Assembly (NCBI GenBank): GCA_050613775.1
Contig: JBODTK010000001.1
Span: 248,001-312,000, forward strand
Direction of reading: 5' to 3'
DNA: 64,000 nucleotides
From: Neocallimastix sp. 'constans'
Lineage: Eukaryota
The position numbers were made by a program, and so were the translations under genes. Numbering within the stretch: position 1 is the first letter of the stretch; each line of letters begins with the position of its first letter. Shown here piece after piece: positions 1-64,000 of this stretch. Below the pieces are notes generated by a model. That model saw only the letters and a program-made list of their open reading frames with translations. It was not told where the DNA came from and searched no databases.

Positions 1-1901
1 TTAACTTTAAAAAAAAAAAAAAAAAGGTAATTTTTATTCATTTATATACTAAATTTTTTTAATATAAATAACTATATTAAAAAATACTTTCAAATATATT
101 AAAAATATATATATATAAAAAAATAAAAAATTAATGTTAATACAAAAATATAAAAGATGAAACTTAATTTTCTTATTATTTCACGGTTTTAATAAATGAA
201 CATTAAATCAATAATTAAATTCTACCTGCTTTGTTTTTGTTTTTGTTTTTGTTTTTGTTTTATGTTCTTATAATACATTATAATATATAGATGACATATA
301 TTAACTGAATTATTTATTATTTAATAATTGTATTGAATCAAATTTTATTTATTAAAATTTATTTATTAATAGTTATTATTAAAATTTATTATTAAAATTT
401 ATTTATTAATAGTTATTATTAAAATTATTAAAAGTTATTTGTTCAAATGTATATTAAATTTTTTTTTAATTTGATAAAAAAAAAAAAAAACTTTAATAAG
501 CTATATTTGTTATTGAAAATAAATTAAAATTTTTGTCACACAAATCATCCTTATCTTATCTTATTCTTATTTATTTTTTTATTTTATTTTTTATATTATT
601 TTATTTTTTATTTAGGAATGAACTTTATTCTTATTTATTTTTTTATTTTATTTTTTATTTAATTTAATTTTAGGAATGAACTTTATTCTTATTTATTTTA
701 TATTTTATTTTTTATTTAGGAATGAATTGATTTCACAATTTGCTATTGCTAAATTTGCTATTGCTAAATTTGTCAGTTAGTAAATGTCTATCAAAGGCAT
801 GTCTCTCATTATAATTATCAATATAATTATATCAATATATAAAACGTTAAGAGGCAGTATTAATAATATAATTTTTTCTTTTCTTTATTAATTTTATTGT
901 ATAAATATATATATTTTTTTATTTCGTTATGTATAAATGTATTCTTTTAATATGATAAATGCTTTATAACAGTTTTTTTTTTTTTTTTTTACTTTTATTT
1001 ATTTATTTTATTTATAATAAAAAAGAATTAATAATATTAAAAATTTAATAATATTTATATTTTTTATTAATATAATCATATATTTTTAAAGGATATTTAT
1101 TAACTAATACATTTAAAATAAAATAAAAAAAAATAATAATAATTTTAAATTATTATTTTAAATATATATATATATATATATAAAAGTGAACCCAAAAGAT
1201 ATAACGATTAAATATATTTATGGTAATTGTTGACTTCATAAAAATAACCGCAGTGATCATTACTTTTAAAATATATATATATATATATAAATAGATATTA
1301 TATAAATAGATATTATGTAAAACCTTTATTATTGGATATAATTATATGAAGTTCAAACAAACGAATAAATCAATTCTATTATATTCTATTTCATTTCATT
1401 TTCATTTTCATTTTTATTTTTATTCTATTTCATTTTTATTTTTATTTTATTTTTATTTCTTTAAAATGTAGAAAACAAATTTCAAATGTTTTATGAAAAT
1501 TAACCTATAAAATTTTATATGTGAATTTTAATTTATAATAAATTAATTTTAATTTATCATATGAACTTTTAGTAGCTATTTTTGATTAATTCAATTTTAT
1601 ATTATTTTATTTTATTAATGTGAACTTTATATCTATTATTTATTATTCATTATTTATTATTTATTATTTATTATTCCATTATTTATTATTAATAAATACT
1701 TATTTTATTTAGTTATTTTTTATTTATTATTCAAATATTTAATTATTTATTATTTATCATTTATTAATAAAAAAATAATTGCTATGACATTTTTAATATT
1801 TTCAAATAATTATTATTTATTTTTTAATTAATATTTTATTTGATTTATTAAAAGTTTTGATATTTTTTATATTTTCATCATAATATTAATTATTATCGTT
1901 A

Positions 1902-1949
<48 letters not shown>

Positions 1950-2206
1950 GTTATTTGTTATTTGTTATTTATTTATTTATTTATATTTTTTATAGAATTT
2001 TAATATTTAATAGATAAACCATAAAAAAAAAAAAAAATACAGAAAAAATTTTTATATAATATTCCATAATTTCCAACAATAAAGCCATATTTTCAAAATA
2101 GAAACAAAGATACATCTTCTTTTGCTACATGTTATTTTTATTTTATTTTATTTTATTTTTTTTAATTTTAAAATTTATATATTTATGTAATATTTTTGTT
2201 TTATTT

Positions 2207-2720
2207 TCGGTGTGTACCTCCCTTGGTTTCAGCCCCCCTCTCCTCATTGTCTATTTCTTGGCCGTAGAATAATTGAGGTGGTCACACACTTCCATATAGG
2301 CAGATATTGTCTCTTCTGGATAGCCTTACTAAAGCGTTTAACATTTGCGCTCTGACATACATATTATTAATGAGAATTTTTCAAGTATGCTTCTCCAATT
2401 CCTAACTTTTCTTTCAATGGAGTCGGTATAATTAAAACCATATTTAAACGTACTAGCACCCTTAGAAAAGTCAGAAAGATTGCAATTTAGTATAATATAG
2501 CTGCGTCACCAAGTAGAATATATATCTACATGGACACATGAAATCATATACCCAAATGTTAGTTATTCCATTGTAAATTATATTAAAAGACAGTGCTTGC
2601 GCAACTGTCTCAGGCCCACATTTAGTTCATTATCATGTTTATCTTACTAAGGAAATTTAGAATAATACTACATATAAGGGAGATATGACTTACCTTTAAC
2701 CCTAACCAGGGTTCGATTAT
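2207..2720 (-). mobile_element. Dispersed ~0.4-0.5 kb repeat family A, copy 1 (SINE-like or LINE 3' end)
   Basis: GC-richer island alignable by eye to 29836-30232 and, inverted, to 42830-43312 (shared blocks such as 'gatattgtctcttctggatagcctta', 'gagaattttt', 'ctccarttcctaactt'). T-rich left flank corresponds to the poly(A) tail of copy 3. Confidence 0.7.
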
Positions 2721-3040
2721 TTATATTAATAATTGTTTTAAATCTTTACATTATCTTTATATATAATAATATATTAGAAATATATTATTATATATAAAAA
2801 TTAATTAAAAATTTTTTTAACTTTAATTTTAACCATAAAAGTAAATGATGTAAATTAATAATAATAAAATTATTCCTAATACTTTAACCGTTTTACATAA
2901 ATATTTCATTTGTTTAATTGGTCTGCTTACATTATTCATGAAAATTAGACTTAAAAAAAAAAAAAAAAAAATTTTTATATTATATTAGTAAATATAAAGG
3001 TATCATCAAAACGGTCATATACCTTATAAAAGTATTTAGT

Positions 3041-3135
3041 ATTAAAGATTTCAAACAGTTAAATATTAAAGATTTCAAACAGTTAAATATTAAAGATTTC
3101 AAACAGTTAAATATTAAAGATTTCAAACAGTTAAA
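3041..3135. repeat. Tandem repeat, ~24-bp unit (attaaagatttcaaacagttaaat) x4
   Basis: Directly visible tandem copies. Confidence 0.85.
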
Positions 3136-3565
3136 TTTAATAGTTCTATGCCTTATATATTAAAAATTTTTAGCAAAATTTGATTTAATAATTGATTTTT
3201 TTTAATTCTTTTGGTTTGAAAAACTATATTTTAATTTAGTGACGATTAGTGTGACGTCCCTGAAGCGAAAATTTTTAAAATTGCGTGGAGATATATAAAG
3301 CTATTTGGATCATTATATATTATATATTATATATTATTTATTAATAGTTTTTAATTATTATTTAATATTTAATCATTATTTAGGAATTTTTATTTAATTA
3401 CTTATTATTATTATTATTATTATTAGTATTAATTGTTTATTATTTATTTATTTCTATTGGTATGTATTATTATTTAATTTGTAATAATATAAAACAAAGC
3501 ACCAATAAATATAAAACAAAAAGTTTCATATTTTCGATAAATTAAATAAATAATTACTAAATCTT

Positions 3566-4023
3566 ATAATAAATAATTGAATAATAAATAATTGAATAAT
3601 AAATAATAAATAATAAATAATAAATAATAAATAATAAATAATAAATAATAAATAATAAATAATAAATAATAAATAATAAATAATAAATAATTGAATAATA
3701 AATAATTGAATAATTAATAATAAATAATAAATAATAAATAATAAATAATAAATAATAAATAATAAATAATAAATAATAAATAATAAATAATAAATAATAA
3801 ATAATAAATAATAAATAATAAATAATAAATAATAAATAATAAATAATAAATAATAAATAATAAATAATAAATAATAAATAATAAATAATAAATAATAAAT
3901 AATAAATAATTGAATAATAAATAATAAATAATAAATAATAAATAATAAATAATTGAATAATTGAATAATTGAATAATAGATAATAAATTATAAATAATAA
4001 ATAATAATAATAAATAATAAATA
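3566..4023. repeat. (AATAAAT)n heptamer microsatellite
   Basis: Directly visible; produces the spurious ORF 3714..4043. Confidence 0.95.
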
Positions 4024-6877
4024 AATTGTACTACTATATTCATATTACTAAATATAGTAATATATTAAGTAACTAAAATAATGTGTTACAAATTTAAGTA
4101 TTAATAATATTAAATTATTTACTTTCTTGGATTCGTCAATATAAAAATATACATAACATAATATAAATAAAAATATACAAAATATATAAATAAAAATATA
4201 CAAAATATATAAATAATCTAATAGTAATATAATATATATAAATTTGTATTAAAACGTGAATTTTTAATATATTTTAATATAAAATAAATCTATTACAAAT
4301 ATAATTTAATATAAATAAATTCAAGTCCTAATATATATTTATAATATAATATATTTAATATTAATATATTCAAAAATATAAATGAAATAAATAAAAAAAA
4401 AATAATATTTCTTTTTTTTTTTTTTTTGTCATTTGTAATTTTTAATAATCGGAAGTTAAAAAAAAAAAATAAAAAAAAATTAAATTATTTTCACTTTTTT
4501 TTTAATATTAGTTATAATTAATATATGTCATTTTAGTAAATAAAAAAAATATAAAATAAAAATTTAATGACATTTCATTCATTATTGAGAAAAAAACATA
4601 TATTTAACATATTTTTTAAAAAAAAGAAAATTAAATCAAATAATATTTAAAGTATATGTACATAATCCATAATTAAATAAAAATTATCTTAAAGGTTTTA
4701 CTCAATCATTTATCATATTACTTTATATATTTATGATTTGTATATAGTTTTATTATATTAATTCAGTATATAATATAAAATCCATGTGTTTTTTATTATT
4801 TGTAGGAATTATGATTTGTATATAGTTTTATTATATTAATTCAGTAAATAATATAAAATTCATGTGTTTTTTATTATTTGTAGGAATTATAAAGTACATT
4901 TTAAGCATTTTAATATATATGCTATATCATTTATTAATGTTTAAAATAATTCATTCCCTTAATTTTTTTTAAATAATTCTTAAATCAAATCTCATATCTT
5001 CCAAAGAAAGCTAAATTTTAAATTTTAAATTTGATATTTTATATTTTATATTTCTATATTTATTATATTTTATATTTCTATATCTATATTTATTATATTT
5101 TTTATTTATTATATTTTATATTTTTTATTTATTATATTTTATATTTTATATTTCTATATTTCTATCATATTTATTTCATCATATATTATTTATTAAATGC
5201 TTATGTAATTATAAAAGTTTAAAAACCTTAAAAATATTAATTAGAGTGACATTACAGAAAAATTCAATTTATCGTGTTAAAATCATTTTTTGTTTTTTAA
5301 TTCCAAAAAAAAACTTTCATTTAATTTTGGTAAATTTAGAAATAATAATTGTATATTATAATTATCCTCGAATATAACTGGTGTAAATAATAAAATATAA
5401 CAGTATATGATAATATTAAATAATACAAAAATACAATAATAAATTATATATAATTAATTCTATGATTTGAAAAACAATAATACAATAATAAATAATAAAT
5501 AAATAAATAATAAATAATAAATAATAAATAATTAAATAATAAATAATAATTCATTCTATAATTCATGAAGTGTTGATGTTCATCAAAATTTATAAAATTT
5601 TTTTTTAATTAATATTATTCCTCATTAAAAGTCAAAATTTATAAAATTTTTTTTTAATTAATATTATTCCTCATTAAAAGTCAAAATTTATAAAATTTTT
5701 TTTTAATATTATTCCTCATTAAAAGTCAATGATAAGAATAAAATTAAAATATTTTTAAATGTATAAGGAATAATATTGTGTATTATATATTATGTATCAT
5801 GTATTTAATAATAAATAATTATGTATTATGTAATTAAACAACTTATTATTTATAATTTATTATTCAATTATTTATTTATTTGATTATTTATTTATTTATT
5901 TATTAATAAATACTCTTTTTGAAGTTATGATTAAAAGTATTCATGATTTAAATATATGAAGTAATGATATCCATAACAAATTAGAATGCATATAAATATA
6001 ACTAAAAATAAAAATAAAATAAAGTAAAATAGAATAAAATAAAATAAATAGTAAAGGAATAAAAAATAATAAATTATTAAAAGTAAAATAAAATAAAATA
6101 AATAGTAAAAGTAATAAAAAATAATAAATTATTATTAAAAGTAAAATAAAATAAAATAAAATAGATAGTAGAATATAAAAAATAATAAAAACATGGATTA
6201 AATAAAATAAAGTAGCAAATATTTTAAATGTCATCTATTTAATATATATTTATATATAGTATTTATATATATATATATTATATAATTTTGTATTATTATT
6301 TTGTTATTTAAATTTTAAAACTTTTATTTTATTTTATATAATAAGAAATAAAATATAAATTTATTTCCTTTTTTAAATGCCGTAACAACTAATGACCATT
6401 TACATACACCAAATTACACTTTCTTTTTCTGGATAAATAATATTTTTAATATATATATTTTGTATCAAAGTAAATTTTTTTAGTTAATTTTAAAATCTCA
6501 TTTATTTTATGATATTTTATATTTTATTATTATTTCCTCATAAATAGCATTAACAAATGATTATCATTTTCATATTTCAAGTAATACTTTTTTTTTCTTT
6601 TTCTTTTTCTAAATATATTATAATTCATTAAAATGTTCTAAAGTAGTATTTTTTACAATGGAACAAATAATATCTACTTTATATTTCAGTTTTAATTCTT
6701 TTTAATTCTTCCTTTTTAATTTTAGTATTTAAGATTTACCACTTATTTAATTAATTAATTAATTGGCATTCGGTTATGCGAACGTTTCAGACATAATTTT
6801 AATTTTATCATCAGAGTCAGCTGGTATACATTTTTATTAATTATCAATAAAATTAGAGGAAAAAAAAAATATTTGAT

Positions 6878-8715
6878 ATATTTATTATTTATTATTTATT
6901 ATTTATTATTTATTATTTATTATTTACTATTTATTATTTATTATTTATTATTTATTATTTACTATTTATTATTTATTATTTATTATTTATTATTTATTAT
7001 TTATTATTTATTATTTATTATTTATTATTTATTATTTATTATTTATTATTTATTATTTATTATTTATTATTTATTATTTATTATTTATTATTTATTATTT
7101 ATTATTTATTATTTATTATTTATTATTTATTATTTATTATTTATTATTTATTATTTATTATTTATTATTTATTATTTATTATTTATTATTTATTAATAAT
7201 TATTCTATTATTTATTTATTATTTACTTATTATTTATTATTTATTATTTATTAATAATTATTCTATTATTTATTTATTATTTACTTATTATTTATTATTT
7301 ATTATTTATTATTTATTATTTATTATTTATAATTTAATTATTTAATTATTTATTATTTATTATTTATGATTTATTATTTATGATTTATTATTTATTATTT
7401 ATTCTTTATTCTTTATTATTTATTATTTATTATTTATTGTTTATTATTTATTATTTATTAATAATTATTCTATTATTTATTTATTATTTACTATTTATTA
7501 TTTATTATTTATTATTTACTATTTATTATTTATTATTTATTATTTATTATTTATTATTTATTATTTATTATTTATTATTTATTATTCAATTATTTATTAT
7601 TTATTATTTATTATTTATTATTTATTATTTATTAATAATTATTCTATTATTTATTTATTATTTACTTATTATTTATTATTTATTATTTATTATTTATTAA
7701 TAATTATTCTATTATTTATTTATTATTTACTTATTATTTATTATTTATTATTTATTATTTATTATTTATGATTTATTATTTATGATTTATTATTTATTAT
7801 TTATTCTTTATTCTTTATTATTTATTATTTATTATTTATTGTTTATTATTTATTATTTATTAATAATTATTCTATTATTTATTTATTATTTACTATTTAT
7901 TATTTATTATTTATTATTTATTATTTATTATTTATTATTTATTATTTATTATTTATTATTTATTATTTATTATTTATTATTTATTATTTATTATTTATTG
8001 TTTATTATTTATTATTTATTATTTATTATTTATTATTTATTATTTATTATTCAATTATTTATTATTTATTATTTATTATTTATTATTTATTATTTATTAT
8101 TTATTAATAATTATTCTATTATTTATTTATTATTTACTTATTATTTATTATTTATTATTTATTATTTATTATTTATTATTTATAATTTAATTATTTAATT
8201 ATTTATTATTTATTATTTATGATTTATTATTTATGATTTATTATTTATTATTTATTATTTATTAATAATTATTCTATTATTTATTATTTATGATTTATTA
8301 TTTATGATTTATGATTTATTATTTATTCTTTATTCTTTATTATTTATTATTTATTATTTATTATTTATTATTTATTATTTATTATTTATTATTTATTATT
8401 TATTATTTATTATTTATTATTTATTATTTATATTTATTATTTATTATTATTTATCATTTATTATTTATTATTTATTAATTATTATTTATTATTTATTATT
8501 TATTATTTATTATTTATTATTTATTATTTATTTATTAATAACTCTTTTTTATTATTATTTATTATTTATTTATTATTTATTAATACTCTTTATTTATTAT
8601 TTATTATTTATTATTTATATTTATTATTTATTAATACTCTTTATTTATTATTTATTATTTATTATTTATATTTATTATTTATTATTTATTATTTATTTAT
8701 TTATTATTATTTAAT
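6878..8715. repeat. (TTATTTA)n heptamer array with higher-order variant units
   Basis: Directly visible; reverse complement of the 3566-4023 array; source of the spurious IIYYLLF ORFs. Confidence 0.95.
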
Positions 8716-9201
8716 TATTTAATTTTTTTTTTTAATTACATTTAAATAACATATCTTTTTATGATTGCTAAAGCGGTCTATTCATTGATAATTATATTCT
8801 AAATTTAGATAATTAATTTTTAAATAAATAAAAAAAAAAGTATATTTTTATATATTTTTATATATTTTTTTTTATTTTTTAGTATCGTGTTACATAAAAA
8901 TAAAAATAATAAAAATTATTTTAATATAATAAAAAATTATTTGAAACAATAAAAACAAAAAATTTTTTTTTATTTTTTTAGTAATTTTTTTTATTAAATT
9001 TTTTTATTTTTTACTAAAAAAAAAAAAAAATTAAATTTCAAATACAATAAAAGGAAAAAAATAAAAAAAATTAAAATTTATTTATTTATTTATTATTTAT
9101 TTATTTATTAATAATAAAAAAAAATTAATAATAAAATTAAATTAAATAAAATTAAAAAATTATGATATAGATATAATATATATTATATATATAATATATA
9201 C

Positions 9202-9446
9202 TGTTAAAGTTCAACATAATATTTAAACTTTTGTACATTAAAGTATTATAAATATTTATAATATTTGATTAAGTAATAATTTGTATGTAAAATATAAAAA
9301 GAAAATTTTTTTTATGAAATTAATATTTTGAGTCTTTTTAAATACTTTTTTAAATCATATAAATTAATAAATAATAAATAAAATTTAATTGAAATAATAA
9401 TACATATTGTTGTGTACACATCATATCTTATATTGACTCCTTAATA
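9202..9446 (+). repeat. 5' LTR
   Basis: Starts TGTTAA, ends TTAATA (TTAACA in the 3' LTR); matches 14130-14373 with only a handful of substitutions/indels. Confidence 0.95.
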
Positions 9447-9461
9447 GATTAAGAGTCTCAT
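9447..9461 (+). promoter_or_regulatory. Primer-binding site complementary to the anticodon arm of tRNA-Lys(CUU)
   Basis: gattaagagtctcat immediately follows the 5' LTR; its reverse complement ATGAGACTCTTAATC matches the anticodon stem-loop of eukaryotic tRNA-Lys-CTT as I recall it. Confidence 0.75.
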
Positions 9462-9548
9462 ATATCAAGAGACCTATTATTAATTTTAATTTTTAAAACG
9501 TTTTAATGATTTTAATGACTTTATAATATAATTAATTATTTTATATTA

Positions 9549-12117
9549 ATGTTCCAAAGAATGGCTAAAAGAAAGAATAACAATAATAATCATATTGAAG
9601 AGAGTTCGAGTTCATCGAATTCAACTGAAAATAAGGACGATGAATCGATTTCTTCATATGAAGATGATGAATCCAATGATAAAAGGATTATCATAAACAA
9701 ATATTATGGAAATATAACTAAATCTGTTTTTGAAATTAAAGATTTCGTATTAAATAAAGAAAATTTCTTAGATTGGTATGAACCTTTAAAGAGACATCTC
9801 ATTGCCAATGATTTAGATATTTATATTGAAAAAGAAATCCAATATTCAAATATGAACAGAGGTCAAATAAAATCGGACAATGCGGTTCAATCTATCATAA
9901 TAAATAGTTTAGAAAAATAAAACCAAGAATATTTACGAGGATGTAAAACTGCTAATAGTATGATTGATAGATTAAAAAACCGTTTCTATCAATCTGGCCA
10001 AGCACTATTAAATATTCTTGAATATAAAATTATTAATCTTAAGTTAATAAAAAATGACTATATTCAATAAATTAATGAATTAAACAATCTTTTCGAACAA
10101 CATAAATTTGAATCTAATAAACTAAAAAGAATTCCTTTTGATGAGGAAACTAAACTTTTATTTGCAGTAAATGAATTAGATAGAATTGGTATAAATTCAC
10201 CACCAATTTATAGTTTATAAAACTTTTGATGATCTTATTAAAGAATTAAACAAAAGGCATGACTTTTTCGAAAAAGCCGAAATTTTAAGGTCAAAAACTA
10301 CCGTTGTAAACGATTCAAATGTCAATAATATAAATAAAAATAAACTAAATAATAATAAAAATTATAATAATTCTAATAAAATTCGTAACGAATATTATTG
10401 TCATATATGCAAAACTAAAGGTCACTCTACTGATCATTGTAAATATAATCTTTTAATTAGAGAAAATAATAAATCAGATGATAATGATAAAAGTTATAAA
10501 AATAATAATTACAAAAATAAAAATTATTATAAAAGATATAATAACAAAAATAATTATTACTCTGGAAATATTATTAATAAGAACAATGATAAATCTAATA
10601 ATAATAACAATAATTTTTTTTGAAAATAATGATGAAAATGAAGATGAAGTATACATTGATTTTACAGGAAGTATTTCAGTAATTCAAAATTGTAATTATA
10701 CAACAATAAATAATAATAATAATTCCACACATTGGATTATTGATAGTGGTACTGGCATCAACTTAACTAATAACATCAACAATTTAAACAATATAAATAA
10801 AGTACATAATAAAAATATCATTTATCCAAATGGTGATTTAGACAAGGTCGAAAATGTAGGTTCTTACAATGGTAAATTTAAAAATAAAGATTTTATATTA
10901 TCAAATGTTTATTACGCGTCAAATATTCAAAACAATCTAATTTCCACTCATTCAATATTAAAAAATGGATGCACTATTATAATGAAACGCGTAAATAACA
11001 AAGACCGTTTACAAATATTCAAAAATAATAAGTTAATTGCAAATATTTTTGCGAATGATGAAAATTTATTCGTGTTTGATACAATACCTTCAAATAATAC
11101 TATATCTAAGAATTATGTTTTCAGCATTGATACTAACTTGTGGCATGCTCGTTTGGGACACTTTTATAATAATGATATCAAAGATTTTGTCATTGAGCAT
11201 ACTAAATACCATAATGATAAAAATTGTCGCCAATGCAAAATCACTAAATTAAAGAGAAAACCATTTTACTCTTCCCCTAATAATGCTTCAAAACCTATGG
11301 AACTAGTTCATTCTGATGTAGTTGGAAAATTGGAAACATCATATAATGATTTCAATTATTATGTTACTTTTCTTGATGATTTCTCTAGAAAAATTTGGGT
11401 CTACCTTATCAAGAATAAGTATGATGTTCCTAACATATTTATTAAATTTCATAAATTTATTTCCAATACTACTTCATATAAAATTATAAATTTCAAATCT
11501 GACAATGGTACTGAGTAGATCAACAAAACTTTAACTACCTATTTAGAAAATTTTGGAATTAATTTCATTCATTCAGTTCCTGGTTACCCACAACAAAAAT
11601 GGTCGTGCTGAACGCTTAAATCAAACACTTAATCGTTGCGCATCTACTCTATTAAACTCTGCTAAGCTACCCTACAAGTTTTGGGATTCCGCTATTCTTT
11701 GTGCTGCTTACCTTTATAACTTGAATCCACATCAGAGTATTAATAATAAAATTCCAAATGAATTATTTTTCAATAAATCAGTTGATATTTCCCACCTTAA
11801 AGTTTTTGGATGTAAAGCATTTTTCTATAATAATCACAAAACGAATAAATTTGACAATAACTCTAAACCTGGTATATTTTTAGGATATGCATCTGACTCT
11901 CTTGGCTACAAAATTTTAGATATTTCTACTAACTCTATAGTTACTTCAAGAGATGTTTATTTTATGGAAGATATGCCTGGAACTATAAATACTACATTCT
12001 TTTGTGACAAATATATTGATTCTATTATTAATTTTAAGGATTCTTTAATTGAGGGGGAAAGTATAAATGATAATAATAATATTCATTCACAATTAAATAA
12101 TCCTTTAAATAATAATA

Positions 12118-12179
<62 letters not shown>

Positions 12180-14013
12180 TATGATAATAACAATGATATT
12201 TATAATAATGATGTTAATAATAATTATGATAATTACAAAGATATTTATAATAATGACAATAATAATAATAATAGTAATAAAATTATTAATAATAATAATG
12301 GAACTAAAATAGACGAAAATGAATATGATAGTGAATCTGATAATGAATTTTTAAATGAAAGAAAACTTAAATATATAAACAAGAAAAGATCACATAGCAA
12401 TAATTCAGATGATTCAGATGAAGAAAATTTAACTTCCAGAAAAGAAAAATTACAATCAGTAAGTAAATAAAAGATTTAAAATTTTAAATATTAAAACAAA
12501 TATCCCAACAACGTATCAACAAGCTATTAATTCACCAGAAAGTGAATAATGGAAAGAAGCAATAGATGACGAATTAAAAAATATGTACGACAACAATGTT
12601 ATGAAAGTGGTAAAAAACATACCAGCTGACGCAAATATAATTGGTACTAAATGGGTCTTTGCCGAAAAGGATAAAAAGAAGAAAAAGGCAAGATTAGTGG
12701 CTCTTGGTTGTCAGCAAATTGCTGGAGATGATTTTTATAGAGACATACTCCCCAACAGTCCAAGCAGATAGTATAAGACTTACGGTCGCTATTGCATCAA
12801 AGTTCAACTGGGATTTGAAACAATTGGATATAAAAGCTGCTTACTTGAATGCAGATTTGGAAGAAAAGATTTATACAAAGATTCCTTATGGTGATAAAAA
12901 TTTTAATACTAATAAATTCTGGCTACTTAAAAAAGCTCTTTATGGTTTAAAACAGGCTGGAAGAATGTGGTATAATGAAATATCACATTACTTAGTAAGT
13001 ATAGGTTTTAGAAAATACAAAACTGACAAATGTCTCTTTGGGAAATATAATAAAAATAATAAATTAACATGTTTACTAACATTATATGTAGATAATATTT
13101 TAATAACAGGAATTAAAAATGAAATAAACTATACAGTAAACAAATTAAAAGATAAATATAAAATTTCTAAAGATTCTAATGCAACTAAAATAATAAGGTA
13201 TAAATATTTATAAAACAAGTGATGGTTATAAAATAAATCAGATAGATTATATTAATAAAATAATAGAAAAATATAATATGAAGAAAACAAAACAAATAAA
13301 AACACCATGCAGGAAAATTACAGAATATGAAAGAAATAATTCAAATTTAATAGATCCAAAAGAATATAAATCTTTACTTGGTGCGTTACTATATATCGCT
13401 GTAAAGTCAAGGCCTGATATAATGTTTTCTGTAAGTGAAGCCTCAAGAATATGTGAAAATCCAACAGAAGCTGATTATAAAAATTTAATGAGCATCTTAC
13501 AATATTTAAATGGTACAAAAAATAAATCTTTACATTATAATAAAAATAATAAATTTATCGGATACTCAGATTCAGATTTTTGCTAACGATGAAAAGACGA
13601 GAAGATCTACAAGTGGATATATATTTTTACTTGAAAAAGGCCCTATTTCATGGAAATCTCAGTTACAGAAAAATGTAACTTTATCTACTGCTGAAGCTGA
13701 ATTTGTTAGTTTAACTGAATGTACTAAACAAGCTTTATGGTTCAAAAATTTATTTAAGGAAATATTTAATCAAGATATAAAATTTAAAATTATGGTAGAT
13801 AATAAAGCATGCATTGTAATTGCTCAAGATACAAATTCTAAAGGAAGATGTAAGCATATAGACTTAAGATATAAATTTATTCAAGAAGAGATTATGAAAA
13901 AGGAAATTGAATTAGAATACATTAATACTGAAAACATGTTAGCTGATCCATTAACTAAAAGTATCTCAGGAGTACAAATGACAAAATTTACAAATTTAAT
14001 TTTCAAAGAATAA
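9549..14013 (+). pseudogene. Copia gag-pol polyprotein, disrupted by stops and frameshifts
   Basis: Zinc knuckle CHICKTKGHSTDHC (10399-10440), protease WIIDSGT, LWHARLGH, integrase HSDVVG/DDFSRK/SDNGTE*/NGRAERLN, RT QLDIKAAYLNA/KALYGLKQ/YVDN (YVDD mutated), RNase H YSDSDF/ADPLTK; split across ORFs 9549, 10478, 11553, 12583, 12704, 13278, 13510. Confidence 0.95.
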
Positions 14014-14043
14014 TATTTCTTTAATTGTATATATATATATATA

Positions 14044-14083
<40 letters not shown>

Positions 14084-14129
14084 TGTATATAATAATTAAA
14101 ATATTATATAATACTTAATGTAGGGGGAA

Positions 14130-14373
14130 TGTTAAAAGTTCAACATATTATTTAAACTTTTGTACATTAAAGTATTATAAATATTTATAATATTTGATTA
14201 AGTAATAATTTGTATGTAAAATATAAAAAGAAAATTTTTTTATGAAATTAATATTTTGAGTCTTTTTAAATACTTTTTTAAATCGTATAAATTAATAAAT
14301 AATAAATAAAATTTAATTAAATAATAATACATTTTGTTGTGTACACATCATATCTTATATTGACTCCTTAACA
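14130..14373 (+). repeat. 3' LTR
   Basis: TGTTAA...TTAACA, preceded by the PPT; direct repeat of 9202-9446. Confidence 0.95.
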
Positions 14374-14949
14374 TATATAATATTATTTCTTACTTATATT
14401 AACTATTAATGTATATGATAGTTAATAAATGCTGAAACAAGATATAAAATAAACAAGATATAAAATAAAAATATGTAATTTTTTTATACAAAGAAAATAT
14501 CCTTAAACATATATCTCATATATATATGTATCTGTGTATTTTATATATATTATCAAAGTCCTATTAAATATAAGTATAATAAATTCATAAATCATATATT
14601 CATAGTATAAAGTTTTTTTTTTTTTTTTTATTTTAAATTAAAAATTAATTATAAAAAAAAAAAAAAAAAAAAACTTCATTATTATTAATATAAATATGAC
14701 TTTATATTCTTAAATATTAATGATAATTATTTTTTCATTCAATTCATTATCAATACCTATTTTTTTTTTTCTAATTGATTAAAAAATATTATAAACCTAT
14801 TTATTATTATTATTTATTTCTAAATTTTAGATGAATAGACTTTATATAATTATAAAAATATAAATGAAATATTTTATTTTTCTGATAATTATTATTTTCA
14901 AACTCAATAACAATATTATTAAATCATGTTGAATAATAAAAATTATATT

Positions 14950-14993
<44 letters not shown>

Positions 14994-15329
14994 AAGAAAG
15001 AAAGAATAATTAGATAATAATTTTATTATAATTATTATTTTCAATACCTGAATTAATAATAATAATATTATTATAATAATAATTAATAATTTTTATTATT
15101 ATTATAATTATTATTTTCATAATTGAATAAGTAGTAATATTATTATAAATGTGATTATTATCATTTTAATTAATTATATATACTTTATTAAAATTGTTTG
15201 TATAATTAATAATAGTGATTTAATGTTTAGTATTAATATTTGAATAAGCTATTTATAATTAAATTACAATAATAATAATAATAATAATGTTATTATTATT
15301 ATAATATAGTAGTTAACATTATCGTTTGT

Positions 15330-15625
15330 ATTAATAATTAGTATTAATATTTATATTGTTATTAAATATAATATTATTAATTTCTTCTTCTTCTTCTTCT
15401 TCTTATTTTTATTTTATTATTATAATTAAAATTGCTTTAGTGTTCTTAAATGGCAGTTTTAAAATTGTTATTATTCAAAGTAGTAATAATACTATTTGAT
15501 TATTTATCTTCTTCTTATTATTTTTATTTTATTATTATAATTAAAATTGCTTTAGTGTTCTTAAATGGCAGTTTTAAAATTGTTACTATTCAAAGTAGTA
15601 ATAATACTATTTGATTATTTATATC
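15330..15625. repeat. Direct-repeat block (units containing aaaattgctttagtgttcttaaatggcagttttaaaattg), also at 18520-19150
   Basis: Two units here and several at 18520-19150, same orientation. Confidence 0.85.
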
Positions 15626-15773
15626 TTAAAGAAAATAATTTAGAAGATATCGTATTGGACCGATTCAGATTTTTAGTCTTAGATCAACATAATAATATCA
15701 TAATATATATAGCAGTTAAGTATAAATATAGGATACTAATATACATATTAATCTTATAATTAACAATATATTA

Positions 15774-16454
15774 TTATAATTTAGAGGATTTTGGTTTTAT
15801 ACAAAAACAAGAACAACAAAAGCAAATAAAGAAACATACAGGTATACCAACCATTAATACAAGACGCAGTGCAACAGCAGGTGTTACACCATCAGGTGGT
15901 ACATTATTTAAACCCATAGTACAAACTCCATCACGACACCTTTCAGATGAACATTCTGTATTAGTATTACATTTATCTCCATAGGCTTTTCCACAATGCA
16001 TGTAAGATTCAGGATCTGAAAATAAAGAAGCTTCTTTGTAAATACTGTCACAATGTACAATAGGAGTTTGACTATTAAACATACAGTAACCTGTGTTCGT
16101 ATTATTATTGTTATTATTAACGAAGCATTTATTAGACAAACATTCTGAATTATAACTACAGTAAGTTTTACTTTTGCATGTATTGGATATAATCTGATCG
16201 TAGTTACATGTTTCCACAATATACTCAGTTATTTTTTCATACTCATTTGGAAGCTTAACTGTGGAATCTCCGTAATATGAACTAGTAGTTGCACAGATAT
16301 TGTTTTTACAGTAAAAACTAAGTTTATATCTTTCTGTGATGTTTAACACTTCATCTTGAGTTATATATTTTATTGCGCTACTAGAGCTCTCACATCTAAT
16401 CAATTGAACTCTGCTAATTATAAAATACAATAGTAACTTAATAACGTATATCAT
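15774..16454 (-). CDS. Cys-rich secreted/type I membrane protein (226 aa)
   Basis: Intact ORF: hydrophobic N-terminal signal, Cys-rich ectodomain with two CxxxxxCxSxxC motifs, C-terminal hydrophobic helix followed by a Cys-rich, basic tail. Confidence 0.85.
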   Translation of the reverse strand: MIYVIKLLLYFIISRVQLIRCESSSSAIKYITQDEVLNITERYKLSFYCKNNICATTSSYYGDSTVKLPNEYEKITEYIVETCNYDQIISNTCKSKTYCSYNSECLSNKCFVNNNNNNTNTGYCMFNSQTPIVHCDSIYKEASLFSDPESYMHCGKAYGDKCNTNTECSSERCRDGVCTMGLNNVPPDGVTPAVALRLVLMVGIPVCFFICFCCSCFCIKPKSSKL

Positions 16455-17788
16455 GTTGAATAATATTATGATTAAATCTTATACTGAAGAGTTTTCTTAA
16501 CTATATTTTATAAATTTATATTATATAATATTTCTATTATCATTAAATTAGAAATATAAATAATTAATTATATAAATTTTATAAATTAATCCTTAAGAAT
16601 AATAATTTTATTTACTATCAATCTATAAGTTATGAATCATTTTAAATAAGAATAACTAACTTAATTTCTTTTAATTAGTTTAATTAATTACTACTTTATT
16701 AAATATTCATGTATAATATTAAAAATAATTAATATTATTAAAATCTATTATTAAATATTAATAACTTAATATGAAATTAGTATTTTCCACCAAATTAATA
16801 ACATAATATTATTAAATATTTATTTTAATACTTAATTTGGTAATAGTAGTTAAAATGACTGACTCATTTTATAATATTAAGAAATTAATTATATCAACAT
16901 TCGTATTCATAAAACTAAAAAATTATTTTTATATATTGAATTTATTATATTGTTTTACTATATATTATTATTATATATAATAAATAATTTTATTTATTTT
17001 ATTGCCAATAGTCTTATTACAAATTATTTTGTTACACCATAATAAAATATATATTTAGGATTATAATGGATTCCTTCTATTAATTGCTGCTAATAAAATA
17101 TATATAGAATTATTATTGCTTAAATATTAAATAAATTTAAAATAATTATATATTACTTATTAATAAAAATTTTTATTAGTTATATCATATAAAATTTAAA
17201 TAGTCTTTAAATTTAAAATTTTTTTTTTTTTAACGAAATAATAAAGTAATATTTTAATAATTAATATGCGAAATTTGTTTTGATTAATTGCTTCATTTTT
17301 TGTAGGCTTAATGCATTCTTATCTAAATATCAATTCCTTTCTTTCAAGAAAATATATATTTTATTAATTAAACCTAAATATATAAATCTTTTTTTTTTAT
17401 TATTATAAATTATACTATAAAATCATCTAGTTATTTTTTTAATTGTTTTGGAAGTTCTTTTTAAAAAAAATATATATTTAAAATTAAATAATTAATAAAG
17501 CATAAACTTTTCTATATTTTGAATTAAAATAATTTAAATGAGCAATTATTCAAATATATATAAAATAAAAATATGTATTATAATTATTGCATATAGTATA
17601 ATATAATTAAACATAATATGAATAGATATTCTAGAACTATTATTATTAATAATTTCTTTTACAAATAATATAAAATAAAATATAAAGGATATTAGTTTGA
17701 AGAGTCTTATTATGCAGTTAGTTTTATAATCATCATGATATTTATTTAATCTCGTAATGTCATATCTCTAATTTTATTTCATAATTAA

Positions 17789-18520
17789 TTAGTCATTTGT
17801 ATTTGAAAAATTAATAACTTTCAAATAAGATGTATATTGGTTTTGAAATGGATTAAGAAATGAAAATGCTTTTATTGAATATTGATTAATTATATCAAAA
17901 TTATATTTTTCAAATATTTTTATTATTTTTTTCACTATTAATTGCATTTTCATAATGTTTGGTTAAATTAGAATTTTCAATATTCACAAATGTTATATTA
18001 TCACATTCTTTATGAACATATCGTAAGGTACCTATTAAATGAACTGGTGATTCTTCATCTAAGGAATCTAAAAATTTATTTTTATGTATTAATACATTGT
18101 TGATATTTTATACAAGGTGAATCGATATCACTATTGAATAAGCTATAATCCATAAAAAGCACTATAAATATTCCATTGATATTTTGGCTATATTGTTATA
18201 TTGTTCAACATACTTTCAATGTCACTATAATTGAAATCATTAAGGGCAAAAAAAAAAACACGTAACAATATTAAACGTGTCTTTTAATTTAATGTTTTGA
18301 ATAGTATTTGGATATATGGTGATACGATTCGTAATATCTGATTTTTTAATTCTTTCATTTAAATTTTTTTAATTTCTCGTTATCGGGTTCAACACATGCA
18401 ATTTTTCGGAAGTGTTTCCATTTATGAATATCTCCACCATTCCCAGAACCTATATCAAGTAAGTTTCCTTTATATTCATTAAGTATATTTTGCTTTTATT
18501 TTATTATGATATTTATATAT
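17789..18520 (-). pseudogene. mRNA cap guanine-N7 methyltransferase remnant, virus-like
   Basis: Manual minus-strand translation across frameshifts: YKYHNKIK..NILNEYKGNLLDIGSGNGGDIHKWKHFRKIACVEPD (SAM motif at 18418-18462)...FNIVTCFF.ALNDF...HYENAINSEKIIKIFEKYNF...YLKVINFSNTND* (stop 17789-17791). Resembles cap MTase motifs FHNxIK, LDxGxGxGGDxxKW and FDxVSCQFALHY. Confidence 0.8.
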
Positions 18521-19150
18521 TATTATTAATTTCTTCTTCTTCGTTTTCTTCATCTTCATCTTCTTCTTCTTATTTTTATTTTATTATTATAATTAAAATT
18601 GCTTTAGTGTTCTTAAATGGTAGTTTTAAAATTGTTTTAGTGTTCTTAAATGGCAGTTTTAAAATTGTTTTAGTGTTCTTAAATGGCAGTTTTAAAATTG
18701 TTTTAGTGTTCTTAAATGGCAGTTTTAAAATTGTTATTATTCAAATTAGTAATAATACTATTTGATTATTTATCTTCTTCTTATTATTTTTATTTTATTA
18801 TAATTAAAATTGCTTTAGTGTTCTTAAATGGCAGTTTTAAAATTGTTATTATTCAAATTAGTAATAATACTATTTGATTATTTATATAAGTACTTGCAGA
18901 AATATTAATAATAATTAGTATTAATATTTATCTTGTTATTAAAAGTATTATTAATTTCTTCTTATTCTTCTTATTCTTCTTATTCTTCTTTTTCTTCTTT
19001 ATCTTTTTCTTTTTCTTTTTCTTTTTCATCTTATAATATTTTTATTACTATTATTATTAGAATTAAAATTGTTTTAGTGTTCTTAAATGATAGTTTTAAA
19101 ATTGTTATTATTTATGGTAGTAATAATATTATTTAATTATTTATATGAAT
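18520..19150. repeat. Compound tandem repeat (33-bp subunits within larger units)
   Basis: aaaattgttttagtgttcttaaatggcagtttt repeated; homologous to 15330-15625. Confidence 0.85.
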
Positions 19151-19299
19151 ACTTGTGTGAGTATTATTATTAATTGTATTAATAATACTATTATTTTAAT
19201 TATCATAGTTATTAAAATTAATACAAGAATTAATATCAATAAACTATGATATTAAATAATATGATTATTTTTGTTTATTATATTTAGAAAAAAAAAAAA

Positions 19300-19880
19300 A
19301 AAAAAAAACTCATGGCTCTAAATAATACCAAATTATCGTTTAGATTCTACACTTATCATTTTTATTACGGGAATATACAAATAAAGGTTAATTATAAACG
19401 CGTAATAACACTAGCTAGCTACTGAAGATTGCATACTCTCGTCAATTCTCAGCGTTCATAACACATTTCGATAGCTTTAAATATGTTATGCTATAAAGGG
19501 TTGTAAATTATTATTATTAATATTATGTAATAATTGTATATTTAGATTATTTATTATCAAATTGAACACTAGGTTCTAATTTATTATAGTTAACACCATT
19601 ATTAACACCATTATTAATACCATTATTAATATCATTATTAAAATTATTTGTAGAATTATTTTTTAGAAATATTATTATTAAATTTATTATTATAATTATT
19701 ATTAGGCTTTGTATCTTCTATAATAATTTTTTTCTGTTTCTAAATCTTCTATTTTCTAAGTTATTATCATCGTCGCTTTTATTATCAATATTTTCTAATG
19801 AAGTATCATTAATAGAACTTTCTTCATTTTATCTATCATTTCAAACAAATCATCTAAGGAGAGCTGTTTTTTTAGACATC
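19300..19880 (-). pseudogene. Decayed unknown ORF directly downstream of the RNA polymerase remnant
   Basis: Coding-like minus-strand fragments across frameshifts (MSKK.LSLDDLFEMID..EESSINDTSLENIDNKSDDDNNLEN..., Asn-rich); no recognisable motif. Confidence 0.4.
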
Positions 19881-20460
19881 TTAACTTTTAACATTAGCAA
19901 TTTGTAAATATCTTATAGTTAAAATTTAAGCTATTACTTAACAGAGATTTCTCTTTTAATATAATTCCCACAAGAGCAAGTATCAATAGTATACATATTT
20001 CCACAACTATCACAAATATTAATTTTTTATTTCATCCGAATCATCCTTTAAAAACTGATTTTAATAAATGTTTAGGTAATCATGAACTATTAAAGCATTT
20101 CTTTTCCATTTCACCAATTCTTAATTCACCTCCTTTAGCTTTGCCTTTCTGTAGGTTGTCTAGTTACAGAATATATATTGCCAGTATTTCTATAAAACAT
20201 TTTTTTTCTTCTACTTGATGTTGTCAAAGCATTATAATAACATATCCCAATATTAGCTTTACCAATAGGAATACCTTCAAAGAGGATCTATCATAATTTC
20301 ACCATTTAAATTATTAAATAGATCAGGATTATCATTATGTAAATTATTTTAGTAAATCTTCATAATTAATATTATTAGATAATAGATAAATCAGAATTAA
20401 ATCTTATTCCATACTTAGGTAGGATCTATAGCAATATAAGATGAATAATGTTCCATTGCT
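19870..20460 (-). pseudogene. C-terminal part of a DNA-directed RNA polymerase second-largest (Rpb2/beta-like) subunit, divergent and virus-like
   Basis: Translation across single-base frameshifts: GEIMIDPL.EGIPIGKANIGICYYNAL.HQVEEK.MFYRNTGNIYSVTRQPTE.GKAKGGELRIGEME.RNALIVH...DDSDEIK.INICDSCGNMYTIDTCSCGN. TRQP at 20153-20164, GEME at 20104-20115, clamp Zn-finger Cys at 19970-20014. Confidence 0.88.
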
Positions 20461-20501
20461 TCGAAAAATTTTAAAAAAGAGTAATTAAATTATCACCATA
20501 A

Positions 20502-20532
<31 letters not shown>

Positions 20533-20729
20533 GGAATGGAGAATAAACATTCTTTATTTACTAAGCATAAATATAAAAAAAACCTTGGAAAGGTACCTCA
20601 ACCAAGAGAAAATAAACATATTGAGAGAGCGTGATATTAAGGACTTATTAAAGCAGCTAATATCCACAGATAAATTTGATAATTTTTTTTTTTTAAATGT
20701 ATGATAAAAAATATATCAAATCAAGACAT

Positions 20730-20767
<38 letters not shown>

Positions 20768-21129
20768 TCCTTGGTAAAATGGATCACTTAACAAAAAAAA
20801 AAAAAATAATCTCATGAGAAAAATATCATGAGAATCCTTCAAAGTCACAAATAAAACTTTTTTTTTTTTTTTTTAAAAAAACTTTTTGATTTAAAATTAT
20901 TTAATAAATTTTTGAATTTTATTATTCCAAATTAAATAAATAATTCTATTTCAATTAATTATAGTTTAAAAAAGAAATTTTAAATTAATATAAGAAATCT
21001 TTTTTTTTTTTTTTTTTTCATGAAAGTAAAATAAATTACATTTTAGAACATAAACAAAATGTTAATTTATATATATATATATTATTTTCAAATAAGATAT
21101 ATATAAACTAACAAATGGATTTAAAATTA

Positions 21130-21167
<38 letters not shown>

Positions 21168-21277
21168 CGAATAAATTTTCATATTATAATTATAAAACAT
21201 ATAAAACATTTCATTTTCATATTTTATTAATATATTAAATATTATTTTTCATATTTATTTTGTCATGTATAAATAAG

Positions 21278-21530
21278 ATGATATTAAAAAAAAAAATAAA
21301 TTCTGTGATACTATAATAACTGTACAAATCATTTTAATTCTACCATTTGTGGTTACTTTAAATAATCAATGTAAAAAAAAAAAAAAAAAAAAAAAAAAAC
21401 AGCAATGGACTCCCTTGGTATTTGTATTGAAAGGAATAAATGTATGACAAGAGATGGTTAATTATGAAAAATAATAACTGTTCCAAGGAAAACAATAATT
21501 TTGGTATGCTGTATTCCTAAAGTCCAATAA
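21278..21530 (+). pseudogene. Possible small secreted Cys-rich peptide gene remnant
   Basis: Fragments IITVQIILILPFVVTLNNQC...LGICIERNKCMTRDG*..MKNNNCSKENNNF.VCCIPKVQ*; frameshifted, with an A-run expansion. Confidence 0.45.
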
Positions 21531-21569
21531 AAGATTTAGTAAAACAATCTAGTAAAAGGAAAAATGGAA

Positions 21570-21607
<38 letters not shown>

Positions 21608-22053
21608 GCAATTGATATTAGAAGGCTTATCTATACTATAAAGAAATTAAAAAGAAGAAGGAAGAAAGGAAAGAATTATAAAAATCAGTTAAAGAAATGG
21701 TATAAAAAAAAAAAACTCATGTTTTATAAAAAAAAAAAAAAAAAAAAATTGGTTATAAGTGAAAAGGACATGATCAACTATATAAATTTAATGTTAGATA
21801 ATCTTAACAAAGATAACAAAGATCTAAAGGATTTAAGATAAAAAAAAATTATAAATGCTAAGGCATGCAAGTTTTTTTTATTTGGGAACACTAAAAAAGA
21901 CAGGAAAATAGTTGAACTCGCTGAAGGATAGTATAGCCATTAGTTGATCATCCTATGTGGAAGCTAGTTAATCTAGATAGTAATTGGTGAAATCGTTAAA
22001 TTAAATTGATCTAAATAAATGGGATTTGGATTAACTTTAAATATCCTATATGG

Positions 22054-22109
<56 letters not shown>

Positions 22110-22680
22110 ATTAAAAAATTAAAATATTTAAAAATCCCAAGAAAACTTACCAGATAGTTTTACCAAGTATTTAAATAGTTTTTTTTGTTTCTTACCAGAT
22201 AGTTTTACCAAGTATTTAAAATAATTTTTTTTTTTTTTTAATGGATAAATTTAAGACGGTCTCCTCGTATTGAAATTAAATATCTTTAGATTATTAATTT
22301 ATCAATTATCAATTCCAGCGAGGGAATTGATTTGACAAGGAAAGTCATTGAGGATTATTTAATATAAAATAAATATAATATATAATATCTATCCATTATA
22401 AATAAATTGCATAGAAGATAAATAACGTCTATTTATATTTATATTTTTAATATGTAATTGAAGAAAGAAAATGTATATAAGAAGCAATTATTTGAATTAA
22501 AATAATTTTTTTTAACTATTATTAATAAATAAAAGGAGTGATATATTTTAACTTTATATTACTCTGAATTATTATTATTTTTATTTTTATCATTTATTTA
22601 TTTATTTATTTATTATTAGAATTAAAATTTAGTATTTTTTATTTATATTTAATATATGGCTAATAAAAATTCTGTAAATA

Positions 22681-23574
22681 TTTAATGCCTTTTTATATTT
22701 TTACTTTTTTTTTTTTTTTTTTGAAATTTAGAAAAAAAAATTATTTATTATATTTTTTAATAATTTTTTTTTAAATAAAGTAATAAATCTATAAAATATT
22801 TAATTTTCAATTTATTTTTAACTTTATTGAAATAATTTAAAAGTATACATCAGTAATATTATTTAATAATAATGCTTTAAAATAACAACAATAATAATAA
22901 TTATATATATAAAAAAAAAAAAATTATTCCTTTTTTTATCTCTCATATTTATCTTTACAACGCCATCATTTAAAAATTTTTTTATTTTTTAGTAATAAAT
23001 TAAATTTATTATTTTCTTTCCTATTAATATAAATTCATTATTTAAAAGAGTATAATTCTGAATTATATATATATATTTATATATATATATAGTCTATGGA
23101 TAAATGATAAAATTATTTCCTTCTTTTCCACATAATTTAAAATGTTAAAGCCGAATGAATAATTGTAACAATGAGATAACTAAAAATATATCTTAAAAAT
23201 ATTTTAAATTGAGTTTTTTTTTTTTTATAAAAAAAAAAAAAGACAATGTTTTATAATCTTTAATTTTAATTTTATTTTTTTTTATTGCTTTTATTTTTAT
23301 TTTATTTTATTAATTTTTTTTTTTTTTAAAAAAAAAAAAACATATAATAATATAAAAGATATAAATTTGAAAGAACTTATTTTTTTTGTAATATTAATAT
23401 GATTATTGTTACAATAGAAATTAACATGAAAATAAAAGAGACTTATTCATTCTAACAAAAAGTTAAAATCATATTTAAATTAAATTAATAAAAAGTTATA
23501 GATACATGAACTTTAAATATATTTATAAATTAAAAAAAAAAAAAAAAATAAAAAAATGATTTAAATTATGATTA

Positions 23575-23619
<45 letters not shown>

Positions 23620-24517
23620 CTTTTCTTCTTCTATTTAATTTTTCAAGTTTTCTTATTTTATATATATATATATATATTTTTTTTTTTTATAATGAATTTA
23701 TCATCTTGATCAATTTCAAATACTTTTAATAATATATTATTTTTTTTTAATTTCTTTAGAAAATACAAAAAAAAAAAAAAATTAAGATTAATATTCATAG
23801 TTATTTTAAAAAAAAAAAAAAAATTGATCTTAGAATATCTTTAAAAATAAATTAAATTTGTTTATAATAAAAATATATATATATATATATTTTTTTATTA
23901 TATATATATATTAAAAATAAATAATAAATAATAAATAATAAAATTTTAATATTTTAATTAATCGAATGAATGATACATCATTCTAAAAAATATAGATAAT
24001 AATTAGAGTTTAATAGAATAAAATAAAATAAAATAAAATTTAAAAAAAAGATGCCACAAAAATAAAAACGGTTTATTTTATTTTATTTTATTTTTTTATT
24101 TATTACTATTATTGTTTTTTATTCGTTAAAAAAGTTTAAAAAAGTTAAAAAAAAAAAAAACAAATATTTTCTTTATGGAAGATACGAAAATTTAAATATA
24201 GAAACGGATAATAATATCTGAGAGTTGATAAATTAAAGTATTTTGAAAAGAAAAATAATAATAATAATAATAATAAAATTTAATTTTTAAATTAAAATAC
24301 GAAATATTATCTTTATGGAAGAAGATGAAAAGAAAAAAAAAAAAAAAAATTAATAATAAATAATAAAAATAATAATAATAATAATAACATTATTAGCAAT
24401 AATAATAATTGATATTTATTTATTATTAAAATTTTCCTTTTTATACATATCAATTTTTAATTAAATATTTTTTTTTTATTATTATTGTAATTAATTTATA
24501 ATAAATAAATAATTATT
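22681..24517. repeat. Segmental duplicate of the upstream region of the 45238-46101 gene (46229-48814), without the coding sequence
   Basis: Collinear shared blocks: tttaatgcctttttatattttta, atctttacaacgcca, gtaacaatgagataactaaaaa, gaatgaatgatacatcattctaaaaaa, ctttatggaagatacgaaaatttaaatatag. Confidence 0.85.
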
Positions 24518-24521
24518 TCTA

Positions 24522-24560
<39 letters not shown>

Positions 24561-24624
24561 AGAGAGAGAGAGCCCAAGCCCAAGCCCAAGCCCAAGCCCA
24601 AGCCCAAGATCCATAATAGTGAAA

Positions 24625-24797
24625 ACCACCCCTCCCCTCTAGTGAAATAACTTTTTCACAATGAATTATAAAATTATAAATTAATTAAAAATGAAATTTT
24701 TATAAAGTATAATACTGAAAAACTAATAGATAAGAAGATTAATTTAAAAATAAAAAAAAAAAATAATAATAAATATATAAATATAACAAAATTAAAA

Positions 24798-24836
<39 letters not shown>

Positions 24837-25345
24837 TAAACAAAGGCTTTGGGGTGAATTAATCTCCCACATTTTTCATTTTACCAATAGTTACATGAGA
24901 GTTTAAATAATACTATTGAAAAAATACATATTCAAAATAATGCTAAAAAGTTAAAAAAAAAAAAAAAAAATACACAATAGATTTATTACAATAATAATAG
25001 GTAGAGAAACTACATGATATTATTTAATTATATATAACTCTAATGTTTACTACATCTTCATTTTAAAAAACAATAATAATAAAAAAAAAAAAAAAAAAAA
25101 AAACATTAGGCCTTAGGTTCACTTTCTATCGTCTTCCAAATATCTCATATTATTATTATCTCTCTCTCTTCATACTAGAAAGTCACTTAAGAAAAGAAAA
25201 GGATAACCATTATTGATTATCATCAGAATTTACAGAAAATTGTAATTTGCATACCTGATATAGGGCTATTTCCTTTTTTTTTTTTCCCCCATCAACCTTT
25301 TAAATGGACCTGAAAAAAAAAAGCAAGTCTATATCATTGGGGGAC
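24625..25345 (-). mobile_element. Dispersed repeat family B, copy 1 (probable non-autonomous transposon)
   Basis: Inverted, collinear match to 41932-42750 (cctatatcaggt, ttctgatgataatcaat, tagcattattttg, aatatcatgtagtt). Confidence 0.65.
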
Positions 25346-25699
25346 GTCACATAACATATATATATATTTTACACCTTCATTATTCAGAAAATTACTAATA
25401 TTATTAAACACTGTTTTTTTTTTTTTTTTTTTATCATCATTTAAACCTATTCACTATATTATTATTAGTTTAACGATACAATTATTTTCAGTATCATTAA
25501 TAGTATCTAATTTCTTTTCTTTACTATCCATAACTATTACTATTATTAATACTATGATTTCTAGTGTTGTTATTATTATATATTATATATATTTCGGGTA
25601 CCGACTTCTCAGAATCTGTTACTTGACTCTACATGATTCATATCAGTGATAAAACATGGCTTACATTTACCTATTTTGATATTGGACAATTTTTGGAAT

Positions 25700-25730
<31 letters not shown>

Positions 25731-25858
25731 GTTTTTTCATAAAGAATTTCAATATTCATAAAATATATTTCCTTCGAAACTCACAGTAAAAAAAAAAAAA
25801 AATAAAAAAAAAAAAAAATAAAAGGCATTTTTAGAAAAACACAATGTTTCAATTGAGA

Positions 25859-25891
<33 letters not shown>

Positions 25892-26559
25892 CTAAAACTA
25901 CTAGGATAGCATAGCATAGCATAGCCTTCTGGAGTGTCGTCTTAAATCCTATTGACAGGCATTAGCAACACGAGCATCGAATTTATTATCTCCTATTTGC
26001 CATTGGAAAAATTCTTTTTTAAAAAAAAAGTTTACCATAAAAGTTTGTTTGTATGAATTAAATGGAAAATAATATTTACAACACGTATAATTTTAAAGGA
26101 TTAATATAATAATTATTATAAACAAAATTTAGATAAATTTAATAAAAATTTATCTTCTTTATTTTATTTTAATTTTATTATTATTATTATTATTATTATT
26201 TTTTTTTTTTTCTTCATTTTTCATTTTATTGATAATTATAATTTAATTATTTAATTATTTAATTATTTAATTAACTATTTATTTATTTATTTTAAATATA
26301 TAATGAATAAGATATTATATGGGTTAAGATTAAAATATTAATTTTTATTTGATATGAATATAACTATATAAATATTTATTTAATATTAATAATAAAATAT
26401 AAAATTTATTATATTACTTTTATATTACTTTTTATCTTTTTTCTGTGAATAAATTTGTAATAAAAAAAAAAAAAAAAAAAAAAAAAATAAAAGAAAAAAA
26501 GTAAAAAAAAAAAATTAAAATTAAAATTAAAAAAAAAAAAAATAAAAAAAGATTTTAAA

Positions 26560-29110
26560 TTAGTTGCAAACACAATCTTGTTTTTTAATTAATACGTCTT
26601 CACATTTTCTATTTTCTATTTTACGAAGAAGAGATTTTCCCCAAATAGTAACACTCTTGAATTCTTTAGCATCGATAGTGACAGTACTGTTCTTACTTTG
26701 TTTTTGACTTCTTTTAGAAAGGAAATCATTGTTCTGTAGATCAATATCTTCTTTCCAGAGTCTTTCCTTTTCTTCTAACCATTCATCTAATCTTCCTGGG
26801 TTTTCATTATTTCGTTTTGCATTTTTATTCACTTTAACTTTTGATATTTCCATACTCTTAATACCATAATTATCTTTTTCATGGGGTTCAAGTTTAATAT
26901 CAAAGTTTAATAAATCTTTAAAAGTGGCATGAATATCGAAAGATGAAATTAATTTTTGTTCATTCTCATCTAAATTTTGTCTCAATTCTGGATAATCATT
27001 TAAGAAACGTTCTGGAATAAGGGTAGTTAAGAAAGGTAATTTATGTTCTACAAAACCTTGTTTAGAGAATAAAAAGCGGAATCCTACATGTAACCCATGA
27101 TCACTTACCATGAAAATAGCTGTACGATTTAAGGTTTCATCATCTAAAGATCCAATTAAATCAGCAAGATCACCATCTATTAATTTTAATACTGAAGCGG
27201 TACTTTCATGAGCTTCAATGAAAGTAGTACGGAAGAACCATGGATTAGTACCATCATAAGTTTTAATAAAGTCCTTGGTATAATCTACAGCATATTGATG
27301 TACATATCTTCCAGTAAGACAACGTCTAAGAATGGAGTAAGGTCCTTTGAAATTACCAAATGGAAAACCAGTACGTGGATGATATTCTGGTAAACAAAAT
27401 GGAGCTAATAAATCATGATCATATGAAACTTTGGCACGATGGTTATAACTTGAATCTATATTATTTAATAAAAAAAACCATTAACAATTAACAACAATAA
27501 TATTTATTAAAATGATTTATATTCATAATAATTTTAATTTAGATTAAATTATATATCATTTTAAAATAAAATATTAATAATATATATAGAAATTAAAATA
27601 AAAAATATTTATATAAATAAATAAAAAAATAAAAATATATATATATATATATATATTTATAATACTAATAATACATATATAGAAATTAAAATGAAAAAAT
27701 ATATATATATATAAATTATATATATATAATACTAATAATATATATATAGAAATTAAAATAAAAAAAATATATATATATATAAAATTATATATATATATAT
27801 ATATTTATATACATCTATTTACCCCAATCTTCACATTGATCATTTGTTTCACCTGCAACATAACCATTATTCCTATAATCTTCCCAAATAGGTAAACCAC
27901 TTTTTCCTTTAGTAACTCGAACACCAGCGAATAAACCTAATGAATTTGGATTGGTATTAAAACCAACAACACCATAACGGAAGAATTGATTTAAATGCAT
28001 TTTACCCGATTTATGTAATGCTTCCATTTTTTTCTGAGTTTTTGGAAGACTTCTGAAAAATTGAGGACGACTCATCGCATCAATAAAAATTAATAAAATA
28101 TTTAATTTATCCTTGGGTTGAGGTCCCTTTACTGGCTTAACTCTTCTTCCGGCCACACGTACCACCAATTTATCATGGTTACCACATTTAGCAAGGACCG
28201 CTTCAACGTCTGGAAGAGCAACAGGTTCCGTATAGTTAAATACACTAACATCTATTCTTCTGTTGACACTTCTTCTTAAAGCGGTCTTTTTTCTTTCCTT
28301 AATATTCATAGTACGAGTTTCTGGAAGTACTGCATAAGACATTGGAAGATCTTCTGGACAGTCAACAATTGTAAATTTATTTTCATTTTCGGAATCAAAA
28401 TAAGCATTAAAAACTTCTTTTCTGTCACAACTTTCTGATCCTGTCCAAATGTTTTGACGTACTGGAAGTAAATCAAACCATGGAATAGTCCTTCTCACCT
28501 TACAAAGATTTTCCCCATCTTCAATTTTTTTATTTAAGAATCCAGTTTCCCAAACACTTTCAAGATGTCTAAGAGTAAAGAAGGATATGAAGGAAATAAA
28601 AAACGCAAATATACAAATTTGCTTTACGAATTTATTTAATTCTACTAAAGTATACCATTTATAGATAATTAATGATAGAGTATCAAAAATAACAATGAAT
28701 ATACAGAATACCATAAAGTTGTACATGCCGTGAAATCTAAATCGTTCCCCATGGTCATAGTGGAAAGCACCCACTAAGGATATTATCATGATAATATAAA
28801 GGAGAGCCTTTACTCTCTTTCTAACTTTCATAAATGCTATAGTCCATAAACATAAACTATAAAAAACAAATGAAATTATAAGTAGCGTACTAAGTTTAAA
28901 TAAATTTCTTTTTATAAATTCTAATTTTCCTCCTTCTAAACTTCTTTTATAAAATACAATCCACAATATATAAAAAACTCCAAAAATTACAAAAATTTTT
29001 TTATTATGTTTCTTAACATAATTATCATGTTTTGTTTTTATGTTGTCATCATCCTTTTCATTCAACATAAGTGGATAGATATCAACTTCTATAGGTACAT
29101 ACTCTGACAT
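26560..29110 (-). CDS. Membrane-anchored DUF229-like / alkaline phosphatase-sulfatase superfamily protein; 2 exons (29110-27823, 27455-26560)
   Basis: N-terminal multi-TM region, then NILLIFIDAMSRPQFFRSLPKT, FIEAHE and FMVSDHG metal-binding motifs. A GT-AG intron at 27822-27456 joins CEDW-D-SSYNH... in frame into ORF 26560..27111. ATG start (MSEYVP) at 29110. Confidence 0.88.
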
Positions 29111-29835
29111 TATTTCGTTTATTGAATAATTTATCAAATTATGATTATATACATATTTAAAGTCCAAAAAGATATAAAAATATAAATAAGTATATATATA
29201 TTTTTTTTTTTTTTAATTATGAATATATATATATATTAAATTCCAATTATAAATAAGTATATATATATATATATATTTTTTTTTTTTAATTATGAATATA
29301 TATATATATTAAATTCCAATTATGATATAAATGTTAATCTTTTGTTTATTGTTGATAATATTTAAATATCTATCTATATTTTCTATTAAAGCATAAAATC
29401 AACGAACAAAATGTTCTAATAAATATTATATAAATAATAATTTTAATAATAATAAATAAAAAAAAATATAAAAAAAAAATAAAAAAAAATAAAAAAAATA
29501 AAATATATATATATATATATAATTCTGATAATTTAAAAAAAAAAAAAAAAAAAAAAGGGTTTATAATATATAAAATTATATTGTTAATTACATATATAAT
29601 TTTTATTTTAATTTATTCGTTAAAAATTCCTATATAATAATTTTTAATTTAAATAATATTTGTTTATTTTTTATTTTATTTTATTTTTTTTTTTTTTTTT
29701 TGGACCTCATTAATATAATTATTAATTTATTAATATATTTATTCATTAATTAATATTTATTAATTCATTCATTAGTATTATTTATTATTATTTTATTCAT
29801 TCATTCACTTATTAAGATAAACAATTTTTCCATAC

Positions 29836-30232
29836 TTTTTTTTTTTTTATTTTATTTTAGGTGTGTATCGCCCTCCTCAAGGGTATGAGAATATTGAGGT
29901 AGCTACAGCACTTCAATATGTTTTTGCCTAGGCAGATAATATCCCTGCTGGATGGCCTTACTGAGTGTTCAGCATTTACGTCCATATTATTATTGAGAAT
30001 TTTTCTATTACGCTTTTTCACGGAATGTTTCTCCAGTTCTTAACTTCCCTATAAATTGAAGTCAATATAACCTAACTCAATGAGATATGTACAAGATTCC
30101 AATATAAGTTAGAAAGATTGTAATTTAATTGGGAAGAATATATCTACATAATATATACCCCGAACGAACTAGGAGTCTTATGTATGCTAGTCCGCCAACT
30201 AACAAGCAGGATAAAACCCGGTTCGGATATTT
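29836..30232 (-). mobile_element. Repeat family A, copy 2
   Basis: Homologous to 2207-2720; T-tract at left; flanked by a degenerate direct repeat tttttccatacttt / tttatccacacttt consistent with a TSD. Confidence 0.65.
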
Positions 30233-31497
30233 ATCCACACTTTACAATTTTTTTTATTTACTTAGTTATTATTTTTATTTATTTATTATTTATGTAATAA
30301 TTTTGTAATTCATTTATTATTTCTTGATATTACTATTTATTGATTGATTTAGTATTATTACTATTCATTCATTATTAATATTATCTTACTTTATATTAAT
30401 ATTACTATTTATTCATTCATTAGCTTTGTTAACTAGAATTATTCATTAGTATTATTATTCATTTAATTATTAATAATATTTCGTGATATTATATTAATTA
30501 TGGTGTATGGAATGAATGATAATGAAAATGACATTTCCAGAATGTAGTAAATGACATAAATTACTAACTACTGTAGTTTAACTTTAGACCTATAGAAAGC
30601 ATACTGAATAAAATGGTTAAAAAGAATGAACTATTTAACAATGAATGCATGAAATTCAAATTCAATGCAAGCAAATGAACAGCAAATGAACAGCAAATGA
30701 ACAGCAAATGAAATTTACTTGTTCATTAAATTTATTTTATTCAATTATTAAATTTCCTTTTCCTATTATTTTTTTCTTTTTTTGGAATGTTGGAGACATT
30801 AACTAGTAATTAGATAAATATTAAATTTAATTAATTTTATATAATAATGTTTAAGTTTTCTTTTTTTTGGTATAAAGTTTATTAAGTACAAACTTTAATT
30901 AATAGAATAATTTTTCAAATTCTCAATTTGTATTTAATATGTACATTTATAACCATATTAATTACCATTTATGTAATTCTATTATAAATAATCCATCCAT
31001 TGCATTATATATTATAAATTAAATTGTACAATAAAGGAAAATTATAAATATATCAAACTTGATTAAATATATACAATTTAATATACAATTAAAAAAAAAA
31101 TTAAATTTAATTAATTAAAAAAAAATAAATAATTTTAAGTATTATTAATCAGATTATTTACTATGATAACTAATGATTTCTATTATAGAGAAAAAAAAAG
31201 GCTATTTGGATAACTTTTTTTATTTATATTTTATTATTTATATTTTATAATTTACATTATTTAACATTTTTTTATTTATATTTTTTTATTTATATTTTAT
31301 TATTTATATTTTATTCTTTATATTTATTATTTATTAAATAATAATAATAATAATAAATATTAATAAATATTTCTGTTTTCTATTTTCATTACTTTTTTTT
31401 TAATATTTCCAAAAAAGCGTAATTTATACAAATTATATAAAAGTTTAGGTATTATAGTTTATATAAAGAGATGGTGTAGTTTTATCTGTAGTTTGAC

Positions 31498-32292
31498 ATC
31501 GATATTTATAGTGTAGGATTATTTATACTCAAATTTGATATTGATATTTATAGTGTAGGATTATTTATACTCAAATTTGATATTGATATTGATATAAAGC
31601 AAATATGTGTAGTAAACATATTTGTATATTTGAATATTTGTATATTCAGATATTAAATTTATATCTTATTATTTATAATAATTTATATTATTATATATTT
31701 TATATTATTATTTATATTTTATATTATTTATATTTTGTATTATTATTTATATTTATATATTATTTATATTTTGTATATATTATTTATATTCCTTATATAT
31801 ATTTTATAAATATTAAATTATACTTCTTATTTTAAATTATTAAAGTTAATAATTATTAAAGTATATATAATTAATATAATAGTTTATATTATTGATAGAT
31901 TATTCATATTAAAATATTATTATTTATTTATATATATATTATATTTATATATATATATTTAATTATAATAATTATATATTATTAATACTTTACAGTATAA
32001 TTCATATTAACTCTTATTCTTGATTTTGTTTTTCTTTAGTAGAAGTAATATTGTAATTATAAAATAATAATAAAAATTATTAATAACTCAAATACACTTA
32101 TTAAACCAGCTACAACATAAAGAATATCACATTAATACTTATAGTGTAGGATTATTTATACTCAAATTTGATATTGATATTAATAGTGTAGGATTATTTA
32201 TACTCAAATTTGATATTGATATTAATAGTGTAGGATTATTTATACTCAAATTTGATATTGATATTTATAGTGTAGGATTATTTATACTCAAG
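31498..32292. repeat. ~43-bp repeat (atagtgtaggattatttatactcaaatttgatattgatatt), clustered at 31498-31595 and 32140-32292
   Basis: Directly visible tandem copies. Confidence 0.8.
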
Positions 32293-33049
32293 CTAACAGA
32301 TTTAAGGCATCCAAACATCATTAGCCTATGTTGATTGTTTATATATATATATATATTAACTATAGTATAGTTAATATATACATAATAATAATATAATCAA
32401 TATATTAAAATAATAATACTAATAATATAACTAGGCTAATAGTTATATGGTTGTATAAGCTAGTTCTATTATACACCAATAATATAGCTAAAATATAATA
32501 ATCACGTGACTTTTAATAGTGTAGTTTTAGCATAAATATGGCAACAAACTAGCCTGAGTAAACCAAACTGCATGTAAGTAGTTGGATAATAATATACGCA
32601 TAGATATCATTATAGCAACAACATAGTTAATAGTTCATTACTATATTATAGTAAACTAATATGCTAAATATACTAGTTTATAGCTATATTAATATTATAA
32701 TCTGTTTAATGTATTAATTATATTATTATTTTAAATATATTAATATTATTATTTTAAATATATTAATATTATTATTTTATTTAAGATTTCTCTTATTTAT
32801 ATTTTATTTATTTTAATATATTTTATTATTATTATTTCAATATTATTTATATTTATTATTTATATTTTTATACAAATAATAAATATAAAATAATTATAGT
32901 AAATATGAATATATATATATAAGATTATTCTATCATCTTGAAGTTTTATATATATTAGTTTATTCTATTATCTTTGAGTTGTAAAAGTAGAAATTATGAA
33001 CATTTCAAACTTTTTATTTATTTAAATATTATACACTTAAATATATTAA

Positions 33050-33410
33050 TATATATTTAAAGATACAATTTAATATACAGTTACATATATTAAATTTACT
33101 TATTTAAATATACAATTTAACATATAGTTAAATAGATTAAATTTACTAATTTAAATATTTAATTTTATATATAGTTAAATAGATTAAATTTACTTATTTA
33201 AATATACAATTTAATATATAGTTAAATAGATTAAATTGACTTTAAAAATATATTTAAATATACAATTTAATATATAGTTAAATAGATTAAATTGACTTTA
33301 AAAATATATTTAAATATACAATTTAATATATAGTTAAATAGATTAAATTTACTTTAAAAATATATTTAAATATACAATTTAATATATAGTTAAATAGATT
33401 AAATTGACTT
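33050..33410. repeat. Tandem repeat, ~50-57-bp unit (aaatatacaatttaatatatagttaaatagattaaatt...)
   Basis: Directly visible. Confidence 0.85.
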
Positions 33411-33844
33411 CAATAATAAAATATCGATAATTAATCATATATGATGAGAATAGAAAAAAGAAAAAAAGAATAATTAATCCTTTTGTTTCTTATTACATTA
33501 ATAGAATTAATTATTTTTTTTTTTATAAATTATTTCATTAATAGAATAGATAGATATGTATATATAAGTATATATTAAGTTTCTTTCCCTCATCTTAAAG
33601 TTGTTAAAAGTGAACTTTCATTATTGAAATATTGACATCTTTGTCCAACATTTAATTAGGATATTTATAGTTATATGCATACTCCATATTACCAAATAAT
33701 AATAATATTATTATTTTTTATTATTAATTATCATGAATAAGAAGCTTTCAAAAAAAAAAAAAAAAATCATTTTATTAAATTTTAACTTTTTTATAATTTA
33801 TTAAAGAATGACTTTTAATAAAAAAAAAAAAAAAACTTCTGTAA

Positions 33845-33957
33845 TTTTTTAAGCGTCGCCATCGGTAAAGTAGACAGGTTCGGTATCTCTTATTGAGGAG
33901 TTTTTTAAGCGTCGCCATCGGTAAAGTAGACAGGTTCGGTATCTTTTATTGAGGAGA
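33845..33957. repeat. ~57-bp tandem duplication (aagcgtcgccatcggtaaagtagacaggttcggtatc...gaggag) x2
   Basis: Directly visible; the preceding block 33660-33860 is also repeated at 35010-35410. Confidence 0.8.
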
Positions 33958-36169
33958 AGTTAGATTATTTATTTATTACTATATCTTTTATTTATTTATT
34001 TATTTATTCATTCATTCATTTATTTTATAATTTAAATTTATTTATTTAAATACTAAATTTTATAAATTCATCGTTTAATATTATTATACTAGTTTTATAA
34101 ATAAAAATATATATATGGCCATTTTACTATGATAATTTTAATTGCATTGAATTGCAAAGAATACATATAAAGTAAAAGTATTTTTTATATAATACTCTTT
34201 CTCTTTAATTATAAACTATTTTAAAATAATAAGAATTAAATATTTAGTTAAATATTATAAAAAGTATATTATAAATAATAAAATATTTATAATACATAGA
34301 ACATATAAAAATATAATATAAAAAAAATATAATAAAAATAATTAAAATGAAAAAAAAATAAAACATAAATTTTATGTAAATAATTTATAAATTAATTATG
34401 TTATAAATTTTATGTTTAAATTAATTTTATGTATTTTATATTATATTACATAAATTTATTTTATATCACGTTATTTTTATAAATCATTTGATAATTAATC
34501 TGATATGCAGGACTTTTATGTGAAATAATTTATAAGCAGTGGGTTTTTAAAATAATAGTTGTTTAGTAAATTTTATTAATAAATTTATAATATTCGTAAT
34601 TACAATTAAAATAATAATTCTAATTCCTAAAATTTACAAGAAAGTCTTCTATTTCTAATATAAATAATTTAATCTATTTATAAGAAATAGGTAATCTATT
34701 AATTATATATTCTAATATATAGAAATATATAAATTTTATATGAATTAAAGTATTATAATTATTATAATTATAATAATACATATTGAAATAAAATAAAATA
34801 AAATAATTATTATCAAAAAGATATAAGTTTAATATTTAATTATTATTATTAAATATACAAATATGTTAACTACACCTATTTGTTTTATATCAAATAAAGT
34901 GATAATTTAATGCTTATTAATTTATTTTTATGTAATGAATGATTAATAAAATAATTTATTAATAATTAAAGTTTTTATTTTCATTTTTATATTCACTTTT
35001 TAATAATTTATCTAACAATGACTTTTAATTAAAAAAAAAAAAAATTTTGGTTATTTTTTAAGCGTCGCCATCTAATCTTTTCTTTTTATTATTATCATTA
35101 ATATTGTAATTACCAAATATTATTTTTATTATTAATTATCATGAATAAGAAGCTTTCAAAAAAAAAAAAAAAAAACATTTTATTAAATTTAAACTTTTTT
35201 ATAATTTATTAAAATATTTATAGTTATATGCATACTCCATATTACCAAATAATAATAATATTATTATTTTTTATTATTAATTATCGAACTTTCAAAAAAA
35301 AAAAAAAAATTAAATTTTAACTTTTTTTATAATTTATATGAGAATGACTTTTAATAAAAAAAATATTCGTTAAATTTGGTAATTTTTTAAGGGTCACCAT
35401 CTAATCTTTTTCCGGAGTTCAATTCCACCTTACCACCCATTATAATCCATTTGACAGCCTAACCCTAAATCGAACAAGTCATCGTCTACACTATGATCGT
35501 GCTTCTCAGTTGTACGCCTGAAGGGGGGTGATTCCTAAGTATTGTAAATCGGGGAAGTTGCATTACGCCAATTTTTTTCACGTGATATATATAAATTTGT
35601 GGCTATAGCTATATTATACTACATAATATTATTTTATTTTATTATTTTGTTATTTCAATTTTTAAATTAATTATTAAGTGAATAATTAAATAAATCATAT
35701 AATGGTTAGATTTTATGATTTTAATTCTTTTTTTTTAATAATAATTCTTTTATTTAAATGTTATTAAAAATATAAATATTATTAATTATTTTACTTAAAT
35801 GTTATTAATAAAAAAAACACATAAAAATATAAATGCTATTAATAATAATTCTTTTACTTAAATGTTATTAAAAATATAAAACTAATAATAATAATTTTTT
35901 TATTTAAATTTTATTAATAAAAAAATTATATAAAATTACAAATGTTATTAAAAATATAAATTTTATTAATAATAATTCTTTTTTTTTTAAAAATTATTAA
36001 GTGAAATAATAATTATAATGATAAAACTATAAATTATACATTGTATTTGAATATTTATTAAAACTGTATAAATTTAATATGCTTTATAAATTAAATTATT
36101 GAATGACAGAATTCTGATTATTTCATTTGGTCATTCCTCATTTCTTAATTATTTATTATAAAGTAATAT

Positions 36170-37600
36170 TTATATTATATTATTTAAATTAGTTAAACAA
36201 TCAAACCACAAATTAATAATTTTATTTCTATCACATTTAGCATCAATTAATTTGGCTTCAATACTTTTGAAGCGTTCAATTAAGACACTGATTTCGTTAG
36301 CTTTATTTATTGCTCTTTTTTTTATTTTCCAAATTCCTCTTATTTTTCTTTGATAATCGATAATCATAATATGATAAATGTTCAAGTTCATTTAATTTAT
36401 CTATTAATTCATAAAAAGATGGTTTTGTTGGAAATAAATTATTTAAATAATTATTGAGTGATTCTGAGGCATTGTTTGTTATATGTTCTATATTATTATA
36501 ATAATTCCAAATTTTCATATCATAATCAATTAAATATGTTTTATAAAAATATTCTAAAAATTTTAAAAATTGACAATAATTATTTTTAATGGATTTAATT
36601 TTAATTATAACATAAATATCAAATATATATTCAGGATTTATAAATGGTAAATTTAAAATAGCTTTATAATAAATAAATATATTATTATTATTTTTTACTT
36701 CATTATAGCATAATTTATTTTTTTTAATTTCTAGTGATTTTTTATAATGCCAAATGCAATATTTAATATTTGTATTAGGAAATATTGTTTTTGCTGCTTT
36801 AGATATGGCCCTTTCAAAATCACAATGCAAATTTTTTGGTTCAATTCTAATATTATTGTTACATGTATTAGCATTTTTTTCAATTTTTCAAATAACATTT
36901 TATATGTTTCTTGTTCTTTATTTTTTAATATTGCAAAAGAAGTAGTGTAAAAACTATCTAATTCTTTAGCATAAGTTCTTGTAATAAATACTTGATAACT
37001 AAATTTAGGGGCGATAAAAAATGTACCATCAACAAATATATCATCATTATATTCCCTAAATAATTTTGCTTGAAAAGGGGATTGAAAAATTATTAAATTA
37101 GAATTTTTGAATATCATAAAATTTTCACCTCGCTTTGTATTATAATATTCAGATTCACTTGGAATTTCAGCAAATGTTGTTACATTGGATGGTAGTTTTT
37201 TATTTAAATTTCTTGATATTTGGGATTTAATTGAATTATATTCTGGACATATAAGTCCCATTTCTTTAGAAATTTTATTATATAGGGGTTTTATTTTTAT
37301 ACCAAAAGGAATTGAACTTTTTTCAATTCCATCTTTAATTTTATGTTTCATTATAGATAGGGATACATCGTATTCATTTTCAGGATGATTATGTGAACTA
37401 TTATACTTTAAAATTTCTTTCTTATCATTTAAAATAATAAAAGATTTACATTTATTTATTTTTTTATATTCTGTACATTTATACACTTTGGAATTATCTT
37501 TTCTTTTATATGAAAAATTAAATTTATATTTTTTATTAATAATAATTTGTTCTTTTCCTTTGTTGGATTCACTTATATCAATAATTAAATTTTCTTCCAT
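36170..37600 (-). pseudogene. MULE transposase with FLYWCH-like N-terminus, frameshifted into three ORFs
   Basis: YKC...CKS...HNH zinc finger, IFVDGTF, HCDFERAI, CIWH and TNNASESLN motifs in ORFs 36731..37600, 36303..36830 and 36170..36391. Confidence 0.9.
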
Positions 37601-38049
37601 TTCTATATTTTTATAAATATTTTTTAATTATATAATTATAATTATTATATTAATTATCCAATATTATTCGTAATATTAATTTTGAAAAATTAGTTTTTCA
37701 ATTATTTGTAAAATAAATAAATAAATAAATAAAGAATGTAATAATATAAGTACAAGTATATAAAATAAAATAAATATTAAATGTAATATTATAAAAGTAC
37801 AAGTATATATAATAAAATAAATATTTATTATTTTTTTTTATTAAAGAATATTAAAGACAATTTATTTTTAAAAATAAAATGTTTTATTTAATTATATATG
37901 TTAGAAAGCAAAAAATCATTTATATTTAATGAGATTATTAACTACCAATAATATTAAACTACATCATTAATTGAATATAATAAAAATGTAAAAATTTTTC
38001 ATTTCGAAAACATTGATCTTTAATATTCTTTAATAAAAATTAATAATAG

Positions 38050-40020
38050 ATATTTATTTTATTTTATTTTATTTTATTTTATTTTATTCAATCTGTACTT
38101 TATTTTTAATATTCTACTATTTATTTTATTTTATTTTATTTTTATTAATACTTTATTCTTTTATATTACTTCATTATTTATTTTATTTTATTTTATTTTA
38201 TTTTATTTTATTTTATTTTATTTTATTTTATTTTATTTTATTTTATTTTATTTTATTCAATCTGTACTTTATTTTTAATATTCTACTATTTATTTTATTT
38301 TATTTTATTTTATTTTTATTAATGCTTTATTCTTTTATATTACTTCACTATTTATTTTATTTTATTTAATTTTATTTTCTTTTCTTTTATTTTATTTTAT
38401 TTTATTTTATTTTATTTTATTTTATTTTATTTTATTTTATTTTATTTTATTTTATTTTATTTTATTTTATTTTATTTTATTTTATTTTATTTTATTTTAT
38501 TTTATTTTATTTTATTTTATTTTATTTTATTTTATTTTATTTTATTTTATTTTATTTTATTTTATTTTATTTTATTTTATTTTATTTTATTTTATTTTAT
38601 TTTATTTTATTTTATTTTATTTTATTTTATTTTATTTTATTTTATTCAATCTGTACTTTATTTTTAATATTCTACTATTTATTTTATTTTATTTTATTTT
38701 ATTTTATTTTTATTAATACTTTATTCTTTTATATTACTTCATTATTTATTTTATTTTATTTTATTTTATTTTATTTTTATTAATACTTTATTCTTTTATA
38801 TTACTTCACTATTTATTTTATTTTATTTAATTTTATTTTATTTTATTTTATTTTATTATATTATATTTTATTTTATTTTATTTTTATTAATGCTTTATTC
38901 TTTTATATTACTTCACTATTTATTTTATTTTATTTAATTTTATTTAATTTTATTTTATTTTATTTTATTTTATTTTATTTTATTTTTATTAATGCTTTAT
39001 TCTTTTATATTACTTCATTATTTATTTTATTTTATTTTATTTTATTTTATTCAATCTGTACTTTATTTTTAATATTCTACTATTTATTTTATTTTATTTT
39101 ATTTTATTTTTATTAATACTTTATTCTTTTATATAACTTCATTATTTATTTTATTTTATTTTATTTTATTTTATTTTATTTTATTTTATTTTATTTTATT
39201 TTATTTTATTTTATTTTTATTAATACTTTATTCTTTTATATTACTTCATTATTTATTTTATTTTATTTTATTTTATTTTATTTTATTTTATTCAATCTGT
39301 ACTTTATTTTTAATATTCTACTATTTATTTTATTTTATTTTATTTTATTTTATTTTTATTAATACTTTATTCTTTTATATTACTTCATTATTTATTTTAT
39401 TTTATTTTATTTTATTTTATTTTATTTTATTTTATTTTATTTTTATTAATGCTTTATTCTTTTATATTACTTCACTATTTATTTTATTTTATTTAATTTT
39501 ATTTTATTTTATTTTATTTTATTAAATATGTACTTTATATTCACATTCTACTATTTATTTTATTTTATTAAATATGTACTTTATATTCATATTCTACTAT
39601 TTATTTTATTTTATTTTATTAAATATGTACTTTATATTCATATTCTACTATTTATTTTATTTTATTTTATTAAATATGTACTTTATATTCATATTCTACT
39701 ATTTATTTTATTTTATCTTATTAAATATGTACTTTATATTCATATTCTACTATTTATTTTATTTTATCTTATTAAATATGTACTTTATATTCATATTCTA
39801 CTATTTATTTTATTTTATTTTATTAAATATGTACTTTATATTCATATTCTACTATTTATTTTATTTTATCTTATTAAATATGTACTTTATATTCATATTC
39901 TACTATTTATTTTATTTTATCTTATTAAATATGTACTTTATATTCATATTCTACTATTTATTTTATTTTATTTTATATTATTTTATTTTATTCAATCTGT
40001 ACTTTATATTCATATTCTAC
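38050..40020. repeat. (TTTTA)n microsatellite and ~54-bp minisatellite inside the MULE
   Basis: Directly visible; source of spurious ORFs 39528 and 39574. Confidence 0.9.
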
Positions 40021-40490
40021 TAATTATATTCTTTATTTATTTATCTATTTATTTATTAATTTATACATTTATTTATTTTAAAATTAATTGTATTATAATT
40101 TTTTATGGCGTTAACAAAAAATTTTACAAGCCATTAAAAATAAATGGCGTATTGAAAATTTGTATTTTAAAAATTGGCGAAATGAACCACATTCTTGTAA
40201 ATCCTTATTAGTTAATGTATTCGCGTGTTCATCACGTGTTAGGATAGATTTCCTAATTTGGAGAAAGGTAATGAAGTAAATAAATAATGTTATAGTGTAT
40301 GTGGTTGTGGCTTGCCGTATCCATCATCTCCAAATTTTGTGGTTCTGTAATCCGTGACTGAGAGCGTCGACGCCGAAATGGTATGGCATGGGAGCACTTT
40401 GTTGTATCCTGATACACCCGCTATAAAGTTTGTCTGATATTAGTTGTCTGTTGTGGCTGGGATGATATGATCAAGACTTACAAGGGATAG

Positions 40491-40523
<33 letters not shown>

Positions 40524-40579
40524 ATCTAATCTTTTCTTTCTATTATTATCATTAATATTGTAATTATTTATTATTAAAA

Positions 40580-40637
<58 letters not shown>

Positions 40638-40638
40638 T

Positions 40639-40942
40639 GATGAGTTGCATTTCCCAAAGTTTTATTTCACCAAGTTGCAATTCATCAAGTGGCGTATTGA
40701 TATAAATAAATGAATAAAAATAATTTTTTTTTAATATTTAAATATTTACTTTAAAAATATAAATACATCAATGTTAAAAATATTTAATTTTATTTATTTA
40801 TTTATTTATTTATTTATCTATTTATCTATTTATTTATTTATCTATTTATTTATATATTCATCTATTTATTTATTTATTTATACAATTATTTATTTAATAA
40901 TTTTCAATTTGGTGAAATGCAACTTGACGAAATGCCCGACTC
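40639..40942. mobile_element. MULE-like MITE
   Basis: Left end gatgagttgcatttcccaaagttttatttcaccaag vs right end (reverse complement) gagtcgggcatttcgtcaagttgcatttcaccaaa; flanking 9-mers ttattattt / ctattattt. Confidence 0.65.
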
Positions 40943-41931
40943 CTATTATTTTTATTATTAAAGTTATTAATATTATTATTATTTTTATTATTATTTATTG
41001 CTATTATTATTATGTTGATGTTTTGATATATCAAAATGAAATTAAATAAATGAAATAATTGCAATGATAGCAATAATAAAAAAAAAAAAAAAAAAAAAAA
41101 AATAGAATTGTTTTAATAGAGGTATGAATTCATAAGAAAAATAGTAATATTGAATAAATCAATATATTGATAAAATTTACAAAAATAGTCATATAACAAT
41201 GAATTTTCATTAACAAATATTAATACAGCTTTTAATTTATATCATAAATCATTTACCATTAGAATGGAAGGTAAAGAAAATGTCAGAGATGCTACAGGAG
41301 GAGCTATTAATATCAGTGTTTCAAAAATTTAAAATCATAGGAGTGATGCATTTCGGATCGTGGCATTTTAGAATATGACTCTATATGAAATATAGAATAC
41401 TTTAATAAGCCGTTTTTATAAAAGTGGCTTAAATTATATTAAATAAATAGACACAAAATAATATTTAATAATATTTAATTTCAAAGATATATTTCATTTT
41501 TTGTTAAAATAATAATATAAAACTATTTAATAATATTTAATTTTTAAAGATATAAGAATAATATTTAATAATATTTGATTTTAAAGGTATAAATTGTTTT
41601 ATATTTTTTATTTATAACAATTTGTTCTTTTGTTTTTTGCTTTATTTTTCTCATTTTTTCCATTTTCTCCATTTTTTAATGGTTAAAAAATAAAAATATA
41701 TTTAATTTTTTATAATTTATAATTTATTATTTATTTATTTATTTTTTTATTATTTATTTTGTTCATTGTTTTTTTTTTTTTTATTGAATTAATTCATTTT
41801 TTTTTTTTTTTTTTTAAGGCTAACAATGAATAAAGTGCTTATGAGAAAATTTTTTTGATGTTTAAAATTTAAAAAAAAAAAAAAAAAAATTATATTTATT
41901 TCTAGTTTTATTTATTTATTTATTTATTTAT

Positions 41932-42750
41932 AACCTCCAATGAGTTAGACTTGTTTTTCTAGGTCCATTGAGGGTTGAAGGAAAAGGAATAGCCTATATC
42001 AGGTGTACTAATTACAGTTTTCTGTAATTCTGATGATAATCAATAGTTTTTCTTTCTTAAGTGGCTTCTAGTGCGAAGAGAGAAAATTTTGATTATATGA
42101 AGACTATAGAAAGTAAATCGATTGTTTAATATTATTTTAAACTAGATATGTAGTATCATTAAAGTTGCATAAATTACTAATATCATGTAGTTTTTACCTA
42201 TTATCATTGTAATGAACCTATAAGTATTTTTTTTTTTTTTTTTTAACTTTAGCATTATTTTGTATATGTATTTTTCTATGGTATCATCTAAACTCATATA
42301 GCTATTGTAAAAAAGGGAAATGTAGAAGAATGATTCACTCTGATTGTTTAAGATTTAATTTAAGGGATGAGAATCTTTTTTATAGTTTTTCACTACGACC
42401 ATTTTATTTACCTTTACATTTTAGTTTATATATAATTATTCAACAGAAAATTATTTCATTAAGTAGAGCTTTTTTTTTTTTTTTTTTTTTTTTTTTAATC
42501 AAAAATGAAAATCAAAAATTCAAATGGTATAGAAAAATTTTTATTAACAATTGTATTTATACAAAGATGGTATAAGCATAAACTAAACAAAAACGTCAAC
42601 GCTGAAAAAGGCAGTAAAGACAAGGCTAGCAGGGCCAATGCCTCTTCAGGAGAAGATCATAATTTCATTCTGATAGTCAATTCAATCCTTAATTCAGAAT
42701 AATAATTTCTTTTTTAAAAATTAAAATCTTATAATCTAGTGGGGAGGTTC
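41932..42750 (+). mobile_element. Dispersed repeat family B, copy 2
   Basis: Inverted homolog of 24625-25345; ends aacctcc...ggaggtt form a short TIR. Confidence 0.65.
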
Positions 42751-42829
42751 GTTGCCTTTGAACTTTTCTCCCCCCTTTTTTTTTTTTTTTTATATATTAT
42801 TATTATTATAATTTACGTAGGTAATATAA

Positions 42830-43312
42830 ATGAGATACTGTCCTAACTGTGGGCCTGAGAGGGTGGCGTAAGTACTGTCATTTAATATATTTACGAGGGA
42901 ATTATTAGCATTTGGGTACATTTCATGTGTCCATATCAATATAATATTTTACTTATGATGTAAATAATAATTGTAATTGTAATCTTTTTGATGTTTATGA
43001 TTTTTTGCCAAGGGAGCTGAGCTGAGCTAGTATGTATCTTATTGGGTTAAGTTATATTGGCCTCGTTTCAAAGGGAAGTTAGGAACTGGAGAATAACTCC
43101 CAAAAAAAAAAAAATAAAAAACATTCCAGAAAAATTCTCAGAATTAATAGGCATGTCAGAGCGTCAATGCTGAAAACTCACTAAGGCTATCCAGAAGAGA
43201 CAATATCTACTTATATGAAAGTGTGTCGTTACCTCAGCATTCCTACTGCCCCTAACGGGAGGCCGAAATCAAGGACGGTACATACCAGAAATAAAAAAAA
43301 AAAAAAAAAAAA
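42830..43312 (+). mobile_element. Repeat family A, copy 3, with poly(A) tail
   Basis: Reverse-complement homolog of 2207-2720; ends ggtacataccagaaat(a)n. Confidence 0.7.
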
Positions 43313-44025
43313 TCCTTAAAGTTTTCAACTATGGTGATACCAATAATAGTTATAAAAAGTTGAACAATTATTTATACTATTATAATTCCAGTTTCTGCAG
43401 AAAACCGATATTCTATAACTAATTTAAATAGTAGTTCTCTTATTCATTCTATTGGTAAAAAGATTTCCTTTTTTGAATAATTACACCCTCTAAATGAATT
43501 GGCTATTTCAGTGATATTAGAAATTTCTCTTAAATGCCTATTGCAATAACTATAATATAAATTTAAGTAAATTCAGATTCAATTTTGTTATTTATGGAAA
43601 TAGAAGTTACAAGAGCCAATTTACAATTTATATCCAATAGTGATGAAACAAGTATTTTCACAGATAGATAATTACTCAGAAGCAATTTTTCATTCTGGTA
43701 TTGAAGAGAATTTACATAAAAAAAAAAAAAAAAAGATAGCGGAAATAGATAAGATATCAAATGTTTGAATAAAACATAAAGAATATCTAAGTTCAAAAGA
43801 ATATATTCATTCGTATTTATATTTAAATCTTGAATTTTTTAATTTTTCAATTAAAAAAAAAATAACACCATAACTCATTTAGTTTTATTATTATTATTGT
43901 TATTGATATTGTTATTTTTTAAAAAAATTTTTTTTTTTTAAAAAAAAAAAATTACCTTTTATTTAAATAAATATTTTCTAAATTTTTGATAATTCAATTT
44001 TCTACTATATTTACATAAATTAATA

Positions 44026-44059
<34 letters not shown>

Positions 44060-44904
44060 GATTATGATTTTTTCTGTAATAATTATTTTCTAATTCAACA
44101 TCAACATTTGTTAGCATATATTTAATAAAATATAAATTATATATTCTTCAATCAAATATTTTTTTTTTTTTTAAATAAAAAAAAAATAATTATTAGTTTT
44201 TTTCTAGTTATTTCTAACATATGTATTAATTATAATTTTTTTTATACATTATGATTAATTATTACAATTATGATGATGATTGTTATTTTTTCTTTTATAT
44301 TAATATTTGTATTATTAACATGAGTATTATTAATATTATTACTAATACTATTATTACTACTATAATTATTACTATTATTATTATAAATATTAATATTTGT
44401 ATTATTATTACTGATTGTATTATGATTATTAATAATGGTGATAGTAATATAAATAACATAAATAACTATCCCATTTAATTTTTTTTTATTATTTATTTAA
44501 TTTTTCAAAGGTTAAAGGAATAATTTATATTTATAACACTATAATATTAGAAAACAAATAAACTGTTCTATAATAAAGATATTTTATTATTAGAATTAAT
44601 ATTTATTATTCACAACTTTTAACTCAATAATAAATAAAAAAAAATAAAAATTAAAAAATAAAAATAAAAATAAAAATAAAAATAAAAATAATAATTTAAA
44701 GTATTAAATCAATTTCAAATTAATTTACAATATTTTTAATCTTAAAATGTACTATTAATATTGTATGTATGAATAATTTATACCTCTTTAAATAGGAAAA
44801 TAAAAATTTGAATAAAATAAAAAAATAAAAAATAAAAGATAAAATGGGAATTAAAATAAAACTATTATAAATCTCTTTTGTATATTGATATCAATATAAA
44901 ATAT

Positions 44905-44936
<32 letters not shown>

Positions 44937-45096
44937 TAAATATTTTTTTAATATAATATTAAGAAATTATTACTTTTTTCTTCTTTTCTTTCAAAATTAA
45001 TAAAAATAAAACAAAAAAAAAATTTCAAATCATTATGTGTATATCTATAATAATAGATTTTAAAAATTTCCTTTAGAAATATTAAAATAATAAATT

Positions 45097-45140
<44 letters not shown>

Positions 45141-45237
45141 ATTTAAATATAAAATTAAAAAATAAAAAATATTCTACATTCTACTTTTAAATTTAATTTT
45201 TTTTCCTTTTCCTTTGCATTCGTTTTTTTCAATATAA

Positions 45238-46101
45238 TTAAAATCCACTACCCCAAATCTTTGAACATCGATCATTGATAGCTAAACATTCCTTAAGTAA
45301 GGCATCGGAATAGGGCTTCTTCCAACATTCATTTAATTCGGCATAGCAGGCATCGGATTTCTTTTGCTTACAATCCCAATCCTCAGCAGCGCATTCTCCC
45401 GTTGGAACTTCAGTTTGAGTTGGAGTTTGAGTTGGACTTGATTTAGAAATGGTGGTGGTAGTAGTGGTAGTAGTTTTCTTGGTGGTTGGAAGTGTGGTTG
45501 GAAGTGCCTTAGAAAATCTAGAAGTATTAGTTGGAAGACTCTTTGATGATTTAGAAGTAGTATTAGTTGGAAGACTCTTTGTTGATTTAGAAGTAGTATT
45601 AGTTGGAAGACTCTTTGTTGATTTAGAAGTAGTATTAGTTGGAAGACTCTCTGATGATTTAGAAGTAGTATTAGTTGGAAGACTCTTTGATGATTTAGAA
45701 GTAGTATTAGTTGGAAGACTCTTTGATGATTTAGAAGTAGTATTAGTTGGAAGGGCCTTAGATGATCTGGAAGTGCTAGCTGGAAGAGTTTTAGAAGTCT
45801 TAGAAGCAATAGTTGGAAGGGCCTTAGATGATCTGGAAGTGCTAGCTGGAAGAGTTTTAGAAGATCTAGAAGTAAGAGTTGGAAGAGCCTTGGATGATCT
45901 AGAAGTAAGAGTTGGAAGGGCTTTAGATGATTTGGAAGTTAAAATTGGAAGTGTTTTAGAAGACCTAGAAATGGAGGCTGGAAGAGTCTTGGAAGTTGAA
46001 ACAATTTCTGAATTTGGAAGTGTTTTAGAATCAACTCCAATAATTTCACTTTGGAATGTTAAAGCAACGATGCAGTTTAAAAAGATTTTACTGAATTTCA
46101 T
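45238..46101 (-). CDS. Secreted S/T/K/P-rich repeat protein with C-terminal 6-Cys domain, paralog 1 (287 aa)
   Basis: Intact ORF; signal peptide; 12-aa SKxLPTNTTSKS-type repeats; C-terminal C-x6-C-x7-C-x6-C-x12-C-x6-C. Confidence 0.9.
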   Translation of the reverse strand: MKFSKIFLNCIVALTFQSEIIGVDSKTLPNSEIVSTSKTLPASISRSSKTLPILTSKSSKALPTLTSRSSKALPTLTSRSSKTLPASTSRSSKALPTIASKTSKTLPASTSRSSKALPTNTTSKSSKSLPTNTTSKSSKSLPTNTTSKSSESLPTNTTSKSTKSLPTNTTSKSTKSLPTNTTSKSSKSLPTNTSRFSKALPTTLPTTKKTTTTTTTTISKSSPTQTPTQTEVPTGECAAEDWDCKQKKSDACYAELNECWKKPYSDALLKECLAINDRCSKIWGSGF

Positions 46102-46792
46102 TTTTAATTATATTTTATATATTGTATAATAAATCACTAGATAGATTAATTTAATTTTCTTTGGATATTTTTTTATAAAATAAATTGTTAATTAATAATA
46201 AAGAAAATAAAAAAAAATAAATGGGAAATTTAATGCCTTTTTATATTTTTATTTTTATTTTATTTTTTTTTTTTTTTTTTTTGAAATTTAGAAAAAAAAA
46301 AAAAATTATTTAATATATTTTTTAATAATTTTTTTTTTTTAAATAAAGTAATAAATATATAAAATATTTAATTTTAAATTTATTTTAACTTTATTGAAAT
46401 AATTTAAAAAAGTATACATCAGTAATAATGTTTAATAACAATGATTTAAAATAACAATAATAATAATAATTATAAAAAAAAAAAAAAAAAAATTATTCCA
46501 TTCTTTATCTCTCAAATTTATCTTTACAACGCCATAATTTAAAAATTTTTTATTTTTTAATAATAAATTAAATTTATTATTTTCTTTCCTATTAATATAA
46601 ATTCATTCTTTAAAGTATAATTATGAATTATATAGATAAAGATTATATATATATATATATTTATATAGTGTATGGATAAATGATAAAGATTTTTCCCTTT
46701 ACGGCATAATTTAAAATCATTTTAATTGTTAAGGCCGCATGAATAATAGTAACAATGAGATAACTAAAAATATATTTAAAAATATTTTAAAT

Positions 46793-46827
<35 letters not shown>

Positions 46828-47462
46828 AAAAAAAAAAAAAACATTATTTTATAAACTTTAATTTTAATTTTATTTTTTTTTATTGCTTTTATTTTATTTT
46901 TTTTCTTTAAAAAAAAATATAATAATATAAAAGATATAAATATGAAATAACTTTTTTTTTTTTGTAATATTAATATTAATATGATTATTGTTATAACAGA
47001 AATTTTAAATGTTAAATATATAAATAAAAAATAACATAATAAAATATAAAAAATAAATTTATAAAAATTATAAAAATTATAAAATAAAATAAAATAAAAT
47101 AAAATAAAATTTCTTATATCCATAATCCTAAACTCTATTTCTCTTTCTCTGCATATCTGGGCAGAAAATAATTATAATATATATATATATTATATTTTTT
47201 ATTTTTTTTTTTTTTTTTTATTTCAATCTTTCATTTTATCAATTAAATTATAATTTTAAATAATGTTAAATTTTAAAGGTTAACATTATTAAAATAATTG
47301 GGATATATTTTCTTAAATAAAAAAAAAAAGTTATAAAAGATATTAAAGTTTAATATTAATAAAATGGAAGTGATATTATAATTTCTTATCCTTTTTTTTT
47401 TTTTTTTTTTATTAAATTAAAATAATAAAATAATAATAAAAATAATAATAATGATAATAATG

Positions 47463-47495
<33 letters not shown>

Positions 47496-48308
47496 TAAAA
47501 AAAAGTTAAAATCATATTTAAATTAAATTAATAAAAAGTTACAGATACATAAACTTTAAATTATTTTTTTATTATTTTTTTTTAATTTATAAACATTTAA
47601 ATTATTATTATTTAATTTAATTCTATATATATATATAAATATATATATTTTTTTTCTATTAAACTTTTCAAGTTTTCTTATTTTATAAATAATTTTTTTT
47701 TATAATGAATTTATCATCTTGATCAATTTCAAATACTTTAATAATATATTATTTTTTTAATTTCTTAATTTTTTCTTTTTTTATTTAAAAAATAACTACG
47801 AATATTAATCTTAATTTTTTTTGTATGTTTTAATATTTATTTCTTTATATATATATATATTTTTTTTTTTTTCTAATTCTATATATATTTCCAATATTTT
47901 TTTGTATGTATATATAAATTTTATATAAATATTTAATTTATTTTTATTTTTGAAAGTAGATAAATCCTATTTTTAATAATTTTTTTCTCTTTCCTTTTTG
48001 TTAAAAAAAAAAAAAAAAAAAATAAAAATTTTTTTAATATATTTAATTCCAAATTTAACGTCCTCTCAGAAAGTCTTTTTTTTTTTTTTTTTTTTTTTTA
48101 CAAAAAAGATGAACAAATAAATAGAATAATAATAATAATAAAAAAAAATTGATCTTGAATATCAAAATTTATCTTTAAAAATAAATTAAATTTGTTTATT
48201 TTAATAAATAATAAATAATAAAAATTTTAATATTTAATTAATAGAATGAATGATACATCATTCTAAAAAATAGATAATAATTAGAGTTTAATAGAGCGGA
48301 TAATAATA

Positions 48309-48344
<36 letters not shown>

Positions 48345-48646
48345 GAATAAAATAAAATAAAATTAATAGATAAAAACGGTTTATTTTTTTATTTATTTTT
48401 TTTTTTTTTTATTTATTACTATTATTGTTTTTTATTAGTTAAAAAAGTTAAAAAAAAAAAAAAAAAAATATTTTCTTTATGGAAGATACGAAAATTTAAA
48501 TATAGCAACTGATAATCTAAGTTGATAAATTAAAGTATTTTAAAAAGAAAAAAAAAATAATAATAATAATAAAATTTAATCTGTAAATTAAAATGAGAAT
48601 ATTTTCTTCTTCATGAAATATGAAAAAAAAAAAAAATTCAATAATA

Positions 48647-48689
<43 letters not shown>

Positions 48690-49711
48690 TCATTAACAAC
48701 AATAATAATTGATATTTATTTATTATTAAATTTTTACTTTTTATACATATCATTTTTTAATTAAATATTTTTTTTTTAGTATTATAATTAATTTATAATA
48801 AGTAAATAATTATTAATAAATATTTATTAAATATGTATGTACATATATATATTTAAAATCATTATTTTTATTTTATTATTTCATTAGATTTAGAAAACCT
48901 ATTTAGTTACCGCATATCATTATATTACTGTTTTTTAAAGTATTTTCTCAAATAGTACTATTAATGATAATTTTAATATTAAAAAAAATTAAAATAAAAT
49001 AAAATAAATAACGTAAATATATTTTACAAATCAAATAATATAACATATATATATATATTATTTATAATGAATAAAAAATAAAATATCAAATAAATATATA
49101 TATTTATTAATAATAAATAAAATACATGAATAAAAAAAATTTTTTTTTATTAAATTTATAGTTTATTGTTAAATTTATTCATATAAAAAAAAGTACATTA
49201 TTACAAATTGAATTTTATAAGATATTAACATTAACTTTATTCTTCAATAATGAAAAAAAAAAACATATATATAAATATATGTATATATATTTATATTTAT
49301 TAATTTTTTTTTTTAAATCAAATTAGATAAACATAATAAAAAATATTAAAAAAAAAAAAAACATTTTATTGTATAATAAATTAGAAAATGATACATAATA
49401 AAAATAATAATAAACTTTTTTATGATTATTTAACATAAAAAATTATTAGTTTTTAAAAAATCATCAAATATATGAAAAAAAAAGAATTATTATGAAGAAA
49501 TATTAAAATAAAAGTATTATATCTCTAATAGAATTTAAAATTTTCTTTAAATATAAAATAAAAAAATTTATTTAAATAAAAATTTAAAAATGAAATTAAA
49601 AAAAAAAATAAAAAAATAAAATAAAATAAAAAAAATTAAAAAAAATAAAAAAAAAAAACTAATTAAAAATTAATTTATTTTTCGTTTTTGTTCATTTAAT
49701 TATGCTCAAAT

Positions 49712-50527
49712 TTAATTACTCCAAATCTTTGAACATCGGTCATTAATAGCTAAACATTCCTTAAGTAAGGCATCGGAATAGGGCTTCTTCCAACATTCAT
49801 TTAATTCGGCATAGCAGGCATCGGATTTTTTTTGCTTACAATCCCAATCCTTAGCAGCGCATTCTTCCGTTGGAACTTCAATTTGAGTTTGAGTTTGAGT
49901 TGGACTTGATTTAGAAGTGGTGGTGGTAGTAGTGGTAGTAGTTTTCTTGGTGGTTGGAAGATTCTTTGATGATTTAGAAGTAGTATTAGTTGGAAGACTC
50001 TTTGATGATTTAGAAGTAGTATTAGTTGGAAGACTCTTTGATGATTTAGAAGTAGTATTAGTTGGAAGACTCTTTGATGATTTAGAAGTAGTATTAGTTG
50101 GAAGACTCTTTGTTGATTTAGAAGTAGTATTAGTTGGAAGACTCTTTGATGATTTAGAAGTAGTATTAGCTGGAAGACTCTTTGATGATTTAGAAGTAGT
50201 ATTAGTTGGAAGGGCCTTAGATGATCTGGAAGTGTTAGCTGGAAGAGTCTTAGAAGTCTTAGAAACAATAGTTGGAAGAGCCTTGGATGATCTAGAAGTA
50301 AGAGTTGGAAGAGCCTTGGATGATCTAGAAGTAAGAGTTGGAAGGGCTTTAGATGATTTGGAAGTTAAAATTGGAAGTGTTTTAGAAGACCTAGAAATGG
50401 AGGCTGGAAGAGTCTTGGAAGTTGAAACAATTTCTGAATTTGGAAGTGTTTTAGAAGCCACTCCAATAATTTCACTTTGGAATGTTAAAGCAACGATGCA
50501 GTTTAAAAAGATTTTACTGAATTTCAT
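49712..50527 (-). CDS. Secreted repeat protein, paralog 2 (271 aa), recent duplicate of paralog 1
   Basis: Near-identical N-terminus, 5' flank and Cys domain to paralog 1; different repeat composition. Confidence 0.9.
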   Translation of the reverse strand: MKFSKIFLNCIVALTFQSEIIGVASKTLPNSEIVSTSKTLPASISRSSKTLPILTSKSSKALPTLTSRSSKALPTLTSRSSKALPTIVSKTSKTLPANTSRSSKALPTNTTSKSSKSLPANTTSKSSKSLPTNTTSKSTKSLPTNTTSKSSKSLPTNTTSKSSKSLPTNTTSKSSKSLPTNTTSKSSKNLPTTKKTTTTTTTTTSKSSPTQTQTQIEVPTEECAAKDWDCKQKKSDACYAELNECWKKPYSDALLKECLAINDRCSKIWSN

Positions 50528-50966
50528 TTTTAATTATATTTTATATATATTGTATAATAAATCACTAGATAGATTAATTTAATTTTCTTTGGATGGATAT
50601 TTTTTTTTATAAAATAAATTGTTAATTGATAATAAAGAAAATAAAAAAAATAAATGGGAAATTTAATGCCTTTTTATATTTTTATTTTTTTTTTTTTTTG
50701 AAATTTAAAAAAAAAAATTATAATAATTTATACTCATAAAATAAAATAATAAACGTATTTACTTAGACATCTAAAATTTAATCTAATAATTATAATTAAA
50801 AAGGAATAAAATTAAAATTTAAATTATAAATAAAGTAATTAATTATATAATATAAAATAAAATAATATAATAAAAATATGAAATAAAACAAAAATAAAAA
50901 AAAGTTATTTTATATATCCTTAGCACTATCTCACTTTTTTTGTGCAACTAATAATTATTTACAAAC

Positions 50967-51010
<44 letters not shown>

Positions 51011-52789
51011 TTCAATCTATCTCTCTGATCAATTAAATTATAACTTTAATATAAAATAATAAAAACAAAAAATTTTATTAAAAAGTTTAATATTAATAAA
51101 AAAAAAAAAAAATATGGTTATATTTTTTTTAAAATTAAAAAAATTAAAAAAAAAAAACAAAAAATTTAAATTAAAATCAAACTTAAAATGAAATTTTTTT
51201 TAAAAAAAAAAAAAAAAGATATGTGTTTTTAAAAATTCAAAATTATTTTTTTTTTTCTCTCTCTTTGTAATTATTTAATTATTATATTTAAATATTATTA
51301 TTTAATAATTACTTTTTTGAGTTATTTTATTTTGAGATTTATTTAATTTTTATCATTTCCTCCCATTGAATTATCATTTCAATCAATTTTAAATACTTTT
51401 AATAATATATTATTTTTAATTTTTTTTTTAAAAAAAAAAGAAAAAAAAAAGAAAAAAAAAAACTAAAATATATTAATATTAATATTTATATATCTCCAAT
51501 TATTTATATATATTTCTTTTATTATATATATCCATCATTTCCTTTTATATATGATATTAAATCAGTATGGAAGGATACATAATTTAAAAGTTATAATAGT
51601 TTAAAAAGCGGTTTAAAATATATATATATATAAAAAAAAAACTTTAAAGAGATGTAATAAAAGCGGTTCATTTTTTTTTTTTTTTTATAATAAAAATATA
51701 CATTTTTTTTTCTATGGAAGAAGCCATAAAAAATAATAATAACAATAGCAAATAACAATACTAATAATAATAATAATAATAATAATAAATCAGATATAAT
51801 TAGAAATTAATAATAATTAAAGTATTTTAAAATATATATATATATATATATACATATATACGATAATATTTAATCAACCGAAAGATTCATAATTTAAAAA
51901 ATAGATAACAATGATTATAATTTAAAAAAGCGGCTAAAATAAAAGTGATAACAATAATTATGATAATAATAAAACTTTATGTATTGTATAAGCCGTTTCT
52001 TTTTTTTTTTTTTTTTTTTTTATTTTTTATTTTTTATTTTTTACTTATTTTTTTTTATTAAATTAAAAAGCAAATATTTTCTTTATGGTAAATGTAAATA
52101 AATCAAATAATAACAATAATAATAGTATAATAAATGATTTCTAATAATTCTTAATTTATTATTATTATTTATAAATTTTTAATTAAATATTTATTATTAT
52201 TACAATTTATAAGTAAATAATTATTATATATATATAATTAATGATTTTTTAAATACTATCATATTATATTTTATTATTACAATCCATATAGAAAACACTT
52301 TTCTATAGTTCCTGCATATCTTTAAAGATACTTTATTAAATTCATATATTCATATAAATATATATATATATATATTCATTCTTAAAAATAATAATATTTA
52401 TAATAAAAATAATAATATTTATAATAAAAATAATTTTATGGAATTAAAAAAGATTATTATTCTTATATACCTATAAGGATGATTGATAAAAATAAAAATA
52501 AATCTATATAAAAAAAAAGTATAATGAAAAAAAAAAGTTTATTTAATTTCATGATTTAAAAATATATTCTAAGAATTCTTAGAAATCAGAAATGTGCTTC
52601 TAATAAAATTTTTACTAATAAAATAATTATAATTAAAATTTTTAAATATTTTAAAGTTTTCTATCCAATAGAAACTTCGAAATATAGAAACTATATTCAA
52701 AAATAAAAAAAAAAATTTTTTTTTTTTTAATTATTTTAATTATAAGGCATAGAAATATAATAATTTTTTATTTAAGGATTCATTTTTTG

Positions 52790-53336
52790 ATGATTAATTC
52801 GAAAACAGTTTCTATAATTATCCTTTGATTTCTTTTCCTTCTATCTATCCTTATTACCATATAGATCCATTCAATGATTTACATAATCAAATTATTAAGA
52901 CTTTTATCAATGATTTCTTTAAATCTGTTGATTTCAGTCTAAAGATTAACTTAATCGAAGATGAAAATAATTATTATATTCATGCTGATTTATCAAGTAT
53001 GAATAAGGATCAAGTTAAAATAGAACTTTCTGGCGATAATCATGTTTTAACTTTTTCTTGTGAAAAAGAATCTAACATAGATAACTCTAATAATGACAAT
53101 AATAATGACAATAATAATGACAATAATGATAACAATGATAATGATAATATTAAGGATGCTAACAAAAATAAAAAAAAAAAAAATTAATAAATAAGATACT
53201 AAAAAATATTCAAGAATAGAATATAGTTATGGTAAATTCTTAAGATCATTTACTTTTCCTGAATATTATGATACTAATAAAAATTCAAGTTAAATTAGAA
53301 AATGGAGTTTTAGAAATACATTTTCCAAAACTTTAA
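52790..53336 (+). pseudogene. Small heat shock protein (Hsp20/alpha-crystallin) pseudogene
   Basis: INLIEDENNYYIHADLSSMNKDQVKIEL...VLTFSCEK, then after frameshifts RIEYSYGKFLRSFTFPE...IQVKLENGVLEIHFPK; start degraded. Confidence 0.8.
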
Positions 53337-53340
53337 CCTT

Positions 53341-53383
<43 letters not shown>

Positions 53384-53389
53384 AATGGT

Positions 53390-53900
53390 GACGTATTCAC
53401 CTAATAATTCTAGAACTCAAGAAAGACTATCACTCAGTTCCCTTTTAAAATATCATTACTCAGCTTTTATAACATGGGTACTCGTGGTAATACATACACA
53501 ATCTTTACCAATCTTTACTTTACTTCGAAAGTTCAGTCAAGCATTTATGGTAACCAATCCAAAGACTTCGTAATATACCATGGTGTACATCAAGGTTATC
53601 CTCACCTAGATATTTTCATAAATGATATCCTATAAGAATGAAATCAATGTGATGTCTGTGTCAATGTATTGAAATGTTGTACTAGTCTCTTCGCTGATAA
53701 CATCATTTTAGTTGTACTATCCAAGATAATAATGGATCATCTGCTAGAAAGATAACATGCTTAAACCTTAAAGGATAAAATGAATTTTGATATTAATAAG
53801 CGTATTACATTAATTGTAAAACCTATACGTATCGGTCAATTTCAAAGGATCCTGATATTGATTCAACTTTCCTATTAAACACTGTACTTATACCATGAAC
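53390..53900 (+). pseudogene. Non-LTR (LINE) reverse transcriptase fragment
   Basis: MGTRGNTY...NLYFTSK...HGVHQGYP...IFINDIL...CCTSLFADNIILV...INK; degenerate GVxQGxP and FADD motifs. Confidence 0.75.
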
Positions 53901-54007
53901 CACTAACTATTCTTAACTAGATTCTCTTGGAAAGAACCAATTAAGTTATAAATTGTATGTTAGGTTATCGTTAATAGTTCAATTCTAACTTTCATGAAGT
54001 TAGATTT

Positions 54008-54156
54008 GAGGGGGAGTGTTAGAATACAATATATGATAAAATAGAATAGGAATAAAATAAGAAGTTAAGTTTGTATATTGTGTAACACATGTGATAATAA
54101 GCCACATCTTTATAACTATAAATATTGTATTTATTTGAAATTATTCTTGTTCATAT

Positions 54157-54200
<44 letters not shown>

Positions 54201-54481
54201 TATAATTATAATAATAATAATAATAATAGTAATAATGTTTATATTATAAAAAACTTTTTAATAAAATATAAAGGAATAAAAAAAAAAAGATTCTTAGAAT
54301 TATTTTTGCTGAAAATTATTTAGATATAAGAAGAAGAAGAAATAAAATAAAAACGCCATAAATTTAATAAACTATTCCTCAAACCAAATGAGTTAAAATT
54401 TATGAAAATCCATTTCCTTTAGTAAGTCGGATGGATTATAACTAATATTATTAGAGTTTCATTGAATCAATACTACTAATA
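54008..54481 (+). mobile_element. Truncated LTR retrotransposon 3' end (PPT plus LTR)
   Basis: gagggggag (54008-54016) immediately followed by TGTTAG; the right boundary (ctaata at ~54481) is tentative. Confidence 0.5.
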
Positions 54482-54889
54482 ATAAGTCTTTTTTTTTTTT
54501 TTTTTTTGTTATTATATTTTGTATCTACTATTAAATAGGATAATTTTATTTATTGAAATAAAATTATACTAATAAAAAAGTTAATTTTTAAAATTGTAAG
54601 AAAATTTTTACTTTTAAAATTAAAAAAAATAAAAAAAAAATTTCTTTATTAAATGATAAGTTTATAAAATGTATTATCTAATATATTTTTCAATACATAT
54701 AATATGGTATTAAAAACCTTTTTTCTGTTTTAAAATGAATAAAAAAAAAAGCTTTATTTTATTTATTTATGTTATTTTTTTATAAATCCAATTAAAGAAT
54801 TTAAATGTTAAATATTATTGGTATTACATAAATTAAAGTTATTAATCTTCAGATAATAATAATATGAAGAATACAACTAGGTAGTAAAA

Positions 54890-54922
<33 letters not shown>

Positions 54923-55032
54923 AGTAAAAATTTAAAAAAAAAATAATAATAATAAATAAATAAATAAACATATTTATTTATTTTATTTTTTTTTATATTT
55001 TTTTTTATTTTTTTTTGTTCATTTAATTATAC

Positions 55033-56697
55033 CTAAAATCCATCACTCCAAATCTTTGAACATCTGTCATTAATAGCTTGACATTCAGTAATTAAGGCTT
55101 CAGACCATGGTTGTTTCCAGCAATCATTCAATTCGGCATAACAAGCATCAGACTTCTTCTGTTTACAACTCCAGTCATCCATGGCGCATCTAGTACTAGA
55201 AGATTCTTGAGTTGGCTTTGTGTTTGGAAGAGTTTTGGTGGCTGGTAAGGTTTTAGTCTTTGGAATAGTCTTTGTCTTTGGAAGAGTTTTAGTATTTGGT
55301 AGAGTCTTTGTCTTTGGAAGAGTTTTAGTTACTGGAAGAGTTTTGGTTTTTGGAAGAGTCTTTGTCTTTGGAAGAGTTTTAGTATTTGGAAGAGTTTTGG
55401 TTTTTGGAAGAGTTTTAGTTACTGGAAGAGTTTTAGTTTTTGGAAGAGTTTTAGTTTTTGGAAGAGTTTTAGTTACTGGAAGAGTTTTAGTTACTGGAAG
55501 AGTTTTAGTTACTGGAAGAGTTTTAGTTTTTGGAAGAGTTTTAGTTACTGGAAGAGTTTTAGTTACTGGAAGAGTTTTAGTTTTTGGAAGAGTTTTAGTT
55601 TTTGGAAGAGTTTTAGTTACTGGAAGAGTTTTAGTTTTTGGAAGAGTCTTAGTATTTGGAAGAGTTTTGGTTTTTGGAAGAGTTTTAGTTACTGGAAGAG
55701 TTTTGGTTTTTGGAAGAGTTTTAGTTACTGGAAGAGTTTTAGTTTTTGGAAGAGTTTTAGTTACTGGAAGAGTTTTGGTCTTTGGAAGAGTTTTAGTTAC
55801 TGGAAGAGTTTTGGTCTTTGGAAGAGTTTTAGTATTTGGAAGAGTCTTTGTCTTTGGAAGAGTTTTAGTTACTGGAAGAGTTTTGGTCTTTGGAAGAGTT
55901 TTAGTTACTGGAAGAGTTTTGGTCTTTGGAAGAGTTTTAGTTACTGGAAGAGTTTTGGTCTTTGGAAGAGTTTTAGTCACTGGAAGAGTTTTGGTCGTTG
56001 GAAGAGTTTTAGTTACTGGAAGAGTTTTGGTCTTTGGAAGAGTTTTAGTCACTGGAAGAGTTTTGGTCTTTGGAAGAGTTTTAGTCACTGGAAGAGTTTT
56101 GGTCGTTGGAAGTGTTTTAGTTACTGGAAGTGTTTTAGTTTTTGGAAGAGTTTTAGTCACTGGAAGAGTTTTGGTCTTTGGAAGAGTTTTAGTTACTGGA
56201 AGAGTTTTAGTTTTTGGAAGAGTTTTAGTCACTGGAAGAGTTTTGGTCTTTGGAAGAGTTTTAGTTACTGGAAGAGTTTTAGTCTTTGGAAGAGTTTTAA
56301 CATTTGGAAGAGTCTTTGTCTTTGGAAGAGTTTTAGTATTTGGAAGAGTTTTAGTTACTGGAAGAGTTTTAGTTTTTGGAAGAGTCTTAGTATTTGGAAG
56401 AGTTTTGGTTTTTGGAAGAGTTTTAGTTACTGGAAGAGTTTTGGTTTTTGGAAGAGTTTTAGTTACTGGAAGAGTTTTAGTTTTTGGAAGAGTTTTAGTT
56501 ACTGGAAGAGTTTTGGTCTTTGGAAGAGTTTTAGTTACTGGAAGAGTTTTGGTCTTTGGAAGAGTCTTAACATTGGGAAGAGTCTTTGTCGTTGAAAGAT
56601 TTTTAATATTTGGAAGAGTTTTAGTAGTTGCTTTAGCTGCTTCAGCTTGGAAAGCTAAGGCCACAATACAAGAGAATAATATTTTGCTAAGTTTCAT
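55033..56697 (-). CDS. Secreted repeat protein, paralog 3 (554 aa), roughly 75-80 TKTLP[V/K/N/T] hexapeptides
   Basis: Intact ORF; signal peptide; 18-bp coding repeat with synonymous variation; same 6-Cys C-terminal domain. Confidence 0.92.
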   Translation of the reverse strand: MKLSKILFSCIVALAFQAEAAKATTKTLPNIKNLSTTKTLPNVKTLPKTKTLPVTKTLPKTKTLPVTKTLPKTKTLPVTKTLPKTKTLPVTKTLPKTKTLPNTKTLPKTKTLPVTKTLPNTKTLPKTKTLPNVKTLPKTKTLPVTKTLPKTKTLPVTKTLPKTKTLPVTKTLPKTKTLPVTKTLPKTKTLPVTKTLPTTKTLPVTKTLPKTKTLPVTKTLPKTKTLPVTKTLPTTKTLPVTKTLPKTKTLPVTKTLPKTKTLPVTKTLPKTKTLPVTKTLPKTKTLPNTKTLPKTKTLPVTKTLPKTKTLPVTKTLPKTKTLPVTKTLPKTKTLPVTKTLPKTKTLPNTKTLPKTKTLPVTKTLPKTKTLPKTKTLPVTKTLPVTKTLPKTKTLPVTKTLPVTKTLPVTKTLPKTKTLPKTKTLPVTKTLPKTKTLPNTKTLPKTKTLPKTKTLPVTKTLPKTKTLPNTKTLPKTKTIPKTKTLPATKTLPNTKPTQESSSTRCAMDDWSCKQKKSDACYAELNDCWKQPWSEALITECQAINDRCSKIWSDGF

Positions 56698-59600
56698 TTT
56701 TTTTTTTAACTTTCTTTGTTTAAATTTATTTTTTATTCAATTCTTTATTAAATAAAACTTTTAATTCACTTTTAGTTTTTGTTTTTGATCAAAAAAACAA
56801 TTATTAATAATAATTAATAAGATGGATTATAGATTAATTAATATCTTTATTATAATAATAATAAATTTTATTTTCTTTATATTTCTTTTTAAAACAATTT
56901 TTTTTATTATTAAATTGAAGATTATATCAAATAACCTTTTAATTCAAAACAAAAAAAAAAAAAAAATTAATAATCTATTAAATATCCTATAATAATAAAA
57001 GAAAAAAAAAGAAAATTGATTTTCCAAAAACTTTGAAATTTTAATCGGTTTATATATCAATTTCATTATATACATAACAAATAAAATGTTTCATATTAAT
57101 AATTAAAAATATATATACACTTTAATATAATATTAAAACATTTTAATTTTTAATTTTTAATTAAATATGATAATCCTATTATTATTATTATTATTATATT
57201 GTTTATTATTATTATTATTATTATATTATTATTATTAACTTGTTTTTAATTAATATTAAAAAAAAATAATATGAAAATGTGGAAAAAAATAAAACTGTGA
57301 CATAGAAATAGTTTTATCTCTTATTATAATTAATTAAATACAAATATAACAATAAATATAAATTAAAAGTCATGATTCCTAATCAAATAGATTAAACTAT
57401 TTCATTTATAAAAAACAAAAAAAAACAATAAAAAAAAAAAAACGAAATTATATATAAATAATATATACATATAATTATATAATTATATTTAAACAATACA
57501 TAAATAAATATATATATGAAAAATTATTTAATGGATAAAGATAGAAAAAAATAAAAATAAAAAATAAAAAATTGGTGAATTTAATTAATTAATAACTTGA
57601 GATGAAAAAAAAAATTTTTTTTTTTTTTTTCACTGGTGATAGAATTAATATATAATATAATATATTTAAATATTTTTTAAATAAATTAATATAAATTGAC
57701 ATTGATACAAAAAAATGGTAAAATTTTAAAAATAAAAAAATAAAAAATACAAATAAGAAGTAAATAAATATTATAAAATAAAAAAAGAAGAAAAAAACTA
57801 TAAATTTAAAATATAAAAAATATTTATTTTATTTTATTTTATTTTCTATTGCATTTTATTTGTAATTTTTTGTTATAAAATACTTTAATGAATATAATAA
57901 TTTTTTTTTTTTTTTTAAATAATTAACAATAATTATTTATAATTATATTTTAGATATAAAATTTTTAAAAGTAATTTTTTAGTATTATACTATTTTAATA
58001 TAATATAAAGTTTAATTGTTTTAAAGTTCTAACATAAATTAATTTATCTTAATTAAAAAAAATTAAAAATAGAAACAAAAAAAATAAATAAAAAAAAATA
58101 AAATAAAAAAATAAAAAAATAAAAAATTTTATAATATGAATGTACCCACCAAAAAATTTTATTAAAAATTTTTATTTTTTATCCACATTAACTATTAAAA
58201 GAAAAAAATTAGAATAATAAAAATTATATATTCATAAAATTTCTAAATAGTAATAATAAATTGCAGAATATAAACTGAAAATAATAAAGATAATATTCAT
58301 ATAAAAAAAAAATTATATATATATTAAATAAATCAGAATCAGAATACTGAATCATATTGATTATGAAACACTACTATGATAAGTATTAAAGATTTTAATT
58401 TTAATATTATAATTGTTTGTACTATTTAATAATAATACCAATTATAATAATAATAATTATGATATTATTATTATTATTATTATTATTCATTATTCATTAT
58501 TAATCATTAATTATTGTCCATTATTGATATTATTGTTATAATTATTCATTATTTATTATTCATTATTTATTATTCATTATTTATTATTCATTATTCATTA
58601 TTCATTATTTATTATTCATTATTTATTATTCATTATTTATTATCCATTTTATTATTATTCATTATTCATTATTATTGTTATTCATTATTCATTATTATTG
58701 TTATTCATTATTCATTATTATTATTATTCATGATTCATTATTTTTGTTATTCAATTATTATTGTGATAATAATATTTACCATGAATAATGTAAAATATTA
58801 AAAAATTTAAATAAACTTTCTATAATAATAAAAACAACATAAATTTTAATAATTCATTTTATTATTATTTACTTTTTATTATTTATTATTTATTAATTAT
58901 TATTATACTTTTAATTATTATTTATTATTTATTAATGAACAATTATGAATATATTGAATTTCGGAACGTGATTTATTAGTATAATTTATTTCGTAATTTA
59001 ACGCCCCACATTTTTGATTTTTTTTTTTTAAAATAATTGTAAATAAATAAATAAACGAAACTTGAAATAAATATGAATCGGTTAATTTTTTTTTAACCAA
59101 CAAAATAATTTCTCATAAGCACTTTATTTATAATTGTCACTTTAAAAAAAAAAAAAAAAAAGGAAAATTAAATAAATATACAATAAATAAAATAAATAAT
59201 AAATATTTAAATTAAGTAAATAAATAAATATTATTAAATATTTTATTATTATTTTGTAAAAAATGTTAAACATTATTTAATATATTTTTTTTTTATTATT
59301 TTATTAAAAAATTTCTTTATTTCTTTATTATATTTTAAATTTATATTAACGATTTACTTATGTACGTAACTTTATTTAAAGCCACGTTCCATAATACAAC
59401 TCTACAATTTTATTTATCGAATTATTTGATAGGATAGGATACTAATGCCCTAATCCAAAAAAAAATTATTATATTTTAATTCTATTCATCAAAAAAATCA
59501 TCTAATAAGCATTTTATTTAAAACGGTTACTTTAAAATAAAAAAAGAATTAAATAACTAAACCCTAAATAAAATTAAATATAATAATTTTTCAATTGCCA

Positions 59601-60001
59601 TTTCAAGATGAACTATTTTCGAAATATAATGATATATATAATCTTGTAATAATTACTTAAAGAATTTATTTTCAAAAAATCCTATATAAATTAATATTGA
59701 TATTACAAGAAGAAAAATCCTAATTTTATATTTTATTATATATTTTATTTTTATTTTAACAAAAGATATTAAAATATGTATGTAAAATTAGATATTATTA
59801 TATAATTCATTATTTTAAAAATTAAATATTCTTAAATATTATGAATGTAGGGCATTTCGCAATGTGACTTATAAGTTTTTTTTTATTTAATATTTATTTA
59901 TATATATTTTAAATAAAACTTTTCTAATATTTTATTTTAATTAAATAAAGTTATCAAAAAATTTCTATATTTTTTAATTTTTTTTTTTCCCTTCTATTAT
60001 A

Positions 60002-60060
<59 letters not shown>

Positions 60061-60357
60061 ATATTTATATTTATACATATTATTTGTGAAACACATTATA
60101 TTCAAAATTATAATACTTTCATAAAATTTTATTTGTTAATTATTTTTATTTTTAATTTTTAATTTATAATACTTTATTCTAAAAGTAATTATTGTATTAT
60201 TTTATTATTATTATTTTAAGTAATTTTTAATTTTTTTTTTTTTCTTAGTATAATTACTGTTTTTATAATTTCTTTTATATTATATTACTTCCTTTTCTTT
60301 TTTTATACATATATATATTATTTGAAATAAATAAAGAAGAGGAGAATGTAGTTTTCT

Positions 60358-60388
<31 letters not shown>

Positions 60389-60613
60389 TTTTATTTTTTT
60401 TAACAATTAAATAGCTTTAATTTATTATTAATTTATTAATAAATAAATCTTTTTTGAAAGATAGTTTTTTAATGAACAAAACGTTTTACAAAAATTAAAC
60501 TCTAATACTAAAATATTTATAATATTATATAGTTATAAATAAAATAGTTCATTGTATTTGCAATAGGGAAAATAATTTTTTTTTTGCTATGCGAATTTTA
60601 TTTATTTGTTGTT

Positions 60614-62248
60614 TTAAAATGCCCAAATCTTTGAACATTCTTCATTAATAGCATTACATTCCTTAGCTACAGCTTCTGAATATTGTTGTCTCCAGCAAGC
60701 ATTTAATCTAGCATAACATTCATCAGATAAACGTTGCTTACAAGTCCAATCATCGTTTTTACATTTTTTGTTTGTGTTAGTTGGTTGTATAGTTTTAGTA
60801 GTCTTAGTGGTTGATCTTGGAATAGTCTTAGTAGTTGGTTTTGGAAGAGTCTTAGAGGTCTTCTTAGTTGGAAGTGGAAGAGTCTTAGAAGTCTTCTTAG
60901 TAGTTGGAAGTGGAAGAGTCTTAGAAGTCTTCTTAGTAGTTGGAACTGGGAGAGTCTTAGAAGTCTTCTTTGTAGTTGGAACTGGAAGAGTTTTAGAGGT
61001 CTTCTTAGTTGGAAGTGGAAGAGTCTTAGAAGTCTTCTTTGTAGTTGGGACTGGAAGTGTCTTAGAAGTCTTCTTAGTAGTTGGAACTGGAAGAGTCTTA
61101 GAGGCCTTCTTAGTTGGAAGTGGAAGAGTCTTAGAAGTTTTCTTAGTAGTTGGGACTGGGAGAGTTTTAGAGGTTTTCTTAGTAGTTGGCACTGGGAGAG
61201 TCTTAGATGTTTTCTTAGTAGTTGGAACTGGAAGAGTCTTAGAGGCCTTCTTAGTAGTTGGAAGTGGAAGAGTCTTAGAGGCCTTCTTAGTAGTTGGAAG
61301 TGGAAGAGTCTTAGAGGCCTTTTTAGTAGTTGGAACTGGGAGAGTCTTAGAGGCCTTCTTAGTAGTTGGAACTGGGAGAGTCTTAGAGGCCTTCTTAGTA
61401 GTTGGAACTGGAAGAGTCTTAGAGGCCTTCTTAGTAGTTGGAACTGGGAGAGTCTTAGAGGTCTTTTTAGTAGTTGGAAGTGGAAGAGTCTTAGAGGCCT
61501 TTTTAGTAGTTGGAACTGGGAGAGTCTTAGAGGCCTTCTTAGTAGTTGGAAGTGGAAGAGTCTTAGAGGCCTTCTTAGTAGTTGGGACTGGAAGTGTCTT
61601 AGAAGTCTTCTTAGTAGTTGGAACTGGAAGAGTCTTAGAGGTCTTCTTAGTTGGAAGTGGAAGAGTCTTAGAAGTTTTCTTAGTAGTTGGGACTGGGAGA
61701 GTTTTAGAGGTTTTCTTAGTAGTTGGCACTGGGAGAGTCTTAGATGTTTTCTTAGTAGTTGGAACTGGAAGAGTCTTAGAGGCCTTCTTAGTAGTTGGAA
61801 GTGGAAGAGTCTTAGAGGCCTTTTTAGTAGTTGGAAGTGGAAGAGTCTTAGAGGCCTTTTTAGTAGTTGGAACTGGGAGAGTCTTAGAGGCCTTCTTAGT
61901 AGTTGGAAGTGGAAGAGTCTTAGAGGCCTTTTTAGTAGTTGGAACTGGGAGAGTCTTAGAGGTCTTTTTAGTTGGAAGTGGAAGAGTCTTAGAAGTCTTC
62001 TTAGCTGGAAGTGGAAGAGTTTTAGAAGTCTTCTTAGTGGTTGGGACTGGAAGAGATTTAGTGGAACTAGATTTTGGGTTTTTTGCTGGAAGAGTACTGC
62101 TGATTATTGGAAGACTTTTGGTAATTGATTTTGTTGGAAGTGTCTTGCTACTAATAGCTTTTGGAAGTGTTTTTGTAGCAGCACTAGCGTTTTCAGCATG
62201 TAAAGCTAAAGTAACAACACAAGCTAATAAAAATTTATTGAATTTCAT
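60614..62248 (-). CDS. Secreted repeat protein, paralog 4 (544 aa), roughly 35 KTLP[V/L]PTTKK[A/T]S units
   Basis: Intact ORF; signal peptide; 11/12-aa repeats; same 6-Cys C-terminal domain. Confidence 0.92.
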   Translation of the reverse strand: MKFNKFLLACVVTLALHAENASAATKTLPKAISSKTLPTKSITKSLPIISSTLPAKNPKSSSTKSLPVPTTKKTSKTLPLPAKKTSKTLPLPTKKTSKTLPVPTTKKASKTLPLPTTKKASKTLPVPTTKKASKTLPLPTTKKASKTLPLPTTKKASKTLPVPTTKKTSKTLPVPTTKKTSKTLPVPTTKKTSKTLPLPTKKTSKTLPVPTTKKTSKTLPVPTTKKASKTLPLPTTKKASKTLPVPTTKKASKTLPLPTTKKTSKTLPVPTTKKASKTLPVPTTKKASKTLPVPTTKKASKTLPVPTTKKASKTLPLPTTKKASKTLPLPTTKKASKTLPVPTTKKTSKTLPVPTTKKTSKTLPVPTTKKTSKTLPLPTKKASKTLPVPTTKKTSKTLPVPTTKKTSKTLPLPTKKTSKTLPVPTTKKTSKTLPVPTTKKTSKTLPLPTTKKTSKTLPLPTKKTSKTLPKPTTKTIPRSTTKTTKTIQPTNTNKKCKNDDWTCKQRLSDECYARLNACWRQQYSEAVAKECNAINEECSKIWAF

Positions 62249-64000
62249 ATTGGATTAATAATTACTTAATAATAAAAAAAAAACTTAATTTATTTAAAAT
62301 TAGAATATCTATTTATTCTATATTGTATTGACTCAATCAAACAATATTTTCTTATTTATTATTATATATATAAATATATATAATTTTTTTCTTTATTTTT
62401 TCAAAAAATAAAGTTGTATTTTTAAAAAAAAAAATGAAGAAAAATCAATTGTTTTTATAGTTTAGAATTATTAATGCAATAAATTAAATATTTTATATTT
62501 TAACTTCTTTAATAATCTATAATAATATTCTTAAATTTTAATTTTTATTTTCATTGTATAATTTTATTTGGAATAATTTTAAAATTTTACTTATTTAAAA
62601 ATTATATATTTAAAATTATACAAAGTTTATGTAGCACAATACAAAAATTAATATAATAATATATTATTATATTGTAATGCATTATATTATATATTAAATA
62701 TCACAAGTAAATTTTAAAAAAAATGTTTTTTTTTCTAATCATTTTATTTATATTAAAAAAAAAAATTATAATATTATATTATTTTAAAGTTACACAAACT
62801 GATTTATACTATTAATTTTTATTCCTTAATTTTTAATAATTAAAATAATAATAATAAAAAAAAAGAAATAAATAAATAAATAAATAAATTATCTTATTGC
62901 TATTTATGGTTAAGTCGATATAATGGAATTGGCATATGTTAAATTATTTATTATTTATTAAATATTTATTGAAAAAAATATTTATTATTTTATTTCATTT
63001 TTCTAAATTTAAATAGTTTTAACTATGGAAATCAATTTTTTTTTTCTTTCTTTTAGTCAAAAATATATTAACTAGCTAAAAAGAGGTTTTAATATTCATT
63101 AAAACAAAATGTTAAACAAAAGATAAAAATATTAAACATTTGATCTTAAAAATAAATAAATATAAATAACAATGATTAAATTACTAAAGACAATTCTTTT
63201 TTTCGTTAAAAACATTTTGTATATTTGAATAAAATAATATTATAAAACTATTATACTTATAAATTAAAAAAAATAATAGACAATTAAAATTAAGGAAAGA
63301 ATAATTTAAGGATTTAAAAAAGAAATTCTTATTATTTCTATAATAATAATAATAATAATAATCATAAAAATTATATTAATAATACTAATAATAATAAAAT
63401 ATTTTTATTAGTATTATTAATATAATAAAAAATAACTCAAATATTATAAAATTAACTTTGAAAAGGTGAAATTTTAGATAGATAGGGGAAGAATATATAA
63501 ATGTATATATAATATATATATTTATAATTTTAATTTTATTTATTGTTTATTACTTATTGTTTGTTTTTTTATGTTTTTTATTGTTAATTTTTATATTTTG
63601 TAATTATTATTTATTTATTTTATTTTATTTTATTTTATTTAATTTCATCTTTTTGTTTAATTGGGGATATTTAATAATAATTTATTATTAAATTAGATTT
63701 AAAATTAAATTAATTTAAATAAAATAAATTAATTTAAATATAAATTTTTTGTTTGGTTCGTGATTCATTTATATCATATGTTTTACACAGAAAATGAATT
63801 TGACAATTTCTATAAGGAGTATTTTCAGTTATTAATTTTTTTTTTAGACAAAGATAAAATTTTATTTTAATTTCTTTTTTTTCAAAATTTTGTTAATTTT
63901 GTTAATTTTGTTTAAAAGAATATTAAATTAAGTATTCATTTAATAGAAGTTAATAAAAAAAAAAAAAAAATTAAAAAGTATAATTTAAAAATTAGTAATA

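Follow-up and report, generated by a model that had tools for sequence, protein, structure and literature searches.

Decayed RPB2 and capping-enzyme genes of probable fundsalphavirus origin in a Neocallimastix contig

The window analysed here (the whole 64,000-nucleotide stretch of Neocallimastix sp. 'constans' contig JBODTK010000001.1) is very AT-rich. Two co-oriented, frameshifted gene remnants lie on its minus strand outside the list of open reading frames, as described in an earlier sequence-only reading of this DNA; all of the motifs quoted there were found in minus-strand frames and no minus-strand ORF of at least 100 aa covers them. The remnants and the features around them are as follows.

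15355..15624, no strand: second copy of the repeat array, two 115-bp units
15774..16454, minus strand: cysteine-rich protein, intact, 226 aa, with a hydrophobic N-terminus and a C-terminal hydrophobic segment; gut-fungal family
17792..18523, minus strand: 3' part of a viral mRNA capping enzyme gene, guanine-N7 methyltransferase domain; ~240 codons, 6 frameshifts, 0 stops
18524..19260, no strand: low-complexity repeat array between the viral blocks; 33-bp and 9-bp tandem units and part of a 115-bp unit
19516..19879, minus strand: small acidic, asparagine-rich gene, 5' two thirds; overlaps the RPB2 end; 5 insertion frameshifts
19864..20444, minus strand: RPB2 3' end, fundsalphavirus-type, minor subfamily; last 186 codons, 14 insertion frameshifts, 0 stops

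The RPB2 remnant was aligned by a frameshift-aware procedure (20444–19864) to residues 189–374 of the 376-residue Anaeromyces robustus protein P0004, with 147 of 172 residues identical (85%), 14 frameshifts and no stop. The score of 690 compares with a maximum of 38 in ten shuffles and bears out the Rpb2-type C-terminus that had been recognized from motifs. The remnant also aligns at the DNA level to a metagenome contig, L001. Upstream of 20444 the frameshift-aware alignment detected no further RPB2 sequence, the best score of 38 being at shuffle level. Single-frame Pfam searches with stops written as X found neither this remnant nor the methyltransferase, and returned nothing relevant. Three of the four close RPB2 matches are named, and all three come from gene models of Neocallimastix, Anaeromyces or Piromyces. 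In the window and in the intact relatives alike, the RPB2 frame reaches a stop after the zinc ribbon (Rpb2_7) and is followed by an unrelated small gene.

P0004 scored 160 bits against the archaeal subunit, 153 against yeast Pol II, 148 against Pol III and 143 against Pol I; the vaccinia subunit, at 109 bits, falls below these cellular subunits. A fungal orthologue is expected to lie far closer to one polymerase class (Pol I, II or III). Because the scores are flat across Pol I, II and III and archaea, the remnant is not taken to be a host orthologue. With X counted as a mismatch, its identity is 71–79% to one subfamily of gut-fungal proteins and 37–40% to the main subfamily; the identity to moss RPB2 is 35%. 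For phylogeny, 243 matches were reduced to 60 by the removal of near-duplicates and 32 of these were used, giving trees of 176 columns with long branches that comprised IMG/VR viruses and archaea and were built without cellular eukaryotes or a named pithovirus. In these trees P0004, P0001 and P0003 form a group with the window RPB2 (UFBoot 99), this group joins the main gut-fungal clade (UFBoot 100) and both join a protein from the moss Sphagnum (UFBoot 100). Together with the flat scores, this supports a position for the remnant in a clade of gut-fungal and moss elements, outside the host polymerases.

The methyltransferase remnant, aligned in the same manner (18523–17792) to residues 109–348 of P0006, is identical at 199 of 234 positions (85%) and scored 1002 against a maximum of 45 in ten shuffles; the cap N7-methyltransferase proposed for this stretch is thus confirmed. 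With X as a mismatch the identity is 84% to P0207 and 58% to P0010. Six of 19 matches are named, and these are again Neocallimastix, Anaeromyces or Piromyces gene models. The contig of P0010, from A. robustus, measures 64,180 bp, as does MCFG01000387.1, drawn in Fig. S2 of Gong et al. (2020; PMC7017919). This link by size and species supports homology between the methyltransferase in the window and the published fundsalphavirus copies.

Intact relatives of the capping protein are 799–880 aa in length; close to the N-terminus they show a conserved glutamate motif, and in mid-protein a KxDG motif. We take these to be the triphosphatase and guanylyltransferase motifs. Pfam mRNA_cap_C matches in these proteins were weak and below the cut-off, and their best profile match was human RNMT (E 4.5e-4). 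A Foldseek search with the model of an intact relative returned full-length vaccinia D1 as the top nine matches, at TM-scores of ~0.2 and with a mean pLDDT of 45; structure alignment gave 12–14% identity to the vaccinia enzyme and 13–14% to Abd1, the stand-alone cap methyltransferase. On this low-confidence model the intact relatives would be three-domain mRNA capping enzymes, of which the window retains the methyltransferase part only.

Between the two remnants, a reading frame with an ATG at 19879 was aligned over 19869–19516 to P0279, an unnamed 145-aa protein, with 52 of 92 residues identical (57%) and five frameshifts (score 180, maximum 43 in 30 shuffles). A P0279-type gene likewise directly follows RPB2 on L001. 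P0279 fell into no Pfam family (one match was below the cut-off) and no ESM Atlas family (best score 0.81). Identification of this frame as a uracil-DNA glycosylase (UDG), an idea prompted by the gene order of Gong and co-workers and by a likeness of motifs, was rejected, as it matches P0279 instead. A decayed ORF between the remnants had been claimed in the sequence-only reading and does exist, while the packing ascribed to it does not: the remnants are 1.34 kb apart and ~1 kb of the gap (19515–18524) is low-complexity repeat, so that the segment is not gene-packed.

The repeat array recurs on the far side of the methyltransferase. A 199-bp direct repeat (15426–15624 and 18692–18887) is 96.5% identical between the two arrays, and a 25-nt core of the repeat has eight copies in the window, all of them inside the arrays. 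The arrays bracket the methyltransferase remnant and the cysteine-rich gene, with RPB2 outside. The first 205 residues of the cysteine-rich ORF (16454–15774) are identical to an N. californiae and N. sp. 'constans' gene model, the same protein is present on 17 JGI/ENA contigs, and the Atlas clusters of its family are mostly from Chytridiomycota. It is 38% identical over 242 columns (E 3e-41) to P0210, whose gene is the next after the capping gene in the P0207 copy; on account of this homology and position the gene may travel with the element and be carried by it. It may also be a chance neighbour drawn from a host family.

A copia element (ORFs 10195–14013) with a pair of LTRs (9066–9444 and 14005–14371, 86% alike), a MULE-type transposase and a split DUF229 gene (both by Pfam) were found in the window, and with the surrounding host genes they support a fungal nuclear setting for the remnants. 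In the copia ORFs, too, the frame shifts by +1, at six of six junctions. A tblastn search of the window with 7,807 ORFs of 164 loci, which is weak for broken, distant genes, revealed no other viral remnant; in this low-sensitivity search no DNA polymerase, D5, helicase, RPB1, major capsid protein or A32 packaging ATPase was found. No element end, integrase, terminal repeat or target duplication was seen in the window. Scans of IMG/VR gave no close relatives: one had no match to the pattern, and two returned distant viruses only, at up to 42% identity in short segments; the metagenome scan gave two short loci from 516 candidates and the scan of prokaryote genomes two weak, unrelated matches from 182.

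In total, 25 frameshifts were counted in the three genes, of which 24 are +1 or +2 and one was scored as −2, and no in-frame stop occurs in ~520 codons. The inserted bases mostly lengthen a base run. Changes at invariant columns number 4 of 54 and 5 of 85, compared with 2–5 of ~60 and 2–10 of ~93 when the intact relatives were left out in turn; since these values are within the range of intact relatives, few substitutions appear to have followed inactivation.

Fundsalphaviruses were described by Gong, Zhang and Han in 2020 (PMC7017919) as endogenous NCLDV-like elements of early-diverging fungi that are close to Pithovirus by DNA polymerase; membership is defined by the tree of this family B polymerase, in which they group with Pithovirus and the moss elements. 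As the RPB2 trees presented here hold no named pithovirus, the Pithovirus link rests on that paper. The parts of it drawn on here list 41 copies in five Neocallimastigomycota genomes (N. californiae 26, P. finnis 6, A. robustus 4, Piromyces E2 4 and Pecoramyces 1) and include RPB2 and a SAM methyltransferase among the common genes. In its Fig. S2 the order in Neocallimastix and Anaeromyces is MTase–UDG–RPB2–D5–POL, MCFG01000387.1 being drawn as AdoMet MTase–UDG–RPB2–D5–POL–RP1c, and three P. finnis rows have the methyltransferase directly beside RPB2. The label lists of the capsid and ATPase trees (Figs S9–S10, without topology) contain no Neocallimastigomycota label.

The window resembles the fundsalphaviruses, as far as these parts of PMC7017919 describe them, in its gut-fungal host group, in RPB2 and a SAM methyltransferase, which adjoin in Fig. 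S2, and in frameshifted copies that lie near retrotransposons; the grouping of its RPB2 and other gut-fungal proteins with Sphagnum parallels what Gong et al. found for moss elements. It differs in that its RPB2 belongs to the minor subfamily, that a P0279-type gene rather than UDG comes after RPB2 and that the gene labelled SAM methyltransferase in the publication corresponds to full three-domain capping enzymes, as modelled, in the intact relatives. In the window the methyltransferase and RPB2 are neighbours with a P0279-like gene in the middle, D5 and POL were not found and the blocks look mosaic. From sequence comparison the remnants are likely to belong to the fundsalphavirus family. A 'giant-virus-like' endogenized fragment had been proposed: the Nucleocytoviricota-like origin and the nuclear setting are supported, and 'giant' is unproven, the relatives pointing to a unit of ~40–42 kb. 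The related claim of evidence for DNA viruses in this fungal lineage is supported as regards viral origin and falls as regards newness, given the 41 copies in PMC7017919.

The two remnants are discordant in their closest relatives. The RPB2 is of the minor subfamily, and the nearest methyltransferase, P0207, has as neighbours P0262 and P0263, which are main-subfamily RPB2 proteins (linkage by accession numbers and contig sizes); in linked pairs RPB2 (80%) is more conserved than the methyltransferase (60%). Since the relatives are discordant and the pieces are joined across a repeat array, the segment is likely to be a mosaic, and the simplest reading of these sequences is that two blocks of different subfamily origin probably became joined at the array. 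'Side by side', the phrase of the sequence-only reading, thus describes their present arrangement correctly and probably not one original genome. Overall, it is highly probable that dead RPB2, small-gene and capping fragments from fundsalphavirus-type elements, likely a mosaic of two subfamilies, lie in the chromosome of a fungus that we infer to be a Neocallimastix.

The explanation closest to the one preferred, from which it departs in the mosaic part alone, is that the whole segment derives from a single element of the same family, inserted in one piece and recombinant before insertion, the array having replaced the middle by later deletion. This is a real possibility, less probable than a mosaic assembled at the locus. 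RPB2, the small gene, the capping enzyme and the cysteine-rich gene are all co-oriented, relatives show RPB2 near the methyltransferase and the methyltransferase followed by the cysteine-rich gene, and a weak acidic match to the capping N-terminus (score 65, unshuffled) sits inside the low-complexity array. In the label lists of Gong et al. (PMC7017919), moreover, MCOG01000331.1 stands in different groups for DNA polymerase and RPB2, so that exchange between subfamilies seems to occur. On the other side, the 96.5% direct repeat brackets the methyltransferase and cysteine-rich block alone, the frameshift density is 19 in ~930 bp for the RPB2 block versus 6 in 732 bp for the methyltransferase, and DNA runs with 74–78% of the words of 17700–20480 barely cover RPB2, although the filter can cause such holes. 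An assembly artefact, in which a read full of errors, derived from an extrachromosomal element or a collapsed multi-copy one, was joined into a host contig, is quite unlikely. Insertion-only frameshifts in base runs do resemble uncorrected long-read errors, and three DNA runs yielded at 19730–20470 short pieces only, several of them from other, intact-looking copies without the inserted bases. However, the Illumina run X12 contains two 151-nt records identical without any difference to 19969–20119 and 20134–20284, which span eight of the 14 RPB2 insertions and disfavour long-read error as the source of the frameshifts; X12 is an RNA library, and its match is no proof of transcription. The read comparison covered four of 24 runs and 19730–20470 only (depth ~4.6), and within it no read or contig piece spans the RPB2 stretch; 17 of the 24 listed runs, which are animal feces metagenomes and one coded organism, hold part of the stretch. 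The cysteine-rich gene nearby is unbroken, as are several long host ORFs, which also speaks against an error-laden read, as does the adjacency of P0230 and P0020 (the methyltransferase remnant and the cysteine-rich gene) as models on a 2,342,469-bp public contig that may be the same assembly. Such support as there is for contiguity with the host flanks comes from the window itself and from this adjacency. Broken genes within a long host contig, with eight of the 25 frameshifts matched in X12, support the view that the remnants are endogenous.

Two further origins are much less probable than the fundsalphavirus-type origin preferred here. Capture by the nucleus of a yeast-type cytoplasmic linear plasmid, a pGKL2-like virus-like element, is very improbable. 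In its favour, elements of this kind encode an RNA polymerase as well as a capping enzyme with three domains, and their DNA is AT-rich; they are known outside yeasts too, the parts cited of Heneghan et al. (2026; PMC13348850) giving one tentative case from a chytrid. In these plasmids the large subunit is a beta–beta' fusion (Sykora et al., 2018, in the parts cited; PMC6211774), whereas the window RPB2 and all intact relatives end unfused after Rpb2_7, and the neighbours published for fundsalphaviruses encode a primase-helicase of the D5 type and a family B polymerase that is RNA-primed and lies close to that of Pithovirus (PMC7017919, same parts). The pGKL-type plasmid that the sequence-only reading had kept as an option fails because there is no such fusion. 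Least probable of all is that the remnants are processed or decayed pseudogenes of host RPB2, RPA2 or RPC2 and of Abd1. The best matches among solved structures are indeed cellular (archaeal and eukaryotic RPB2 subunits; human RNMT for the methyltransferase); against this, the RPB2 scores favour none of the polymerase classes and the methyltransferase is the tail of an 800-aa, apparently three-domain protein as distant from Abd1 as given above. As far as tested (flat scores, RPB2 trees, D1-like relatives), neither remnant nests within fungal RPB2, RPA2, RPC2 or Abd1, in line with the viral fragment proposed in the sequence-only reading.

Under the preferred reading of a fundsalphavirus-type mosaic, the source elements would have made their mRNA in the cytoplasm, using a multisubunit RNA polymerase that they encoded themselves, and would have capped it with a triphosphatase–guanylyltransferase–methyltransferase enzyme, as suggested by gene content and by the biology of poxviruses and other NCLDVs. 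Pieces of them may have entered the chromosome by illegitimate recombination. After entry the 5' parts would have been lost and the genes would have decayed mainly by +1 and +2 insertions in base runs. Apart from the intact cysteine-rich gene, the locus most likely now does nothing.

Several known systems resemble the locus in part. NCLDV-like regions of the moss Physcomitrella patens, as given in the parts cited of Maumus et al. (2014; PMC4083422), have the same core of RPB2 and an mRNA capping methyltransferase, and no capsid or packaging ATPase was found in them; they differ in their plant host and in a reconstructed region of ~13 kb. Plasmid and transposon readings were weighed and argued against by the same authors. 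The transcription module of poxviruses (vaccinia rpo132 and D1) likewise combines a self-encoded polymerase with a three-domain capping enzyme; given the low capping identity and an RPB2 score below that of the cellular subunits (109 versus 143–160 bits), it is a functional analogue and no close relative. The plasmids pGKL2 and pSKL, according to the parts cited of the plasmid papers above, are DNA replicons of the fungal cytoplasm that lack a capsid and encode an RNA polymerase and a capping enzyme, and they differ by the beta–beta' fusion, protein-primed replication and a size of 9–13 kb in yeast, none of which was seen here; by analogy, they are the best model for how a unit of 42 kb might live. 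Mycodnaviridae (PMC13533422) are also Nucleocytoviricota of zoosporic fungi, known from fossils and active infections; they are defined by the major capsid protein, reach up to 350 kb and are related to Imitervirales and Algavirales. Neocallimastigomycota are unnamed in the main text of that paper, the supplement of which could list gut fungi; the same applies to the supplements of two other related reports (PMC5294986; bioRxiv 10.1101/2025.04.19.649669).

A unit of such a size is suggested by relatives outside the window. In one capping cluster, the longest Logan contigs are 42,384–42,490 bp for four of seven members and 39.6, 28.3 and 27.1 kb for the others, and one RPB2 was found on 38 contigs, the longest of 42,490 bp; the collapse of integrated repeats would give rise to such uniform contig sizes as well. 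In another RPB2 cluster, of 83 members, seven of 15 among the matches listed have the full 1,177 aa, and a single 308-kb contig carries two members whose accession numbers differ by 16. In N. californiae, a contig of 40,310 bp shows the gene set in circularly permuted order (PMC7017919, same parts). The relatives thus hint at a small, still-active replicon (~40–42 kb) rather than a giant virus. No capsid gene was tied to the relatives of the window, in keeping with the label lists of Figs S9–S10 described above. Tentatively, the gut-fungal fundsalphaviruses could be living, possibly capsid-less replicons of ~42 kb that encode both an RNA and a DNA polymerase as well as a capping enzyme, and that would multiply to dozens of intact copies in each Neocallimastix genome, insert there in tandem, exchange sequence between subfamilies and move host genes for cysteine-rich membrane proteins around; we regard this as a possibility that is at present the less likely one. 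In a literature search that had most subscription papers outside its scope, neither a report of a 42-kb unit nor a later study of fundsalphaviruses in gut fungi was found.

Contact of NCLDV-like DNA elements with anaerobic gut fungi has been in print since 2020, and this locus adds little to that claim. What it contributes is a set of discordant, likely mosaic blocks, a decay almost wholly by insertion, which says something about the erosion of foreign genes in AT-rich gut-fungal genomes, and a possible cysteine-rich passenger gene. Its value is that of a pointer to a family that has barely been studied and whose name appeared in one paper of the literature searched. Should the 42-kb unit prove to be a live replicon, rumen fungi in culture would provide a tractable system in which to study a minimal NCLDV-derived element, and the result would bear on a question that was still open in 2014 for the moss relatives (PMC4083422, in the parts cited), namely whether such elements are fossils of large viruses with parts missing or small replicons that are complete.

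The Copia-type element was found to be broken in the same way as the viral remnants. Its ORF lies in seven pieces, and the frame step is +1 at all six junctions, which is the same insertion bias as that of the remnants. It was annotated in the window together with a second transposable element and several host-type genes.

9066–14371: LTR retrotransposon, Copia-type, LTR pair 86% alike
26560–29212, minus: gene for a DUF229 (sulfatase-like) membrane protein, split into two or more pieces
36303–37627, minus: FLYWCH/MULE transposase, ORF split by one frame change
45238–46107, 49712–50533, 55033–56736 and 60614–62254, all minus: four KTLP-repeat paralogues, intact and co-oriented
52798–53187, minus: ORF piece

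The pieces of the DUF229 gene are probably exons, and the ORF piece at 52798–53187 presumably resembles a small heat-shock protein. In each of the four KTLP paralogues (45238–62254), long tandem repeats of the threonine/lysine/proline 'KTLP' type are combined with an N-terminus that is signal-like and with a short four-cysteine domain at the C-terminus; they are likely to be secreted surface proteins.

RPB2 relatives were located on a metagenome contig (L001) and a JGI contig (L002).

L001, 37–3125: RPB2 gene, near full-length, in the same subfamily as the window RPB2, interrupted near 2070 by an in-frame stop
L002, 835–1233: RPB2 3′ fragment of the same gut-fungal family, 52% to the query

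On L001 the RPB2 gene is followed by a P0279-type gene (P0279 being an unnamed 145-aa protein). On L002 a small host-like ORF sits immediately upstream of the fragment, and from this arrangement the boundary between the two would be a second insertion junction. A further RPB2, P0261, belongs to the gut-fungal main clade and is annotated on a 5.1 kb contig of a Methanosphaera MAG, where it is likely to be a binning contaminant.

For the proteins P0019, P0193, P0194, P0196 and P0037 and the P0031 cluster, Logan contigs of 42.4 kb recur, and RPB2 is present in many full-length copies in Neocallimastix assemblies; together, these observations suggest a unit-length, amplifying element.
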